DNA of 64,000 nt, from NCBI GenBank assembly GCA_045636425.1, contig JAZTXM010000013.1:86500-150499 (forward strand). Reading direction: 5' to 3'. Both the position numbers and the translations under genes were made by a program. Numbering within the stretch: position 1 is the first letter of the stretch; every line of letters starts with the position of its first letter. The stretch comes from Clostridia bacterium (GTDB taxonomy: Bacteria > Bacillota > Clostridia > UMGS1883). A model generated the notes under the pieces. That model saw only the letters and a list, made by a program, of their open reading frames with translations. It ran no database searches and was not told the origin of the DNA. Positions 1 through 64,000 of this stretch are shown in pieces.

Positions 1-147
1 ACATTGGCCTTTTGATGTTTCAAGACAAACATCTGTCAGCACCTTCGTTTTTTTGTAATCCTTTTTTATGTGTTCAATAGTAATCATAATATTCAATCCT
101 TTGCAAAGGCTGAGTGCTTATTATGCAACTCAGCCTTTTTAACAGTA

Positions 148-2013
148 TTAGTAGCCGTATTCGTAGTCGTATTCGAAATAATCCTCTGATTGAGGCTGTA
201 AATAATATTGAAGTTCCTCATCTGCTTGTGTAATAGCATCGGTTATTTCTCGGGGAGCTCCCGCGGATTTAAGATTTTTACTTAACTTATTAAGACTTAA
301 ACCGGATAACCAATCAAGCGTTTCGCTTTCTTCCCCTACTGAAATATAGTTGTGGGGAATGTCAATTTCTTTTTGTGGGGGTTGAATTTGTGACTTTCCA
401 TTTAACAAAAAGCAAAGTTCGTTGCCCTTAGTTAACGAGAGTGTTACATCTTCTGATTCTTTTGGTTTTATATTTGATTCAAGAGTCAGTTTTAAGTCAG
501 ACACCAACGATGCAATTTCTCCCGTTGCAATGCTCTTTATTTGCTCCTTTACAAAGTCTGTAAGTTCAAGGCTGATTTTGCCATTGAATATTCCATTTTT
601 TGAGTCTTTTGTATTATATTCCGAAACGATTTTTGCAAGCTTGTTTCCTGCGGCGGTTATGTAAAACGTTCCGGATTTTTTATCACCTGAAGTCCTTCCA
701 TTTCCCTCAAGACTTACGGAGCTTAAAAAGCCTGCACCGGCATTAATTTTCATTGCATAATCTTTTCCTGATTCCAATGAAATTGATGAAAAAGAAACTC
801 CGTCCTTCTCAAGCCCGAAACCTACCAAATCTCCTGCATTGTTTACCCAAATGTTAAAGCGGATAAGCTCCTCCCTGTCCCCTTGTGTGTTTTCGGCTTC
901 AGAAATGATTTCGTCGATTCCGAAAATCATTTCTGAATATACACTTTCAAAATCAGCATCAACTGCGTCTAATTCACAAAATTCTCTGATAATATTTTTT
1001 ATTTCATTATCTGTTTTTACTTCTTTCAGAAATGCAACAAGCATTTTCCTAAGGAGCTCCTCATTTACCGATACGGAAAGCTTTGTGCAGCTTTGTTTAA
1101 TATCGCCTGCCTTCAGTTTTTCTGTGTCTTCCGATACATTGTCCACACTGTCGATCACACTGCAAATGTACTTATAGAGTAGACTTTGGGTTGTTTTCTC
1201 ATCAGGGATGAGGTCCATAATCTCGCAAAGAGATTGAAACTCTGCTGAATCCATAAGTGCCTTATACGCATAAAAAGGGTTGTCATAGTAATCATAACTG
1301 TCAAATACAATCTTGATTGCTTTGTTATTAATTTCAGGGATATCAAAGTAAATTCCACTGTCATCTATTGCGGTATTCAAGGAAAGAATCTTTTTTCCGT
1401 TTATTGATGCATCTATTTCAGAAGAAATATCCGTTCCAACTCTGGCAGATTCTCCTGAAAATGTTATCTTTTTAATCCAATCTATCTTATCTGTAATATC
1501 ATCTAATTCGTTCACGTCGGCAGCTTCAAGAATGTCATAAAACCCACTTCCGAATTGAAGTGTTACTTCACCTTTCTCCTTTATATCGCCAAAAAGCGAG
1601 TTTGAGTCTGAAATAGCTGATAAGGTGGCACCAATCTCATCGGTGGAATCCTTTATTTCACGCTTAACAACTACCTTGAAGTAGTCTTCAGGGGAATAAT
1701 AGAGCTTTTGCGCCATGTTTTTGATAACAGGAGCAGCATACACTATTATGGATGACAGCAGTATTAACACTGCGGCAATTATAACAGGTCTGTGCCATTT
1801 TTTACGAGGCTTAGGTGCGGGTGTTGCGGCAACGCTTTCCAAATTTTCTTGTGTCACAACCGGGTGTTGAAGATTTATATTTCCGTCTAAAGCTTCAGCT
1901 TCAATCTTTGGGTCCCCACCTAACAAATCTTCAGTACGATTAACGCGCTTTCCGCACGACTGGCAGAATTTATCGTTTTCATTTAATAATCTTCCGCAAT
2001 TTTCACAAAACAT
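148..2013 (-). CDS. Membrane protein with N-terminal zinc ribbon (hypothetical)
   Basis: 621-aa ORF. N-terminus has CxxC...CxxC (MFCENCGRLLNENDKFCQSCGKR). A hydrophobic TM segment (IIAAVLILLSSIIVYAAP) precedes a large extracytoplasmic region. No catalytic motif recognised. Confidence 0.5.
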   Translation of the reverse strand: MFCENCGRLLNENDKFCQSCGKRVNRTEDLLGGDPKIEAEALDGNINLQHPVVTQENLESVAATPAPKPRKKWHRPVIIAAVLILLSSIIVYAAPVIKNMAQKLYYSPEDYFKVVVKREIKDSTDEIGATLSAISDSNSLFGDIKEKGEVTLQFGSGFYDILEAADVNELDDITDKIDWIKKITFSGESARVGTDISSEIDASINGKKILSLNTAIDDSGIYFDIPEINNKAIKIVFDSYDYYDNPFYAYKALMDSAEFQSLCEIMDLIPDEKTTQSLLYKYICSVIDSVDNVSEDTEKLKAGDIKQSCTKLSVSVNEELLRKMLVAFLKEVKTDNEIKNIIREFCELDAVDADFESVYSEMIFGIDEIISEAENTQGDREELIRFNIWVNNAGDLVGFGLEKDGVSFSSISLESGKDYAMKINAGAGFLSSVSLEGNGRTSGDKKSGTFYITAAGNKLAKIVSEYNTKDSKNGIFNGKISLELTDFVKEQIKSIATGEIASLVSDLKLTLESNIKPKESEDVTLSLTKGNELCFLLNGKSQIQPPQKEIDIPHNYISVGEESETLDWLSGLSLNKLSKNLKSAGAPREITDAITQADEELQYYLQPQSEDYFEYDYEYGY

Positions 2014-2149
2014 AATTATTTCCTCCCTCTTTTTTGGGTTCTCTATAAGATAATTATATTATATTCTTACATATTTTGTCAAGGATTGTATAAAGAATAA
2101 TCAAAGCCAACCGACAAACGGTTGGCTTTGATTATGGGATTAATATATT

Positions 2150-2526
2150 TTAATAATATTTTCTGTCGCTCATATCCTGAACACTGCGAAGTGCTTCACC
2201 GAAACGTTGGAAGTGAACTACCTCGCGTTCTCTCAGGAATTTAATGGGTTCAATTACATCGGGGTCATCTGCAAGGCGAAGAATATTGTCGTAGGTCGCT
2301 CTCGCTTTTTGTTCTGCTGCAAGGTCTTCCGTAAGGTCAGCTATAACATCAGCTTTTGACTGAATGTATGCTGCTGTCCATGGAACACCTGCCGCCGACG
2401 CAGGATAAATACCTGTGTTATGATCAACATAGTATTTATCAAAGCCCGATGCTTTGATTTCTTCGGGGGTAAGGTTGCGTGTTAACTGATACACAATAGT
2501 ACCAATCATCTCAAGGTGGGCAAGTT
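2150..2526 (-). CDS. cotJC: Spore coat protein CotJC (manganese-catalase family), 3' segment of a gene split by an intervening element
   Basis: The translation (...TEELAHLEMIGTIVYQLTRNLTPEE...DLAAEQKARATYDNIL...FLREREVVHFQRFGEAL) matches the C-terminal two-thirds of CotJC / Mn-catalase. The reading frame is open upstream of the annotated Met as far as a stop just inside the element junction. There is no N-terminus here. Confidence 0.75.
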
Positions 2527-2870
2527 CTTCCGTGCCTGAATCCGAGATGATTTTGCTTCCTTATATTTATTGAATCTTTTTTATGTAGCAATCAAGTGTA
2601 AAAGTTAAAATACAAGGTAAGAAAAAGATGATTTTAAGGTTATTTTATCTGGTTTGGGCATAAATCGATTCATCTTACATGTATATTAATGGGAGTAATT
2701 TAATTATTGATGAAAAAACATTCAACGTTGGTTATGTGATAGCAATATTTAGTACTAGTACTAGTCAATAATGACAAAAGAAAGTTGGAATATGTATTTT
2801 ATGTGAAATATATTGTGTTTGGTGGAGAAATATGGTATAATATATAAAAAACAAGGAAGGAAAATGAAAT

Positions 2871-3341
2871 ATGAAAAGAATTGTTGCTATTTTAATGACT
2901 GGATTGATTTTATTAACTTTGTCTGCTTGTGGACATGAACACGATGTTAATGTTGGTATATGTTCTACTTGTGGAGAATTTCAAAATCAAGATTTGGTAA
3001 CATCAATAAAAAACAAACTTTCGGAAGCAAATAGTGAACTTAATATAGCATTGTCGTATATGAGCAGCAGTAATGACAATAATTCAACAGTATATAATGC
3101 CATTATCAATATGCAAACATACATAGATAATTCAAAAACATATTTGAATGAAGCAAAGGATATGTGTGGCGAATATAAAGAATTAAATAGTACAAAAAAT
3201 GCCATAAATACTGCTATTAATAAAATACCATCTATTCCATCAAATAGTAGTACAAGTTCATTAGAGAATTATTTGGACAATTTGAAATTATACGTTGCTG
3301 CATTAGCAGAGGCACAATTAAAAATTTTATATGTTAAATAA
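2871..3341 (+). CDS. Lipoprotein (hypothetical), element cargo
   Basis: Signal peptide with lipobox (LLTLSAC). RBS GGAAGGAAAATG upstream. Asn/Ser-rich mature part. Confidence 0.5.
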   Translation: MKRIVAILMTGLILLTLSACGHEHDVNVGICSTCGEFQNQDLVTSIKNKLSEANSELNIALSYMSSSNDNNSTVYNAIINMQTYIDNSKTYLNEAKDMCGEYKELNSTKNAINTAINKIPSIPSNSSTSSLENYLDNLKLYVAALAEAQLKILYVK

Positions 3342-3358
3342 TTAGGAGTTAGATTGGT

Positions 3359-3769
3359 ATGAAGAAATATTTTTTAGTTGGTTTTATAACTTTAATATTA
3401 TTGGTAATGTGTGGTTGTGGTAATACCCAACACGAATATAAAATGGGGAATTGGTCAACAGCAAGAAATGATGCTGCTGACAACTTAGCAAGTGCACGTG
3501 AAAAATATGTTGGTGAGTATTATTCCTTTACAGGAGAACTGACATATATTGCTGAGGGGTATATTGCAGTTGACGAAGTAAATCCAGGAAAATATACTTC
3601 AGGTGTTACCTGTACTACCAAAGATAAAGATTTGTGTGATATAATTTTAGGCCTTAAAAAAGGTGATATGGTTACAGTAAAGGGAAAGATTACTGACATA
3701 GAACATGATGCATTAGGAAATACTGCTCAAATGGATATGGATGTTTATGAAATTATAGAAAAGGATTAA
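3359..3769 (+). CDS. Lipoprotein (hypothetical), element cargo
   Basis: Signal peptide with lipobox (LLVMCGC). Follows the previous gene after 17 nt. Confidence 0.5.
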   Translation: MKKYFLVGFITLILLVMCGCGNTQHEYKMGNWSTARNDAADNLASAREKYVGEYYSFTGELTYIAEGYIAVDEVNPGKYTSGVTCTTKDKDLCDIILGLKKGDMVTVKGKITDIEHDALGNTAQMDMDVYEIIEKD

Positions 3770-3780
3770 GGAGAATTTAT

Positions 3781-3999
3781 ATGCCTGTAATTTTTAGAGA
3801 TTATTGCACGTGTGGAAAATGCAAAAAAGAGTTTGAATGGGTAAGATTTGACTTGATTAGAACATCATCGTATGAAGTACAAACAATACCTAATGAACCT
3901 AAAGCCTATGTAATTAACCAAGATGGTAACAATTATGAACTTTCGGTTGTATGCCCATTCTGTGATTTTGAAAATATTTTTACTTATGAGGATAAGTGA
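3781..3999 (+). CDS. Small Cys-rich protein (possible zinc ribbon)
   Basis: 72 aa with CTCGKC...CPFCDF. RBS GGAGAATTTATATG. Confidence 0.35.
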   Translation: MPVIFRDYCTCGKCKKEFEWVRFDLIRTSSYEVQTIPNEPKAYVINQDGNNYELSVVCPFCDFENIFTYEDK

Positions 4000-4125
4000 A
4001 AAATTTGTTAAAAGTGACGAATTTTTATGCAGTTTTGATTAATTTTAATTATTTTTAGCATTTAACATTCAACTTAACATTGAGATTACAACATTAAAAA
4101 ATTTCGTCACTTTTTTTCGTTTCTA

Positions 4126-4160
4126 CTTATTGCGAAATTAGAAAAAATGTAGTATAATAT
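4126..4160 (+). promoter_or_regulatory. Sigma-A-type promoter (TTGCGA, 17 nt, TATAAT)
   Basis: The sequence ttgcgaaattagaaaaaatgtagtataat has near-consensus -35 and -10 boxes with a 17-bp spacer. Confidence 0.5.
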
Positions 4161-4164
4161 AATC

Positions 4165-4348
4165 ATAACAGATTTGTTATTGGTCGTATGAGTACGACAT
4201 CGGCACACTTATAGTTGTTATATAAGGTGGTTGATGGTTGGTGGTGGTCTTGCTGATAGGTCAGCAAGTTATATGAGAATTATAATAGAATAATGCCCTA
4301 TGGGGGTTGTTTGAAATGTGCCTTACCTTTGGTTAGGCACATTTTTTG
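4165..4348 (+). ncRNA. Candidate small RNA of about 180 nt inside the cotJC-intervening element
   Basis: A strong promoter (4126-4160) is followed by about 180 nt with several hairpins (gtcgta/tacgac; cttgctga/tcagcaag). It ends in an intrinsic terminator, aatgtgcc...ggcacatt plus a T-run. Only 8- and 19-codon ORFs are present. Confidence 0.3.
4313..4348 (+). terminator. Rho-independent terminator
   Basis: An 8-bp GC-containing stem (aatgtgcc / ggcacatt) followed by tttttgtgc. Confidence 0.5.
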
Positions 4349-4630
4349 TGCTTTTATATAGATAATATTTTTTCAGGGGGTGGTCTATGGCAGAGTGTTA
4401 AATATAAGACCTTTTGAGATTTGTGTTAGCGTTGAGCATCGGTGTCAAATAAGATGTAAAATTTTTTCAACCTAATTAATTTAATGTAGTTATGGGATAA
4501 AAGCGTCAGGTCGTACAAGAGAATTTTATGAATTTATCTTGTATGTGTCATGACAAGTCAGTTGAAGATATTGATGATTTTATGGAATTCAAATATTCCA
4601 GACTATATGAAATAAAGGGGGTGAAATGAG

Positions 4631-5161
4631 ATGTTATATGCTTATTTACTTGAAAATACTAAGAGAATTTATGAAATCAATAATAGACCTTTGTTTGAGT
4701 TGATAAGAGATTGTCACTTAAAGGACGAGCGTATCTTCATTGATTCAATGGGTGCAGATAGAACAGAATTTAAGGAGTTACAGTCAATTATTGCTGGTGG
4801 TGATACATTGATGATTCGTAGTATTATGGATATTGCTGATACGCCTATTGAAATTGTGAATTTGCTTGAATGGTTTGGTAGTCGTGGTATAGAGATTGTT
4901 TCAACACACGAGCCTGACTATGATTATAAAGAAAATTATAATTTAGTAGTAGATGTTATGGGTATGTCAGCAGAATTGACAGAAAAGAAAAGACGTTTAG
5001 GTATAGATAAGGCAAAGTTGGAAGGTCGTATGGGTAGAAAGTCTAATAAGGGAATTAAGGAAAGAGTTTTGAGATTGAAAGCAGCAGATTTTCCAAGGGA
5101 TGAAATTATGAAATTATGTGGTATTAGTTATAGTACGTATTATCGTATGATAAAAAATTAA
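4631..5161 (+). CDS. Resolvase-fold protein with the catalytic residues replaced, plus C-terminal HTH (pseudo-resolvase; possible regulator or directionality factor)
   Basis: Aligns to small serine recombinases (Hin / gamma-delta type) along its length. Arg8 and Ser10 are replaced (MLYAYLLENTKR versus GYIRVSTxxQ), and the DRLGR motif is replaced by MDIADT. The C-terminal helix-turn-helix is retained (ISYSTYYRMIKN). Confidence 0.5.
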   Translation: MLYAYLLENTKRIYEINNRPLFELIRDCHLKDERIFIDSMGADRTEFKELQSIIAGGDTLMIRSIMDIADTPIEIVNLLEWFGSRGIEIVSTHEPDYDYKENYNLVVDVMGMSAELTEKKRRLGIDKAKLEGRMGRKSNKGIKERVLRLKAADFPRDEIMKLCGISYSTYYRMIKN

Positions 5162-5645
5162 GATAATTTGCATCTAATTGCATCCGGATGAGTTAATGAT
5201 GGTCAAAATTAAATAAGATTGAAAAAATATGAATATATTTAATTTTGATATGTCAAGAACATTGTCAAATCAACATTTTTCATTTTGAAAATGATGGCAA
5301 GGGTAAATTGTTGATATAACAATCATTCAAGATGTTTTATAAAAATCAGGAAAATAAAAAGAACAGAATTTAAAAAACAAGGAAAGGAAACTCTAAAAAA
5401 TTTATGATTGGGGGTATCCTTTTGGGTAATAATTCATTTAGACAAGCAATGGCATCATATCTTTATAATGGTGATGTTATGTTTGATTCAAAAAAGAATT
5501 TTGTTCTTTCTACTGATGAAAAGAAAAGATTAACTAGTGATATAAAGATTGGTATATATAAAGAATTAAATAGTAAATCTCTCTTATCTAATGTTCAACT
5601 TTCTTTTCTGTTGGAAAAAGAAAAGAATAAAAATTTTAAAAATTA

Positions 5646-5675
5646 GTTGACTAAAGGGGTTGGTCACGTTAGAAT
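5646..5675 (+). promoter_or_regulatory. Putative promoter of the recombinase gene, with an overlapping imperfect inverted repeat
   Basis: TTGACT, 17 nt, TAGAAT. The elements tggtcacg and cgttgacca form an imperfect palindrome across the -10 box. Confidence 0.35.
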
Positions 5676-5721
5676 GCGTTGACCATCCCAAAGATAAAAT
5701 AGATAAGTGAGGTATAAGATA

Positions 5722-7422
5722 ATGGAATTTTTAAGTAATAGTAAAAATGTTTTAAGAAATTGTGTTTTATTAAATAATGGTATTAGTGATAAATCAAACA
5801 ATATAATTACAAATGTAATAAATGTTGCTGCTTATGCAAGGGTAAGTACAGATGCAGATGACCAAGTAAACAGTTTTGAATCACAGGTAAAATATTTTAC
5901 AGAATATATTAGTAAGCAAGAAAATTGGAATTTGGTTAAGGTTTATAGTGATGAGGGTATTTCAGGAACAAGCACAAAAAATCGTTTGGGTTTTACAACA
6001 ATGATTGATGATGCTTTGGCTGGGAAAATTGATTTAATACTAACAAAAGAGATTTCTCGTTTTTCAAGAAATGTTGCTGATACCATTCAATATACACGTA
6101 TGCTAAAAGAACATAATGTTGATGTGGTATTTTCATTGGATGGTATTGACACGAGAAATAGTGAATCAGAATTCAAACTTACTATTTTTTCTGCATTAGC
6201 ACAAGAAGAAAGCAGAAAGACATCAGAACGTGTCAAGTGGGGACAAAAAAGGCAGATGGAAAAAGGTGTTGTTTTTGGGCGCAATTTGTTGGGATATAAA
6301 GTTAAAGAGGGTAAGTTGTATCTTGTTGAGGATGAGGCTGAAATTGTCAAGTTAATTTTTCACAAGTACCTCAACGAGGGCAAGGGAACTCACATTATTG
6401 CAAGAGAACTCAAAGAAGAAGGCATAAAGCCTTACGACCCTGATGGCAGAGCAAAGTACAAGAATGATTGGAGTAACACTCAAATATTAAGGGTGTTGCG
6501 CAATGAGAAATATGTGGGTGACCTCTGCCAAAAGAAGACATATACAAAGGACTTTTTAGACCACAAAAAGCGTTATAATCGTGGTGTAGAAGAAAAGATA
6601 TACCTAAGAGACCATCATCCAGAGATTGCAATAATCAGTAGAGAAATGTGGGATGCAACACAGAAAGAGTTAGAAAGACGTACTACTACGGCAGAACAGA
6701 AGTCCAAGCATAGTAACAGATATTGGGCATCTGGAAAGGTTTTTTGTGGGGTATGTGGGGAAAGGTTTGTAAACAAGATTAAAAAGACGTCTGTGGGTAG
6801 TTCAAGAGCGTGGAATTGCTTAAATCACGTTAAGGCTGCAGCTTTTAGAAATGCAGAATGTTCTATGAGTGAGTGGGCAAATGATAAAAGTTTAAAGAAT
6901 ATTGTCTTATATATTCTTAATGTTCTTGTAGATAACAAAGAAGAATTAAAACAAGAAATAATCAAGGATATAGCAGATTTAAGCATTGAAGACAAAACAG
7001 GGTCTATTGATAAATTACAAAGCAAGATTGATAAGTTAGAAAAAAGCAAACTCAAGCTTATTGACATAAGATTAGCAGATGAAATAAAACAAGCAGATTT
7101 CTTAATAAAGCAAAAAGAGATTGAAGATGCTATTTCAAAGTTGTATGATGAATTAGATAAGGTAAAAGAGTTAGAGAATATTAAGCAAAAGCAACAAGAT
7201 AGAATGAATAGTATTATTGCTGAAATTGATAGGGTGCTGACCTTAAAGGATGAAGATTTAGACCACCTTTTAGGAACAGTTACACAAAGCATCACAGTAT
7301 ATGAAGGTCATACAGTTGTGGTAAGGCTTAAAGACATCCCATTTAATTTTAAGGTGGCTTATAAGTCAACAGGTAAGTTAGATACATATAGGACGGAGAT
7401 TTTAAGTCTTGAAGTGGTATAA
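5722..7422 (+). CDS. Large serine recombinase (SpoIVCA-like site-specific recombinase)
   Basis: N-terminal resolvase domain with AAYARVSTDADDQ, the catalytic Ser motif. A long recombinase domain is followed by a coiled-coil C-terminus. RBS GTGAGG lies 8 nt before the ATG at 5722. The ORF is open from 5707. Confidence 0.9.
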   Translation: MEFLSNSKNVLRNCVLLNNGISDKSNNIITNVINVAAYARVSTDADDQVNSFESQVKYFTEYISKQENWNLVKVYSDEGISGTSTKNRLGFTTMIDDALAGKIDLILTKEISRFSRNVADTIQYTRMLKEHNVDVVFSLDGIDTRNSESEFKLTIFSALAQEESRKTSERVKWGQKRQMEKGVVFGRNLLGYKVKEGKLYLVEDEAEIVKLIFHKYLNEGKGTHIIARELKEEGIKPYDPDGRAKYKNDWSNTQILRVLRNEKYVGDLCQKKTYTKDFLDHKKRYNRGVEEKIYLRDHHPEIAIISREMWDATQKELERRTTTAEQKSKHSNRYWASGKVFCGVCGERFVNKIKKTSVGSSRAWNCLNHVKAAAFRNAECSMSEWANDKSLKNIVLYILNVLVDNKEELKQEIIKDIADLSIEDKTGSIDKLQSKIDKLEKSKLKLIDIRLADEIKQADFLIKQKEIEDAISKLYDELDKVKELENIKQKQQDRMNSIIAEIDRVLTLKDEDLDHLLGTVTQSITVYEGHTVVVRLKDIPFNFKVAYKSTGKLDTYRTEILSLEVV

Positions 7423-7497
7423 ATAAAAGGGCAAAGCATACTGAAAACAGTAGGCTTTGCCTATCTTTGTATAAAGGAGCAAAATCATCGCTGATAG

Positions 7498-7683
7498 ACC
7501 TATATCATTCAAAGTAGACTTTGTTATTTCGTTAGGCATGCTGAAGCGTTGACTGAGATAACGTAACGATGCTCCGAGTTCCCCGTCGGGGCCACCATAC
7601 TGACTCATTATAATTTGTGCCATTTTAGGGTTTGGGTTTTTTATTTTAATCGGAAACTGTAACTTTTTTTCATATATCCACAT
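7498..7683 (-). CDS. cotJC: Spore coat protein CotJC, 5' segment (N-terminal 62 codons)
   Basis: MWIYEKKLQFPIKIKNPNPKMAQIIMSQYGGPDGELGASLRYLSQRF...TLNDIG matches the CotJC N-terminus. Homology stops at the element junction and the frame runs into element sequence. Confidence 0.75.
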
Positions 7684-7686
7684 AAT

Positions 7687-7950
7687 TTAACTCCTTTCTT
7701 TTTCCCAAGTCCAAGGGTTCTTTGACCATTGCCACGGAAGTTTATTCGGAGTTTGTGTTGCAGTTAATGGTCCGTATTTTTCCTCAAATTCTTTTCTTAA
7801 GGATTTGGCATTGCGAACAGTTTCGGTGTAAAGCTTGAGAGCACGTTCGCAATTGGGGTGAGTGTTAAGATAAAGCTGCAGGTCAAGCGCAAGGAAATCT
7901 GCCTCCTGTACTTTTTTAAGAAGGTCTCGTCTGTCATTACATTCTACCAT
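7687..7950 (-). CDS. cotJB: Spore coat protein CotJB
   Basis: 87 aa. A/FLALDLQLYLNTHP...YGPL...PWTW matches the CotJB family. It lies immediately upstream of cotJC. Confidence 0.8.
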   Translation of the reverse strand: MVECNDRRDLLKKVQEADFLALDLQLYLNTHPNCERALKLYTETVRNAKSLRKEFEEKYGPLTATQTPNKLPWQWSKNPWTWEKERS

Positions 7951-8279
7951 AATTTCCTTGCCCCCTCTTTTGTATTGAATTCATTTCCGTAGACACCTAA
8001 AGGCTTATCCAGGGACGGAAATGCTGTTCCGCGTTCCAATGCCTTTTCCCTACTATACGGATTTTCGTACTTTTGGTACGGAACGTATGCATAGGCAAGC
8101 GGATAATTATCATGAATTCCGCAGGATGCTGTTTCCTCAAGCGGAACAAGCTGCATATTAAGCAAGTCTTTCATGCTGTGTTTTCTTCCTTTCCTAAACG
8201 TTATAGCGGGGAGTTCCCCGCTATTTATCATATTCAACACAGCCTTTTTTTGTGAAATGAAAAACAGACAAGCAATCAT
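7944..8279 (-). CDS. cotJA: Spore coat-associated protein CotJA
   Basis: Contains the AYAYVPYQKY...PSLDKP motif typical of CotJA. First gene of the cotJABC operon; its start may be internal. Confidence 0.6.
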   Translation of the reverse strand: MIACLFFISQKKAVLNMINSGELPAITFRKGRKHSMKDLLNMQLVPLEETASCGIHDNYPLAYAYVPYQKYENPYSREKALERGTAFPSLDKPLGVYGNEFNTKEGARKLW

Positions 8280-8308
8280 ATTGCTTGTCTGTTTTTGTTG
8301 TTTTAGTT

Positions 8309-9274
8309 TTATTTTTTCTGGATAAGATGAACTCCGAAACCACCGAATTCTTCTGCAAGATAGATGAACTTTCTTGTTCCATCGTCATTATATGTAGCAC
8401 TTTCTTCGTTGAACTTAACACCTTTTGCACCAAGATGGTAAATAGCTCTTTCAACGTTATTGGTAAGAATTGCAATATGACCGCACTTTCCGGGACCCAT
8501 TGACTTCATTACCTCGAACTGAGAACCAACGAACATACCCTTTGCACTTTCTTTTTCAATATCCTTACCCATAAGGAGAGAAAGCATATTTGCGGTAGTC
8601 TTTGCCTGCTCCTCACTTTCGTGGTTAATACCGATATGTCCGATTTCAAGACCAAGCATTGTGCTTACGGATTTCTTGGTAAGGTTTGTAATTTCATCCC
8701 ACTGGTCATTATCAATAAAGCTCTCTTTAACCATGAAGCTACCGCCGCAAGCAATAATTTTATTGCAACCGAGGTAATTATTAACGTTGTCAAGACTAAC
8801 GCCGCCTGTGGGCATAAACTTAACGTTGCCATAGGGTGCTGACATAGCCTTAATCTTGTCAAGTCCGCCGCTCTGCTCAGCAGGGAAGAATTTTACAACC
8901 TTAAGACCAAGCTCAAGTGCCTGCTCAATTTCAGAAGGAGTTGTACAACCGGGAAGCGGAGTAACACCCTTTTCAAGACACCATGAAACAACCTTGGGGT
9001 TAAAGCCGGGGCTTACGATAAACTTAGCACCTGCGTCAAGCGCTCTCTGTGCCTGCTCAATTGTGAGAACAGTACCTGCACCCACAACCATATCGGGATA
9101 AGCCTGAGTGATTGCACGGATTGCATCCTCAGCAGCATCTGTTCTGAATGTAACCTCAGCTGCTGCAAGACCGCCGTCAATAAGAGCTTTTGCAAGCGGT
9201 ACAGCCTTAGAAGCATCGTTAATTTTTATAACCGGAATAATACCGATGTTGTAAATCTGTTTTAACATATCCAT
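8309..9274 (-). CDS. eda: 2-dehydro-3-deoxyphosphogluconate (KDPG) aldolase with a C-terminal VOC-like extension
   Basis: The N-terminal roughly 210 aa match KDPG / KHG aldolase (IIPVIKINDASKAVPLAKALIDGGL...FMPTGGV). An extra C-terminal domain of about 110 aa is present. Confidence 0.75.
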   Translation of the reverse strand: MDMLKQIYNIGIIPVIKINDASKAVPLAKALIDGGLAAAEVTFRTDAAEDAIRAITQAYPDMVVGAGTVLTIEQAQRALDAGAKFIVSPGFNPKVVSWCLEKGVTPLPGCTTPSEIEQALELGLKVVKFFPAEQSGGLDKIKAMSAPYGNVKFMPTGGVSLDNVNNYLGCNKIIACGGSFMVKESFIDNDQWDEITNLTKKSVSTMLGLEIGHIGINHESEEQAKTTANMLSLLMGKDIEKESAKGMFVGSQFEVMKSMGPGKCGHIAILTNNVERAIYHLGAKGVKFNEESATYNDDGTRKFIYLAEEFGGFGVHLIQKK

Positions 9275-9299
9275 TGTTTTTTATCTTCCTTTCCCCAAT

Positions 9300-10331
9300 T
9301 TATCTCTGCACACGACCGCTGCCGTCGCCGCCTACAAGATTGTCAACCTCACCGCGACTTACAAGATTCATATCGCCGGGAATTGTGTGCTTAAGAGCTG
9401 ATGCAGCAACACCGAATTCAAGAGCATCCTTGAAGTTCTTTCCGTCAAGCATACCGCAAATTACACCGCCTGCAAAGCTGTCGCCACCGCCTACACGGTC
9501 AACAATGGGGCAAATTCTGTATTCTCTTGAATGATAGAATTCCTTTGTGTCTCTTGAGTAGATACAAGCAGACCAGCCGTTATCGGAAGCAGAGTGAGAA
9601 ACACGCAGAGAAGAAATTACATATTCAAAGTTAAACTTTTCAACCATCTGCTCAAATATACTCTTGTAGCCTGCAAGTTCAAGCTCGCCGCTTGTTACAT
9701 CTGTATCACCGGGCTTGAATCCGAGAACCTTTTCTGCGTCTTCTTCGTTACCGATACATACATCAACGTACTGCATAAGATTTGTCATAATACGCTGAGC
9801 CTTTTCACTTGACCAAAGTTTCTTTCTGAAGTTAAGGTCACATGAAACTTTAACACCCTTTGCCTTAGCAGCTTTAAGAGCAGCTTCTGTAAGTTCTGCA
9901 GCCTGGTCTGAAACGGCGGGAGTGATACCTGTAAAGTGGAACCAATCACAACCGTCAAAAATCTTATCAAAGTCGAAATCTTCCGCCACAGCAGTTGAGA
10001 TGGAAGAATGTGCTCTGTCGTACACAACGTTGGATGCACGCATGGAAGCACCTGTCTCAAGGAAGTAAATTCCGAGTCTTTCACCGCCGCGAGCAATATT
10101 ATCTGTTTTAACATTCATTTTACGAAGAGCCGCTACTGCACATTCACCAATGGGGTTAGAGGGAACCTTTGTAACAAACTCTGCATCATGTCCGTAATTT
10201 GCGAGAGAAACCGCAACGTTTGCCTCTCCTCCGCCGTAGCAAACATCAAACTCGTCTGCCTGCAGGAATCTTTCATTGTTTGGAGTTGAGAGACGAAGCA
10301 TGATTTCGCCCATAGTAACTACCTTTGCCAT
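9300..10331 (-). CDS. kdgK: 2-dehydro-3-deoxygluconokinase (PfkB family)
   Basis: MAKVVTMGEIMLRLSTP... and the C-terminal GGGDSFAGG motif. SD AGGAGAGG before the internal Met at 10331. Confidence 0.8.
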   Translation of the reverse strand: MAKVVTMGEIMLRLSTPNNERFLQADEFDVCYGGGEANVAVSLANYGHDAEFVTKVPSNPIGECAVAALRKMNVKTDNIARGGERLGIYFLETGASMRASNVVYDRAHSSISTAVAEDFDFDKIFDGCDWFHFTGITPAVSDQAAELTEAALKAAKAKGVKVSCDLNFRKKLWSSEKAQRIMTNLMQYVDVCIGNEEDAEKVLGFKPGDTDVTSGELELAGYKSIFEQMVEKFNFEYVISSLRVSHSASDNGWSACIYSRDTKEFYHSREYRICPIVDRVGGGDSFAGGVICGMLDGKNFKDALEFGVAASALKHTIPGDMNLVSRGEVDNLVGGDGSGRVQR

Positions 10332-10471
10332 TTTAACCTCTCCTTTGAAAATCATAATATATTTGACAATATGTCATCTTAACTATATAATAACATTTAG
10401 ATGTATTCCAGTCAACAATTATATTTTGTTAAATATCAAATATATTACGATTTTGAAAAAGGAGAATTTTT

Positions 10472-11362
10472 GTGAAAAAAGTAAATAAAGCTCCCCTTAA
10501 ACAGGAAATTTTTAAAAACGAAAGCTCACTTATGACCATATTCCGTTCGAAAGTTCCGCTTTTAACGGATATATTTGAGGAACATCATCATACGGCTTTT
10601 GAAATTACCATGGTGCTCAGCGGCGAAGGTATATATGCTACAAAGTCTACGGAATTTACATTTAAAAGCGGTGATATATTCTTTTTCAGTACTGATGAAT
10701 TTCATTGGATAAAAAAACTCAATCACGATTCCGAATTTATAAATATTCATTTTGAGCCGAGATTTATCTGGTCAGACAATTTCGGATTTTCAAACAAGGA
10801 CCTAATAAGAATTTTCTTTAACAGAAAGAAAAAACCACTTAACAAGATTTCATTTAAAACTGACTCCGCAGAAACAATAAAAGACCTGATATTTAAAATG
10901 GAAAATGAAATATCCTTAAAAAAGAATGAGTATGACACAATGCTAAAAATACATTTGGTAAATATTCTTGTGGAAATGTTCAGATTTTTTGAAGAGAATC
11001 TTACACAAACGGATATTTCCTATAGCAGTCAGTCCCTAAGATATATGGAGGATGCACTAAACTACATTGACGAGCACTTAGAAAATGAATTAACGCTGGA
11101 AATGCTCTCGGATGTCGCACACATGAGCAAAACTTATTTTTGCAGTCAATTCCGAAAGCTTAACGGTATTTCCCCATGGGAATACATAACCATAAAGCGT
11201 GTGGAAAGAGCCATTACATATATTAAAACAACGGATATGTCAAAATCCGAGATAGCTTTCAAATGCGGTTATAATAACACTGCTAATTTCTACTATGCTT
11301 TTAGACGTGTTACAGGAAAAGCCCCCGGAGATTATAATAAATCAGCTGATGTTTTGCTTTAA
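10472..11362 (+). CDS. AraC-family transcriptional regulator (cupin plus HTH)
   Basis: The C-terminus has a typical AraC HTH (ISPWEYITIKRVERAITYIKTT...GYNNTANFYYAFRRVTGKAPGDY). Confidence 0.75.
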   Translation: MKKVNKAPLKQEIFKNESSLMTIFRSKVPLLTDIFEEHHHTAFEITMVLSGEGIYATKSTEFTFKSGDIFFFSTDEFHWIKKLNHDSEFINIHFEPRFIWSDNFGFSNKDLIRIFFNRKKKPLNKISFKTDSAETIKDLIFKMENEISLKKNEYDTMLKIHLVNILVEMFRFFEENLTQTDISYSSQSLRYMEDALNYIDEHLENELTLEMLSDVAHMSKTYFCSQFRKLNGISPWEYITIKRVERAITYIKTTDMSKSEIAFKCGYNNTANFYYAFRRVTGKAPGDYNKSADVLL

Positions 11363-12064
11363 AACGCCAAGCAGCTTTTTTTCAATCCTCGATATCTGAA
11401 CCTGGCTTACACCCATTATTCTTGCGACCTCGCTTTGTGTTTTTTCTTTATAGTACCGGAGGAGAAGAATCTGTTTTTCCTTGACAGGTAATTTCTCTAT
11501 TGCCTGCTTTAATGCAATTGATGTTAAAACCCCCTCCTCATTATGCTGCCTTTGGGAATGAAGCTTGTCTATTAAAAGCATGGGGCTGCTTTCGCTATCG
11601 TTAACCGTCTTGTAAAGGGACTCTGTAGGTTGCGTTGCTTCAAGCGAAAGCATAACCTCGTCGGTGGTTTTACAGATTGCCTCTGCAATTTCCTTTATGG
11701 TAGCCTCTCTTCCCTTTTCATTGCTTATTTTTTCTGCTGCAGCCTTTGCCATTGCCGCCGTTTCCTTCAAAGATCGGCTCACTTTAATTATACCGTCATC
11801 CCTTAGAAATCTGCGTATTTCTCCTAAAATCATTGGAATTGCGTACGTGGAAAATTCTACGTTGAAGCTTGTATCAAATTTATTTATTGCTTTAATAAGT
11901 CCGATTGCTCCGATTTGAAATAAATCATCGGATTCTATTCCCCTGCCCGAAAATTTTCTTACAACACACCATACCAAGCCTTTATTTTGAACTACAAGTC
12001 TTTCTAATGACTCTTTATCTCCGGATTGTGCCAATGAAATTAAACGGTAACATTCTTCTTTCAT
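11342..12064 (-). CDS. sigF: Sporulation sigma factor SigF
   Basis: 240 aa with sigma-70 regions 2 to 4. Sits immediately downstream of spoIIAB. Confidence 0.9.
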   Translation of the reverse strand: MKEECYRLISLAQSGDKESLERLVVQNKGLVWCVVRKFSGRGIESDDLFQIGAIGLIKAINKFDTSFNVEFSTYAIPMILGEIRRFLRDDGIIKVSRSLKETAAMAKAAAEKISNEKGREATIKEIAEAICKTTDEVMLSLEATQPTESLYKTVNDSESSPMLLIDKLHSQRQHNEEGVLTSIALKQAIEKLPVKEKQILLLRYYKEKTQSEVARIMGVSQVQISRIEKKLLGVLKQNIS

Positions 12065-12077
12065 TATTGCACATCCT

Positions 12078-12491
12078 TTATAGCTTTTTTGTCATAATAA
12101 CTGTTGTTCCCGTATTTTGTTCACTGATAACGAGCAGAGAATCCATAAAGCTTTCCATGACGGTAAAGCCCATGCCGCTTCTGTCCTTTTCAGGCTTGGA
12201 TGTAAACATCGGCATCCTTGCCTGCTCTATATCTTCTATTCCCACACCAAAATCCTGTACTTTTATATGTAGAACACGATTCTTAATCTCAAACTCCAGT
12301 ATTATCTTTCCCTCTGCCTCGCCATAACCGTGGATAATTGAATTTGTAACGGCTTCGGATACCGCTGTTTTAATATCGGCAAGCTGTTCCATAGTCGGAT
12401 CAAGCGGCATTATAAAGCCTGCTGCTATTATTCTTGCCAAGCCTTCATTAATCCCTTTTGCACAAAATTCAGCTTTTAGGTAATTGTTCAT
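12078..12491 (-). CDS. spoIIAB: Anti-sigma F factor SpoIIAB (Ser kinase)
   Basis: 137 aa with an HATPase fold and the HGY...GMGF motifs of SpoIIAB. Confidence 0.9.
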   Translation of the reverse strand: MNNYLKAEFCAKGINEGLARIIAAGFIMPLDPTMEQLADIKTAVSEAVTNSIIHGYGEAEGKIILEFEIKNRVLHIKVQDFGVGIEDIEQARMPMFTSKPEKDRSGMGFTVMESFMDSLLVISEQNTGTTVIMTKKL

Positions 12492-12859
12492 TTGTCCTCG
12501 CCCCTTTCAGGATCAATATTTTTATCAAATGAGTTTTCGGCTGCTTCCCGGTTTTTATAATGAGGGATAATTTTTGTTATGCCACTCAGGTCAATTATTT
12601 TTTTTACCGTTGGGGATGCATTACATAAAGCCACGCCTCCACCAAGCATTTTCACTAATTTGTAGCGACCTATTATGAGTCCGATCCCCGATGAATCCAT
12701 TAACGTTACATCTCTTAGGTCAAAAATAAGATTCTTAATTGACGCAACTTCAATCTCTATATCGATTTTCTCCTTTAACACTGCGACCGCGTACTGGTCA
12801 ATTTCGCCACTTAAGCAAACAATTAAGGCGTTATTTCCGTGCTTAAAATCTTTGCCCAT
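12488..12859 (-). CDS. spoIIAA: Anti-sigma factor antagonist SpoIIAA (STAS)
   Basis: 123 aa. STAS domain with the phosphorylatable Ser context (DLRDVTLMDSSGIG). Confidence 0.85.
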   Translation of the reverse strand: MGKDFKHGNNALIVCLSGEIDQYAVAVLKEKIDIEIEVASIKNLIFDLRDVTLMDSSGIGLIIGRYKLVKMLGGGVALCNASPTVKKIIDLSGITKIIPHYKNREAAENSFDKNIDPERGEDK

Positions 12860-12963
12860 ATTGATTCCTCCTGATTTGTATTTAGCCTCCCGTCGGCTGA
12901 ATATATTTTATCATATTGTTTTGCTTAAACAAACCGAAACCTTTGTCGATTAACAGGTTTCTT

Positions 12964-13009
12964 TGTTAAAAAAAGCGGAAAGAAATCCCGCGAAGGGATT
13001 TCTTTCCGC
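12964..13009 (-). terminator. Rho-independent terminator downstream of dacF
   Basis: gcggaaagaaatccc / gggatttctttccgc stem followed by a T-run on the minus strand. Confidence 0.6.
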
Positions 13010-13019
13010 TTTAAGTTCG

Positions 13020-14141
13020 TCAGAATAAAAAAATTGAAGTTATTTTTTTCAAAAGAAGAAGTAAAAGTTTTTTAATTTTATGTATAAAGGTTATTTTCTT
13101 TACATCAGAAGCTGTAATGAGAGGAATTTCCGAAATCTTACTATCGTTACAATATACGATAATTTTTCCGGCTGCCGTTCCTTTTTCAGAAGGAATTTTA
13201 AGCACATCAGTCTGTATTTCGGTTGTAATTTTATCATTATCTTTGATTGCTATCTTATAATTTTCACTGTAAAGAAGTTTTACTTTACGGTTGTTTTCTC
13301 TATCATAAAGTAACTCATATGCAACGTCGTTTTTTTGGGCTATATTCTTGCAGTTATAGTTTTCAAATCCGTAATTCAGGAGATATGTATGGTCGTTCCA
13401 ATCATCAGGTGCGTTTAGTGTAACGCAAATCAGTTCTTCTCCATTTCTTTCTGCATACGAAACAAGGCACCTGCCGCATCTTTTTGTGTACCCTGTTTTT
13501 ACCCCGATGCATCCGTCGAATCGCCATAATAGCTTATTATGATTTTTCAAGGCACGGTCCCAATTTTCATTTGGATTTGGAATTGTATATGTTTTTGTTG
13601 AAACAATTTTGGCAAAAAGCTTGTTTTTCATTGCCTCACGAGTTATCAGTGCCAAATCATAGGCGGTTGTATAATGATTTTCATCATCAAGGCCGTGTGG
13701 ATTTTTGAAAGATGTGTTAGTTGCACCGATTTCTTTTGCCCTTTGAGTCATCATGAGCGCAAAAGCTTCGCTGTTTCCTGCTAAGAATTCTGATATTGCC
13801 ACAGCCGCATCATTTCCGCTCTTCAGCATCAAACCATATGTAAGGTCATGAAGTTTTAGTTTTTCTCCCGGTTTCAGCCATAACGACGAACCTTCTGTTC
13901 CCGATGCAAAGGGGCTTACCTTTACGTATTTGTCCATTTTTCCGCTTTCACAGGCAAGAAGCCCCGTCATTATTTTCGTTGTACTCGCCATTGGAAGCTG
14001 CTGTTTTGAATTTTTTTCAAATAAAATTCTTCCGCTGTGGGCATCTAAAAGCACCGCACTTTGGGCACTTATTTCATTTGCATTTACCGAAAGTGAAAAA
14101 AGAAATATAAAAAAAATTGTTATCACAAACAATTTACGCAT
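13020..14141 (-). CDS. dacF: D-alanyl-D-alanine carboxypeptidase (DacF-like PBP)
   Basis: Signal peptide. SxxK (ASTTK), SGN and KTG motifs. Positioned upstream of spoIIAA as in Bacillus. Confidence 0.85.
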   Translation of the reverse strand: MRKLFVITIFFIFLFSLSVNANEISAQSAVLLDAHSGRILFEKNSKQQLPMASTTKIMTGLLACESGKMDKYVKVSPFASGTEGSSLWLKPGEKLKLHDLTYGLMLKSGNDAAVAISEFLAGNSEAFALMMTQRAKEIGATNTSFKNPHGLDDENHYTTAYDLALITREAMKNKLFAKIVSTKTYTIPNPNENWDRALKNHNKLLWRFDGCIGVKTGYTKRCGRCLVSYAERNGEELICVTLNAPDDWNDHTYLLNYGFENYNCKNIAQKNDVAYELLYDRENNRKVKLLYSENYKIAIKDNDKITTEIQTDVLKIPSEKGTAAGKIIVYCNDSKISEIPLITASDVKKITFIHKIKKLLLLLLKKITSIFLF

Positions 14142-14193
14142 AGAAAAACCCCCTCATTTCGAATATATTACCGAAACGAGGGGGGTATACATT

Positions 14194-14604
14194 TTATTTT
14201 ACGTATTTTTTGATTTCATCCGATGCATCTTGGGGATTCATGCTGAGGATAATCTGAATTTCTGCGTTGCTGTTTTCCGCAACTGCACTAATCTTGGAAA
14301 GGAAAGCTTCAAGAGCCTGAACATCGTCATTAACAATTTTTGTAATACTATCAATGAAAATGTGTGCTATATCGTAATTCTGGGAAAGTATGCCGCAAAC
14401 AAAACCGTAAAAATCATCATAGTTGGAAATTCCATACTCCTCGGTGTTTACAAGCCTTACCTTATGCGATAAGTCAAGCACATGTCTGTTTCCTTTGTTG
14501 ATAAAAACAACGCTTCCCGAAGCTGCTTTTTCCGCAGTATGTACCGCTTCAATGAGTCTTGCTGTTTTGCCTGTACCTTTTTCGCCAATAATAACATTAA
14601 TCAT
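14194..14604 (-). CDS. Small P-loop NTPase (hypothetical)
   Basis: Walker A motif GEKGTGKT near the N-terminus. 136 aa. Confidence 0.4.
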   Translation of the reverse strand: MINVIIGEKGTGKTARLIEAVHTAEKAASGSVVFINKGNRHVLDLSHKVRLVNTEEYGISNYDDFYGFVCGILSQNYDIAHIFIDSITKIVNDDVQALEAFLSKISAVAENSNAEIQIILSMNPQDASDEIKKYVK

Positions 14605-14738
14605 ACTAAGCCCTCCTAAAATTTATTTGGTGTCTCTATGGTTATATTATACTATATGTATGAACCAAAGGCAAGATGTTTTTGACAAATTTCAATAATT
14701 TTTCAAATTTTGACATTTACTTTGGTTCTGAATTATTC

Positions 14739-17958
<3,220 letters not shown>

Positions 17959-18134
17959 TATATCATTCCCTTTCTTAGAGCGTTTATTTACTTATTTAAC
18001 AATAATATTATATCGCAACTTATTAAACAGGTCAACTGTAATTTTGAAATTTTCGATGAAGATTTATACTTGAAAATACTTTCAAACGATGTTACAATAT
18101 TAAAGTACATAAAACGACAGATTGGAGTACACCT

Positions 18135-19274
18135 ATGATACAGAAAGAAATTAACGAAATCAGGAGACGGCTGACAGGCGAAAGAAACTGCATTTCCCGT
18201 TTCTACGGCTGCTTTGTAAATCAGCAAAAGGAAATTGTTTCCCGAATTGACAGTAGTGCCGCTTTAATGCCTCAAAACGAAAAGGACAGGTTTTTGGCGA
18301 TAATAAGAAAAATCCTTTCAGGAGGGCTTGGAAAGTGTCTTACCGATATTACGTTCACCACACAGCAGGTAACAAGCAGTGAAGAGCATGGACTACTTAT
18401 GAAGCTTAAGGACACATCGCTATCCGACGAGGAGGCACGAGATAAATTATACACTAAGATAATAGAAAATGTACAGATGGAGGGAAATTATGTTATCCTC
18501 CTTATTGCCGATACATACGACATTCCGTTTAAGGGTGCTGACGGCGTGTCACGCGGCAAGGATTCAACAGACATATTTTCTTATTTCCTTTGCAGTATCT
18601 GTCCCGTAAAAGACGGCAAAGCCGAGATTGCGTATATGCGGGAAGAAAATGAGTTCCATTCATTTGTTACTCCCCAGACGGTTGCGTCGCCTGAGGTTGG
18701 CTTTATGTTCCCTGCCTTTGACGACAGAAACACAAATATTTACAACGCCCTTTTTTATGTGAGGAATACAGCGATAATGCAGGAGTCACTTATAGATTCT
18801 TTATTTAAAACCAAGGCTCCAATGTCTGTTCCCGAACAAAAGGAAGTTTTCACAAATGCACTTACCCAGACTCTTGAAAATGAATGTAGCTTTGACGTAG
18901 TTCAATCAATGCACGAGCAAATCCGCGAGAGGATAACTCAACATAAGGAAAGCAAAGACCCGCAGCCACTCGATTTTACAGCTGATGACGTGGGAAATAT
19001 GCTGAAATATAGCGGGGTTGCCGAAGAAAAGGTCCAGGCATTCAGAGAGAAATGCGATAAGGATTTTGGTGAAAATGCAACTCTTATACCCACCAATATA
19101 ATTGAAAGCAAAAAATTTGAAGTGGTAACGCCTCAGGTTAAAATAACTGTTGACCCCGAATACACATATTCCGTGGAAACCAAAGTGATTAACGGAAGAA
19201 AATATCTTCTGATTCCTGCCGATGACAGTGTAACAATCAACGGAATAAGTATTAAGATTCCAAAAGAAGAATAA
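18135..19274 (+). CDS. Hypothetical protein (Clostridia-type conserved, DUF-like)
   Basis: 379 aa with no recognised catalytic motif. RBS and terminator are present. Confidence 0.45.
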   Translation: MIQKEINEIRRRLTGERNCISRFYGCFVNQQKEIVSRIDSSAALMPQNEKDRFLAIIRKILSGGLGKCLTDITFTTQQVTSSEEHGLLMKLKDTSLSDEEARDKLYTKIIENVQMEGNYVILLIADTYDIPFKGADGVSRGKDSTDIFSYFLCSICPVKDGKAEIAYMREENEFHSFVTPQTVASPEVGFMFPAFDDRNTNIYNALFYVRNTAIMQESLIDSLFKTKAPMSVPEQKEVFTNALTQTLENECSFDVVQSMHEQIRERITQHKESKDPQPLDFTADDVGNMLKYSGVAEEKVQAFREKCDKDFGENATLIPTNIIESKKFEVVTPQVKITVDPEYTYSVETKVINGRKYLLIPADDSVTINGISIKIPKEE

Positions 19275-19278
19275 AAAA

Positions 19279-19311
19279 ATCCGATTTGGGGACAGCCCTC
19301 AAATCGGATTT
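19279..19311. terminator. Bidirectional intrinsic terminator between convergent genes
   Basis: aaatccgatttgagggctgtccccaaatcggattt hairpin flanked by A- and T-runs. Confidence 0.6.
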
Positions 19312-19313
19312 TT

Positions 19314-20750
19314 TTATTTATACAATTTTGCAAGACCGCCCTCGCCCGTTTCGCGATAATGGCGTGATAAATCCTTTCCTGTTTCATACATTGTCTGCAC
19401 GACAACGTCAAAGGAAATTTTTCTCGTATCTGTAAGGAAGTTTGCAAGATTTACTGCATTTAACGCACGCATTGCCGCAACGGCGTTTCGCTCAATACAA
19501 GGAATCTGTACAAGACCGTAAATAGGGTCGCAGGTGAGTCCCAGATGATGCTCAATTGCAATTTCTGCGGCGTATTCAATTTGTTCAAGGCTCATGTTGT
19601 AAAGCTCTGCCAGAGCCGCAGATGCCATGGCACATGCCGTGCCGATTTCCGCCTGACAGCCACATTCCGCACCGCTTATGGAGGCGTTAGTTTTAACAAT
19701 ATTACCAACAAGTGCCGCCGTTTTTAATGCCTTATATATTTCTGAATCGGGAAAATTCCTTTTTTGCTGAATGTAATAGAGCACCGCAGGAAGAACGCCG
19801 CTGGAGCCGCATGTAGGTGCCGTTACAATTTTTTCACCACAGGCATTCTGTTCACTTACGGCAAACGCATAGGAGCATACAAGACGGTTTTCTTTTGTTT
19901 GCTCGGTCTCATCAATATGATGCTGTTTGTATAAAAATTGTGCTTTCTTCTGCACTTTAAGCTTGCCGGGGATGCAGCCAGTATCTGAGAGCCCTTTCTT
20001 TATAGAACGCTTCATTTCCTCCCAGATTCTGCGTATAAAGGCATCTATATCCTCTCCCTCACATTCGTCCACATATTGCCACAATCGAAGATTGTTTTCC
20101 CGACAGTACTCAGCCATTTCGGAAAAGGTATGAAGCGGATAAAGATTGCTGTTTTCCTGAAGATCTTCCCCCTCTATTGTAATCTGACCGCCGCCGATAC
20201 TGCAAACACGTGAAAATCCCATTTTTACATTATTATTAAAGGCAAATATATCCATTGTGTTTGGATGAGGAATGTCTTTTGTAATACAATCAAACTCTAT
20301 ATCACAACGGGTTGGCAAAAACGCCTGTGTTATAGCATAATCGGTCATATGCCCCTTGCCTGTTTGTGCCAAAGAACCGTAAAGCACCACCTTATAGCGG
20401 TCTGCATCGGGGAATTTGCGTTTAAACATCAAGCAAGCCTTCTCAGGTCCCATAGTGTGGGAGCTTGAGGGACCTCTCCCGATTTTATAAAGTTCGCGAA
20501 TTGTGGGCATGGCAAGCTTTACCCCTTCTTTCTTAAAGGCAGGCTCCAAATCGGAAAAAAAATACTCAATACTGACATTATAAAGCTTACAAATTTTATA
20601 AATCGAATCAATGCTGGGATATGAAATTTCGTTCTCCCATTTGGAAACCGCACGATTTGTAACTCCGAGGCTTTTCCCGAATTCCTCCTGTGTCATTCCC
20701 AATGATTCTCTTAGTGAAGAAATTTTCTCTGCAAAATTTAAGTTTATCAT
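19314..20750 (-). CDS. sdaA: Fusion of an HTH (XRE) domain to L-serine dehydratase (single chain, Fe-S type)
   Basis: The N-terminal 65 aa form an XRE HTH (LGMTQEEFGKSLGVTNRAVSKWE). They are followed by the beta-domain motif RGPSSSHTMGP and the alpha-domain motif TAPTCGSSGVLPAVL. Confidence 0.65.
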   Translation of the reverse strand: MINLNFAEKISSLRESLGMTQEEFGKSLGVTNRAVSKWENEISYPSIDSIYKICKLYNVSIEYFFSDLEPAFKKEGVKLAMPTIRELYKIGRGPSSSHTMGPEKACLMFKRKFPDADRYKVVLYGSLAQTGKGHMTDYAITQAFLPTRCDIEFDCITKDIPHPNTMDIFAFNNNVKMGFSRVCSIGGGQITIEGEDLQENSNLYPLHTFSEMAEYCRENNLRLWQYVDECEGEDIDAFIRRIWEEMKRSIKKGLSDTGCIPGKLKVQKKAQFLYKQHHIDETEQTKENRLVCSYAFAVSEQNACGEKIVTAPTCGSSGVLPAVLYYIQQKRNFPDSEIYKALKTAALVGNIVKTNASISGAECGCQAEIGTACAMASAALAELYNMSLEQIEYAAEIAIEHHLGLTCDPIYGLVQIPCIERNAVAAMRALNAVNLANFLTDTRKISFDVVVQTMYETGKDLSRHYRETGEGGLAKLYK

Positions 20751-20928
20751 AACTGCACTCCAAAAATCTTTATTGACTAAATTATACCAAAATTATTTTG
20801 TCCTGTAAATGGCATTTGATACAATTTTTATCAACCTGCGGTAGAATTTTTGATAAATGCAAATGAATTCGAAAATCACAAAAGAACGAGCTTCGGTATG
20901 AAGCTCGTTCTTTTGTGATATGTTAGTG

Positions 20929-21957
20929 TTATTTTATATAAATTTCTTTTCCGCCCTGCCTTGCACTTTCATACATTGCAAAGACGGTTTTCATGGTGTT
21001 TGCTGAATCAAAGACTGTGAAATACTTTCCGTGGTCGTAATACTCTTTTAAAAGTGCGATATGCCCTGTTCCCCAGTAAGCTTTCTCACCCTCTGCAGTA
21101 ACGTCATGGCAGAGCATTTCATCATCCAAAAACAGCTTGTCATCGGCGTAACGAAGGGTTCCTTTTTCACAAACCACCTGTAAATCGGGGGTGCTATTGG
21201 AGGAAAATGCATTCGTGGCAAAGAAAATCGCTTTCGCATCATCATTTGTCCTGAGCGACGCCATGAAGCTGTCCTCCACCTCGATTACGTTTTCAAGAGA
21301 GAAATTATTCATGACAGCTTTAAGCGACTTAAATCCACCTGTGAAATATCCCATAAGGTCAAGCGTATGTATTGCCTGGTTAATAAGAACGCCTCCGCCC
21401 TCGGTTTCCCATTTTCCGCGCCATGCATCGGTATCATAATAGGCTTTATCACGAAACCACGTTAAAATTCCGCGTACACCGATAATATTTCCGAGCTGAC
21501 CCGAGGCAAGTATTTCCTTCATCTTTAAAACGCAGGTATTAAGCCTGTTCTGAAAGCAAACGGCAACTTTTTCCACTCCGGGAAGCTTAAGCATTTTTTC
21601 AAACTGCTCAAGGTTTATGGCAAGAGGCTTTTCACAAACAACTTCTTTGTTTTTTTAAAGAGCCTTTTTTACCATGTCAAAATGCAGATAATGAGGTGTA
21701 CAGATATGCACACTGTCAATACTCTCATCACCAAGCATTTCTTCAAAATCTGCGTATGTAACCACATCATAATTATCTGCACATTTTTTAATACAGCTTT
21801 CATCACAGTCACACACTGCATAAAGACGGGCATTCGCCACATTTTCAAGTGCCGCGGCGTGAATGGGTCCTATCGCTCCGTAACCTACAATACATACGTT
21901 TTTCAAATGAATCTCTTCCTTTCGGTGTCTTACAGATTCTCGGGGCATTCTCCGCAA
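20929..21957 (-). pseudogene. Gfo/Idh/MocA-family oxidoreductase, disrupted
   Basis: The Rossmann N-terminus (VCIVGYGAIGPIHAAAL) is at 21957-21655. The C-terminal catalytic part (20929-21594) is in another frame. The break coincides with a T8 homopolymer at 21641-21648. Confidence 0.55.
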
Positions 21958-22253
21958 TCGGGGACATCAACAGGAGTTCCGCCGTTATTGGCAGATTCTA
22001 TTGCAACAAGCCCGGGGATTGTATATCTTGCGGCATTCCATGCATTGAGAACCGGCTACTTATGATTATACACCGCTTTGCAGAAATCGTCAATAAGTAA
22101 TTTATGAGTTGCCATATGTCCGTTGTCAAGACCGTCAAATTCCTTGGGAAGTCTTGCCATTTCTTTCTCCTGGATTTCTGCAACATCATCCCACTGCCAC
22201 TCGCCGTTTGCAAGCTCCATAAATAGACTTGCTGCACACCAGCAATCTTTCAA
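21930..22253 (-). pseudogene. Gene fragment with an internal in-frame TAG (remnant)
   Basis: ...DDFCKAVYNHK-stop-PVLNAWNAARYTIPGLVAIESANNGG.... No intact N-terminus is present. Confidence 0.3.
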
Positions 22254-22407
22254 TAAGCGAAATTGTAACCTCGGTTGGTTTTTCCGATATTCCGCATTTT
22301 ATAAAATCATTTAAAAAAAACACCGGGAAAACTCCCGGCGAATACAGAAATTCAATACAAAAAGCAGAGTGATTTCACTCTGCTTTTATGTTTGTTCAGT
22401 TATCAAA

Positions 22408-23253
22408 TTATACTCCGCTGTATGCAGCAAAACCGCCGTCAACGGGAATAACAACACCATTTACAAAACTTGATGCATCCTTATGTACAAGGAACAGAAG
22501 AGTGCCTATAAGCTCCTCTGCCTTACCGAATCGCTCCATAGGGGTTGCCGCTAAGATTTTGCCTGTTCTTGCGGTAGGAGTACCATCATCATTGAACAGA
22601 AGCTTTTCATTCTGCTTTGTTACAAAGAATCCCGGGGCTATCGCATTACAGCGAATGTTTGTCTTTGAAAAATGAACTGCAAGCCACTGTGTAAAGTTGG
22701 ATATTGCCGCCTTTGCACCGGAATACGCAGGAATCTTTGTAAGAGGCGTATAAGCATTCATACTTGAAATATTGATAATGCTCGCATCCTCTTTATCAAG
22801 CATATCCTTTGCAAACACCTGTGTAGGAAGAAGTGTTCCGAGGAAATTAAGATTAAACACAAATTCAACGCCTGACTGGTCAAGATCGAAGAATGTTTTT
22901 ACATTTCCCATTGCTTCGGGTGTAAAGTATTCATTATCGGTTGTTGCTTTGGGGTTATTTCCGCCTGCGCCATTGATAAGAATGTCGCAAGTGCCAAAGT
23001 CCTTTACGATTTGTTCGTGCGCTTTTTCTATGCTTTCCTTATCAAGCACATTACAAGCATATCCTTTTGCAATACCGCCATCTTTTACTATTTTATCAGC
23101 ATAGTCTTTTGCAGCTTCTTCATTAAGGTCTAAAAGTGCTACTTTTGCACCGGTATTTGCAAGTGCTTCTGCAAACATAGAGCAAAGCACACCGCCTGCG
23201 CCTGTCACAACGCAAACTTTTCCTGTTAAATCTACTTCAAAAGGTAATTTCAT
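22408..23253 (-). CDS. SDR-family oxidoreductase (mannonate / fructuronate reductase-like)
   Basis: TGAGGVLC Rossmann motif and YSGAK active-site context. Adjacent to uxuA. Confidence 0.65.
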   Translation of the reverse strand: MKLPFEVDLTGKVCVVTGAGGVLCSMFAEALANTGAKVALLDLNEEAAKDYADKIVKDGGIAKGYACNVLDKESIEKAHEQIVKDFGTCDILINGAGGNNPKATTDNEYFTPEAMGNVKTFFDLDQSGVEFVFNLNFLGTLLPTQVFAKDMLDKEDASIINISSMNAYTPLTKIPAYSGAKAAISNFTQWLAVHFSKTNIRCNAIAPGFFVTKQNEKLLFNDDGTPTARTGKILAATPMERFGKAEELIGTLLFLVHKDASSFVNGVVIPVDGGFAAYSGV

Positions 23254-24293
23254 TTTGTTCCCTCTTTCTCAAGTGTTTCCCATATACCCGCCATATACAT
23301 TGCACCTAAAGCTCTGTCATAAAGGCCGTATCCGGGTTTTCCTGTTTCGCCCCAGATCATTCTGCCGTGATCAGGACGGAGATATCCCTTAAAGCCGCAG
23401 TCATGATAAGCCTTAAGAATTTCAACAACATCAAGCGAACCGCATTCGGAAAGATGTCCGCTTTCTTCAAAGGAACCATCGGGAAGGATTTTTATATTTC
23501 TTACATGTGCGAAATGAATTCTACCCATCGCTCCATATTTTCTTACCATAGCCGTGTAATCGTTAAAGGTCGCACATCCGAGAGAACCGCTGCAAAGTGT
23601 AAGCCCATGATGAGTGTCATCATAAAGGGAAAGAAATCTGTCGATATTCTTTTCATTTGTGATAATTCTCGGAATTCCAAAAATAGGCCACGGCGGATCA
23701 TCGGGATGAATCGCCATATTAACATCGCATTCTGCCGCTACGGGAATAATCTCTTTTATAAAGTATTCAAGATTCTCCCACAAGCCTTCCTCACCAATCT
23801 CTTTGTACTTTTCAATAAGACCTGACATTTCCTCGGGAGTATATGACGCATCCCAGCCGGGAAGTGTCATCTTAGTGGGATCCATCTTGTCCACATCTTC
23901 CTTGTAGTAAACAAGCGCATTTGATCCGTCTGGAAGCGGTTGATCAAGACGAGAACGGGTCCAGTCAAAAACGGGCATAAAGTTATAGCATATACATTTT
24001 ACGCCTGCCTTTGCAAGTCTTCTTATATTTTCCTTGTAGTTATCTATGTATAGCTGATAGTTGCCACGGCGCAGTTTAATATCCTCGTGAACGGGAACAG
24101 ACTCGATAACTTCCATTTCAAGTCCTTTAGCATTTACCATAGCTTTCATTTTATCAATTTCTTCCTGAGGCCATACTTCCCCTGCAGGAACGCTGTATAC
24201 AGCCGTAACAACGCCTGTCATACAAGGAATCTGTCTGATATGGTCAAGCGTTATTGAATCACTTTCTCCATACCATCTGAAAGTCATTTTCAT
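23250..24293 (-). CDS. uxuA: Mannonate dehydratase UxuA
   Basis: MKMTFRWYGESDSITLDHIRQIP... matches the UxuA N-terminus. Full length of 347 aa. Confidence 0.85.
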   Translation of the reverse strand: MKMTFRWYGESDSITLDHIRQIPCMTGVVTAVYSVPAGEVWPQEEIDKMKAMVNAKGLEMEVIESVPVHEDIKLRRGNYQLYIDNYKENIRRLAKAGVKCICYNFMPVFDWTRSRLDQPLPDGSNALVYYKEDVDKMDPTKMTLPGWDASYTPEEMSGLIEKYKEIGEEGLWENLEYFIKEIIPVAAECDVNMAIHPDDPPWPIFGIPRIITNEKNIDRFLSLYDDTHHGLTLCSGSLGCATFNDYTAMVRKYGAMGRIHFAHVRNIKILPDGSFEESGHLSECGSLDVVEILKAYHDCGFKGYLRPDHGRMIWGETGKPGYGLYDRALGAMYMAGIWETLEKEGTK

Positions 24294-24448
24294 ATTCTTA
24301 TCCTCCTTTTCAATTCATATTTAATTTAATTATAGCTGATTTTTAAAGATTGTCAATGTGTAAAAAACACATATAGTTGTCATTTTCCAACTTTTGCAGG
24401 TTTTCGCAATTTAACACAAAAACAGGGTGTAAAAAAGACAAATCCTTT

Positions 24449-25006
24449 CTATGCCTCACATTCATTGTTAAACCATAATTTTTTCTGTCCTGTCGAAACA
24501 GCGGAAGCTCCCCACTTTATCGCCTCTGAGGCTTCCTTCTCGGTCTCTATAAGGCCACCTGCAATAATGGGAACCTCCACGGTTTCCTTAAGCTTTGGAA
24601 TCACCTTGAGAATACTTCCCGGCATAACTTCAATCATCTGTGCTTTTGAGGTTTTCCATGATTCAATTGTTGTGTTTACGGAGCGTGAATCCACTATGAA
24701 AAACCTCTGAACAGTAAACAGGCCTAATTCGCGGGCTATCTTTATAGTACCTGTACGTGTACTTATAATCCCGTCGACACCTTTAGCTTTCAAATATTCA
24801 ATTCCGCTTCTGTCTTTGCCTATCCCTTCTGCAAGATCAAGATGAACAAAACACTTCTTGCCTGCCTCGTGCAATATTTTGACAGTATCCTCAAGAGACA
24901 AAATATTGGGGTTAAGGTCAAAAACGATTTTAACATCCGAATCTGCCGCACCAATAAGTTCATCATAATTACGAACTGCGGCAATTACCTTGTTACGCAT
25001 CAGCAT
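24449..25006 (-). CDS. glpP: GlpP-family antiterminator
   Basis: 185 aa; overall match to glycerol-3-phosphate-responsive antiterminators. Confidence 0.7.
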   Translation of the reverse strand: MLMRNKVIAAVRNYDELIGAADSDVKIVFDLNPNILSLEDTVKILHEAGKKCFVHLDLAEGIGKDRSGIEYLKAKGVDGIISTRTGTIKIARELGLFTVQRFFIVDSRSVNTTIESWKTSKAQMIEVMPGSILKVIPKLKETVEVPIIAGGLIETEKEASEAIKWGASAVSTGQKKLWFNNECEA

Positions 25007-25283
25007 ATTATCACCAATTAATCAATATTTTTCGCGGCAATGATATTTGCTCCGCTTGCATTTTTAATTATAACATCTTTAATTTTGATTGGCAAGTGTG
25101 CATTTCATTTATTTGTTTATGCCATCATTCTCTATCTTAATAAACAAAAAAGACATGACAAAGCACAGGGTTAACCCCACGCTTCGACACATCTCCTAAT
25201 CTCTGTATCGACGTTATAATAGCACTTTTGATATTTTTTGTCAAGAGTAAAATATAAGGTTTTAGAAGAATGAGTGTGCGATT

Positions 25284-25380
25284 GCCCTCTCAGGGTTCGA
25301 ATCTCCGGACAACTTGATTAAAAGGCTGTAAAAACAGCATGTTTAGACACATATGTTTTCCGTGCAAACCCCAATATGAT
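25284..25380. repeat. att-like repeat: partial tRNA-Lys 3' core (ggacaacttgattaaaag) plus a 55-nt element-end sequence
   Basis: 25307-25380 is near-identical to 28491-28563. The 23 nt gccctctcagggttcgaatctcc preceding it recur at 28384-28406. Confidence 0.6.
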
Positions 25381-25401
25381 AGTATATATTCAAAATAATT
25401 A

Positions 25402-25527
25402 TCAGAAGTTCCTAAAAGCTAACTCCGTGGCTGTTAAAAGCGAATATCCCTTTCCCAGTTCATGTTTAATCTCTCTCATTCTTTCGACATCTGTGATAGA
25501 GTCACCTTGGAAAAGTATAGTTTTCAT
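25402..25527 (-). pseudogene. Truncated GDSL/SGNH hydrolase (N-terminal 41 codons only)
   Basis: MKTILFQGDSITD... carries the GDSxxD block. The frame ends 22 nt from the element-end repeat. Confidence 0.5.
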
Positions 25528-25601
25528 TATATAAGGAGGAACTGAAATTCAATTTCAGTTCCTCCTTATATAAATTCAGTTAGTTACTAAAACAAAGCAA
25601 C

Positions 25602-25952
25602 TTATATATACTTTTGTGCAATTCTTGACATTTCGGGAAGTTTCTTTTCTATATCCTTTACCAGTGCAAATTGGTTTCTCGCACGGTCAAGGTTGTGATT
25701 TTCCCTGTGTATTTTAAAATATGTATCTCCGTTTATGTAGTCTGCAAGGAATCTTATTCCGCACTCGTATGTCATAAGAAGTGCCGAAAGCGGAAGAAGC
25801 TCTGCCTCTTTTTTAGTCAGATTTGCCCCGACCTCACCTAAGAATCCCTTGGCAAACGCCTCATACTTATCAAGACCAAAATAAACCTTTTCAAGGTCGT
25901 ACTTGTTAGATTCCATTGTATATTCCCTCCGCAAAGAGTTTTTTAACGGCAC
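25602..25952 (-). CDS. Hypothetical protein
   Basis: 116 aa. Overlaps the 3' end of the upstream nucleotidyltransferase gene by 47 nt. Confidence 0.3.
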   Translation of the reverse strand: MPLKNSLRREYTMESNKYDLEKVYFGLDKYEAFAKGFLGEVGANLTKKEAELLPLSALLMTYECGIRFLADYINGDTYFKIHRENHNLDRARNQFALVKDIEKKLPEMSRIAQKYI

Positions 25953-26799
25953 TTACAACAGATTCCTTGTCCTCACGGTAAGTAACACCGTACCATTTTT
26001 CATCGGTTGTAAGAACCTTTACCCTTTCGCCATTTTCCTTAATAGCACGGTCAATAACAAAGGGAATGTAAAATTCGTCTTTTAAAGGATTTGAAAGATT
26101 TTCCATAAATTTCACAAAATCTGCTTCCACACGGCTGAAAATTTCAGGTCTTAGTCCCCACATATTCATGGAAACAGTAGTGTCAAGCGGAATACCGCTA
26201 TTTTTATCAAGAGCCGTATGCTCAGTGATACTCTTTAATATGCCGCCCTCAACCTCGCATACACCGCGTGCTACGGTGCCATTTTCGGTAAGGGTATTAC
26301 CAAGCTTATATCCTACCATGCAGGCTAAGTCCGATGAAGTTAATTCATCATAAATGGTCTTAAAAGCACTCTGTCCGTAATAGTCATCTGCATTGATGAG
26401 AGCAAAAGGCTCCTTTACCACGTCTTTACAGCAATATACTGCGTGGCCTGTTCCCCACGGTTTTGTCCTTCCTTCAGGAGCAGTAAAGCCCTCGGGAAGA
26501 TTCTCCATATCCTGGAAAACATACTCCGTCTTAATTCTTTTTTCTATTCTGTTTCCCACTATTTCACGGAAATCCTTTTCTATATCCCTGCGAATAATGA
26601 AAACAACTTTATTAAAGCCTGCCTTCATTGCATCAAAAACAGAAAGGTCAAGGATTACTTCTCCTCCGGGACCGATAGGCTCAAGCTGCTTGAGCCCTCC
26701 GAATCTGCTTCCCATTCCGGCAGCCATAACAACAAGTGTTGCATCTTTGCCCATATAAAACACCGCCTTTATATATAATCGGTATTTTATTATACACAA
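25906..26799 (-). CDS. Sugar-1-phosphate nucleotidyltransferase (UDP-sugar pyrophosphorylase-like)
   Basis: LVVMAAGMGSRFGG...KQL nucleotide-binding signature. 297 aa. Confidence 0.65.
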   Translation of the reverse strand: MCIIKYRLYIKAVFYMGKDATLVVMAAGMGSRFGGLKQLEPIGPGGEVILDLSVFDAMKAGFNKVVFIIRRDIEKDFREIVGNRIEKRIKTEYVFQDMENLPEGFTAPEGRTKPWGTGHAVYCCKDVVKEPFALINADDYYGQSAFKTIYDELTSSDLACMVGYKLGNTLTENGTVARGVCEVEGGILKSITEHTALDKNSGIPLDTTVSMNMWGLRPEIFSRVEADFVKFMENLSNPLKDEFYIPFVIDRAIKENGERVKVLTTDEKWYGVTYREDKESVVSAVKKLFAEGIYNGI

Positions 26800-27524
26800 T
26801 TCATAAGAGAGAGTGCCGCCTCATCCGCAACAATCGTCACATCGTTATGAAGCTGAAGTATTGACGCCTGATTCTTGGGACTAACAGGTCCGCAGATTGC
26901 TTCATACAAAGCCTTTGCCTTGTTCTCACCCGAAGCTATAAGAAGAATCTTCTTAGCTTGCATTATGCTCTTAATACCCATTGTGTATGCTTCCTTGGGA
27001 ACTTCGTCAATAGAATCAAAGAATCTTGAATTTGCATTAATGGTGCTTTCTGTAAGCTTCACGCAATGTGTTTCTGTTTCAAAAGCACAGCCCGGCTCAT
27101 TAAATCCGATATGTCCGTTATCACCAATTCCAAGAAGCTGCATATCAATTCCGCCCACACTGCGGATTACGTTGTTATATCTTTCGCTCTCAATTTCACT
27201 GTTTTCCTGCGTTCCGTCAGGTACGTTTACATTCTTTTTATCAATATTGATGTGGTCAAAAAAGTTTTCGCACATAAATCTGTAGTAGCTCTGAGAATTA
27301 TCTCTTGTAAGACCCTTGTATTCGTCAAGGTTTACCGTGGTAACATTTGAAAAATCAATATCGCCCTTCTTATACCATTCAATAAGCTGAGCATATGTAC
27401 CCAAGGGTGTTGAGCCTGTTGCCAGACCCAAAACCGCATCGGGTTTCATAATTACCTGTGCTGAAAGGATGTTTGCCGCCTTACGGCTCATGTCATTGTA
27501 ATCTTTTGCCTTATAAATTTTCAT
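26790..27524 (-). CDS. nagB: Glucosamine-6-phosphate deaminase NagB
   Basis: MKIYKAKDY...LGLATGSTP...NLDEY signature of NagB. Confidence 0.85.
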   Translation of the reverse strand: MKIYKAKDYNDMSRKAANILSAQVIMKPDAVLGLATGSTPLGTYAQLIEWYKKGDIDFSNVTTVNLDEYKGLTRDNSQSYYRFMCENFFDHINIDKKNVNVPDGTQENSEIESERYNNVIRSVGGIDMQLLGIGDNGHIGFNEPGCAFETETHCVKLTESTINANSRFFDSIDEVPKEAYTMGIKSIMQAKKILLIASGENKAKALYEAICGPVSPKNQASILQLHNDVTIVADEAALSLMNCV

Positions 27525-27734
27525 TGTTTTCTATCTCCTTCTCTATATCCCTGCAAATAATGGAAACCACTTATTAAAGTTTGCCTTTATGTACAATCTG
27601 TATTTTATTATACATAACTCATAGCAAATGTATTTGCATAAAAGTAAATTTTTTTTGCATTATTAGCAATTCGCAAACATTCTAATCCGAAAAACCAGCG
27701 AACGATTTAGACACAGGGATTATATCTCAAATGC

Positions 27735-27786
27735 CTTCGGGCTGTAATATTGAGGATTTACTTGAAAATCCAATGAGTTGAGCACT
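27735..27786 (+). repeat. Truncated duplicate of the 3' end of the DUF3791-HTH gene (element-end module)
   Basis: 27735-27830 aligns to 38875-38962, covering ...NIEDLLENPM-stop and the downstream sequence. Confidence 0.55.
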
Positions 27787-27852
27787 TTTATGTATGATAA
27801 TCTTGTTTTCGTGAAAACAACAATCTCAACCTCTTTTCTTTGTTAATCCCCC

Positions 27853-28131
27853 TTAGTGCAGTAAGACTCGAACACCTGTTGTCTCAAACGAATTATTTTT
27901 GAAGCCTTTCAATTTGTCGGTCTTGAAGGGCGGCAGCCCATCTGCGACCTCCGCATTAAAATTCTCCTAAAAATAATCCGTTTGAGATGCGAGCAGTTTT
28001 AACAGTGGCAATTTTTTATAAAACAAGGAAAAGCCCGCAGGTAATACTTCCGTATTATCAAGGGATTTGACACAGTTTTAGGAGAAATTACCCTGTTAAA
28101 ACCAATAGGGGTTCGAGTCTTACTGCACTAA
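27853..28131. mobile_element. MITE-like 279-bp insertion bounded by 24-bp inverted repeats
   Basis: ttagtgcagtaagactcgaacacc at 27853-27876 versus ggggttcgagtcttactgcactaa at 28108-28131. This segment is absent from the otherwise homologous copy at 38962-38980. Confidence 0.4.
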
Positions 28132-28157
28132 CCAAGCCAAAAACAGGGAATTTTTCC

Positions 28158-28270
28158 CAGTAGATGTCAAATAGATGTCAAAACAGCACTTTTCAAAAAA
28201 AATTAAGAAAACGTAAAAACCGCCTAACCCTATTGGTTAAGCGGTTTTTAACTGGTGAGCCATCGGAGAT
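28158..28270. repeat. Copy of the tRNA-Lys-proximal element end (agatgtcaaa direct repeats, terminator, first 18 nt of the tRNA 3' end)
   Basis: About 95% identical to 46238-46350. The tRNA-derived portion stops after tggtgagccatcggagat and is followed by a 130-nt unrelated insert. Confidence 0.65.
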
Positions 28271-28463
28271 GTGTATGCTTTCGCATCCACCCTGCTTGAC
28301 GACCGTGAGCTTTGCTCACAGTACCCGTCTGCGCACCACGTTCGCTAAAAATATGCCACCGGCATATTTTCTTTACGCTCCGTGCCCTCTCAGGGTTCGA
28401 ATCTCCTATAATTTCTGCAAACAAAATTAAAAGAGATATCCTTGCGGACATCTCTTTTAATTT

Positions 28464-28563
28464 TGGTGAGCCATCGGAGATTCGAACCCCGGACAACTTG
28501 ATTAAAAGCTGTAAAAACAGCATGTTTAGACACATATGTTTTCCGTGCAAACCCCAATATGAT
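28464..28563. repeat. att site: exact 45-nt copy of the tRNA-Lys 3' half plus the 55-nt element left-end sequence
   Basis: 28464-28508 is identical to 46332-46376. 28509-28563 (ctgtaaaaacagcatg...caatatgat) recurs at 25326-25380. Confidence 0.7.
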
Positions 28564-29155
28564 GGGGGTTTACTTGTTATCCATTTTTATTGGTAATTAA
28601 GTTTTTTTAATACGGTAGATGTCAAAATAGATGTCAGATTGTAATTTCTCTTCTTGTACTTAGTCTTAATCATTCATAAAACATTCTTTGCATATTTCTT
28701 TTGCTTTTTCATACCAATCGTTCATATTTTTACTGCCTTATTTAGTAACTATAGTATATCACAAATAAGGCAAGGCTTCAATCATTTTTGTCCTAAAAAC
28801 GTTCGTTTTTAGGACTGTTGTTTTGTTCCAATGTTCCAAGTTTTTCTTCACTTTTTGAAAATTCTAAACCTCTTCTTGATCCTGCTCCATTTCCTATCTG
28901 ACCACCAATAGATTAAAAATAAAAGCAACATAATAAGCCAGAGCGATACACAAAAAATATTGATTACAATGATAGCAATGCCACTAAAAAAAGAATTACC
29001 TATGGCTGTGAATAGCCATTTTCTGCATAATAGAGTTAAGACAACTTTGATTTACTCATGACATCCCCCTTTCTCCTTCTTCGCGTTATAAACTGCTACT
29101 ATGACCTCAAGCAACGCCACAAGCACCAGTTTTATGTACTTCATATTCTTATCAT

Positions 29156-30091
29156 TTATATTTCACCACCCATATAGTAGATGTATTCTTCAATTTCTTC
29201 GGGAGAGAAGCCTTTTCCGAGAAGTTTGTCAATATCATCGGGAGAATAGCCCTGATAGCACGCTATTGATTTTAAATCCTCTATGTATTCATTTTTTGAG
29301 TAGCTTCTTCCCCATCCGTAGGAAGAGAATCCAAAATCCCACCAATTCTTTCCACTGTAGTAGCTATATTCAAAGTTTTCTTTTGTCAGTTTCCCGTCAT
29401 AGCCGATTTTAAGTATCTCCCCTTCCGCGACATTTACTTCTTCGTACTCTCCATTTTTAAGGTTGCTAAACAGCGGTGAATCTACAAGTGCTTTGTAGAG
29501 TATTTCGTCGGTACTGGCATAAACATAAAGCTTAAGCTTCGGGAAATGAAGAATTGATACAGGGGAATCTCCCTTTACGAGATAGAGATTATTTCTGTCA
29601 TCCAGTATTGAAAAGCTGAAGCTTCCTTCAACCTTTTCTGCCATGTATCTGATACTGTCAAAACAGATTCTTTTCTGACTTTCTATTAACTGTACCGCTA
29701 TGTAGGAATCCGTTTCGACTTTTGTTTTAGGAAGCTTGTACTTCTTTTTAAGTTCATCATCGTTATAAAGTACTCCGTTATGCGCAAGGGAAAACCTTGC
29801 ATTTTTTGTTTTCCCGAAAAAAGGATGATTATTATAGTTTCTTTTCTCACTTCCCTGCGTGCTATGGCGTGTATGCCCTATCAGTGCTTTCAGGTTATCG
29901 GAATGCTGAAAGTCAATTTTATTTGCTGCCTTTGCTTCTTTGATAATTCTGATTATTCCTCCGCTGACAAATGATATTCCCGTTGCATCCGTACCTCTTA
30001 CGGATGCGTGTTCTGCAAGGGAATTAGTAAGGTCAGACAATCCTTTAATATCTTTGTTACTGTAGTTTAAAAACCCGAATAATCCGCACAT
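29156..30091 (-). CDS. Class II (Ntn) glutamine amidotransferase-like protein
   Basis: N-terminal MCGLFG has the Cys nucleophile at position 2. The Ntn-hydrolase fold is about 230 aa, with an extra C-terminal segment of about 80 aa. Confidence 0.65.
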   Translation of the reverse strand: MCGLFGFLNYSNKDIKGLSDLTNSLAEHASVRGTDATGISFVSGGIIRIIKEAKAANKIDFQHSDNLKALIGHTRHSTQGSEKRNYNNHPFFGKTKNARFSLAHNGVLYNDDELKKKYKLPKTKVETDSYIAVQLIESQKRICFDSIRYMAEKVEGSFSFSILDDRNNLYLVKGDSPVSILHFPKLKLYVYASTDEILYKALVDSPLFSNLKNGEYEEVNVAEGEILKIGYDGKLTKENFEYSYYSGKNWWDFGFSSYGWGRSYSKNEYIEDLKSIACYQGYSPDDIDKLLGKGFSPEEIEEYIYYMGGEI

Positions 30092-31228
30092 TTACATTTC
30101 CTCCGTTTCTGTTTCAATTTCATTTACATACAATCTTTTTTGTTTCAGGTATTCGATAAGTTCTGCTTTCTTAGGTAGAATCTTCTGTACAAAGTCACTC
30201 CAGGACATATTTTCCATTTCAAGGTCTGCCATATGTATTGCATGGAAGCATATTTCGTCCACAAGCTGAAGAGTAGCCACAAACGTACTATAGCAAAGCG
30301 TGCCTCTGAATAATCTGAATTCTACCGTATTGGCATTTTCAAGATTGACTGCAACATACCTCCCCATATGCCTGTCCTTGGCTTTCTTATAGGTTTCTTC
30401 CGTTGTGGTAGAGATAGTTGCATATCTCGCCGCCCATCGATTCAGATTTTCAATTGTTCTTCTGCTGAATTTGACTATTTCGTTCCAGTGTTTTTCAACA
30501 AAGAATACGATTCTTCCGATAACTGCTTCCTGCTGTTCGTATGTTTTTCCGAAAGCCTCTCTGCTCACATGAATGTGCAATCCGCAGGTACTTGTCTGAT
30601 GTGACCTGTAGCCCAGGCGTATGGCTTTATCAAATACTTCGTGCCAGTTCATTTTGTTTATGTGATAGTCAAGGCTCATAGGGTGACTTACTATTTCAAA
30701 GCCATCGTCGATACTTCCGTCATGCTTACAATAGATGTGCTCGCCTGCATCGTTGGCAATATTAATGATTGTCTCTGCCTTATCATTGTCTTCCCCACCT
30801 CTGTCTATCTCCAATTCAACACCGAAAAATAAATTACCCGAGCCGTGGAAAATCGGTTCGGGTTTATAACTGTAATTTTTTATTGCTCCGCTTATAAGCT
30901 TCTGATAGCAGTCATAGCAATATGGATAATCGCTGTCATCGTTTTCGTAATACGCGGAATCGTTATGTATAAGTCTGCCACAGTCTTCGCAGTTGGTATA
31001 GTTATAATCGTAGCAATGTCTGCAAAGGACAATATTTTCATTACCTTCTGCATCTTCACGCCAGATTCTTTCATTACAGTTCATACATACTACCGTTTTT
31101 TCTTCAAGGCAATCTGTACAGTAGATTTTTCCTTCGAATTCGTGATAGTTCTCTCTTTCAAGAATTGCCCCGCAACAAGAGCAGGTTAAGTTTCCGTTTT
31201 TCATTTTTGTTCTCTCCTTAGTATTCAT
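30092..31228 (-). CDS. Amidoligase (glutamine-synthetase-like, Amidoligase_2-type) with N-terminal multi-CxxC zinc ribbons
   Basis: Four CxxC pairs in the first 110 aa. Then GVELEI (E.E metal site) and TCGLHIHVS (H.H motif), as in GS-like amidoligases. Adjacent to the GATase on the same strand with no gap. Confidence 0.6.
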   Translation of the reverse strand: MNTKERTKMKNGNLTCSCCGAILERENYHEFEGKIYCTDCLEEKTVVCMNCNERIWREDAEGNENIVLCRHCYDYNYTNCEDCGRLIHNDSAYYENDDSDYPYCYDCYQKLISGAIKNYSYKPEPIFHGSGNLFFGVELEIDRGGEDNDKAETIINIANDAGEHIYCKHDGSIDDGFEIVSHPMSLDYHINKMNWHEVFDKAIRLGYRSHQTSTCGLHIHVSREAFGKTYEQQEAVIGRIVFFVEKHWNEIVKFSRRTIENLNRWAARYATISTTTEETYKKAKDRHMGRYVAVNLENANTVEFRLFRGTLCYSTFVATLQLVDEICFHAIHMADLEMENMSWSDFVQKILPKKAELIEYLKQKRLYVNEIETETEEM

Positions 31229-31529
31229 AGTTCATTAGCATAGTTGAGTGTGTTTTATCATCGATTACAAATACTTTTGCTGTAGTAACCGGTGTTATGT
31301 TTAACACATACTCCTTTTCATATTCAGGTACTTCCTGAGTATGAATTATTACTTGCTTCCCGTCTTTTTCAGACAAAGAAAAAACCTGCAGATAATCTTT
31401 ATCTACAGGCAGGTTGTGTATCATCTCCCACATAATTACTTGCTGCGGAATCGGGATATTCTCCGCTACATCTCGTGTTATGAATTTTTGATTTTTAAAA
31501 ATATTTACACCTCCGACATTCAGTTTCAT
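31218..31529 (-). CDS. Hypothetical protein (first gene of the amidoligase operon)
   Basis: 103 aa. Overlaps the amidoligase start by 11 nt. Confidence 0.35.
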   Translation of the reverse strand: MKLNVGGVNIFKNQKFITRDVAENIPIPQQVIMWEMIHNLPVDKDYLQVFSLSEKDGKQVIIHTQEVPEYEKEYVLNITPVTTAKVFVIDDKTHSTMLMNYEY

Positions 31530-31786
31530 ATGTATGATATATATTTTTGGGACGTTAAAATCTGATTTAATTTATAACATAATATTAAAGATTTATACAC
31601 GTAACAATAAATTATAAAGGATTCATATAATCACTCACGGGAGAGCTGTGTAGTATATAAGCTATATAAGTATATAATTAAATAAAAAATAAATTCAATA
31701 CTCTTATTTAAGCATTGAATTACTATCTAAATCATTAAATTATATATTAACAAAATTGCGACGATTACATAGGAGGATATTAGATT

Positions 31787-32836
31787 ATGAATATACATAC
31801 TTTTGAATTAACTTCAATACTTACTAATGACAAATACTATAAAATACAGAAAGCTTTAAAAAATAAAGATAAATCCAAATGGAAATCCGAACGTAACGGT
31901 ATGCTATATTTTGGTTTACGTGAAAAAGGGATTTTAATTTATATGTTTATACTGAAGAAAAAGAACTACTACTCTTACCGCATTATATATAGAATATCCG
32001 CGAGAAGAGTCCTTGATAAGAATAATTATGTTGATCTTTTTGATTTACAACTATATGACGAATTGGAATTGGAAGCAAATCGACTTCTGTTTGAAAAAAG
32101 TAACCTTCTACCTAAACTGAACGAATGCGAACTTACCCGAATTGATTTTTGTTACAATGCCAGGCTTGAGAATCAGTATCAGGTTAAGGCATACATAAAG
32201 ACAATTAAAAACGGCTACATACCACCAAAACATTACGAGTTTCTCCTCTATAGCGAAACGGGCAAACGGTTTATTCCACCTAAAAATGACTTCACTTTTT
32301 CCAAAGACAACTATGTGGAGATTTCTATATACAACAAAAAGGCTCAGATGAAGCAAGACGACTACTACCCCAAAAGTGAAATTGACAGAGCTTCAAATAT
32401 AGTGAGAATGGAAATCAGATGTTATAAAAAACTAATCAAAGAGTATTGTGAGAAGCATAACATTAATTCCCTGCATCGCTTTATGGGATGCTGTGGTAAT
32501 TTGGGAAACGAGCTTTACAACAAGTATCTTTCTAAAATATCAGGCAGCGGCTGTATATATACTCTCAAAGAAACCAATCAGCGTATTGATATGAGTGAAT
32601 TCCGTAAAAAGGATATAACGCTGATGAAAGAATTTGTTAAGGACATAAATCTCCACGGAGCACCTGAAACTTTTGAAGTATATGAAAGAACATACAGTAA
32701 AGCGATATTAAAAAGAATGGTGGAACTGTTTGAAATAATTGATACAAGCTTTATAACATTACCTGTACGTGAGGCTAAATTGTTTGATAACGGTAAGCTT
32801 CCATCACCTTTAAAGTTGTATTATGAATTATGCTAA
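31787..32836 (+). CDS. Hypothetical protein (possible replication/mobilisation protein of the element)
   Basis: 349 aa, Lys/Tyr-rich. Precedes the Xis-like gene. No motif securely recognised. Confidence 0.35.
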   Translation: MNIHTFELTSILTNDKYYKIQKALKNKDKSKWKSERNGMLYFGLREKGILIYMFILKKKNYYSYRIIYRISARRVLDKNNYVDLFDLQLYDELELEANRLLFEKSNLLPKLNECELTRIDFCYNARLENQYQVKAYIKTIKNGYIPPKHYEFLLYSETGKRFIPPKNDFTFSKDNYVEISIYNKKAQMKQDDYYPKSEIDRASNIVRMEIRCYKKLIKEYCEKHNINSLHRFMGCCGNLGNELYNKYLSKISGSGCIYTLKETNQRIDMSEFRKKDITLMKEFVKDINLHGAPETFEVYERTYSKAILKRMVELFEIIDTSFITLPVREAKLFDNGKLPSPLKLYYELC

Positions 32837-32875
32837 TAACATTAAATTAATAATAAACCGAAAGGAGCACATATA

Positions 32876-33064
32876 ATGTTTGAAAACCCATACGATATCT
32901 TATCTCCCGAAGAAGCAATGGACGAACTTCGGATAGGGAAAAATTCTATTTACGAACTATTGAATTCAGGAAAACTTAAAGGATTTAAAGTAGGACGCAA
33001 CTGGAAGATTCCACGAAAATCTATAGACAAATATATTGACAAAAATATCAGAGAAAGCGAGTAA
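32876..33064 (+). CDS. Excisionase-like HTH protein (MerR/Xis superfamily)
   Basis: 62 aa; ...LRIGKNSIYELLNSGKLKGFKVGRNWKIPRKSIDKYI matches the HTH_17 / Xis signature. Confidence 0.55.
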   Translation: MFENPYDILSPEEAMDELRIGKNSIYELLNSGKLKGFKVGRNWKIPRKSIDKYIDKNIRESE

Positions 33065-33070
33065 ATAATT

Positions 33071-33769
33071 ATGAATAGTTTTGAAGTAATAAGATATTTA
33101 ACAGTACATATGCACGGGTACAAAAGAATCGGCAAAGAAAATGTATTACAGAAAGTTACCGCTACAGGATTCTTTGCGTTCCTTAATATCAACGGTGTCA
33201 GAAAAGATATAATCATAACAGCAAAACACTTTGCGGTTGAAATATCAAGAGTTGTTTTTATGTTACATTACAAAGAGAATGGCAAATTAGTCACAGTTCC
33301 GGTGTCTACAGAAGTAGAGTGGAATTTTTCAGAAGATGCAGACCTTGCTTATTGTGAGTTTAAACCTATTGAGGAACGTTTTCGAAAAATCACCGGAAGA
33401 AGAGTATATGCTGCAGCATTAACCCAGAAGGATTTTTTAACTGAAAAACAATTAAATGAAATCAATATTTTAGACGAGGTTGTTACGGCAGGTTATCCGG
33501 CAGGAGAATCAAGTACACATCACAAATTCCCTTTGTTTTCAAAAGGCTATGTTGCCTCTCTGCCGAAAGATGTTTTTGAAGACGGAGAAGGATTTGTTAA
33601 TATTTCTGCTATAGGAGGCTTCTCCGGTGCACCCGTATTTTTGAACAGCCCCGGTTTAAAGTTTCTTGGAGTTCTTGTAAGCGGTATAATGGAAGAAGAT
33701 TCTGATTCATCAGTGATGTGCAAGTATGTTCCCGCATATAAAATACTTAGGTTATTAGAACAGCAATAA
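33071..33769 (+). CDS. Trypsin-like (S1/S1C) serine protease domain protein
   Basis: TAKH (His), an Asp, and GGFSGAPVF (a GDSGGP-like Ser motif) in the canonical order. No signal peptide. Confidence 0.55.
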   Translation: MNSFEVIRYLTVHMHGYKRIGKENVLQKVTATGFFAFLNINGVRKDIIITAKHFAVEISRVVFMLHYKENGKLVTVPVSTEVEWNFSEDADLAYCEFKPIEERFRKITGRRVYAAALTQKDFLTEKQLNEINILDEVVTAGYPAGESSTHHKFPLFSKGYVASLPKDVFEDGEGFVNISAIGGFSGAPVFLNSPGLKFLGVLVSGIMEEDSDSSVMCKYVPAYKILRLLEQQ

Positions 33770-33945
33770 TCAGCTTATAAAGGGTTTCCAAAGTGTGGAA
33801 GCCCTTTAAGATTTTATTTTGAAAATAACAGATAATTAATAATAAAAGATAACAAACGTAGGAGAAAAAACTTATGAAATTTTCGGATAATCAAACCTGT
33901 GAAATAGGTACTATTATAATGAACGTCAATAAGGAGGCAAATTAA

Positions 33946-34131
33946 ATGAGCAAGCAATTCTATACTATGAAAGAACTTAGAGAAATAATGCCAATAGGCA
34001 CTAACAACTTGTATAACTTGGTTCATTCTGCCGAGTTCCCATCAATCACAATAAATCGCAGAATTATAATTCCAATAGCTGAATTTAATGAATGGATAAA
34101 ATCATCTGCAGGAAAGAAATTCAAAGTATAA
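33946..34131 (+). CDS. xis: Excisionase-like HTH protein (Xis)
   Basis: 61 aa; MKELREIMPIGTNNLYNLVHSAEFPSITINRRIIIP. Immediately upstream of the integrase. Confidence 0.6.
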   Translation: MSKQFYTMKELREIMPIGTNNLYNLVHSAEFPSITINRRIIIPIAEFNEWIKSSAGKKFKV

Positions 34132-34197
34132 CAAAATCACTTGTCCCCTTGAGGCAATTTGCTTCAAGGGGCTTTTTTTATTTTAGGAGGAAAGATT

Positions 34198-35335
34198 ATG
34201 AGTAAAAGAGGAAATAACGAAGGCAGTATTGTAAAACGTAAAGACGGACGTTGGCAAGGAGCCGTAACAATCGGAAGAAATCCTGACGGCACTCAAAAGA
34301 GGCAGTATGTCTATGGCAAAACAAGAACTGAAGTTTCAGAAAAGATTAACTCTATTCTGTTTGATATTAATAATGGAACATATATTGATAAAAGTCAGAA
34401 TCCTACAGTAAAACAATGGCTTTACACCTGGCTAACCACTTATAAGAAAAACAGTATTAAGCCTAGGACGCTGGACCAGTATACAAGCATCATAAGATAC
34501 CATCTTATTCCGGAGATTGGCGACATACGATTAGTTGATCTCAAGGAAACCAATTTGCAAAGATTCTATAACAGGCTCTCAAAAGAAGGACTATCTCCAA
34601 GGACTATCCAGCTTATTAATACCGTACTATACGGTGCAATAAAAAAAGCTATAAAGTGCGGTCTGGTAATAAGAAATGTATGCGATGCTGTTGAGCTACC
34701 AAAACAACAGAAGAAAGAAAGAAAGGCGTGTATTAACTCCTGAGGAACAGGAAAGCTTACTGGAGGTTTTAAAAGAATCAGAATATGGTGCTATGTATAT
34801 CTTCGCTCTTTTCACAGGATTAAGAAAAGGCGAAGTCCTTGCTCTTACCTGGTCCGATATAGATTTAGCTAATCACTTAATTAACGTAAATAAAACTCTA
34901 GGGCGTGTAAATACATATGTTGATACAGGAAATAAGACTCAGCTTGTAGTAAGCACCCCAAAGACTCAAACGAGCATGAGAGTGATTCCTATCATCGAAT
35001 CTCTGATTCCACTTCTTGAAAAGCAGAGAAAACTTACTCAAGGCAGCCAGTCAAATCTTGTCTTTCCTTCGGACGCTGACACTTACATCGACCCCGGTAA
35101 CTATAACAGACTTTTCTACAAGCTTGTGAAGAAAGCCGGAATTCCCAAGGCTCACCCCCATTCACTCAGACACAGCTTCGCAACACGAGCGCTGGAAGCC
35201 GGACTGGACCTCAAAACAACGCAGGAGCTTTTGGGGCATAGTTCAATTGACATCACCGCCAATCTGTACACCCACGCCCTGTTGGAGCACAAGCAGAAAG
35301 AAATTAAAAAGCTTGAATCCGTGTTTAATTTATAA
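34198..35335 (+). pseudogene. int: Tyrosine integrase (phage/ICE type), frameshifted in an A-rich run
   Basis: The N-terminal SAM-like / arm-binding part (34198-34743) and the catalytic part (34676-35335; HSLRHSFAT, LGHSSIDITANLYTH) are in different frames. They overlap around AGAAAGAAAGAAAGG at 34712-34726. Confidence 0.75.
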
Positions 35336-35441
35336 TATATATTTTTAATAATGTATTCGCACATATCGTTTTTCAAAAATAAAAAACGGAACACGGATTA
35401 TTGACAAGAGCATCTCCCTGTGATATGATTTTCACAAGGAG

Positions 35442-37355
35442 GTGCTCTTACCTATGAAGCCTAGCTATATGAATATTGAACCTATGAACTCAACCATCAT
35501 CCATGCAAAAGATTTGACGAAGATAAGCAATGGAAAGTATTTTGTCAAAGATGATTGCACCTTTTTCAAAAGTCCGCATAGCAGCCGAAAAATTTGTAAT
35601 TTTTATGTCAGAGAACTTAAATTCAACCGAAATTTTGAAACCGTAATCAGTTTTACTGTAACCTTAAAGCTAGTAGATGAATACGGCATCTATGATGAGG
35701 AAAACACTTTTCCGATATGTTATTATGATGAACCGATTGGCTGGTTAAGATATGGTTTTGACCCATCTTCTTTTCATATATACGAGCAAAAAGCTCACTT
35801 TAACTTGCATATGAAAGAAATTTTCAATTTGATATGTTCAGAAGAATACTGCAGTTGCGAAGAAGCAATCCTTGGTTGGGACTTTGATACTGTAAATTCC
35901 AATAAACCGTTGGCATTTAGGAATACATACGATTTCAACAAAATCGAAAACCCATTTGATTCAGTATATCAGCCTTTGGATGAAGTTACAAAAGAAGAAG
36001 TCCCTGAAGAAATGTTATTCAAATATATGAAACTCGCAGATTTAAAAGTTTCAGTTCCTTTAATGTCATTTATGTTGCTTGCAGCATTAAATAGCTTTGA
36101 ACTGTTAGGCACTAATACGAGACCAGGTTTCGTTGTGGCAATCACCGGTAAAACAGAAGAAGTAAGACGAAAGACTGCTCTCTTCTTCACAAATCTTTTC
36201 AAAAGAGACTCTACATTCAATAAAAACGAATATAAGCTATTTCACATTACGCAATCTGATACGCTGACAGACATCCGTTTTAAATCCGAGTATGCTAAAG
36301 ATTGTGTCCTTATTGCTTTTGAACCCGACAAGAGGCATTTGAATTATTTAATTAATGATTTATATAAAACAAATGTAGTTGATAAAGAACATCCTATTCG
36401 TAGTCTCTGTTTATTTACAGCGGATAACATTGATGATATAAAGGCAGACAATATAATCAATGTGCATCTCGACGAGAATTTTAATCTGGATCGAGTTATT
36501 AAATTCTTTTCACCTGAAAAAAACAAGCGACAAAAGAAAGATAAATTAATTGAAAGTATCTATTACTATATAAACGCACTTATAGGCAGGCTATTAGATA
36601 ACGGTCATTTTATAAACGAACAATTTCAAAACCATAAGTTGATTTTTGAAGCATCACATAGGATTTCTGATTTTTCTGATTCTGCTTACACTGCATCTGT
36701 TTTACTTAGTTTTGCCATTAATATGTATAGATATTATTCTGCAGGTACGGGCTCTCTCCTTTTGTTTGAGAAAATTGATAAAATACTTATTCAAACTACA
36801 AAAAATTCTTTTCCTAAAAAAGGAGAATCAACTGAAGATGATTTTTCTGATGCAAGGAAAGTATGCACTATACTCGACGATTATTTCTACAAAAACAAAG
36901 ATGAAATCTCTAAAGTCAAACAATCAGAATATTCAGGCCCGGTATTAATGTGGTATGACGAAAAGTATTTATATATTAAAGGAAAAAGTCTGACCAAAGT
37001 ACTTAATAACAGCGGGACTAAATCAAAATTTTCTGTAAGTGTAAAGAAAAGTATGGCCGAGAAAGGCATTATTGAATCTTACAAAAAAGAAAATGGACAA
37101 TATGAATATAGCATCAATCTGCAAAAACAAGTGTATAATAGCTTAAAGACAAAAGGTCGATTTGTTGCCTTTAACAGAGAGAAGTGCAGAGAATACGATT
37201 TGTTCAAAAAGATTGAGGAGCATCGTATAGTTCCGGAGCCAGCAGTAGAAGCAACACCTCTTTCAATTCCGTTATCACGGATTAGAGGAAGCCACTATTT
37301 GGATTTGAATAACTCCGATATAGAGATAGTTTTTGAGACGAGAGGAAAAGAATAA
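35442..37355 (+). CDS. Large hypothetical protein (637 aa), element cargo
   Basis: No recognised motif. Lys/Asn-rich. Confidence 0.35.
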   Translation: MLLPMKPSYMNIEPMNSTIIHAKDLTKISNGKYFVKDDCTFFKSPHSSRKICNFYVRELKFNRNFETVISFTVTLKLVDEYGIYDEENTFPICYYDEPIGWLRYGFDPSSFHIYEQKAHFNLHMKEIFNLICSEEYCSCEEAILGWDFDTVNSNKPLAFRNTYDFNKIENPFDSVYQPLDEVTKEEVPEEMLFKYMKLADLKVSVPLMSFMLLAALNSFELLGTNTRPGFVVAITGKTEEVRRKTALFFTNLFKRDSTFNKNEYKLFHITQSDTLTDIRFKSEYAKDCVLIAFEPDKRHLNYLINDLYKTNVVDKEHPIRSLCLFTADNIDDIKADNIINVHLDENFNLDRVIKFFSPEKNKRQKKDKLIESIYYYINALIGRLLDNGHFINEQFQNHKLIFEASHRISDFSDSAYTASVLLSFAINMYRYYSAGTGSLLLFEKIDKILIQTTKNSFPKKGESTEDDFSDARKVCTILDDYFYKNKDEISKVKQSEYSGPVLMWYDEKYLYIKGKSLTKVLNNSGTKSKFSVSVKKSMAEKGIIESYKKENGQYEYSINLQKQVYNSLKTKGRFVAFNREKCREYDLFKKIEEHRIVPEPAVEATPLSIPLSRIRGSHYLDLNNSDIEIVFETRGKE

Positions 37356-37611
37356 TTAAAATTTGAACCTTAATTAAAATTTTAAGTAACAAAAGCCCTC
37401 TCTTTTTTATTAGAATTCCCCGTCAGTTCTGAAAGCTCAGAACTGACGGGGTTGTTTTTTCTTTTTTCACCAAACATTTACACTTATAACACTTTTTGTG
37501 GCTGATAATAAATATGGCAATCTAATGTAATATTTTTTAGGAATCATTGACAACCTGTCATTGTAATGATATAATGTTAATGTAACATCACAATGATATG
37601 GAGAGGTAATT

Positions 37612-38310
37612 ATGAGTAATATAATTATATTGCACGGAACAGATCACATTATAGAAAATCCTGATATAAATATCGGTAATGAGCACAATGATTATGGCAG
37701 AGGTTTTTATTGCACAAAATCTGAAGAGATGGCAAAGGAATGGGCTTGTAAGCAAAATACAGACGGTTTTGCAAATCGTTATGAATTAAATACAGACGGT
37801 CTCAAAATTTTAAATTTGACCGACGGTCAGCATACAGTATTAAACTGGATTGCAATTTTACTTAAATACCGCACATTTAAATTAAGTTCTGAAATCGCTA
37901 TTGATGCAAGAGAATATATTATAGATCACTATTCGGTTAATATTGCGGATTTCGATGTGGTTGTGGGATATCGTGCTGATGACTCCTATTTCCAATATGC
38001 TGAAAGTTTTGTTTCCAATGGTCTCCCCCTTCGCAGTTTAAATAAAGCATTAAGGCTTGGAAAACTTGGAGAACAAACTGTTTTGGTATCACAGAAAGCA
38101 TTTGAGCAGATTAAATTTATTGATGCTGCTCCTGTGTCAAAGGATGAGTATTATCCAAAGTTTATTGACCGTGATTCTTCTGCTCGAAAAGCATTTAAGC
38201 AAGAAATCAAAAAAAGCAAGGTCTACCGTGATGATATATTTGTACTCGATATTTTAAGAGAGGAGATGCAGAATAATGACCCACGCATACAGCGAATTAT
38301 ATTTGAGTGA
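37612..38310 (+). CDS. DUF3990-like protein (hypothetical)
   Basis: N-terminal ILHGTDHIIENPD...GRGFYCT, which I recall as the DUF3990 signature. Paired with a DUF3791-like gene. Confidence 0.4.
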   Translation: MSNIIILHGTDHIIENPDINIGNEHNDYGRGFYCTKSEEMAKEWACKQNTDGFANRYELNTDGLKILNLTDGQHTVLNWIAILLKYRTFKLSSEIAIDAREYIIDHYSVNIADFDVVVGYRADDSYFQYAESFVSNGLPLRSLNKALRLGKLGEQTVLVSQKAFEQIKFIDAAPVSKDEYYPKFIDRDSSARKAFKQEIKKSKVYRDDIFVLDILREEMQNNDPRIQRIIFE

Positions 38311-38923
38311 TGCAAAAAGTTGCCTTGCCTGTATGTTTGATTATACAATAAACGATTGCAAGCTTGAAAGTGATTGGATTGCATCACTTTTTATGACTAC
38401 AGGCTATGCACAAAAGTTTGAAACTGGTAATCCCGCTATTATTTCAGGAATGTCAGGAATCGAACTCGGAAAAGCAATCGTAAAAAAGGCCTATAACAGA
38501 AAGGATGCCCCCGAAGCAAATTTCCGTGAAGACCGTTCTCCCGAATATTGGGCAGGTTGGGCTTTGGCAGAATATCAGTGGTTTTCAGGTCGCATATTTA
38601 AAGATATCTTTGAACGTATTCCGCTTTCAAAAATCATCAATATGTATTCTGTTTATCATGAAATGGATATAAGCCAGTTTATAGATTCAATGGAAAAGTT
38701 CTATAACGAAACAATTCTTGAAACCAAGCTTAAAAGAATTCGTGAAAACCGAGGTGTTTCTCAATCAGAACTTGCAAAACTTTCAGGTGTTAAACTTCGC
38801 TCTATCCAGATGTATGAGCAGAAGGTTAATGACATAGATAAAGCACAAGGACATACATTATATAAAATCTCAAGAGTCCTCGGATGTAATATTGAGGATT
38901 TGCTTGAAAATCCAATGGGTTGA
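38276..38923 (+). CDS. DUF3791-like protein with C-terminal XRE HTH
   Basis: C-terminal HTH (LKRIRENRGVSQSELAKLSGVKLRSIQMYEQ). Its 3' end is part of the repeated element-end module. Confidence 0.45.
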   Translation: MTHAYSELYLSDAKSCLACMFDYTINDCKLESDWIASLFMTTGYAQKFETGNPAIISGMSGIELGKAIVKKAYNRKDAPEANFREDRSPEYWAGWALAEYQWFSGRIFKDIFERIPLSKIINMYSVYHEMDISQFIDSMEKFYNETILETKLKRIRENRGVSQSELAKLSGVKLRSIQMYEQKVNDIDKAQGHTLYKISRVLGCNIEDLLENPMG

Positions 38924-38980
38924 GTACTTTTTATGAACGATAATCTTTATTTCGTGCACAAAACAGAGGATTTCTCTTAG

Positions 38981-39075
38981 CAGATGTCAAATAGATGTCA
39001 AAACTGCATTTTTTTAAACAAAGCAAAAAAGTAAAAACCGCTTAACCATATTGGTTAAGCGGTTTTCCAGTGGCA
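38981..39075. repeat. Third copy of the element-end module (agatgtcaaa twice, terminator hairpin, degenerate tRNA-core remnant)
   Basis: cagatgtcaaatagatgtcaaaac...aaaaccgcttaaccatattggttaagcggtttt, then ccagtggcaaaaaag in place of aactggtgagccatcggag. Confidence 0.55.
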
Positions 39076-39180
39076 AAAAAGATGCAACGTTTTTTTAACG
39101 ATATACTTGCTGCCACTCGTGGGATATATTTGCTTTAAAAACTCAGCCATTTATAACAATGTTTTCTTGCCATAGCACCA

Positions 39181-42100
39181 CTAATTCTCGTCGTCATCTT
39201 CCCTTCTCCGAGTTTCTTGTTCAAGTTGATGATGTCTAATATTAAGTTTTGCCTCTCTGACATATCCATCAGAAATAAGACGAAGTGTTTCTGCATACTT
39301 TGCATATCCTATTGATTCAGCGGATTCTGCAAGTTTCTTATATTTTTTAGCAAGTTGGAATTCCGGCTTCCCTTCGGGATCAATCCATACAACTCCTCGC
39401 TGATTAAAAGTACCAATCCTATATCCCACACGCATTTCTTCATTTTCAATCTTATTGAGTTCTCTCATGATAAAATCATCAATAAGACCATTCTCAAGTT
39501 TACGCGCATAAGAAAGGCCATTACCGATTGTTTGCTGAACTATAGCTTCTCGATCTTCTACCTTAGCCCAAGCCTTGCAATAGTTAACCCATTCGCAAAA
39601 ATCGTTTTCGTTGTAGTTTCCATCCCAATCTGTTCCTGGAATCACACAAAAATCGTGTAGAATTTTCCAAAGTCTCTTTGCCATATGTTCCGAGATGTTT
39701 TCTTCGTGTGTTTCAGAATGTCTTTTCTTATAGAATAGTCTTATCAGTTCGCAGAAAAACATTGGCTCATTTGCCAATCGATATCTCAAAGCTAATGGTT
39801 TTACTTTGGAATATTCATCAAGCCAAGATAAATATATAAGTTCTACATCAGAAATTTCCTCTATGCTTATACTCCTCGTCTGCTGTAATAATTCAATCAA
39901 ATTTCTAACAGCATCGGGATCCAACCTATCACCGCTTTCAGTGATTGCAGCTTGAGTTAACACTTCGTGTAATTTGTCATGAGAAATACTACAATTTTCA
40001 GCCGTGATACCAAAAAGATTAATAGCCGTAGCATATCGTTTTTGTTCAACCAACTGCCCCCACACATAGTTTAAATCAACTTCATCATCCAAGCCAAGAC
40101 GTGGAACAACGATAGAATTCCAATACAAATTGCTCTGCTCGCCAAGTATGTCTTTGACAATTTCAAACAAACGCATAGAGGGACGAAGACATGAAAGAAC
40201 CCAAGAAACATAATCCAAACTATAAGTTTCCAACTCTGTTTGAATTATCGCATCATAATCATTGGCTATTATATATCCGTTAATTATTGATGCAAAAATC
40301 TCCTTACTCAACCTGGACTCATAACACATTTTTAAAAGCGCTTTTATGTCTTCTTCTTTTAGTTGCTTACCTAAGTTTTGAGCAATCCATGCTTCGTTGT
40401 TGAGTTCTTTTGCAAATTCTACTACTGAATCTATTCCGTACGAAACATATATTTCATAAACTGAGGTTTCTTGCTTATTACACTTAGCTTCCCATTTTGT
40501 ATGAAATTCACCCTCATTGTCATAATCAAAATATCCTGGTTCATACAATCTTCTATATATATATCTAATATCCGTAGGAGCAACTTTTTCAATAGTAGTA
40601 TCTAGTAACTTCATCATGAAATCGTCCAATTCATCCTCTGTGTTATGAACTAACCATTCTTTTTGATTTACAAGCTGTTTCCAAAATGGATATTTTTTCG
40701 AGTCATCCCATTCCATTGCCTGTTCTGATATTAAAGATAAATACTCTACGATTGTATCACGGTCCATATCATCGTAATATGATAACAGATCAACCATTTT
40801 AGAATGGTCATCTTTAGCTAACCCTAACGCTAAGTGTGAATAATATCGGTACAAATCTAAAATATCTTCATCAGGAGTTCTAACTTCTTTCGGGGAAATT
40901 GAAATAATATATCGAGGTTGATGTGTATCTCCGGTGTAACGTGTAGTATGTGGAAGTAGCCCTTTGATCACTATCCAAGCAATGTCAGGACATTCTTGTT
41001 GTAATGCTTTAATTGCATTCTTCTGCTTTTCTTTTGATGCTAAAGTCTGTATATGCCACGGGAGCATAATGCTAATAATAGAATTAATCGGTGTATTAGA
41101 TGAATTGGTCTTATCAAATTTCAATTTTGAAATCTGACCTAATATTCTAATGCATTTTACAAAATATTTTTTATCCCAGGCCAAGCCTTCCAAAGACCAC
41201 AATATTGAACAAATGAAATTTCTGGAAAACAACAAATTATCGCCATTCTTCGGAAATAAAGATTCTATATTTTGAGGAACATTAACAATTTGCCTCTCCA
41301 AACAAGATAAATACTCTGTTGGGTGAATTTCAGCAACAGTCGGCAGATGTGAATTTAAACTCATCCACGTCGAACTACTCGCTTCAGAGAATAAGTTGCG
41401 AATCAACATTATAGCTTCATAATTAACTGTTTCTGAAGAACACGACAATTGCGTTCCAAACAGATTGCAAATCATTGCAAGGCCATGTATTATTCCATTT
41501 CGTAATGCTTCAGAATGAACAAACGGTCCAGACTCTGGCACTAGGATACTAAAATCACCATTATCCTGAATTCGTTTATCTTTTTCTTTAAGAACCTCTT
41601 GAGAGGTTTCAAAGAATTTTTTTATATCATTTTCAAAATATAATTTTGAACAAATTTTGATAATTGCTCGTCTATGATTAACATACCATAGTCCTTGTGA
41701 AAAAGAAACATTTGGGTTTGGCTGCAAAGAATTCTCTTGTATTATTTTTTGGATTTCCAAATAACTTCTTCCTAAAAACGACTCCAAAAATTTCTTATCA
41801 AAATCATTTTTTTCATTCCAGGATCCTACCAAAGCCAACTTTGCCCAAATGGAATCAATATCGAAATCAAGGGGTTCCGGCATAACATCGGATATCGCTA
41901 ATAAGTTTTCGAATTTTTGCTTGATATACTCTGGAATATTATCCAATGTAATATGTGCGGCCGCTTTATCACAGCTCGCTGCATAATCAACGAGTTGAGC
42001 CCAAACCGATACAGCGTTTTCCTTACTATTTGAAGCAATTAATGCATGAATTAAAAATTTATTTATGCTACTCTCATAATCCAAGTCAAAGACAAGAATT

Positions 42101-42705
42101 GTAAAGACTTTACAGAATTCCCACAATTGCTCGTCAGTAATATCTTGATCATTATTAGCCTTTTTTAAAAGAACTTTGATGGCATGCAACTTTTCTCGGT
42201 TGGTGCCATTAGAGTATCCCGGTCTATCGATTCTGTCAACGAAATCGTTCGCATCTAATGCACCGTTTGCTTGATCATAAATAAAGCGCAACGAATTTGC
42301 GTTCGCAACTGATCCCGAAATCAATACTATTTTATCAGTTCGCTTATCAAACATCGGTTTGTTAAAATCACTCCAAGCAGAAATAACAACATCCTTAAAT
42401 GTAGCATTGTTTTCGGTAAGAGTTATCCCATGCTTGATTTGACACACTAACTTTGCAGAATATGTATCAAATGACGAAAATAAAACGATATCATCAGTAT
42501 CATATCCCGATCTTTTAGCTTGAAAAAGCACCGATGTTATGGGCAAATTCAGCAAAGGCGAAAATCCATCTACCAACAACGTCAACAAAAATGCGGCTTG
42601 GACACGATGTTCAAAATCCACCCCTCCACCGCCAGTTGAAAAAGGGTTGCTGAGCGCTGATACCGTTGCCTTGTTGTGTTTTTCTTGGTTTTCTTTTGTT
42701 ATCAT
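39181..42705 (-). CDS. Large (1174 aa) uncharacterised protein: possible N-terminal PD-(D/E)xK-like motif plus a long alpha-helical repeat region
   Basis: N-terminal STGGGGVDFEHR...YDTDDIVLF...AKLVCQIK has the D...D...QxK spacing of restriction-endonuclease-like folds. The remaining roughly 900 aa are helical with no NTPase motif. Confidence 0.45.
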   Translation of the reverse strand: MITKENQEKHNKATVSALSNPFSTGGGGVDFEHRVQAAFLLTLLVDGFSPLLNLPITSVLFQAKRSGYDTDDIVLFSSFDTYSAKLVCQIKHGITLTENNATFKDVVISAWSDFNKPMFDKRTDKIVLISGSVANANSLRFIYDQANGALDANDFVDRIDRPGYSNGTNREKLHAIKVLLKKANNDQDITDEQLWEFCKVFTILVFDLDYESSINKFLIHALIASNSKENAVSVWAQLVDYAASCDKAAAHITLDNIPEYIKQKFENLLAISDVMPEPLDFDIDSIWAKLALVGSWNEKNDFDKKFLESFLGRSYLEIQKIIQENSLQPNPNVSFSQGLWYVNHRRAIIKICSKLYFENDIKKFFETSQEVLKEKDKRIQDNGDFSILVPESGPFVHSEALRNGIIHGLAMICNLFGTQLSCSSETVNYEAIMLIRNLFSEASSSTWMSLNSHLPTVAEIHPTEYLSCLERQIVNVPQNIESLFPKNGDNLLFSRNFICSILWSLEGLAWDKKYFVKCIRILGQISKLKFDKTNSSNTPINSIISIMLPWHIQTLASKEKQKNAIKALQQECPDIAWIVIKGLLPHTTRYTGDTHQPRYIISISPKEVRTPDEDILDLYRYYSHLALGLAKDDHSKMVDLLSYYDDMDRDTIVEYLSLISEQAMEWDDSKKYPFWKQLVNQKEWLVHNTEDELDDFMMKLLDTTIEKVAPTDIRYIYRRLYEPGYFDYDNEGEFHTKWEAKCNKQETSVYEIYVSYGIDSVVEFAKELNNEAWIAQNLGKQLKEEDIKALLKMCYESRLSKEIFASIINGYIIANDYDAIIQTELETYSLDYVSWVLSCLRPSMRLFEIVKDILGEQSNLYWNSIVVPRLGLDDEVDLNYVWGQLVEQKRYATAINLFGITAENCSISHDKLHEVLTQAAITESGDRLDPDAVRNLIELLQQTRSISIEEISDVELIYLSWLDEYSKVKPLALRYRLANEPMFFCELIRLFYKKRHSETHEENISEHMAKRLWKILHDFCVIPGTDWDGNYNENDFCEWVNYCKAWAKVEDREAIVQQTIGNGLSYARKLENGLIDDFIMRELNKIENEEMRVGYRIGTFNQRGVVWIDPEGKPEFQLAKKYKKLAESAESIGYAKYAETLRLISDGYVREAKLNIRHHQLEQETRRREDDDEN

Positions 42706-43113
42706 TAATTACCACCTATTTTTTTCGTACAGAATGTTTTCGATATCAAAGATAATTCGAATTTTGGTTAACCATCGTTGTATTTATAACTCTACGCTTA
42801 AAACATCTTTCTTATAACAACAGCTTGCTCCGGAATTATAACAGGGGTTATTCCTTCACCTCTATCATATCCATAATAAGAATGGCTGAAGAGTAAGTTT
42901 GATTCAAAAGCAAATAAATTGATTTTATAATGCACGAAGTACAATTCATGAGCTGTAGGCTTGATTCATGAAATCCTTGATTTCAATCAACCCCACCAGC
43001 CAATTCATTGTTTTTAAGCTTTACTTGAAATCTTTATAGAATCAGTGAACAATTTAGATGCCACTAATTTTAGCAATAATTCGTGTTAAGTTAGAAATAA
43101 AAAATATTTAACC

Positions 43114-43818
43114 CTAAAACATAATACATATCACCATAACAACTATTGGTAGTACAAACAAAAATAGTTTTAATATCCAATTGGCTATAATTTTCATTTG
43201 AAGAAGTATAGGTGATATTTCGCTTAAGTAGTTTCTAATTTTTTCTTTATCTTCATCACCACCTGCATCAAAAGCAGAAAGTTTTTTAAACCAACGAATC
43301 TCCTTTTCTTTGCATAACGACTTGACTGTGTTAAAAAAATCAATATCATTTCTAAATTCAACATTATCCACTATCTCGTTATATTTAGAAATAAATGAAT
43401 CCAATTGCTCTTCTTTCAAACTTCTTTTTAGAGTTTTTAAATCATTTATAGCCTTAGTTATCCTCTCAATTCTCTGTGCATAATTAGCATTACTGTTTAT
43501 CAATGAATACGCAAGCATAATTACAGACAAAACAAGGCCAAAATATTCACACATTTTACTATTATACCATTCAAAATATAGTGCAGTCAAAGAATGAATA
43601 ATTAAAAAAATGCTATAATACACAAGAATAAAATCAGACATCTTTTTACTATCAGATAGTCTTTTTTCCATGTTTATGTAATTACTAAGTGTTGTTTTAC
43701 AAATCCTTCTCCATACTATTAAATTTTCATAATCTGTTGTCATTTGTATATCTCTCCGTTTCGCATTTTCGACTTTTTTGACAATCTTTATACAAAGACT
43801 GTATAATCTGGATGCCAT
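43114..43818 (-). CDS. Membrane protein with two central TM helices, a helical segment and a C-terminal TM (abortive-infection-effector-like; hypothetical)
   Basis: TM helices FILVYYSIFLIIHSLTALYF, FGLVLSVIMLAYSLI and ILKLFLFVLPIVVMVICIMF. The start is uncertain; the ORF is open to 43899 and overlaps the upstream gene. Confidence 0.4.
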   Translation of the reverse strand: MASRLYSLCIKIVKKVENAKRRDIQMTTDYENLIVWRRICKTTLSNYINMEKRLSDSKKMSDFILVYYSIFLIIHSLTALYFEWYNSKMCEYFGLVLSVIMLAYSLINSNANYAQRIERITKAINDLKTLKRSLKEEQLDSFISKYNEIVDNVEFRNDIDFFNTVKSLCKEKEIRWFKKLSAFDAGGDEDKEKIRNYLSEISPILLQMKIIANWILKLFLFVLPIVVMVICIMF

Positions 43819-43835
43819 GCTTTTTCCACAGTTGT

Positions 43836-44354
43836 TTATTCTACATGTTCTGCTTTGTTTTTTACAAGTCCTATAATCGCCGAAATAATAACTACGCACT
43901 CATATATCACACCGCCCATTGATGCAACTGCCATGTTATAAATAATGCACAAAGGCGATTTAATAAACATTGCCCGTCTTGTGTTCTGCGGATTTGAAAA
44001 AGAAAGACTCACAGTTGATGTAACAAGTCCCGCTATTAAAAACAACGAATAAATATTTTCCCAGGCAAGCATACCTGCAACTGCAATAAGAACAGAGGTT
44101 ATAATTACTTCAGCTTTGCTTTCACCTTGTTTCTTGTTACGAAAAGCAAAGTATAAACATATAACCGCAGACAAAAAATTAAGTGCAGTTGCCGTGGGAG
44201 CTGAAATCAAAAAATAATGTACAGAAAAAGTTAATGCCGTCACACACTGGGAAACTATAATCCCAAACTGAGTTTTTCTTTGATATGAAACAAAACCCAA
44301 TATTACAGCAACAATTCCCAGCGCCTGTCCAATTATATAAGTTAAATTATCCAT
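43836..44354 (-). CDS. YgjV-family inner membrane protein
   Basis: 172 aa with 5-6 TM segments. The N-terminal YIIGQALGIVAVILGFVSYQRK resembles YgjV. Confidence 0.5.
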   Translation of the reverse strand: MDNLTYIIGQALGIVAVILGFVSYQRKTQFGIIVSQCVTALTFSVHYFLISAPTATALNFLSAVICLYFAFRNKKQGESKAEVIITSVLIAVAGMLAWENIYSLFLIAGLVTSTVSLSFSNPQNTRRAMFIKSPLCIIYNMAVASMGGVIYECVVIISAIIGLVKNKAEHVE

Positions 44355-44599
44355 AGTAATATCTCCCTTTTCAATATCCTCCAGTACACCCTATATAAAT
44401 GACATAAGGCGTAGGTACCACTAATCAACGCCTCCCTTGTGTAAAGGGAGGTATTTTATAATTTCGACTTTTTTCGACGCTCTTCATAGGCTTATCTTAA
44501 GTTTGAGCTAAAAACAAATAAATTGACTTTATAATGCACGAATTGCAATTCATAACTGTAGGCTCGATTCATGAAATCCTTTAATTCAAACTATCCCTA

Positions 44600-45823
44600 T
44601 TATAAAGTCTTATTCTCTTTAATAAAATCAATCATATTCACATGTAAAATCCCATCTCGTTTTTGCAATAAGGTATCTGTTGTGAATAAATATTTTGGGA
44701 AATTATCTCTGATTTTTGTAAATGGTCTGTATTCTCGTTCCTCGGTAGATTGTTCCGCAATGGTCATAGCAACCTGAATATAAAAATAGTCATCTACATT
44801 CTGTCTTACTATAAAATCACATTCCAGATTTCCAATTTTACCTACACTTAATTTATATCCTTTAGATTTTAAATAACAGAATAATAAGTTTTCAAGTACA
44901 GGTCCGTAGTTAATTCTGCCGTCTACATTCATAGAATAGTATATACTCAAATCGGCAAGATAATATTTTTGCTCTGTTTTTAACGACTTTTTCGATTTCA
45001 TATCAAATCTTGGGCATTTATATATTATCTTTGCACTTTCAAGCATTTCGATATATTTGTGTACCGTATTTTCTTTTACCGCTATATTTTCTTTAGCCAA
45101 ATATTCTACAATGTTGGACACGCTAATTGTAGAGCCAAAATTATTTACAATAAAGGTTTGTATTTTTTCAAATGCTGCTCGATTTCTAATTCTTTTATTT
45201 TTAGATATGTCCTTTTCAAATATTTGAGTAATAACACTTTGCACATATAGATTTCTATCATCAACATTATCAAATTCCAAAGATTTGGGAAATCCCCCGT
45301 CACGAATATATGTTGTAAATTCTTCAACAATATTCTGTGATACCTCTTTGCCAAGAAACTTTTTCATTTCCAGATATTCATAAAATGTCAGCGTATACAT
45401 CTCTACTTCGATATATCTTCCTGTAAGCTTGGTAACAAGCTCACCGCTTAAAAGATAGGAATTCGAGCCGGTAATAAAAACAGAATGTCCATCTTCCCTA
45501 TATCCATTTATTACTTCCTCAAAATTTTTAACATTTTGAATTTCGTCAATAAAAATATATTTTTTCTCACCATCGGTAATATAGCTATCTATAACTTCTT
45601 CTAATTTGTCGGCAGTTTTAATATTTTTAAACCCTCTTTTATCAAGATTAATATTAACTATATTTTGTTCGCTAACACCATTAGATTTTAAATCCTCCAT
45701 AACAGAAAGCAGAAAATACGACTTGCCGCAACGTCTGATTCCGGTTACGACTTTTATAATATCGCTATCATAAAATCCTCTTATTTTGTTAAGGTATTCT
45801 TCTCTCATAAAAATTTTAGCCAT
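44600..45823 (-). CDS. AAA-family ATPase with DUF4143-type C-terminal domain
   Basis: Walker A GIRRCGKS and Walker B IFIDEIQ. Characteristic C-terminal domain. Confidence 0.7.
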   Translation of the reverse strand: MAKIFMREEYLNKIRGFYDSDIIKVVTGIRRCGKSYFLLSVMEDLKSNGVSEQNIVNINLDKRGFKNIKTADKLEEVIDSYITDGEKKYIFIDEIQNVKNFEEVINGYREDGHSVFITGSNSYLLSGELVTKLTGRYIEVEMYTLTFYEYLEMKKFLGKEVSQNIVEEFTTYIRDGGFPKSLEFDNVDDRNLYVQSVITQIFEKDISKNKRIRNRAAFEKIQTFIVNNFGSTISVSNIVEYLAKENIAVKENTVHKYIEMLESAKIIYKCPRFDMKSKKSLKTEQKYYLADLSIYYSMNVDGRINYGPVLENLLFCYLKSKGYKLSVGKIGNLECDFIVRQNVDDYFYIQVAMTIAEQSTEEREYRPFTKIRDNFPKYLFTTDTLLQKRDGILHVNMIDFIKENKTL

Positions 45824-46331
45824 TCTAACCAGCCTCCTTTTGATTATATTATACCATATTTTTAGAAAATTGCAAGTTAAGGGGATAAAATTATTTAATT
45901 TATATATTTTTCGCCTCTTATAAGTTGTTTAATTGACACTTTTGAAATTGATAATGAGTTGAAAAGAGATTATTTCTTTATTTGTTTTTAAATGTAGAAT
46001 AAGTTAGTGAGCTATGAATATATCATTCTTATAGATGATATCCCCATAGCTCACTATTATAATCCTCGATGATGTTTAGTGCATATAAACTCAATTTTTA
46101 GTAATAACACTTTTATTAATTTATACACTACTTTCTAAATTAATTCTGACTAACTTTTGACTACAAATAGGAAATATCCATTTGCCAATAAAAGCCCTTA
46201 CGCTTCCCTTAACAAAGCCAAAAACAGCAAATTTTCTCAGTAGATGTCAAATAGATGTCAAAACGGCACTTTTCAAAAAAATAAAGAAAACGTAAAAACC
46301 GCCTAACACTAATGGTTAAGCGGTTTTTAAC

Positions 46332-46407
46332 TGGTGAGCCATCGGAGATTCGAACCCCGGACAACTTGATTAAAAGTCAAGTGCTCTGCCGACTGAGCTA
46401 ATGGCCC
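46332..46407 (-). tRNA. tRNA-Lys (UUU)
   Basis: Cloverleaf with encoded CCA; anticodon loop cuUUUaa. Target of the att copies at 28464-28508. Confidence 0.85.
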
Positions 46408-46412
46408 ATATA

Positions 46413-46489
46413 TGGCTGGGCTGGCAGGATTTGAACCTGCGGATGCCAGAGTCAAAGTCTGGTGCCTTAACCGACTTGGCTACAGCCCA
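46413..46489 (-). tRNA. tRNA-Gln (UUG)
   Basis: Acceptor stem TGGGCTG/CAGCCCA; anticodon loop cuUUGac; CCA encoded. Confidence 0.8.
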
Positions 46490-46526
46490 ACATAAACTAT
46501 GCCGGAATGCAACTCAGGTGGAAAAG

Positions 46527-46604
46527 TGGGGTGGATAGAGGGACTCGAACCCTCGGCCTCTAGAGCCACAATCTAGCGCTCTAACCAACTGAGCTATACC
46601 CACC
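46527..46604 (-). tRNA. tRNA-His (GUG)
   Basis: Extra 5' G(-1); acceptor GTGGGTA/TATCCAC; anticodon GTG. Confidence 0.8.
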
Positions 46605-46610
46605 ATAAGT

Positions 46611-46687
<77 letters not shown>

Positions 46688-46708
46688 ATTTATTTTGTGG
46701 CAAAAAAG

Positions 46709-46782
46709 TGGAGCGGGTGATGGGAATCGAACCCACCTATCCAGCTTGGAAGGCTGGTGTTCTACCAATGAACTACACCCGC
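46709..46782 (-). tRNA. tRNA-Gly (UCC)
   Basis: GCGGGTGTAGTTCAATGGTAGAAC-type sequence; anticodon TCC; discriminator U. Confidence 0.8.
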
Positions 46783-46999
46783 ACTTGCGACTTTCAAAGT
46801 ATACCAAAGATAAGTAATTTTGTCAATATCTTTTTTTAAATTTTTTATTTTTTTTTGAGGAGCAAAACTTTTTCAGTTTCAGCATCATTAAATGACAATG
46901 TTTTGTCAACTAAGGACAATATTTTGTCAACAAAAGACATTTACTTTATTATTTGATTTATGTTAAAATATATTCATATTACATGAGAGGGGAACTAAT

Positions 47000-48982
47000 A
47001 TGGCACTATATAAGGAAAACGAAGCTAATTTTCCCAGACTTCACACAGATAAGCTGTTTTTTGATTACGGTAACAACTATCAATATAACGGATTTTCTGA
47101 TAATGTGATTCGTTTTATTGAGGATTTTCAACTTCTTTCTCCCGAGCACTGGGCACGCTTCGTACGTCAGTTTCACGAAAAGCCGGATTCAAAAAATGCC
47201 GCGTGGCGTGGTGAATTCTGGGGCAAGATGATGAGAGGAGCATGTTTTACATATTCTTATACAAAAAACCCCGAGCTTTACCAAACCCTTGCAAAGACAG
47301 TAGATGATATGATAAATGCCGCAGATGAGAACGGAAGAATCAGCACATATGTCGTTGAAAAAGAGTTTGACGGATGGGATATGTGGTCAAGAAAATATGT
47401 TCTTCTCGGAATGCAGTATTTTCTTGAAATTTCTACCGATAAAGAACTTATCGACAGAACAGTTGCATCGATGAAATCACAGGTTGACTATATAATGAGC
47501 AAAATCGGACCTGCTTCAGATGGCAAAAAACCCATCAATTTTGCTACAAGGCACTGGAGAGGACTCAACTCATCTTCCATTCTTGAGCCAATTGTAAGGC
47601 TTTACACAATCACCGGAGAACAGAAGTATTTTGATTTTGCGACGTACATTGTAAACGAGGGCGGAACAGATATTGTAAATATTTTCGACCTTGCTTACCA
47701 AAATAAGCTGATGCCCTATCAATACCCTGTAACAAAAGCGTATGAAATGACAAGTTGTTTTGAAGGGCTTTTGGAATACTACCGCATTACAGGAATTGAA
47801 AAGTATAAAACTGCAATTATCAACTTTGCAAACAGAATTATAGAAACAGATTTTACCATTATAGGAAGTTGCGGCTGTACGCATGAGCTTTTTGACCACT
47901 CTACGGTTCGTCAGGCAAACACTACAAACGGCGTTATTGCCCAGGAAACCTGCGTTACGGTAACTTTGATGAAATTTTTCTTCCAATTAACACTTCTTAC
48001 CGGAGACAGTAAGTATGTCGATGCGGTTGAAACATCACTTTATAACGCTTTTCTCGGCACAATCAATACAGAAAAGATAATTGACAATCCTGTACATGAA
48101 AACTATGACCACCTTAGCCCGGAAGCGTTTGCAAACTTTGAGTACGAGCCTCTCCCCTTTGACAGCTATAGCCCCCTTACAGCAGGAAAACGCGGAGAAA
48201 AAATCGGAGGTTTCCAGATAATGAGCGACAATCACTATTATGGTTGTTGTGCTTGTATCGGTGCAGTAGGTACCGGGCTTCTTGCAAGAATGGCACTGCT
48301 CACCTCAAAGAGTGGTTTTGCTATGAATCTGTTCTTTGACGGAAAAATCGAAACCAAGACCTATAGCGGTAACACCGTTACATTTATAACGCAGACGGAA
48401 TATCCGAAGTACGGAGATATTAAAATTACTGTTGACATAAAAAAGGAAGAAGAATTTGAACTTCTCATCAGAAATCCTTATTGGAGCAAGAACACAGCAG
48501 TTAAAGTCAACGGAAAAGCAATTGACATCTGTGAGGGATATATTCCCATCAGCAGGTTATGGAAAAACGGAGATGTAATTGAGATTGACCTTGACATGAG
48601 AACAGAAGCTCTCTACCCCACTTCTTATGGTCATCAGATTCTGATGAACGAGGTTGTTTGGGGGCACAACTATGTAATTCCTACATATGATGAAGAAGAC
48701 CCGATTGCAAAGAATCATATAGCACTTCGCCGAGGTCCCGTAATTTTGGCACAAGAAAACAGGCTTGGCTACAGCGTGGATGATCCCATCAAGGTAAAAG
48801 TAGATGAAAATGGTTTTGTAAATATAAAATTCCCTGAAAAAGACACAGCCCCCTATGAGCATATCGTTGAGGTTTTGGTACCGCTTGAAAATGGTACTAT
48901 GATGACTGTTACCGATTATGCCTCAGCAGGAAAGCTTTGGACAGATGAAAGCAAAATGGCTGCGTGGATGCTGACTGAATAA
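47000..48982 (+). CDS. Glycoside hydrolase, GH127 (beta-L-arabinofuranosidase / DUF1680)-like
   Basis: 660 aa; size and overall pattern resemble the GH127 family. Confidence 0.45.
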   Translation: MALYKENEANFPRLHTDKLFFDYGNNYQYNGFSDNVIRFIEDFQLLSPEHWARFVRQFHEKPDSKNAAWRGEFWGKMMRGACFTYSYTKNPELYQTLAKTVDDMINAADENGRISTYVVEKEFDGWDMWSRKYVLLGMQYFLEISTDKELIDRTVASMKSQVDYIMSKIGPASDGKKPINFATRHWRGLNSSSILEPIVRLYTITGEQKYFDFATYIVNEGGTDIVNIFDLAYQNKLMPYQYPVTKAYEMTSCFEGLLEYYRITGIEKYKTAIINFANRIIETDFTIIGSCGCTHELFDHSTVRQANTTNGVIAQETCVTVTLMKFFFQLTLLTGDSKYVDAVETSLYNAFLGTINTEKIIDNPVHENYDHLSPEAFANFEYEPLPFDSYSPLTAGKRGEKIGGFQIMSDNHYYGCCACIGAVGTGLLARMALLTSKSGFAMNLFFDGKIETKTYSGNTVTFITQTEYPKYGDIKITVDIKKEEEFELLIRNPYWSKNTAVKVNGKAIDICEGYIPISRLWKNGDVIEIDLDMRTEALYPTSYGHQILMNEVVWGHNYVIPTYDEEDPIAKNHIALRRGPVILAQENRLGYSVDDPIKVKVDENGFVNIKFPEKDTAPYEHIVEVLVPLENGTMMTVTDYASAGKLWTDESKMAAWMLTE

Positions 48983-49137
48983 GTAAAAAGAAAGAAACAA
49001 GTAGGCAAGCGGACAAAATTGTCTGTATGTCCACTTGTTTCTTTTAATTTTGAGTTTTTCGCCATAAAAAGAACTTATTTTATTGACCTTTATTCAAAAA
49101 TGATGTATAATTATACGGAATGTAAATATATAAGGAA

Positions 49138-49971
49138 GTGATTTCTTTGAAAAAGATTGCACTTATAGTTAACTTTGATAAAAACAATGCATTGGAAATT
49201 GCAACAAAGCTTGTATCAATGCTTTCAGGCAAGGCAGAGCTATACACCGACAAGGCAGGAGTTGAAAAACTGCCTGAAACGACATATAAGCCTGACAACG
49301 AGCTTTTTTCCACATGCTCAGTTACAGCAGTGTTGGGCGGTGACGGAACAATTATTTCCGCCGCCAAAAGATGTGCTCCCTTTGACACAATTCTTTTAGG
49401 AATAAACATTGGCAATCTCGGCTATCTTTCAACATTTGAAAGCAATAACCTGAAGGAAGCGGCAGAGCTTTTGCTCTGTGATAACATTCCCTTTGACAAG
49501 CGTTTTATGCTTCGTGCAAGTGTTGTAACAGACGGAAAAGAAGCCTCGGTCTATCACGCATTGAATGAAATTGTTGTATCACGCAAATCGAATTCAAAAC
49601 TTATAGATTTCACTGCTTACTGTAATGAAAAAACTGTCTGCGCATACAGAGCCGACGGCATGATTATCGCAACTCCTACAGGCTCTACCGCCTATTCCCT
49701 TTCCGCAGGCGGTCCGGTTATCTCGCCTGATGCAGATGCGATGCTTATTACTCCTATCTGCCCCCACATGCTTCGTGCAAGAAGCATTGTTCTTCCCCCG
49801 AAAAAAATCAAAATTGAAGCCAATGCAAGTGCTGAGCTTGCAATTGACGGACAGTTTTTCGAATCACTCCAAAGCGGAGATTACATAATAGTGGAAAAAT
49901 CCGATTACGCGACCTATCTTGCCCGCAATAAGGAACTTAATTTCTACGATATCCTTCAGAAAAAGCTTTAA
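49138..49971 (+). CDS. nadK: NAD kinase
   Basis: GGDGT motif (VLGGDGTIISAAK) and the NE/D short motif. GTG start with RBS AAGGAAG. Confidence 0.85.
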   Translation: MISLKKIALIVNFDKNNALEIATKLVSMLSGKAELYTDKAGVEKLPETTYKPDNELFSTCSVTAVLGGDGTIISAAKRCAPFDTILLGINIGNLGYLSTFESNNLKEAAELLLCDNIPFDKRFMLRASVVTDGKEASVYHALNEIVVSRKSNSKLIDFTAYCNEKTVCAYRADGMIIATPTGSTAYSLSAGGPVISPDADAMLITPICPHMLRARSIVLPPKKIKIEANASAELAIDGQFFESLQSGDYIIVEKSDYATYLARNKELNFYDILQKKL

Positions 49972-49986
49972 TTAAGAGGTGTTGAA

Positions 49987-50439
49987 ATGAGAAATAAACG
50001 GCATGAGGCAATTCTTGATTTAATAACAAAAAACAACATAGAAACTCAGCAAGAGCTTACAATCGCACTTGCATCGGTTGGCTTTGATGTAACGCAGGCT
50101 ACAGTATCAAGAGATATAAAGGAGCTTCGTCTTCTAAAGAAGCTTAGTGATTCCGGAAGATATGTATATGCCCCCCACTCATCGGAAAACAGCGAGGGCG
50201 TAACCGACAAGATGTCCATAATACTTAACAAGAGCATTATCAGTGTTGATTATGCTTTAAACACCGTTGTAATAAAAACTCTTGCAGGAATGGCACAGGG
50301 TGCAGCAAGCGTGCTTGATGCCATGCGGTTTTCTGAATGCCTTGGAACAATTGCGGGCGATGACACAATTTTTGTAACGGTTCGCAGCGAAAGTGCCGCA
50401 CAAAAGCTGTGCAAAAAACTCAAAAGTATGACTAATTAA
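49987..50439 (+). CDS. argR: Arginine repressor ArgR/AhrC
   Basis: N-terminal winged-helix domain (QQELTIALASVGFDVTQATVSRDIKEL) and a C-terminal oligomerisation domain. Confidence 0.85.
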   Translation: MRNKRHEAILDLITKNNIETQQELTIALASVGFDVTQATVSRDIKELRLLKKLSDSGRYVYAPHSSENSEGVTDKMSIILNKSIISVDYALNTVVIKTLAGMAQGAASVLDAMRFSECLGTIAGDDTIFVTVRSESAAQKLCKKLKSMTN

Positions 50440-50446
50440 CGAAACG

Positions 50447-52099
50447 GTGATTTTTATGCTTATCCAGCTTGACATTGAAAATATAGCGGTAATTGAAAAA
50501 GCATCAATAGAATTCGAAAACGGACTGAATGTGATAACCGGAGAAACCGGTGCAGGTAAATCACTGCTTATAAATTCTCTCAACATGGTCTTGGGAGCAA
50601 GAGCTTCCCGCGAGCTTATTCGGGAAGGTGCTGATTTTGCAAAGGTAAGTGCGGTTTTCCTCTGTGATTTCATTGATGATATTCTGTCGGAAAACGGAAT
50701 TGATACGGATGACGGGAATATAATCATCACCCGAAAGCTTTACAAAGACGGCAGGAACATATGCCATATAAACGGCTGTGTCGTAAGCGTGGCACAGCTA
50801 CGTACAATTGGAGAAAAGCTTGTGGTTATCCACGGTCAGAGAGACAGCAGTGAGCTTATGGACACATCATCTCACATTGATTTCCTCGATGCTTTCTGTG
50901 AAAACGGCGAACTTCTTGGTGAATACAAGGAAATTTACAGGGAGCTTTGCACGGTACGTTCCGAGCTTGAAAAGTTAAACGGAGATACGATTGCACGGCA
51001 AAGCGAAATTGAATATCTCACATATCAGGTTGATGAAATAGAAAAGGCTGAGCTTTCCGAAAACGAAGAGGAAGAGCTTATTGCAAGAAAGACAGTCCTT
51101 GAAAACGCAGAGGCAATTGAAAAGAATGCACAAAAGGCCTACGGAGCGTTAAGCGCGGAACACGGTGCAAAGGAGCTTCTTTATACGACTAAGCGTGCAC
51201 TTGAATCTCTGTGTGATATGGATGCAACGGCAGAAGCTTACTGCGAAAAGGTGTCAGAGCTTTATTACGAAGCCGAGGAGCTTGCAAGAGATATTTCTTC
51301 ATATATTTCTTCCATTGAATTTAACGGCGGTGAGCTTTCTCAAATTAATGACAGGCTTGATACAATTAAGAATTTGAAACGCAAATTCGGCAGTGAAATT
51401 TCAGACATACTGAATTATTATAATGAAGCAAGCGAAAAGCTTTTGAAGCTAAAAAGCTTTGATGATGATAAAGAGGCTCTTTCAAAGAGAAACGACGAGC
51501 TTACTATAAGTGCAAATAAAATTGCAAATAAAATTTCAGAAACGAGGAAAAAGAGTGCAGTTCTTCTTTCTGAAAGGCTTACAAAAGAGCTTGAAAGCCT
51601 TGATATGCCAAAATGCAAAATTGAATTTCTCTTTACTCCATGTGCTTTATGTACAAACGGAATTGAAAATGTGGAGTTTGTAATTTCAACAAACCCGTCG
51701 GAATCCCCGAAAAGCCTTGCCAAAATAGCCTCCGGCGGCGAAATAAGCCGTGTGATGTTAGCTATAAAGTCTGTTTTTTCAGACTTTGATAAAATCCCCA
51801 CGCTCCTTTTTGATGAAATTGATACGGGAGTTTCGGGCAGAGCCGCGGAAAAAATTGCAAACAAAATGCGGATGCTTTCTGAAAATTATCAGTTGATATG
51901 TGTGACCCATCTGCCCGTTATTGCCGCTGCGGCAAAGCACCACATGCTTCTTGAAAAGAAAACTGACAGCGAAAGCTTTAAAACAATTATCCGTTCCCTT
52001 TCCGCGGAAGAAAGAATCAGGGAAATTGCACGTATTATCAGTGGAGATAATATTAATGAGATATCACTTCAAAACGCAGCTCAAATGCTGGGAATATGA
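50447..52099 (+). CDS. recN: DNA repair protein RecN
   Basis: Walker A GETGAGKS. Long coiled coil. C-terminal SGGE signature and Walker B LLFDEID. Confidence 0.9.
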   Translation: MIFMLIQLDIENIAVIEKASIEFENGLNVITGETGAGKSLLINSLNMVLGARASRELIREGADFAKVSAVFLCDFIDDILSENGIDTDDGNIIITRKLYKDGRNICHINGCVVSVAQLRTIGEKLVVIHGQRDSSELMDTSSHIDFLDAFCENGELLGEYKEIYRELCTVRSELEKLNGDTIARQSEIEYLTYQVDEIEKAELSENEEEELIARKTVLENAEAIEKNAQKAYGALSAEHGAKELLYTTKRALESLCDMDATAEAYCEKVSELYYEAEELARDISSYISSIEFNGGELSQINDRLDTIKNLKRKFGSEISDILNYYNEASEKLLKLKSFDDDKEALSKRNDELTISANKIANKISETRKKSAVLLSERLTKELESLDMPKCKIEFLFTPCALCTNGIENVEFVISTNPSESPKSLAKIASGGEISRVMLAIKSVFSDFDKIPTLLFDEIDTGVSGRAAEKIANKMRMLSENYQLICVTHLPVIAAAAKHHMLLEKKTDSESFKTIIRSLSAEERIREIARIISGDNINEISLQNAAQMLGI

Positions 52100-52518
52100 G
52101 GGAGGATTTTATGGAACAAATCGGTGAAATAGTAGAACTTCATGGACGGAGTGCTGTTGTAAGAATCAAACGCGCCTCTGCATGTGGGGAAAACTGTGCT
52201 CAATGCGAGGGTGGCTGTAAGCCTACCTCAAGAACGATAAAAGCAGTAAATAAGGCTAATGCACAAGTAGGTGACATGGTTAAGCTTGAAATGAGTTCTT
52301 CCATGTTTATGCTACTGGCATTTATCGGATACATACTGCCGATCATTTTAGCTATAGGTGCATATTTCATAGCGGATTCATTGACGGAGAACACTGTGAT
52401 TGCAGACGCTGCACTTATCTTTACTCTTATAGGTGTGCTTGTTTTGTTTTATATTATAGATAAACTTCCGCATAAGACTTCGCGATTTTCGACAAGAATA
52501 GTAAAAGTGATTAAATAA
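52096..52518 (+). CDS. RseC/MucC-family membrane protein (SoxR-reducing-system-like)
   Basis: N-terminal Cys cluster (CGENCAQCEGGC) followed by two TM helices. Confidence 0.55.
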   Translation: MREDFMEQIGEIVELHGRSAVVRIKRASACGENCAQCEGGCKPTSRTIKAVNKANAQVGDMVKLEMSSSMFMLLAFIGYILPIILAIGAYFIADSLTENTVIADAALIFTLIGVLVLFYIIDKLPHKTSRFSTRIVKVIK

Positions 52519-52533
52519 GAAAGGACAAAACAA

Positions 52534-53193
52534 ATGATTAAAGCATGCATATTTGATCTGGACGGCACTGTTGCAAATACGCTTAATTCAATTAAACACT
52601 TTGCCAACAACGCACTAAAAAAAGCAGGCCTTGGCGAGATAGATACGGAGACCTACAAGGTCATCGTGGGAAACGGTGCAAAAGTCCTCGTAGAACGAAT
52701 GCTAAAAACAGTGGGGGCCGATGAAAAGTATTTTGATGAGGTTTCCCTTGAATACAACACTAAATATGATAACGATTTCCTTTACTTAACCGAGCCTTAC
52801 GAGGGTATTATCGATATGCTTAAGGGACTAAAGACACTCGGTATAAAAATCGCTATCCTCTCCAACAAGCCTCACGGCACTGCAATAAAGGTTTCGGATG
52901 CTCTTTTCCCAAACGGGCTTATTGATGTCTGCTATGGAGGTAGAGATGGAGTCCCCCTTAAACCCGACCCGCAAGGTGTATTTGAAATTATAGATGAGCT
53001 TGGCGTAAAAAAAGATGAATGTCTCTACATTGGAGACACGGGTACGGATATGAAAACAGGTAAAGCTGCCTACCTTTACACAGTAGGCGTTCTTTGGGGC
53101 TTTAGAAAAGAGCCTGAACTTTTAGAAAACGGTGCTGATGCAATTATCAGTCATCCCTCCGAGCTTCTTGATATTGTAGAAAAAATGAAATAA
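52534..53193 (+). CDS. HAD-superfamily hydrolase (phosphatase)
   Basis: Motif I FDLDGTV; motif IV GDTGTD. Confidence 0.7.
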   Translation: MIKACIFDLDGTVANTLNSIKHFANNALKKAGLGEIDTETYKVIVGNGAKVLVERMLKTVGADEKYFDEVSLEYNTKYDNDFLYLTEPYEGIIDMLKGLKTLGIKIAILSNKPHGTAIKVSDALFPNGLIDVCYGGRDGVPLKPDPQGVFEIIDELGVKKDECLYIGDTGTDMKTGKAAYLYTVGVLWGFRKEPELLENGADAIISHPSELLDIVEKMK

Positions 53194-53289
53194 AATGTAA
53201 TTTTACGTAGATTTTACATAACTTTGGTTTTAGATTTTACATTAGCAACATATACTGAGTATATTAAAACAAAGGAAGGTTGTATTTCT

Positions 53290-55035
53290 ATGGACATTTT
53301 TTCAATTTTGTCACTTTTCGGCGGTCTTGCCATCTTTTTGTTCGGAATGAACGTAATGGGAGACGGTCTTGAAAAATGCGGCGGTAACAAGCTAAAGAAA
53401 ATACTCGAAAGCGTTACCCAGAATCCTTTCAAGGGACTGATTTTGGGTATGGCGGTTACAGCCATTATCCAGAGTTCTTCCGCCACTACCGTAATGGTTG
53501 TGGGATTTGTTAACTCAGGAATTATGAAGCTTTCACAGTCAATCAGCATCATCATGGGTGCCAACATCGGTACAACTGTTACTGCATGGCTTCTCAGCCT
53601 GACAGGACTTGAGGGAGATAATATTTTTGTACAATTTTTAAAGCCCTCTTCATTCTCCCCTGTTCTTGCGGTAATTGGCATTATTCTTTTGATGTTCAGC
53701 AAAAGGGATTCACGCAAAAACATAGGTTCGGTCTTAATTGGATTTGCCGTACTGATTGCGGGAATGGAAATGATGACATCTTCTGTCGAAGGACTTAAGA
53801 ACAACGCAACATTCACAAGTATATTCACTCTGTTCTCAAATCCCGTCCTCGGAATTTTGGTTGGGGCATTGCTTACAGCCGTTATTCAGTCTTCATCTGC
53901 ATCGGTTGGTATTCTCCAGGCACTTTCCACTACGGGAACAGTTACCTACTCAAATGCAATTCCCATTATTTTAGGTCAGAATATAGGAACATGCGTTACG
54001 GCACTTCTTTCCTCTATAGGAACGAACAAAAACGCAAGACGCACGGCAGTTGTTCACCTCTCGTTCAATATACTAGGTGCAACAGTGTTTGCACTGGGCT
54101 TCTATGCACTTAATGCAATTTTTGATTTTGCTTTCTTCACAAAATCAATTAATGCGGCAGGTATTGCAGTTGTACATTCAATCTTTAATGTTACCGCAAC
54201 AGCTCTCCTGTTCCCATTTATAAAACAGCTTGAAAAGCTTGCATATTTCGTTATTCCCGATAATGAAATCAAGGATAAAAAACAACTGTTGGATGAGAGA
54301 CTTTTGGTAACTCCTCCGATAGCTCTTTCCCACGCTAAAAACGTAGCCGTAAAGATGGCACACACTGCAAAAAATTCAATCGTTATGTCTCTTGAAACCA
54401 TGGAGAAATATGATAAGGACATTGCTGAGGCAGTTCGAAGTGCCGAATCAAAAGCGGATATGTATGAGGACCATCTTGGCGATTATCTTGTAAAATTATG
54501 CAAGGAAAATTTAAATGCATCAGACAGCCGAGAGGTTTCCGCACTTTTACACTGCATAGGTGATTTGGAGAGAATTTCAGACCACGCAGTAAACATATGC
54601 GACGTTGCAACGGAGCTTGACAGCAAAGGCATTATCTTTACAGAAAGTGCTAAAAAGGAAATTAAGGTTATGTGCGACGCTCTTCGCGAAATAATCGGGC
54701 TGACTATTGATGCTTTTGAAAACAACGACCTTTCCAAGGCTCAATTAATCGAGCCGCTTGAGGAAACAGTCGACTATCTGAGATACAGATTGAAAGAGGG
54801 ACACGTGAGTCGCCTTAAACAAGGTGAATGTACTATTGAAACAGGCTTTATATACTCCGATTTTCTTATAAATTGTGAGAGAATTTCAGACCATTGTTCA
54901 AACATTGGTGCATGTATGCTTGAAACTGCACATGACAGATTTGAAATGCACGAATATCTCTCACGTGTAAAGGAAGGCACAGAGAACGATTTCCAAAAAC
55001 AATGTGCGTACTACAGACAAAAATACGCACTGTAA
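53290..55035 (+). CDS. Na/Pi-cotransporter family protein with C-terminal PhoU-like domains
   Basis: Two Na/Pi cotransporter repeats (QSSSATT... and QSSSASVG...) followed by PhoU-like helical repeats. The start is at the internal Met with RBS AAGGAAGG. Confidence 0.75.
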   Translation: MDIFSILSLFGGLAIFLFGMNVMGDGLEKCGGNKLKKILESVTQNPFKGLILGMAVTAIIQSSSATTVMVVGFVNSGIMKLSQSISIIMGANIGTTVTAWLLSLTGLEGDNIFVQFLKPSSFSPVLAVIGIILLMFSKRDSRKNIGSVLIGFAVLIAGMEMMTSSVEGLKNNATFTSIFTLFSNPVLGILVGALLTAVIQSSSASVGILQALSTTGTVTYSNAIPIILGQNIGTCVTALLSSIGTNKNARRTAVVHLSFNILGATVFALGFYALNAIFDFAFFTKSINAAGIAVVHSIFNVTATALLFPFIKQLEKLAYFVIPDNEIKDKKQLLDERLLVTPPIALSHAKNVAVKMAHTAKNSIVMSLETMEKYDKDIAEAVRSAESKADMYEDHLGDYLVKLCKENLNASDSREVSALLHCIGDLERISDHAVNICDVATELDSKGIIFTESAKKEIKVMCDALREIIGLTIDAFENNDLSKAQLIEPLEETVDYLRYRLKEGHVSRLKQGECTIETGFIYSDFLINCERISDHCSNIGACMLETAHDRFEMHEYLSRVKEGTENDFQKQCAYYRQKYAL

Positions 55036-55061
55036 ATGTATTATAATAAGAGGTTTTTCCA

Positions 55062-55907
55062 ATGAAGCAAAAGAGGTTAGTTACAATTCAAGATTTATCG
55101 TGTTTCGGAAAGTGTTCAATTACGGTTGCACTCCCCGTTATTTCCACACTGGGTTCGGAAGCAGTGGTCCTCCCCACTGCTGTTCTTTCCACCCATACGG
55201 GAGAATTTAAGAATTATACTTTCCACCCATTATATGATGAATTCAAGAAAATAACTCACCATTGGGAATCTCTTAACCTGGAATTTGATGCAATTTACGT
55301 GGGTTATATAGGAAATGTGGATTTGATTCATGCGGTGTCGGATTTCATTGACAGATTTGCAAAGAAAGATACCGTGGTATTCATAGACCCTGTTATGGCG
55401 GATAACGGAAAATTCTATTCAGGGCTTGACGAAAATTACGCAAAAGAATTGTCCCGGCTGTGCAAAAAAGCTGATATTATAACACCAAACATGACAGAGG
55501 CGATGATTCTTTCGGGAAAAAATCCTTCATTATATAAAGAGCCTTGTGATATAAGACATCTGGCACAGTCACTTTCTTATCTGTGCGAAAATGTTATTAT
55601 TACGGGTGTGCATACACCCGAAACAATCTCCACCGTCGCCTATGACAAAACCCGTGATGAGATTTTCTCTGCAGATAAGCCCCTCTATGACGGTGTATTC
55701 TATGGGGCGGGAGATTTGTTTTCCTCTGCATTTATAGGGCTATATATTAATGGAAAATCGCTTTTTGAAGCAACGCAAATTGCCTCGGATTTTGTAAAAG
55801 ACTGTATTATCAAAACAATGGATGAACGCGACAAATACTGGTACGGACTTAAGTTTGAGCAGTCCCTTCCAGTGCTTGCTAAAACACAGGAAAAAACCAA
55901 TATATGA
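55062..55907 (+). CDS. pdxK: Pyridoxal/pyridoxamine kinase (PfkB/ribokinase family)
   Basis: VTIQDLSCFGKCSITVALPVISTLG...; 281 aa. Confidence 0.7.
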   Translation: MKQKRLVTIQDLSCFGKCSITVALPVISTLGSEAVVLPTAVLSTHTGEFKNYTFHPLYDEFKKITHHWESLNLEFDAIYVGYIGNVDLIHAVSDFIDRFAKKDTVVFIDPVMADNGKFYSGLDENYAKELSRLCKKADIITPNMTEAMILSGKNPSLYKEPCDIRHLAQSLSYLCENVIITGVHTPETISTVAYDKTRDEIFSADKPLYDGVFYGAGDLFSSAFIGLYINGKSLFEATQIASDFVKDCIIKTMDERDKYWYGLKFEQSLPVLAKTQEKTNI

Positions 55908-55916
55908 GGTGCAAAA

Positions 55917-56603
55917 ATGATTCGTATATGTTGTGTCGAGGATGATTCCTCCATAAGAGACCTTATTACATATACCCTGAATGCATCGGGGTTTTCTGCT
56001 GTGGGGTTTGAATATGCACATGATTTCTTTTCAGAAATTGAACTTAATCTCCCCCATCTGGTGCTTCTTGATTTAATGCTTCCCGATATGGATGGCATGG
56101 AAATACTAAAGAAGCTTCGCAGTGACAGCAGAACAGAGAATCTTCCCATTATTCTATTAACGGCAAAAAACGACAGACTTGATAAAATAAAAGGACTTGA
56201 CTTTGGTGCCGATGACTACATAACAAAACCCTTTGATATTCTGGAACTGCTTTCGAGAATACGTGCCGTTCTTCGCAGGAGCCAAAGAAAAGATGTAATC
56301 GCATCTTCTGACCTTCAATGCGGGGATATTACTATAAACTCACTTTCACATAAAGTATATATTTCAGGCAATGAAATTTCACTGACTTTTAAGGAATATG
56401 AGCTTCTTTCATTTCTTCTCCAAAATAAAAATGTAGCAATGAGCAGAAGCGTTCTTATGAACAAGATTTGGGGGATTGATTTCGAAGGTGAAACCCGTAC
56501 GTTAGATGCACATATACGGTCGCTCAGGCAAAAGCTGGGAACAAGCGGTCATCTCATAGAAACGGTTCGAAATGTAGGATATAGGGTGACGGACAATGTA
56601 TAA
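55917..56603 (+). CDS. OmpR-family response regulator
   Basis: Receiver domain (LVLLDLMLPDMDG) plus winged-helix output (YRVTDN). Confidence 0.85.
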   Translation: MIRICCVEDDSSIRDLITYTLNASGFSAVGFEYAHDFFSEIELNLPHLVLLDLMLPDMDGMEILKKLRSDSRTENLPIILLTAKNDRLDKIKGLDFGADDYITKPFDILELLSRIRAVLRRSQRKDVIASSDLQCGDITINSLSHKVYISGNEISLTFKEYELLSFLLQNKNVAMSRSVLMNKIWGIDFEGETRTLDAHIRSLRQKLGTSGHLIETVRNVGYRVTDNV

Positions 56604-58131
56604 TAAAATATATAGAAATATGCTTTTGCTGTGTGCTTCGGCTATAGTTCTCATTGTGGTAACGGCAAGTCTTATATGCTATGTCACAGTCAGAACAAAC
56701 GCATTGAATGATTTTAATGTACAAGCACAATACGCAGAGCAAATTTTAAGCAGTTCGCAAAACACGAACGAAACTGCTTTGGTGTTACAAAAAATCAATC
56801 CACGCTATACATACGAAATTACTGATGCAGAGCTTGAATGTAAGTATGTGCATCAATGTAAAATTCTTGCATTTGATAAAGGCAGCGCCTTGCACATGTA
56901 CATCTCTTATAATAAAATGTTTGTTCCGCTCTATGCAATGGTTATACTGCTTGTTTTTATGGGTGCGTTTTTGTATTTGCTGGCAGTACGTGTCGCAGAT
57001 AAGATGACCAATTCAATCGTTAAGCCTTTTAAAAATATGTTCAGTTCAAAGCCTTCGGAAATATATGCGGAAATACTCCCCCTTACCCGTGCAATCAAGT
57101 ATAAAAACGAGGAAATTAAAAGGCAGACAGAAAATGCACAAGAGCGGGAAATACAGCTTCAGGTTGTAACGGACACGATGAATGAAGGGTTTATTCTTTT
57201 AGACAAACACGGCAATGTAAAGCTTATAAATGACTTTGCATTAAAGCTTTTCGGAAAGGATATATCTTCGGTAAAAGGCGGATATTTTACTAATCTGACA
57301 AAAGACGAAACCTTTGAAGAAGCTGTGAAGAAAGCACTTAATTTCAAAAGAAGCAATGCAGTTTTTGAGATAGATAATTCATATTACAGGATATATTGCA
57401 GTCCTATTATGCATGACGATATTTTCGGCGGAGTAATAATACTGCTCTTTGATGTAACAGCAACTTATCAGTCTGAAAAAATGAGAAGAGAGTTTTCCGC
57501 AAATGTATCTCATGAGCTGAAAACACCTCTTACATCAATCAACGGCTATGCACAGATAATTTCAAACGGACTTGCAAATAATTCCGATATTCCCGAATTT
57601 GCAGGAAAAATTGCTAAGGAAAGCAATCGTTTAATGATGCTGATTGAGGACATTTTGAGGCTTTCCAATCTTGATGAAGGAGCACCGCAAGAACCTTTTA
57701 CAGAGTTTTCGGCTAAAGAAGCAGTTTTGGAGGTACTTTCTTCACTTGAGGAAAAGGCGATAAAGCGAAATATCTCCATTAAGTGCGACGGCGGTGATTT
57801 TACAGTCAAAGCGAGCAAAACCCAAATTCTTGAGCTAATCTATAACCTCTGTGACAATGCAATTAAATATAACAAGGATAACGGCTCTGTTTTGGTGACC
57901 GTTGCCAATAATACACTCACGGTATCCGATACGGGCATTGGTATTCCGAAAGAATATGTAACTCGAATTTTTGAAAGATTTTTCCGTGTGGATAAAAGCC
58001 ATTCAAAAAAAGTTGACGGAACGGGATTGGGACTTTCAATCGTAAAACACATTGCCAAACAGAACAATATAGAAGTTTCGGTAGACAGTAAAGTCGGCGA
58101 AGGCAGTAAATTTACGGTTTTGTTTAAATAA
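56596..58131 (+). CDS. Sensor histidine kinase (PhoR-like, PAS-containing)
   Basis: Two TM segments, PAS domain, H-box SHELKTPLTSI, N/G boxes (DNAIKYN, GTGLGLSIV). Confidence 0.85.
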   Translation: MYNKIYRNMLLLCASAIVLIVVTASLICYVTVRTNALNDFNVQAQYAEQILSSSQNTNETALVLQKINPRYTYEITDAELECKYVHQCKILAFDKGSALHMYISYNKMFVPLYAMVILLVFMGAFLYLLAVRVADKMTNSIVKPFKNMFSSKPSEIYAEILPLTRAIKYKNEEIKRQTENAQEREIQLQVVTDTMNEGFILLDKHGNVKLINDFALKLFGKDISSVKGGYFTNLTKDETFEEAVKKALNFKRSNAVFEIDNSYYRIYCSPIMHDDIFGGVIILLFDVTATYQSEKMRREFSANVSHELKTPLTSINGYAQIISNGLANNSDIPEFAGKIAKESNRLMMLIEDILRLSNLDEGAPQEPFTEFSAKEAVLEVLSSLEEKAIKRNISIKCDGGDFTVKASKTQILELIYNLCDNAIKYNKDNGSVLVTVANNTLTVSDTGIGIPKEYVTRIFERFFRVDKSHSKKVDGTGLGLSIVKHIAKQNNIEVSVDSKVGEGSKFTVLFK

Positions 58132-58256
58132 AATTTATATATAATTGTATATTTTCTCCATATTTACCATTTATGAGCACAAAACGTTGGTAAATATGCA
58201 CATTGATTAATTTACTTTTTTGTGTTATCATATAAACAAATTGAACAAATGGTGGT

Positions 58257-58628
58257 ATGAAAATGGAAACAATTGATATCGAACTTTTTTACAAATGTGT
58301 TGAGACATACGGACTTCTCCCTGTTCTCGCACAAATCTTTTCAACTGTGAAGATTAACATTGCACTTACTGCACAGACTTGCGGTATGGCAATTAAGGAT
58401 ATGGACCTTTCAGTTAGATCTTACAACGCTCTTATGGCACACGGTGTAAAGGATTTGGGAAAGCTTGTTGATCTCCTTAATTCCGGTAATCTCCGTGACG
58501 TAAGAAACCTTGGCGTAAAGAGTGCAAAGGAAATCCAGCTCAAGGCTCTTGAATACAGCTATGAAGCTCTCAATGAGCATGATAAGAAGAGCTTTCTTGA
58601 GAATCTTCTCAAGATTAACTGCGATTAA
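58257..58628 (+). CDS. Stand-alone RNA polymerase alpha-subunit C-terminal-domain (alphaCTD)-like protein
   Basis: DLSVRSYNAL...G...LG signature of the alphaCTD HhH fold. 123 aa. Confidence 0.5.
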   Translation: MKMETIDIELFYKCVETYGLLPVLAQIFSTVKINIALTAQTCGMAIKDMDLSVRSYNALMAHGVKDLGKLVDLLNSGNLRDVRNLGVKSAKEIQLKALEYSYEALNEHDKKSFLENLLKINCD

Positions 58629-58756
58629 TCTACATAGTATAAACAAGACCAAAATCAAGCCATAATGAATATGGCTTGATTTTGGTCTTGTTTTGTCTTG
58701 ACAGAAGTACTAAAACAATGGTATAATATGTCATATTTTAGAAGTTAGGTGATTTT

Positions 58757-59434
58757 ATGTTTTGTTCAAATTGTGGCAGTCCCATTCCCCAAGGCTCATT
58801 GTTTTGCGGAAATTGCGGCACTAAGTTAGGTACTGACTATAATGAAGCCCCCTCCCCCCAAAGCAGCACTTCTGCTTCATACACACAGCCGTCTGCCCCT
58901 GCAATGCCTTCTTACGGAGCATCCATTGCTACTGCAGCAGTAAAAAGCAAGGCGTGGCTCACTTGGCTGATAGGCGGCCTTTCACTGGTATTGGCTGCAT
59001 CCTTTGTATTTCTTTTCTTCTTTACTAACATTTTTAAAAGTGATGAAGATTTAATCAATGAACGTATAGAAGAATTCGTATCAAGCTACAACAACGGTGA
59101 TATGGAAGCTGTTATGGAATGCTTTGACCAAAGAACAAAAAGCATTATGGGCGCCACTGTCGGCATCGGGGAAGCACTCATAGGAGGTGCCGCCGGATTT
59201 GATGTCAGCATGAGCGATATGTTCGGACTGGGTGCAGGTCTTAACGAAGGCGATATGCTTAAGCTGAGAAATATACAATTTACTGTTCCGGAGGGGGCAG
59301 TAAGAGTCAGCGTAAATGCAGAAATCACAATGAGCATAAGCTTTATGGGACAATCTCAATCACAATCTTCACCCATTCAGATTGAAATGGTAAAAGAAGA
59401 TGGCGACTGGTTTATTTCAAATATTATTGAGTAA
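58757..59434 (+). CDS. Zinc-ribbon membrane protein (hypothetical)
   Basis: MFCSNCGSPI...CGNCG, a TM helix, and a C-terminal globular domain. Confidence 0.5.
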   Translation: MFCSNCGSPIPQGSLFCGNCGTKLGTDYNEAPSPQSSTSASYTQPSAPAMPSYGASIATAAVKSKAWLTWLIGGLSLVLAASFVFLFFFTNIFKSDEDLINERIEEFVSSYNNGDMEAVMECFDQRTKSIMGATVGIGEALIGGAAGFDVSMSDMFGLGAGLNEGDMLKLRNIQFTVPEGAVRVSVNAEITMSISFMGQSQSQSSPIQIEMVKEDGDWFISNIIE

Positions 59435-59491
59435 TAAAACAATGTCTGTAAAAAAGTATGACTTTTTTACAGACATTGTTTTATATTCACA

Positions 59492-60367
59492 CTATTGATT
59501 CAAAGAGTATTTTCCGGGGGTTACACCTACATGCTTTTTAAATACCCTGATAAAATTTGCATAATCTTCAAATCCGCACAATATTGCTGTATCGGTAACG
59601 TTCTTACCTGATGCGAGCATTTTTTTTGCCTCTGTTATACGGCGTGAGGTTATATACTTTGCAACTGTAGTTCCGCAATATTTGTTAAACAGTCTGCAAA
59701 GCTGATTTACTGAAACATAAGAGTTTTTTGCAATAGTTTCCAGAGAAAGCGGCTCTGAAAAATTCTCATTTATGTAATCTATGGCAATCTTAATAGTGTT
59801 TACGCCTGTCTGCTTTCCCTGCGTGGTGTGATGAGAAAATGCCGTATTTATCAGAAGAAGCACCTTTACTGCAATCATTGTTTTTATAATATCATCACCA
59901 AACGGTGCAGTTTCCTCAAGGCTGTTCATATACTCCAAAAACTTGTTTTTCTCCTCGTTGCTGAGACTGATTTTATTAAATACACCCACGCCTCTTTTAT
60001 AGAAGCAGTGCGAAAGGTCCGTCTGCGGAGTTGAATGTGCATATAAAAATTCCGGATGCACCTGCATTATATATCTGCAAAATTTGTTTTCGGGAGATGA
60101 GTTTATTTTATGAGCCTCAAACTGATTTATTACAAATAAATCTCCGTCTTCTACATTATATACTTTATCATTTATAAGGAAATTTTGCCCCCCTTGTATG
60201 CAGAAAAGCACCTCGCAGGAGTTATGAATATGTATATTCTGATCGGGATTTTGTACATCTGAATAGTTAAAACCGAAGGTTTTTGTTCTGTCAGCATACA
60301 AAACCGCCTCGGTACAGGTTTCAAATTTACATTTCATACAATCGACCTCCTGATTACATCTTAACAT
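59492..60367 (-). CDS. AraC-family transcriptional regulator
   Basis: Cupin N-terminus. AraC HTH C-terminus (GFEDYANFIRVFKKHVGVTPGKY). Confidence 0.75.
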   Translation of the reverse strand: MLRCNQEVDCMKCKFETCTEAVLYADRTKTFGFNYSDVQNPDQNIHIHNSCEVLFCIQGGQNFLINDKVYNVEDGDLFVINQFEAHKINSSPENKFCRYIMQVHPEFLYAHSTPQTDLSHCFYKRGVGVFNKISLSNEEKNKFLEYMNSLEETAPFGDDIIKTMIAVKVLLLINTAFSHHTTQGKQTGVNTIKIAIDYINENFSEPLSLETIAKNSYVSVNQLCRLFNKYCGTTVAKYITSRRITEAKKMLASGKNVTDTAILCGFEDYANFIRVFKKHVGVTPGKYSLNQ

Positions 60368-60453
60368 CTTTTGGTGAGATTTGCAACAAAAACATCAAAT
60401 TTTGCAATATTTATTCAATAATTATATGTTAAAATAGTTTTAGGAGGTGTAAT

Positions 60454-62082
60454 ATGCTTACTTTAAAGGTACTTAACAAAAGCAGAGAAATACTTTCAGA
60501 AGAAAAAGGAAAAGACATCACTCTCGGCTACAACAGAGCTTATGAAGAAGGCGACCATATTCGTGTGGAAAGCTCCATTGATAAATTTATAGCTGTACAG
60601 TTTGATGAAACTTTAGCTGAAAGTATTATCTTTATCCCGGGTAAAAGCTTTGAGTTTATAGTCCCCTCTGAAAATGTCCGCAAGGGATGCTACGGCGAAG
60701 AAGCTTTTGGCGGGGACAATCATATTATTCGAGCACGTGAAATCAGCGAGGAGGAAATGTATTCCTACAGAAAAATTTCTCTCAATTCACATGATATTCA
60801 CGCGAAAGCAAAAAGCTATCCCCACACATGGGCAAACTTCGTCACGAGAGAATCCCCCACTTTCTACGCACGTAACGCAATTGACGGCGTAATCAGAAAT
60901 GACGGTCACGGTAATTTCCCCTACCATTCATGGGCAGGCGGTGCACGTGAGGATCTTGAGTTCGTGTTGGACTTCGGACAAATGGTATCGGTTGATAAAA
61001 TTGTATTTTTCCTTCGTGCAGATTTCCCGCACGATACATACTGGAAAAATATCGACGTAGAATTTTCCGACGGAAGTCGCGAGCATGCTGAATTTGAAGG
61101 CACTAAAGACGGACAGGCAATCACCTTTGAGCCAAAGGAAACAACATATGTAAAGCTTATTAACTTCAAACAGGCGGTGTACCCCCTTTCATGGGCGGCA
61201 TTAAGCCAGATTGAAGTTTATGGAAATTATATTAAGGAGGATTATAGTAAAATGGAAGTAAGACAGGCATCAAACGCAAAAGACGCAAAGCATTACACTA
61301 CAGAAAGACTCAGAGAGGAATTCCACATTGCAAACCTCTTCACAAAGGACAATACAAGAATGGTTTACAGCCATATTGACAGAATAATTACAGCAGGCCT
61401 TATGCCCGTTCTTCGTGAGCTTAAGCTTGAAGCAGGCAAAGAGCTTGCGGCTGAATATTTCCTTCAGAGAAGAGAAATGGGATGTATCAACGTTGGTGGT
61501 AAGGGTATCATCACAATTGACGGTATCGAATACGAAATGAACCCCCGTGGCGGTATCTATATCGGTATGGGCAACAAGGAAATCATGTTTAAGAGCATAG
61601 ACCCCGAAAATCCTGCAAAATTCTATGTATCTTCTTGTCCCGCACACACATCTTATCCCACTGTTAAGATTGATATTACAAAGGCTAAGAAAGTTCCCTG
61701 CGGAAGCGTTGAGGACTGTAACAAGCGTGTTATTAATCAGTACATTCATCCTGAAGTAATGAAGAGCTGTCAGCTTTCTATGGGACTTACCCAGCTTGAA
61801 CCGGGCAGCAACTGGAACACAATGCCCTCTCATACCCATGACAGACGTATGGAGGTTTATATGTATCTTGATATGGGCGAAAATGACGCTGTATTCCACA
61901 TGATGGGTGAGCCTCAGGAAACAAGACACATCATTATGCACAATGAAGAAGCAGTTATCTCCCCCAGCTGGTCTATCCACAGCGGTGTAGGTACAAAGAA
62001 CTACTCTTTCATCTGGGCTATGTGCGGTGAGAATCAGGAATTCACCGATATGGACCATATCGAAACAAAAGACTTACTGTAA
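60454..62082 (+). CDS. kduI: Fusion of a discoidin-like N-terminal domain to 5-dehydro-4-deoxy-D-glucuronate isomerase KduI (alternatively a KduI-only product from the internal start at 61252)
   Basis: The C-terminal 277 aa (from MEVRQASNAKDAKHYTTERLREEF...YSHIDRIITAG) match KduI. The N-terminal 266 aa carry a discoidin/F5-F8-like pattern (W...LEFVLDFG...V..I.FF...DG..W). The frame is continuous. A strong SD (AAGGAGG) lies 9 nt before the internal ATG. Confidence 0.7.
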   Translation: MLTLKVLNKSREILSEEKGKDITLGYNRAYEEGDHIRVESSIDKFIAVQFDETLAESIIFIPGKSFEFIVPSENVRKGCYGEEAFGGDNHIIRAREISEEEMYSYRKISLNSHDIHAKAKSYPHTWANFVTRESPTFYARNAIDGVIRNDGHGNFPYHSWAGGAREDLEFVLDFGQMVSVDKIVFFLRADFPHDTYWKNIDVEFSDGSREHAEFEGTKDGQAITFEPKETTYVKLINFKQAVYPLSWAALSQIEVYGNYIKEDYSKMEVRQASNAKDAKHYTTERLREEFHIANLFTKDNTRMVYSHIDRIITAGLMPVLRELKLEAGKELAAEYFLQRREMGCINVGGKGIITIDGIEYEMNPRGGIYIGMGNKEIMFKSIDPENPAKFYVSSCPAHTSYPTVKIDITKAKKVPCGSVEDCNKRVINQYIHPEVMKSCQLSMGLTQLEPGSNWNTMPSHTHDRRMEVYMYLDMGENDAVFHMMGEPQETRHIIMHNEEAVISPSWSIHSGVGTKNYSFIWAMCGENQEFTDMDHIETKDLL

Positions 62083-62095
62083 GGAGGAAAACAAT

Positions 62096-62884
62096 ATGTT
62101 CAGACTTGACGGAAAAGTAGCACTCGTAACAGGTGCAAGCTACGGAATCGGCTTTGCAATCGCAAAAGGACTTGCAAACGCAGGTGCAAAGGTTGTATTT
62201 AACGATATTAAGCAGGAGCTTGTTGATAAGGGAATCGAAGCTTATAAGGCTGAGGGCATCGATGCAAAAGGTTATGTTTGCGACGTAACAGACGAAGATG
62301 CAGTTAACGCTATGGTTGCTCAGATTGAAAAGGAAGTTGGCGTTATTGATATTCTTGTAAACAACGCAGGTATCATCAAGAGAATTCCTATGCACGAAAT
62401 GAGTGCGGCAGAATTCAGACAGGTTATTGATGTTGACCTTAACGCTCCCTTCATCGTTTCAAAAGCTGTTATCCCCTCTATGCTTAAGAAGGGCGCAGGT
62501 AAGATTATAAACATCTGCTCCATGATGAGCGAGCTTGGCAGAGAAACAGTTTCTGCATACGCAGCAGCTAAGGGCGGACTTAAAATGTTGACACGCAATA
62601 TCTGCTCCGAGTACGGTGAATTCAACATTCAGTGTAACGGTATCGGACCCGGTTATATTGCTACCCCCCAGACTGCTCCCCTCCGCGAGACACAGCCCGA
62701 CGGAAGCCGCCATCCCTTTGACAGCTTTATCTGTGCAAAGACACCTGCCGGCAGATGGCTTGACCCCGAGGAACTCGTTGGTCCTGCTGTATTCCTTGCT
62801 TCTGAGGCTTCAAATGCCGTAAACGGTCACATTCTTTATGTTGACGGCGGTATTCTTGCTTACATTGGAAAACAGCCTAAATAA
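62096..62884 (+). CDS. kduD: 2-dehydro-3-deoxy-D-gluconate 5-dehydrogenase KduD (SDR)
   Basis: TGASYGIG Rossmann motif; YAAAKGG catalytic motif. SD AAGGAGG. Confidence 0.85.
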   Translation: MFRLDGKVALVTGASYGIGFAIAKGLANAGAKVVFNDIKQELVDKGIEAYKAEGIDAKGYVCDVTDEDAVNAMVAQIEKEVGVIDILVNNAGIIKRIPMHEMSAAEFRQVIDVDLNAPFIVSKAVIPSMLKKGAGKIINICSMMSELGRETVSAYAAAKGGLKMLTRNICSEYGEFNIQCNGIGPGYIATPQTAPLRETQPDGSRHPFDSFICAKTPAGRWLDPEELVGPAVFLASEASNAVNGHILYVDGGILAYIGKQPK

Positions 62885-62904
62885 TTATTTAAATATTATC
62901 GAAA

Positions 62905-62935
62905 AAAGCAAGTGATTAAATCACTTGCTTTTTTC
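62905..62935. terminator. Bidirectional intrinsic terminator
   Basis: aaaaaagcaagtgatttaatcacttgctttttt. Confidence 0.6.
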
Positions 62936-62947
62936 AATGAAAGCAGT

Positions 62948-63319
62948 TTATAGTTCTTCCTCGCTGCAACAACAGTCGGGGGCATCACCGCTGAGGCAAT
63001 CCTCGACAGGAGGGAAAAACTCGTCAATGGGGAAATTAATATTTGCAAAAATCTCGCAGGGGTCATCAGGCGAGCTTGTAACACATTCTTTTTCGGGAAT
63101 ACAGAAATCGTACGCAGGGATAAGGAGCTGAACGCTTCGTTCAAGCCTGATAATTGTAAAGAGCCCGAGAGATATATAAACCTTCCTCTGCTCATTGCGA
63201 CAATTTACAAAGCGGTCTTCAAACACTCTGCAAACACAATCAGGAATATTGCATACGTCTATTTCGTCATCGGCATATTTGCAGCATTTTTCTCCCGGTT
63301 CGGCAAGTTTTACGCCCAA
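62948..63319 (-). CDS. Cys-rich hypothetical protein
   Basis: 123 aa with more than 12 Cys (CCKY...CNIPDCVC...CCCSEEE). Confidence 0.35.
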   Translation of the reverse strand: MGVKLAEPGEKCCKYADDEIDVCNIPDCVCRVFEDRFVNCRNEQRKVYISLGLFTIIRLERSVQLLIPAYDFCIPEKECVTSSPDDPCEIFANINFPIDEFFPPVEDCLSGDAPDCCCSEEEL

Positions 63320-63366
63320 ACTAATGGGATCCAGGGTTTCTATGCCGGACTACAAAAGGTCATATT

Positions 63367-64000
63367 TTATTTCCATATAATTTTAACCTCTCCGTTATGA
63401 TTAACAGTTATAACGTCGATTACTTTTTTCATAGCCACGTTTGAATAATCCCCTGCTAATACTTCTTTTATATGTGTATATAGTTTATCAGCAGTTAGCG
63501 GTTCTTCCTCAATATGATTATTGATATTAAGAAGCTTATTACGGCACTTGTCAAGTTCGTTATCAATCTCTTCAGTTTGCTTTTTAAGAGCAGAAATATC
63601 AATTATTTCGTTTAAGTACATTTCCATATACTTTTTCTTTTTCACCTCAAGCTTTGATATTTCCTTTTCAATTTCGTCAGTGCTCACAGATTTTCTTACC
63701 TGTGTACGCTTTGCTGCCTCATAATTTTTGATAAACTGCTCCTTATCCTCAATAATCTCATACAAAGGCTCAGTAATTGCAGTTAACAACTCTTCTTCTT
63801 TAATTTTAGTTAAATTAGGACAGAATTCCTTATCGTTATTATTTCTTCCTGCACACTTCCACTCAATAACAGATCTTTCCTTAAGTTTTCTTATTCTTCG
63901 TGTAAAAGAATATCCGCAATGCTCACATTTAATAAGCGTGCTGAATGGATACTGAGAGCTTACACGTCCGTTTGGATGTTCGTTTTTATACACTTCCCTG
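63367..64000 (-). CDS. Large serine recombinase, C-terminal part (runs off the window edge)
   Basis: Recombinase zinc-ribbon (CEHCGYSFTRR...WKCAG...C) followed by a coiled coil. The N-terminus lies beyond 64000. Confidence 0.6.
   Translation of the reverse strand, partial: REVYKNEHPNGRVSSQYPFSTLIKCEHCGYSFTRRIRKLKERSVIEWKCAGRNNNDKEFCPNLTKIKEEELLTAITEPLYEIIEDKEQFIKNYEAAKRTQVRKSVSTDEIEKEISKLEVKKKKYMEMYLNEIIDISALKKQTEEIDNELDKCRNKLLNINNHIEEEPLTADKLYTHIKEVLAGDYSNVAMKKVIDVITVNHNGEVKIIWK

Follow-up and report, generated by a model that had tools for sequence, protein, structure and literature searches.

The 64,000-nucleotide stretch of Clostridia DNA analysed here (the window) carries, on its minus strand, four co-directional genes that almost certainly form a mobile-element cassette of gut Clostridia, the core of which is a zinc-finger, LIM-like ligase of the GS/GCS2 type followed by a stand-alone Cys1 Ntn glutamine amidotransferase (GATase). 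The genes, the domains of the ligase and the boundaries of the surrounding element lie at the following positions of the window:

28464..28508, minus strand: att copy, an exact 45-nt repeat of the tRNA-Lys 3' end (direct repeat D5), forming the operon-side boundary
29052..29144, minus strand: gene 4, a 30-codon hydrophobic ORF (MKYIKLVLVALLEVIVAVYNAKKEKGGCHE), recognised from its conserved position and from codon-position differences
29156..30091, minus strand: gene 3, a stand-alone class-II (Ntn, Cys1) glutamine amidotransferase of 311 aa (GATase_6/7/4)
30092..31204, minus strand: gene 2, a zinc-ribbon and Amidoligase_2 enzyme of 370 aa, counted from the second ATG (PF12224, LIM, phrog_16683)
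30092-31228, minus strand: the mechanical ORF of gene 2, 378 aa, counted from the first ATG
30095..30847, minus strand: catalytic domain of gene 2, with a predicted GS/GCS2-like carboxylate-amine ligase fold
30908..31183, minus strand: N-terminal zinc module of gene 2, LIM-like, three CxxC...CxxC units with 12 Cys
31218..31529, minus strand: gene 1, a DUF960 protein of 103 aa (Pfam PF06124)
31530..31786, no strand assigned: divergent, AT-rich intergenic region, the presumed operon promoter
33946..35335, plus strand: recombination module, an HTH_17 excisionase-like gene and a tyrosine integrase (Phage_int_SAM_3, Phage_integrase, phrog_66)
46332..46376, minus strand: second att copy, 100% identical to 28464-28508, within an intact tRNA-Lys gene

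The first-pass annotation had described a three-gene operon composed of a small protein, an amidoligase and a glutamine amidotransferase. All three open reading frames are present on the minus strand between 29156 and 31529, and the small protein can now be specified as a DUF960 domain with a structural relative in 2R41; a fourth conserved gene (29052-29144) had been missed, and this 30-codon ORF, whose start lies 12 nt past the GATase stop, belongs to the same operon. The proposal that the amidoligase is translationally coupled to an Ntn-type amidotransferase stands as well, given that the TAA stop of the amidoligase abuts the ATG of the GATase gene and that a GGAGG lies 8 nt upstream of that ATG, both of which are consistent with coupling, and that the GATase product reads MCGLFG from residue 1. 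The start of gene 2 itself is most likely the second ATG, at 31204, because homologues measure ~369-370 aa and a strong AAGGAGAG ribosome-binding site lies upstream of this codon; the gene would then follow DUF960 after a 13-nt gap, with no overlap. Upstream of the operon, minus-strand promoter-like hexamers were located at 31607->31579 and 31698->31669, their number in 31530-31786 not exceeding shuffle expectation, while the same interval gave no Rfam riboswitch match at gathering score and no stable leader structure (fold z-score 0.67).

The region that carries the cassette is a composite island integrated at a tRNA-Lys gene (46332-46407), in agreement with the earlier placement on an integrative element, to which 45-nt att repeats, an integrase and an excisionase-type gene now attest. 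The excisionase-like gene matches the phrog_66 excisionase; the integrase is split by a frameshift near 34715-34731, with Phage_int_SAM_3 and Phage_integrase falling on two overlapping ORFs, and tblastn with an intact integrase homologue places the change of frame at residue ~175. Elsewhere, int-xis-D5 primase elements of ~7 kb carry this cassette as their main cargo. Its DNA is 88-89% identical to the closest loci, and this identity is confined to 29043-31550, which shows that the cassette moves as a block among unrelated backbones; the block common to these loci runs through gene 4.

Gene 2 is predicted to encode an ATP-dependent carboxylate-amine ligase with a GS/GCS2-like fold. Its product matches PF12224 (Amidoligase_2) over residues 164-325 (31.6 bits against a cut-off of 22, E = 1.9e-7) and phrog_16683 (E = 5e-89), and 5,885 homologues were retrieved, which carry precomputed PF12224 assignments and the closest of which are all ~369 aa long; at 50% identity, the relatives fall into 10,238 clusters. 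The motifs from which a GS-like amidoligase fold had initially been proposed, GVELEI and GLHIHVS, were located at residues 136 and 216 (378-aa ORF numbering), and the fold itself is supported by the AlphaFold (AF2) model (pLDDT 91.5), the best PDB matches of which in Foldseek are YbdK/GCS2 (1tt4/1r8g), GS (9n4x/5dm3), GmaS (9qur) and Dop/PafA. The GS/GCS2-type matches have probabilities of 0.9-1.0 but low TM values (0.27-0.38), so that the relationship to known structures of this fold is distant, and no relative of the catalytic domain was detectable in the PDB by sequence, profile search included. Among 38 sequences with 36-96% identity to the gene 2 protein of the present contig, E130 and E132 (GVELEI), D162, S164, E170, and H210 and H212 (GLHIHVS) are invariant, as are R248, R249, N287, E295 and R297 (370-aa numbering throughout); as read from the GS fold, these acidic, histidine and arginine residues would bind metal and ATP. 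The catalytic domain is indeed preceded by CxxC motifs, although there are six of them in three units (C16, C37, C48, C69, C80, and C104) rather than the four pairs first counted. The 12 cysteines of this module are invariant or nearly so in a diverse alignment (A1), a LIM profile matches gene 2 with 26.9 bits, a profile search matches LIM proteins in the PDB, and Foldseek aligns the module to PINCH LIM4-5 with a probability of 1.0. Relatives of the amidoligase bear fused BspA-LRR, SH3-like or extra zinc-ribbon modules, and no ligase-GATase fusion protein occurs among the long homologues inspected.

Gene 3 matches GATase_6 (PF13522; 48.1 bits against a cut-off of 27, E = 1.5e-12), GATase_7 (36.7 against 25) and GATase_4 (24.8 against 23), and profile searches have thereby recovered both the Amidoligase_2 and the GATase-II families above the curated Pfam thresholds, so that the failure of recovery named at the outset as refuting the annotation did not occur. 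All class-II catalytic residues are conserved: the nucleophile, Cys2, directly follows the initiator Met and is kept in at least 98% of 59 aligned sequences (the gene 3 protein and 58 homologues), whereas Arg75, Asn105-Gly106 and Asp128 are conserved across the 58 homologues and align with R73, N101-G102 and D127 of Bacillus subtilis PurF. The N-terminal region aligns with GlmS, PurF and AsnB, the true glutaminase domains of which are the closest characterised relatives. The protein consists of a glutaminase domain of ~250 aa and a poorly conserved C-terminal tail of ~60 aa; a fused acceptor (synthase) domain such as that of PurF, GlmS, AsnB or GltB is absent from it, and its NCBIfam scores lie far under the equivalog cut-offs (e.g., 71.6 against 381). 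As a stand-alone domain, gene 3 thus falls outside every characterised amidotransferase enzyme family.

The two smaller genes are more restricted. The DUF960 protein matches PF06124 over its full length (87.4 bits against a cut-off of 25, E = 9.5e-25, model positions 1-94 of 94), its AF2 model (pLDDT 83.8) shows a compact alpha+beta fold, and the best PDB match to this model is 2R41, an Enterococcus faecalis protein without assigned function (TM 0.77). In its fold and its C-terminal -EY, gene 1 is a clear member of the DUF960 proteins found on Firmicutes mobile elements (SCC elements and plasmids); most DUF960 genes elsewhere, however, do not lie beside an amidoligase, the linkage being limited to certain zinc-finger amidoligase clades. 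DUF960 precedes the amidoligase in 14 of 75 genome loci, which constitute the closest clade, and in viral contigs it adjoins the amidoligase in 11 loci and lies ~4.7 kb away in a further 7. The product of gene 4 is a hydrophobic helix, in which residue 13 is acidic and conserved. The ORF recurs at the same place in approximately 24 of the 60 genome loci, with peptide identities as low as ~40%, and its differences by codon position (965/637/1620) show the third-position excess of a coding sequence; the gene is under purifying selection. DUF960 and gene 4 are each missing from most pair-bearing loci and occur independently of each other; both are clade-specific add-ons to the ligase-GATase core.

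That core is far more constant. The GATase lies directly downstream of the amidoligase in 65 of 75 genome loci, the remainder being mostly truncated contigs or pseudogenes, and almost every viral locus of 47% identity or more shows the same arrangement. Pairs of a ligase followed by a Cys1-Ntn protein also occur in mycobacteriophage Marvin, marine podophages and IMG/VR contigs, and in distant phages the ligase is followed by an ORF of ~300 aa that starts MC(I/V)..., bears NxDGAG(F/L)M and, in 6 of 10 cases, gives a weak GATase_4 signal. The order is never reversed and the two genes are never fused, as would be expected if the GATase needs a free N-terminal Cys; the pair is the invariant core of the cassette and, from this distribution, appears to be one functional unit. 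In phages the pair occupies early or accessory regions, which in podophages lie near replication or RNAP genes. Clostridioides phage AR1086-1 carries an amidoligase without a GATase, followed by the RNA-repair nucleotidyltransferase RlaP, with KptA ~4 kb away.

The same two families, in the same ligase-then-Ntn order and likewise on phages or mobile elements, were paired by comparative genomics in 2009, with examples in phiEco32, mycobacteriophage Marvin (gp105/gp106) and the OM43 phages MEP401/402 (Iyer, Abhiman, Burroughs & Aravind 2009). As relayed in PMC11318856 and PMC10580990, the phage amidoligases were predicted by Iyer et al. (2009) to modify the cell wall, blocking superinfection, or to make a secondary metabolite. 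The first-pass annotation was therefore right to describe such pairs as known from the comparative genomics of phages and plasmids and as biochemically unstudied: the literature searched yielded the 2009 prediction and no experimental paper on the pair, and no enzyme assay was found in the searchable literature for any Amidoligase_2 family member. The present analysis confirms and refines that prediction and reveals no new principle. Unlike versions carried in a phage genome, the present cassette sits on small integrative islands of gut Clostridia; its ligase has a fixed length (~370 aa) and a conserved triple zinc-finger, LIM-like N-terminus, DUF960 has been added upstream and the 30-codon ORF downstream, and the GATase is nearer to the PurF/GlmS type (GATase_6/7), whereas the distant phage versions are YafJ/EgtC-like (GATase_4).

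We tentatively favour the reading in which the two proteins constitute one glutamine-dependent, ATP-driven amidotransferase that would amidate a macromolecular carboxylate in the style of MurT/GatD. The N-terminal Cys of the GATase would hydrolyse glutamine and the ammonia would be passed to the ligase, which would activate the substrate carboxylate with ATP as an acyl-phosphate, in a glutamine synthetase-like manner, and complete the reaction X-COOH + Gln + ATP -> X-CONH2 + Glu + ADP + Pi. The zinc fingers, together with the LRR and SH3 modules of relatives, suggest a macromolecular substrate or a macromolecule-bound precursor, candidates being a protein carboxylate or a precursor of the cell envelope; clade-specific adaptors or membrane tethers might then be provided by DUF960 and the hydrophobic 30-aa peptide. 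The element could gain from a change in how susceptible its host is to rival phages or elements, by superinfection exclusion or counter-defence, which would be in line with the conflict or anti-defence role suggested at first. MurT/GatD and AsnB/LtsA are precedents for glutamine-dependent amidation of peptidoglycan. In Staphylococcus, Streptococcus and Mycobacterium, MurT/GatD comprises an ATP-dependent Cys4 zinc-ribbon ligase and a separate glutaminase that together amidate lipid II, and the present pair resembles it in its adjacent genes and in its ligase-plus-glutaminase logic. The likeness is one of mechanism and not of membership: MurT has a Mur-ligase fold and GatD is a class-I (triad) enzyme, in place of which a GS/GCS2-like ligase and a class-II Ntn domain are found here, and MurT/GatD is a housekeeping system whereas the cassette is mobile-element cargo. 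Further observations count against this proposal, namely that the long homologues inspected include no fusion of ligase and GATase, that none of DUF960, the amidoligase and the GATase matches the defence models of PADLOC-DB 2.0 (E <= 0.001) and that the phage AR1086-1 version lies, without a GATase, beside RNA-repair genes.

The main alternative, which we consider possible and somewhat less likely, is that of a make-and-break pair acting on a gamma-glutamyl (or other aminoacyl) linkage. A small molecule or peptide would receive glutamate from the ligase, or have an amine ligated to its gamma-glutamyl carboxylate, and the Ntn protein would process or remove the linkage as a gamma-glutamyl amidohydrolase or "thiol peptidase"; the product would resemble a peptide or be an intermediate that bears the gamma-glutamyl group only transiently. 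The presence of gamma-glutamyl ligases (YbdK/GCS2 and the gamma-glutamylmethylamide synthetase GmaS) beside GS among the top structural neighbours speaks for such chemistry and against ammonia transfer. The conserved GATase residues bind the gamma-glutamyl moiety and would suit a hydrolase as well as a glutaminase. To our knowledge, characterised class-II amidotransferases have their glutaminase fused to a synthase, whereas class-II domains that stand alone, EgtC for example, act as amidohydrolases; gene 3, which lacks a synthase domain, is in this respect like EgtC. Gamma-glutamyl ligases of the GS/GCS type are combined with a GATase-type hydrolase in EgtA/EgtC (ergothioneine) and PuuA/PuuD (putrescine catabolism), EgtC being a class-II Ntn enzyme, and, as in the cassette, the GATase-like hydrolase is stand-alone and encoded together with a ligase of the GS/GCS fold; nevertheless, these enzymes belong to longer pathways, with other enzymes between their steps, they lack a zinc-finger module, and their sequence relation to the present pair is at the superfamily level only. 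The Pfam description of PF12224 terms the partner a "GAT-like thiol peptidase," which also favours the make-and-break scheme. Gamma-glutamyl chemistry rather than ammonia delivery is also suggested by prophage amidoligase subfamilies that are partnered by gamma-glutamyl cyclotransferase, likewise a gamma-glutamyl-cleaving enzyme, instead of a GATase; these, however, belong to PHROG 2443 and not to the phrog_16683 of the present ligase. Moreover, a ligase and a hydrolase acting on one bond would run a futile cycle unless further pathway enzymes intervened, and none is conserved in the neighbourhood of the pair in either genome or viral loci. Abutting genes and universal 1:1 pairing are more typical of the two subunits of one enzyme, as the glutamine-dependent amidotransferase would be.

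It is improbable that the cassette performs Pup-like or RiPP-like tagging or maturation, with DUF960 or the 30-aa peptide as a substrate that the ligase would conjugate or modify and with the Ntn protein as a deamidase or processing enzyme. The structural matches of the amidoligase include Dop and PafA, and the GS-like ligase fold, the adjacent small-protein gene and the idea of deamidation followed by ligation all recall PafA/Dop with Pup; the TM values to the amidoligase, however, are only ~0.27-0.33. The C-terminus of DUF960 (...STMLMNYEY-COOH) ends at the same residue in an alignment of 30 homologues (A3), with E102 and Y103 invariant, a feature that would suit a tag. Other DUF960 proteins, encoded away from any amidoligase (in Clostridium butyricum, Cetobacterium and a 1784-aa Clostridioides difficile fusion), nevertheless carry the same terminal EY, which is hence a family-wide trait rather than one specific to the pairing. 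Whereas Pup is disordered and ends in GGQ or GGE, DUF960 is compact, folded and 2R41-like, the partner is an Ntn GATase rather than a second, Dop-like enzyme, and there are no proteasome genes; neither the disordered tag nor the GS-like ligase/deamidase pair of pupylation-like systems was found. The selection apparent on the micro-ORF and its acidic residue 13, the linkage of DUF960 in the closest clade and in viral loci, and the protein-binding nature of LIM-like, LRR and SH3 modules are compatible with tagging, but each of the two small genes is absent from most pair-bearing loci and they occur independently of each other, which speaks against it. A more novel reading, which we regard as quite improbable, is a hitherto unrecognised pathway by which mobile elements would tag or otherwise modify proteins after translation. 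A LIM-guided ligase would amidate or conjugate a specific protein carboxylate and so toggle a conflict-related activity; the target may be a protein of the host or of a phage, the invariant -Glu-Tyr terminus of DUF960 or the conserved acidic residues in the 30-aa peptide, and the Ntn partner may supply ammonia or glutamate. Were this true, the pathway would be a bacterial analogue of tubulin-tail or Pup-type chemistry carried out by a different enzyme pair.

Modification or repair of nucleic acids, with the ligase attaching an amide-linked group to tRNA or to a base of DNA or RNA so as to evade or counter host nucleases, is very unlikely. Zinc ribbons are able to bind nucleic acids, and the contexts of AR1086-1 (RlaP and KptA) and of the podophages (replication or RNAP genes) point in this direction; the zinc module, however, best matches LIM protein-binding fingers, and AR1086-1, which lacks the GATase, may represent a different system. 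Genes for packaging or polymerases, the DNA of which would call for modification, are absent from the small islands that bear the cassette. The nucleobase modification suggested at first found no support, as no DNA-modification, glycosylase, kinase or hypermodification gene adjoins the pair in the phage and island contexts inspected, annotated phages included. Lastly, although its N-terminal GATase region aligns with GlmS and PurF, the idea of a host housekeeping pair (a glutamine synthetase or GlmS/PurF paralogue) lying near a tRNA by chance is effectively refuted by the sub-equivalog scores and missing synthase domains, by the position of the genes between att repeats with an integrase, and by the mobility of the block among unrelated backbones and its presence in phage genomes.

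Few gene pairs without known function are as widespread in phages and mobile elements as those of Amidoligase_2 and GAT-II; this clade alone has ~10,000 sequence clusters, and such pairs are found repeatedly in mycobacteriophages, in marine phages and in Clostridia from the guts of humans and animals. The enzyme pair takes up about one-third of the coding capacity of the ~7 kb integrative elements, which argues for a strong selective role, probably in inter-element competition or host manipulation. The four-gene version is compact and well delimited, its structural models are confident and its catalytic residues defined, and it includes two proteins that may be accessory or substrate; it would make a clean construct to express heterologously. 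Genes neighbouring the cassette match the PADLOC-DB 2.0 defence candidates PDC-S45, PDC-S01 and SLATT, in keeping with a conflict context.

The cassette is a real and widespread system of two predicted enzymes, a zinc-finger ligase with an Amidoligase_2 domain and a stand-alone class II (Ntn) glutamine amidotransferase (GATase), which in the window is carried by a compact minus-strand operon. The three reading frames described in the first-pass annotation are present, at 103, 378, and 311 aa, as are its quoted motifs, with GVELEI at residue 136 and GLHIHVS at residue 216 of the 378-aa frame and MCGLFG forming the GATase N-terminus; a micro-ORF completes the set:

31218-31529, minus strand: DUF960 gene (gene 1), 103 aa; Pfam PF06124, 87.4 bits
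30092-31228 as the full ORF, minus strand: ligase gene (gene 2), 378 aa; Amidoligase_2 PF12224, 31.6 bits
29156-30091, minus strand: GATase gene (gene 3), 311 aa; Pfam GATase_6/7/4
29144 to 29052, minus strand: micro-ORF (gene 4), 30 codons, encoding MKYIKLVLVALLEVIVAVYNAKKEKGGCHE

Both enzyme identities proposed earlier were regained by profile search, in which all of the named Pfam families of the three proteins score above curated cut-offs; the ligase additionally matches a LIM-type zinc finger in Pfam and falls in PHROGs family phrog_16683 (E = 5e-89), which is annotated with unknown function. Residues 1 to ~180 of the GATase align with the glutaminase domains of GlmS, PurF, and AsnB in NCBIfam; the absence of a following synthase domain keeps the scores far under the equivalog cut-offs. 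The ligase most likely starts at the second ATG of its frame (31204), as this codon is preceded by a AAGGAGAG ribosome-binding site and close homologues are essentially all 368-371 aa long. The GATase ATG abuts the ligase TAA stop, and a GGAGG lies within the 3' end of the ligase gene, an arrangement that fits the translational coupling suggested in the first-pass annotation. Upstream of the operon, no riboswitch or leader RNA matched at the Rfam gathering score (the sub-threshold matches are chance-like hits to miRNA/sRNA families), and the leader folded no better than shuffled sequences.

The micro-ORF begins 12 nt past the GATase stop and recurs at this position in about 24 of 60 genome loci, with the consensus MKYIKxxLxALIEVxVExYNxKK, a hydrophobic helix in which an acidic residue is kept at position 13. 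Pairwise differences among 16 copies are distributed 965 : 637 : 1620 over codon positions 1, 2, and 3, a pattern that points to translation under purifying selection; since the DNA block common to the nearest relatives also extends through this frame, the operon of the window's clade has four genes. A conserved stretch past the GATase in another clade, of ~50% identity, was considered as a further peptide and rejected, as it is made up of inverted repeats (ATTAGGGTACACCCTAAT, and CCAATAGGGT...ACCCTATTGG) that lie ~130 nt past the GATase stop and immediately precede the gene of a small serine recombinase, or resolvase (loci L010, L011, L020, L029, L035-L041, L050-L052, L060, L063, L066, and L068). 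These repeats, which are absent from the window, look like a res-like site, and the cassette of that clade may therefore be invertible or resolvable.

The ligase was modeled confidently with AlphaFold from 38 diverse homologues (mean pLDDT 91.5, pTM 0.75). The best solved-structure matches of the model are YbdK/GCS2 carboxylate-amine ligases (1tt4, 1r8g), glutamine synthetases (GS), gamma-glutamylmethylamide synthetase (GmaS), and two enzymes of pupylation, Dop and PafA, with the N-terminal ~100 residues structurally matching LIM domains. Because the TM-scores are only 0.27-0.38, the modeled catalytic domain is placed as a distant branch of the GS-like fold. PDB sequence searches with the ligase, both as a single sequence and as a profile, matched the zinc fingers alone (LIM) and returned no relative of the catalytic domain. 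Among homologues whose identity to the window protein falls as low as 36%, E130, E132, D162, S164, E170, H210, H212, R248, R249, N287, E295, and R297 (370-aa numbering) are invariant; the protein is predicted to be an ATP-type GS-fold ligase with intact catalytic residues. Rather than the four CxxC pairs counted previously, six CxxC motifs precede the amidoligase domain as three CxxC...CxxC units, and 12 of the 12 cysteines of this conserved zinc-finger binding module are invariant or near-invariant. In the GATase, Cys2, Arg75, Asn105-Gly106, and Asp128 are kept in 58 homologues and line up with the catalytic and glutamine-binding residues of PurF, as expected of the predicted class II glutaminase-type domain with its catalytic residues intact, and the final ~60 residues are poorly conserved. 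No ligase-GATase fusion was found in ten long homologues scanned with Pfam, five of which were also read by eye. Several long ligase relatives (P0141, P0178, P0266, P0252, and P0132/P0133/P0149) carry other extensions, comprising BspA-type leucine-rich repeats, Xrn1-type SH3-like domains, additional zinc ribbons numbering up to seven or more, or N-terminal arrays (~360-390 aa) of an unrecognized ~100-aa repeat.

The DUF960 protein, for which the PDB sequence search returned no solved relative, was modeled as a small alpha+beta domain (pLDDT 83.8) equivalent to PDB 2R41 (TM 0.77), an Enterococcus faecalis structural-genomics protein without assigned function. On the C. difficile plasmid pHSJD-312 (NZ_MG973074.1), DUF960 forms the extreme C-terminal domain of a 1784-aa protein ending in ...SSEY; both there and on a Cetobacterium plasmid, the DUF960 gene is closely followed by one for an SbcC-like "AAA family ATPase".

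The ligase family is large, with 5,885 matches in a 90%-clustered database and 10,238 clusters at 50% identity, 1,882 of them at E <= 1e-30. Comparison of 75 loci from genomes or metagenomes, each of them in a MAG of gut Clostridia (Oscillospiraceae, Acutalibacteraceae, Ruminococcus, and similar), placed the GATase immediately downstream of the ligase in 65, the exceptions being mostly contig ends or pseudogenes; the abutting genes are strictly co-inherited. DUF960 lies upstream of the ligase in only 14 of the 75, all within the closest clade, and an HTH_17 regulator is near the cassette in 23. In a viral set of 79 IMG/VR contigs (5-165 kb), nearly all homologues of at least 47% identity have an adjacent GATase; DUF960 is a direct neighbor in 11 loci, and in a further 7 it lies ~4.7 kb downstream. 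The occurrence of such pairs in phages, stated in the first-pass annotation, extends to more distant viral and phage versions, among them those of Methylophilales phage MEP402, podophage ctgrD200, and mycobacteriophage Marvin (gp105/gp106): these encode, directly downstream of the ligase, a ~300-aa Cys1-type ORF that starts MC(I/V/L) and bears NxDGAG(F/L)M, a weak GATase_4 signal being detected in 6 of 10 such ORFs tested. Taken across these genome, IMG/VR, and phage loci, the pairing indicates that the invariant core is an ordered pair, ligase then Cys1 Ntn enzyme, to which DUF960 and the micro-ORF are independent, clade-specific additions. The phage copies are located in early or accessory regions, and the DNA-modification neighbors raised as a possibility in the first-pass annotation were not found beside the amidoligase in Marvin, AR1086-1, ctgrD200, or MEP402.

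In the ~130 kb C. difficile phage-plasmids, represented by Clostridioides phage AR1086-1 (OR397124.1, 4677-6866) and also by C. difficile plasmids H28-H30, a 370-aa amidoligase of this family has no GATase behind it but an RlaP RNA-repair nucleotidyltransferase, with a DUF1653 protein upstream and KptA (RNA 2'-phosphotransferase) ~4 kb away; this gene order hints at an RNA-related role for this branch.

These observations can be brought together, tentatively, by reading the pair as a split glutamine-dependent amidotransferase, in which the GATase would hand ammonia to the ligase and the ligase would amidate a carboxylate that ATP has activated, the substrate being macromolecular or membrane-proximal. 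This would follow the logic of MurT/GatD, which catalyzes the amidation of lipid II, but with different folds. Such an amidotransferase would account for the universal 1:1 pairing and gene order, because an Ntn enzyme needs a free N-terminal Cys, and would explain why the GATase resembles PurF/GlmS. It is compatible, too, with the sole published idea, which PMC11318856 and PMC10580990 cite from Iyer et al. (2009): a proposed cell-wall modification that blocks superinfection. The main rival, a gamma-glutamyl ligase working with a gamma-glutamyl amidohydrolase in the style of EgtA/EgtC or PuuA/PuuD, is possible though doubtful, and draws on the presence of YbdK and GmaS among the structural neighbors of the ligase, the stand-alone nature of the GATase, and the partnering of other prophage amidoligases with gamma-glutamyl cyclotransferase. 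That the DUF960 or micro-ORF product is itself the substrate of a tagging or RiPP-like system is improbable: the invariant C-terminal -Glu-Tyr of DUF960 would suit such a role, but this ending is family-wide, occurring also in DUF960 proteins distant from any amidoligase and hence rejected as a substrate signature, and both accessory genes are dispensable in most loci, which weakens the proposal. Modification of nucleic acid by the ligase is more improbable still, its one source of support being the phage ligase that lacks a GATase and sits beside RlaP and near KptA, and a housekeeping gene pair is effectively excluded by the low NCBIfam equivalog scores, the att-bounded location, and movement as a cassette.

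The system belongs to the Amidoligase_2 plus GAT-II-like kind recognized in 2009 by comparative genomics, and the ligase/GATase pair itself will not surprise a specialist. As the first-pass annotation held, pairs of this type are uncharacterized, no experimental characterization having been found in the searchable literature. The cassette lacks the defining features of MurT/GatD, of the Pup system, and of the characterized amidotransferase families, and is therefore a member of none of them; the ligase, GATase, and DUF960 likewise match no known or candidate defense system among the PADLOC models. What is new lies at the level of the variant, namely the fixed triple zinc-finger, LIM-like N-terminus of the ligase, the recurrent DUF960 linkage, the conserved 30-codon ORF, and the cassette's status as chief cargo of integrase-primase elements of very small size in gut Clostridia. 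The compact four-gene form offers a good experimental handle on a family with a long-standing functional puzzle.

The cassette resides on mobile elements, and the integrative location proposed for the window is borne out by duplication of the tRNA-Lys 3' end around an island that contains a tyrosine integrase: the final 45 nt of tRNA-Lys (46332-46376) have an exact repeat at 28464-28508, and the two copies enclose 17.8 kb of inserted DNA. Nucleotide identity of 88-89% to the closest loci is limited to 29043-31550, the neighboring backbone being ~66% identical or unrelated, which implies that the cassette travels as a unit between element backbones. The operon-side half (28.5-38.9 kb) holds two HTH_17 excisionase-type genes, the integrase, a trypsin-like protein, DUF3990, and an HTH_3 repressor-like gene, and the far half looks like a defense-gene cluster:

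31787-32836, plus strand: 349-aa ORF; no Pfam, PHROG, or PADLOC match
32876-33769, plus strand: HTH_17 gene (62 aa) then trypsin-like protein (232 aa); PDC-S45, a PADLOC candidate single-gene defense family, E = 4.6e-26; phrog_7688
34159-35335, plus strand: tyrosine integrase in two overlapping ORFs; frameshift near 34715-34731 in an A-rich KKERK-coding stretch
35442-37355, plus strand: 637-aa ORF; no Pfam, PHROG, or PADLOC match
39181-45823, minus strand: far half of the island, with a 1174-aa protein (phrog_18693, weak DUF626_VIII match), a SLATT-domain protein, a 172-aa ORF, and a PDC-S01 ATPase
43114-43899, minus strand: SLATT-domain protein; RTasSLATT, E = 3.7e-20
44600-45823, minus strand: PDC-S01 AAA_14/DUF4143 ATPase; E = 1.5e-136
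46332-46782: tRNA cluster

Candidate explanations for the split in the integrase are a pseudogene, an error in sequencing, and a programmed slip. The HTH_17 and trypsin-like pair is divergent beside the cassette in the closest relatives (L001-L006) and was rejected as part of the system's core, the S45-like protease occurring in only 7 of the 75 loci and outside the common DNA block; the 349-aa protein is found close to the cassette in L005, L013, and L038 as well. At other loci, ~7 kb elements have the cassette as their main cargo and carry little else but HTH_17, integrase, a D5-type primase, and a small resolvase. The best phage-collection match of the ligase (49% identity, 96% coverage) lies on MT839723.1, an unannotated and unverified 6.6 kb "Bacteriophage sp." scaffold from human feces that is close in size to these elements and encodes ORFs of 330 and 302 aa at the ligase and GATase positions plus one of 826 aa; if it came from a virus-like-particle preparation, an origin not given in the record, the small elements might be packaged as satellites.

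That the region is a composite of at least two accreted elements is shown by repeated TAGATGTCAAA motifs and by further partial att/flank copies (28123-28270 and 38943-39088). The tandemly accreted tRNA-Lys site comprises 28123-28270, 28464-28508, 38943-39088, and 46203-46376; an additional 18-nt partial att copy is at 28253-28270, and a ~130-150 nt flank with a terminator-like hairpin is present in three diverged versions. The TAGATGTCAAA(A)YAG motif that adjoins each junction, in four copies, is a candidate arm site for integrase or Xis. At 27740-27789, outside the current island, lies a copy of the HTH_3 gene's 3' end (38882-38931). Between the att copies, the ~190 nt of 28271-28463, in which ARAGORN and Rfam returned nothing at threshold, may be the remnant of a degraded element or a tRNA fragment, with a GGTTCGAATCTCC T-loop-like motif at 28394-28406 on the plus strand and a strong hairpin at 28421-28467. 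Within the defense-like half, a direct repeat of ~100 nt (42894-42994 and 44498-44597, 86-88% identical) lies upstream of two different minus-strand genes and may be a duplicated promoter or regulatory region.

Follow-up and report, generated by a model that had tools for sequence, protein, structure and literature searches.

A predicted Cap4-type nuclease-solenoid protein among the probable single-gene cassettes of a tRNA-Lys island in a Clostridia bacterium

Organization of the island and its cargo

The interval from 39181 to 45823 of the window (the whole 64,000-nt stretch of Clostridia bacterium DNA that was analysed, to which all positions refer) is probably the mosaic cargo of a tRNA-Lys island, made up of four independently acquired single-gene cassettes, one of them encoding an autonomous protein in which a Cap4-type nuclease is joined to an alpha-solenoid. 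The island has the following features.

28123-28270, third copy of the element-end module
38943-39088, no strand, left-hand end module, degenerate (66-81% identity) and also the source of the terminator-like hairpin that follows the large gene
39067-39033, terminator-like hairpin of the left-hand end module
39181-42705, minus strand, Cap4-type nuclease and alpha-solenoid protein of 1174 aa (ORF; homologues; AlphaFold)
42894-42994 (copy A) and 44498-44597 (copy B), no strand, ~100-nt direct repeat (families D4 and D5)
43114-43743, minus strand, SLATT_5 membrane protein of 209 aa (Pfam, NCBIfam, PADLOC)
43836-44354, minus strand, YgjV-family polytopic membrane protein of 172 aa (Pfam Imp-YgjV, hydropathy)
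44600-45823, minus strand, AAA_14 ATPase with DUF4143, 407 aa (Pfam; PADLOC PDC-S01)
46203-46349, no strand, right-hand end module: tRNA-Lys 3' end, terminator hairpin and ~130 nt downstream (three-copy repeat families D1 and D2)
46329-46293, terminator-like hairpin of the right-hand end module
46332-46407, tRNA-Lys

The initial annotation had placed four same-strand genes in a tRNA-proximal interval bracketed by element-end repeats, and both statements were borne out: the three modules and the tRNA-Lys lie as listed, and all four minus-strand open reading frames were found (39181-42705, 43114-43899, 43836-44354, and 44600-45823). These are long, with full-length homologues numbering in the hundreds (E = 0 to 1e-120), and are not chance ORFs. 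An exact 209-aa product on an NCBI record sets the start of the SLATT_5 gene at 43743, not 43899, so that it does not overlap the YgjV gene.

The duplicated ~100-nt segment lies in the 409-nt and 245-nt intergenic gaps, and its presence there suggests insertion. The two copies are 86-88% identical, are spaced 1604 nt apart and flank the pair of YgjV and SLATT_5 genes; against shuffled sequences, copy A folded at -26 kcal/mol with a z-score of -2.6, and copy B gave a z-score of 0.2. An Rfam search of the intergenic regions, the flanks and the repeat returned nothing beyond tRNAs. A candidate serine-recombinase remnant in the spacer between the SLATT_5 gene and the large gene (peptide ...YGYDRGEGITPVIIPEQAVVIRKMF) was rejected, the Pfam search being empty even at E <= 10.

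Comparison with the closest relatives revealed that blastn similarity stops at, or within ~110 nt of, the borders of all four genes. Near-identical relatives of each gene (86-96% nucleotide identity) match only up to these borders, located at 45930-44610 for the AAA_14-DUF4143 gene (compared with L092-L096), 44372-43776 for YgjV and 43825-43077 for SLATT_5 (compared with L081), while the large gene shares 86% nucleotide identity with the relative L002 over 39182-42696 only. Homologues of SLATT, YgjV or AAA_14-DUF4143 were present within 8 kb of large-protein homologues in 0 of 80 loci (tblastn), and clustering of 1062 flanking ORFs gave no neighbour family shared by more than 8 of the 80.

The genes had previously been read as one abortive-infection system, with the 1174-aa protein as the sensor and the small membrane proteins, perhaps together with the ATPase, as effectors. 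The absence of co-occurrence in the 80 large-protein loci, and likewise in 5 SLATT_5 loci, speaks against a joint system, as do the cassette-wise breaks in similarity, the duplicated segment in the two gaps, the conserved metabolic neighbourhood of YgjV homologues described below and the fact that the large protein already has an effector domain of its own; in its favour are the closeness of the genes on a single strand, the use of SLATT proteins by several systems as effectors or accessories (PMC9226505), and the lack of a predicted minus-strand terminator-like site between the SLATT_5 and large genes. Since none is predicted there, read-through co-transcription of these two genes may occur in this genome. 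Taken together, comparative genomics largely refutes the joint system, which we consider highly improbable. The composition typical of conflict systems was recovered for three of the four families (SLATT_5, PDC-S01, and the Cap4-solenoid protein), but not as parts of one system. Adjacency on the same strand is no evidence of a system in this tRNA island, and the defence-island cargo of this genome would have been put together one gene at a time.

The three smaller cassettes

The membrane protein that had been described as having a 2TM-helix-TM layout belongs to SLATT_5 (Pfam, 1.2e-12, 48 bits against a cut-off of 29.5; NCBIfam, 7.3e-21, 74.5 bits against a cut-off of 60), with a two-TM core and a C-terminal TM, the hydrophobic segments being located at residues 37-57, 64-82, and 183-209 of the 209-aa form. 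Its best PADLOC matches were RT-associated SLATT models (RTasSLATT, 3.7e-20). The SLATT effectors of DRT10/UG17, CBASS and RADAR contain the same SLATT_5 domain, two TM helices and C-terminal TM, but neither the gene analysed here nor its close homologues adjoin a reverse transcriptase, CD-NTase, SLOG or adenosine deaminase. The homologues at the 5 loci were solitary in varied contexts and adjoined neither YgjV nor the large protein. The protein is predicted to be an orphan pore-forming effector whose usual sensor partners (UG17 reverse transcriptase, CD-NTase, SLOG) are absent.

The YgjV-like assignment of the polytopic membrane protein was confirmed by Imp-YgjV (PF10688; 8.2e-27), with residues 7-166 aligned to profile positions 1-155 of 159, and its overlapping hydrophobic windows are compatible with ~5-6 TM segments. 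In several metagenome contigs, copies with 95-96% nucleotide identity are located between ADP_ribosyl_GH (ADP-ribosylglycohydrolase) and a HAD hydrolase. Conserved housekeeping contexts of this kind, which the initial annotation had named as evidence against its reading, were found for YgjV only, and the gene is probably a transporter copied from a metabolic locus and carried as a passenger.

The gene at 44600-45823 encodes the AAA ATPase with a DUF4143-type tail that had been suggested (Pfam AAA_14, 1.1e-32; DUF4143, 2.6e-16), and both Walker motifs are intact (A, GIRRCGKS; B, YIFIDE). Residues 3-404 matched positions 9-409 of 412 of the PADLOC profile PDC-S01 (PDLC04787) at 1.5e-136. The gene shares both Pfam domains with PDC-S01, differs from it in nothing, and is a typical example of a family that is very common and has been described as abundant but unvalidated (PMC12988326); downstream of AAA_14 homologues, Amidoligase_2 and GATase_6 come instead. 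Judged from its sequence, the product is an AAA_14-DUF4143 ATPase/nuclease-fold protein and a PDC-S01 single-gene defence candidate.

Nuclease domain of the 1174-aa protein

The large protein consists of two parts.

41911-42651, minus strand, nuclease domain (aa 19-265) with a Cap4/LmuA/Avs3-like PD-(D/E)xK fold
42433-42612, minus strand, predicted catalytic core: E32 at 42610-42612, D71-D72 at 42490-42495, Q89 at 42439-42441, K91 at 42433-42435
39181-41838, minus strand, C-terminal alpha-solenoid of ~880 aa (aa ~290-1174), all-helical in the AlphaFold model, a putative sensor/regulatory domain

The AlphaFold model of the full-length protein had a pLDDT of 81, and that of the nuclease domain a pLDDT of 88.8. 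An N-terminal PD-(D/E)xK nuclease with a D...D...QxK arrangement had been proposed, and the modelling agrees with it, giving a restriction-endonuclease fold of the Cap4/LmuA/Avs3 subtype in the order alpha1-beta1-beta2-beta3-alpha2-beta4, with the catalytic residues in canonical places (D71/D72 directly before beta2, Q89 and K91 in beta3). Residues G25, G27, G28, F31, E32, D71, D72, Q89, and K91 were invariant in alignments of 56 and 62 homologues, and the D...QxK motif was kept in 135 of the 150 best nuclease-domain homologues. A Foldseek search of the PDB with the nuclease-domain model revealed that the best 28 matches were all Avs3, LmuA or Cap4 chains. The active site D45/Q58/K60 has been reported for HamA-Cap4 and CBASS Cap4 (PMC11914072), and D71/D72, Q89 and K91 fit this D/Q/K triad by motif and secondary-structure position. 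The N-terminus is predicted to be a Cap4-type PD-(D/E)xK nuclease domain at the level of fold plus motif; the assignment is based on predicted structure and motif, because the sequence matched neither DUF4297 nor PDB chains.

The Pfam search (E <= 0.1) matched no family, including DUF4297, and NCBIfam gave chance-level matches only (E 0.014, 15.8 bits against a 140-bit cut-off). Against PDB chains, phmmer returned nothing and the profile search one chance-level match, to a complex I subunit (E 1.3). No Walker A or B motif and no NTPase Pfam match was detected, and the only 19-residue hydrophobic window, at aa 38-56, lies inside the modelled nuclease core. In PADLOC, no validated model matched; the sole, weak match was DUF626_VIII (9e-6). 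Membership of this retron type VIII accessory 'serine esterase' was rejected (23 bits, N-domain only), and the match is a hint that the N-domain occurs in the retron type VIII accessory too.

It is very unlikely that the nuclease domain is catalytically dead and the gene a decaying remnant. The island does show signs of erosion, namely a split integrase (34159-35335) and the degenerate end modules, but the large gene has a full-length ORF with a good ribosome-binding site, AGGTGG, lying 8 nt upstream of it, retains all of the invariant family residues, and encodes a protein that shares 88% identity with P0002, the closest of its full-length homologues, in addition to the nucleotide identity to L002 given above.

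The same N-domain (39% identity) heads proteins of ~1700 aa with a STAND NTPase at aa ~295-470. Among the best 150 homologues, 22 of 22 STAND relatives had the Walker A motif (GxxxxGK[ST]) in this region, versus 2 of 69 proteins of 1130-1310 aa.

Solenoid domain, distribution and genomic context

The ~900 aa of helical repeats expected after the N-terminus correspond to the remainder of the protein, which is all-helical in the model. For the solenoid, the fold search of the PDB gave generic HEAT/ARM matches only, such as karyopherins and CAND1 (E ~1e-4, TM 0.10-0.17). In other proteins the solenoid is fused to an SLFN_AlbA_2 head (P0111) or to an XRE-HTH head (P0119 and plasmid proteins), and on plasmids the XRE-HTH fusions carry the annotation of transcriptional regulator or HigA-like antitoxin. 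Against PHROG 18693, the solenoid gave a match at 4.4e-58. Both domains are modular, with the head occurring on STAND proteins and the solenoid behind other heads. The XRE-HTH fusions could instead indicate a regulatory role for the solenoid.

The large protein has ~110 full-length homologues, and 262 relatives were found in ~186,000 bacterial and archaeal reference genomes, with a patchy distribution across bacterial phyla and archaea. An exact copy was not found in the contig index, and tblastn against 50,697 phage records gave zero matches.

Genomic context analyses revealed HsdM-HsdS-X-HsdR arrangements with 4-nt overlaps, X being the large-protein homologue, in two loci (L062 and L066), and similar embedding in L013, L016 and L018, all with HsdS directly upstream, and in L063, with HsdR downstream. 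One homologue lies inside a BREX locus (L022), and BrxL is found upstream of two others, adjacent in L020 and with two ORFs between in L036. On a Shewanella conjugative plasmid, the homologue stands downstream of an Abi-family gene and a gene for superinfection exclusion. These contexts and the patchy distribution associate the family with defence. Hsd subunits are the recurrent neighbour families, and R-M/BREX embedding amounts to a raw share of only ~10-14% of loci. Instead of acting autonomously, the protein might serve DNA-modification-based systems (type I R-M, BREX) as an accessory or a back-up, for instance by PrrC-like sensing of phage anti-restriction proteins that inhibit the host R-M complex. 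This would account for the translational coupling in the Hsd operons and for the presence in or beside BREX loci, and PrrC itself is cited as occurring nearly exclusively within type I R-M (bioRxiv 10.1101/2024.01.29.577857). This role is nonetheless unlikely for the family, as ~85-90% of the loci, the window among them, lack any R-M or BREX gene within 8 kb, and the neighbours of the large gene here are unrelated cassettes. The large protein stands alone, without a conserved partner gene.

Integrases, transposases and recombinases are often among the neighbours of the homologues. A nuclease or regulator outside defence, serving mobile-element competition or maintenance or DNA processing, with the solenoid as a scaffold, would owe its defence association to shared mobile DNA; these neighbours and the regulator- or antitoxin-annotated XRE-HTH fusions on plasmids favour it. 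We consider it improbable, to about the same degree as the accessory role, since every one of the closest structural neighbours of the nuclease domain is an immune effector, its closest sequence relatives are the N-terminal heads of STAND/Avs-type proteins, and mere residence in mobile DNA leaves unexplained why the gene sits within R-M operons in which stop and start codons overlap.

Discussion

The large protein is most likely an autonomous, NTPase-less sensor-nuclease defence protein. We infer its anti-phage function, the nature of its trigger and its activation by oligomerisation. The solenoid would act as a sensor that keeps the Cap4 nuclease inactive; the solenoid would bind a signal of infection, a phage protein being the likeliest, and the Cap4 domains would thereby be released or oligomerised, in the manner of Cap4, LmuA, Avs3 and Avs7; and non-specific DNA cleavage would then halt phage replication, possibly at a cost to the cell.

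More tentatively, the family may represent an unnamed, widespread class of NTPase-independent pattern-recognition nucleases of bacteria and archaea, in which the solenoid binds a phage component directly and activates Cap4 without an ATPase, a cyclic-nucleotide signal or a partner. In that case the solenoid would serve as a transferable sensor unit, linked in other proteins to Schlafen/AlbA_2 and XRE-HTH outputs, and the protein a minimal 'sensor plus Cap4', intermediate between Avs and stand-alone effectors. A defence protein joining Cap4 to a HEAT repeat or solenoid was not described in the literature searched. If the large protein protects alone, a compact single-gene immune receptor would be added to the known repertoire, and Cap4 nucleases would be controllable without the STAND NTPase, SAVED, SMC-like or helicase partners of Avs, CBASS, Lamassu and Hachiman. 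The domain swaps seen in relatives, in which STAND proteins bear the head and Schlafen/AlbA_2 or HTH heads precede the solenoid, form a series that offers a handle on the role of each half.

Avs proteins resemble the large protein in combining an N-terminal effector and a C-terminal helical-repeat sensor in one polypeptide. Avs3 and Avs7, with an N-terminal Cap4-like nuclease (PDB 8dgc), have a STAND NTPase, however, whereas the large protein has none, so ATP-driven tetramerisation should not be assumed for it; it is also ~500 aa shorter, and its solenoid has no sequence similarity to that of the STAND (Avs-like) relatives. CBASS Cap4 (PDB 6vm6, 6wan, 7yib) has a SAVED/CARF domain and a CD-NTase neighbour, neither of which accompanies the large protein, nor does the latter match DUF4297. 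The Cap4-nuclease effectors LmuA of Lamassu and HamA of type I-B Hachiman (PDB 9hr5, 9ux8, 8zue) depend on the partners LmuB/LmuC (LmuB being an SMC-like ATPase) and the HamB helicase, respectively, whereas the large protein has no conserved partner in the 80 loci and no DUF1837 domain. Upx, which was deposited as a restriction endonuclease (PDB 9wuf), is another large single polypeptide with a PD-(D/E)xK domain; this single-gene defence protein is similar in size, at ~1200 aa.

Gene content and island setting

All four minus-strand open reading frames claimed in the initial annotation were found beside tRNA-Lys, and the real interest of the block lies in one of them, the gene of the 1174-aa protein (hereafter the large protein). 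Library scans identified the supposed AAA ATPase with a DUF4143-type tail as AAA_14 plus DUF4143 and the YgjV-like polytopic membrane protein as Imp-YgjV, while the guess of a "2TM-helix-TM" membrane protein was sharpened to SLATT_5, which scored above the Pfam and NCBIfam cut-offs. The proposed tRNA-proximal island with flanking repeats was likewise borne out, as end modules bracket the interval.

Features of the block and of the island
28123-28270, 38943-39088 and 46203-46349: three copies of an end module of ~150 nt, containing the tRNA-Lys 3' end (18 nt), a terminator hairpin, downstream sequence and tandem AGATGTCAAA motifs
28464-28508: a further, exact copy of the tRNA-Lys 3' end (45 nt), in addition to the end modules
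34159-34743 (+): SAM-like N-terminal domain of a tyrosine integrase
34676-35335 (+): catalytic domain of the same integrase, in an overlapping ORF
39181-42705 (-): large protein
42894-42994 and 44498-44597: copies A and B of a direct repeat of ~100 nt (86-88% identity), flanking exactly the YgjV and SLATT pair
43114-43743 (-): SLATT_5 protein
43836-44354 (-): YgjV protein
44600-45823 (-): AAA_14-DUF4143 protein
46332-46782: cluster of five tRNA genes, the first being tRNA-Lys

The three end modules and the 45-nt copy indicate that at least two elements are integrated in tandem at tRNA-Lys (~28.1-46.3 kb), and the four-gene interval is thus the part nearest the tRNA of an island that is composite and arranged in tandem. 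The integrase split over 34159-35335 is probably a frameshifted pseudogene, and the tRNA-proximal segment carrying the four genes has no integrase of its own. In the integrase-bearing segment, 31787-33769 (+) gave weak matches to a Phage_CRI-type replication initiator (E 0.0028) and to a trypsin-like peptidase (E 3.3e-4), both of which would fit a small integrative element. Between the integrase and a DUF3990/HTH pair lies a 637-aa ORF (35442-37355, +), for which no match at E <= 0.001 was obtained in Pfam, PADLOC, NCBIfam or PHROGs. The pair itself (37612-38923, +) comprises a DUF3990 protein (Pfam 4.6e-42) and an overlapping protein with a C-terminal XRE-HTH domain, matching PDC-M42, a multi-gene candidate of PADLOC, in both of its components (A 4.1e-44, B 3.1e-6); judged by these matches, it is an additional candidate defence module in the neighbouring island segment, just left of the large gene.

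Relationship among the four genes

The reading of the block as a single uncharacterised defence system was only partly supported, although the underlying observation was confirmed: against one four-gene system stand the lack of co-occurrence in 80 loci and similarity that ends at the gene borders. Searches by tblastn with the SLATT, YgjV and AAA_14 proteins found nothing in the 80 loci carrying large-protein homologues (flanks up to 8 kb per side), including those with 72% and 85% identical homologues, and all-against-all clustering of 1062 flanking ORFs gave a largest neighbour family present in at most 8 of the 80. Nucleotide similarity to the closest relatives covered 45930-44610 for the AAA_14 gene, 44372-43776 for YgjV, 43825-43077 for SLATT and 42696-39182 for the large gene, ending in all four cases at the gene borders or no more than about 110 nt from them.

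The homologues of the three smaller genes occur in divergent contexts. Those of SLATT_5 (95% to 47% identity) are solitary, with glycosidases, housekeeping or mobilisation genes as neighbours, and no YgjV, reverse transcriptase or large protein adjoins any of them. SLATT proteins are predicted pore-forming effectors, partnered with UG17/DRT10 reverse transcriptases, CBASS or RADAR (PMC9226505); RT-associated SLATT models were the top PADLOC matches of the present protein, which is an orphan. According to an NCBI-derived record its true start is at 43743 (209 aa), and therefore the gene does not overlap YgjV. In several samples, copies of YgjV with 95-96% nucleotide identity form part of a conserved gene block (ADP-ribosylglycohydrolase / YgjV / HAD-hydrolase / Cons_hypoth698), and the most plausible reading of the gene is as a passenger that encodes a transporter.

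The AAA_14-DUF4143 protein matched PADLOC PDC-S01 over its full length (1.5e-136), with intact Walker A (GIRRCGKS) and Walker B (YIFIDE) motifs. PDC-S01, described as the fusion of an ATPase with a PD-(D/E)xK-superfamily domain, is among the commonest PADLOC calls in prokaryotes, its validation pending (PMC12988326, PMC13356809), and by sequence this copy is an ordinary member of the candidate family. Homologues with 89% nucleotide identity have an Amidoligase_2 and GATase_6 pair directly downstream (homologous loci L092 and L094; 2194-4222 in L094), which suggests that ~13 kb, comprising the large gene and the entire integrase-bearing element, was inserted between the two in the window genome. 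An Amidoligase_2 and class-II glutamine amidotransferase pair is found here at 29156-31228 (-), 13 kb from the AAA_14 gene, where the composite island has its opposite end.

Together, the absences in the tblastn and clustering analyses, the divergent homologue contexts and the border-limited similarity argue that the block is a mosaic of four single-gene cassettes and not one system. The ~100-nt direct repeat may mark how the YgjV and SLATT pair was inserted; a strong hairpin forms in copy A (-26 kcal/mol, z -2.6) but not in copy B, and the repeat matched no Rfam family and was absent from all loci retrieved. Another element, of ~50 nt, lies between YgjV and SLATT (43776-43829) and recurs at three intergenic positions of the related contig L086 (5520-5574, 6466-6517 and 7612-7652), likewise in L087 and L088. 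It also precedes SLATT in L081 and appears to be a REP- or terminator-like repeat dispersed through this lineage.

Domain organization and predicted fold of the large protein

Profile searches gave little for the large protein: no Pfam match at E <= 0.1, a chance-level best NCBIfam match (E 0.014, 15.8 bits against a 140-bit cut-off) and a single weak PADLOC match (DUF626_VIII, 9e-6), the family being a member of no PADLOC v2 model. A homologue search retrieved ~110 full-length relatives of 1150-1195 aa, and the reference genomes contained 262 relatives, patchily distributed among Firmicutes, Proteobacteria, Cyanobacteria, Planctomycetota, Chloroflexota, Desulfobacterota and methanogenic archaea.

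Pairwise comparisons revealed that the protein consists of two modules. Residues ~19-265 align, with 39% of positions identical, to the very start of proteins of ~1700 aa that carry a STAND NTPase (nSTAND1, nSTAND3 or NACHT matches) at aa ~295-470. Residues ~290-1174 align with the homologous protein P0111, which begins with a Schlafen/AlbA_2 domain in place of the nuclease domain, and the same C-terminal domain type bears XRE-HTH heads in the homologue P0119 and many plasmid proteins. This domain also matched PHROG 18693 (4.4e-58). An exhaustive search with the N-terminal domain yielded 1434 cluster representatives at E <= 1e-3. Among the best 150 of these, the domain always began no more than about 80 residues from the N-terminus; 69 proteins were of 1130-1310 aa, two of them with any Walker A motif, and 22 were of 1550-1750 aa, all with a Walker A at 280-360.

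Many plasmids, from Rhizobium, Shewanella, Cupriavidus and Arthrobacter among others, encode the C-terminal solenoid (L098 4570-8688, L099 4891-8709 and plasmid matches H2-H20) behind other N-terminal regions, often XRE-HTH, that replace the nuclease. They are labelled as HTH regulators ("helix-turn-helix transcriptional regulator") or as HigA-like ("HigA family antitoxin"); in a 1272-aa Shewanella protein, the N-terminal ~370 aa had no Pfam match.

The full-length AlphaFold model (pLDDT 81) showed an alpha/beta N-terminal domain followed by an all-helical solenoid, in agreement with the helical region anticipated from the sequence; the solenoid gave only generic HEAT/ARM structural matches (karyopherins, CAND1; E ~1e-4, low TM-scores). 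Modelled separately (pLDDT 88.8, pTM 0.82), the N-terminal domain has an alpha-beta-beta-beta-alpha-beta core, and its 28 best Foldseek matches in the PDB were all Avs3, LmuA or Cap4 chains. Residues G25, G27, G28, F31, E32, P50, Q62, D71, D72, Q89 and K91 were invariant in alignments of 56 and 62 sequences. The Cap4 active site is D45/Q58/K60, a D...QxK arrangement (PMC11914072), whose counterpart here is the invariant D71-D72...Q89-I-K91, with E32 on helix 1. The modelled fold, Foldseek matches and D...QxK residues support the initial proposal of a PD-(D/E)xK nuclease and narrow it to a predicted nuclease of the Cap4 subtype, a relationship that sequence profiles (Pfam DUF4297, PDB chains) did not detect. 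On these models, the large protein belongs to a widespread family, as yet unnamed, of predicted Cap4-nuclease plus alpha-solenoid proteins.

Genomic context and proposed function

The recurrent neighbours of large-protein homologues are defence genes, in an embedded arrangement, and it is by such embedding that the PDC candidates are nominated (bioRxiv 10.1101/2024.01.29.577857).

Defence genes at homologous loci (X, homologue of the large protein)
L062, L066: HsdM-HsdS-X-HsdR, with 4-nt stop/start overlaps
L013, L016, L018: HsdS immediately upstream of X
L063: HsdR downstream of X
L020: BrxL adjoining X
L036: BrxL upstream of X, two ORFs intervening
L022: X of Halomonas halodenitrificans (4493-8026), overlapping the end of a 1177-aa ORF

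In L022, the N-terminal sequence of the 1177-aa ORF is PglX-like, judged by eye, and BrxL is encoded one ORF further downstream; this homologue therefore appears to sit inside a BREX locus. A relative of the large protein on a conjugative plasmid of Shewanella comes after a gene of the Abi family and one for superinfection exclusion.

The analyses above establish the modelled fold, active-site residues, modular build and genomic setting of the large protein. In Cap4, LmuA, Avs3/Avs7 and HamA, the Cap4 domains assemble only when triggered by a sensor module and are inactive before that. By analogy with this control, we infer a trigger, an activation mode and an anti-phage function for the large protein: the solenoid would act as an auto-inhibitory sensor of the Cap4-type nuclease domain, and an infection cue engaging it would license both Cap4 oligomerisation and DNA cleavage, with no need for an NTPase. 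The family looks like a relative of Avs-type receptors without the NTPase.
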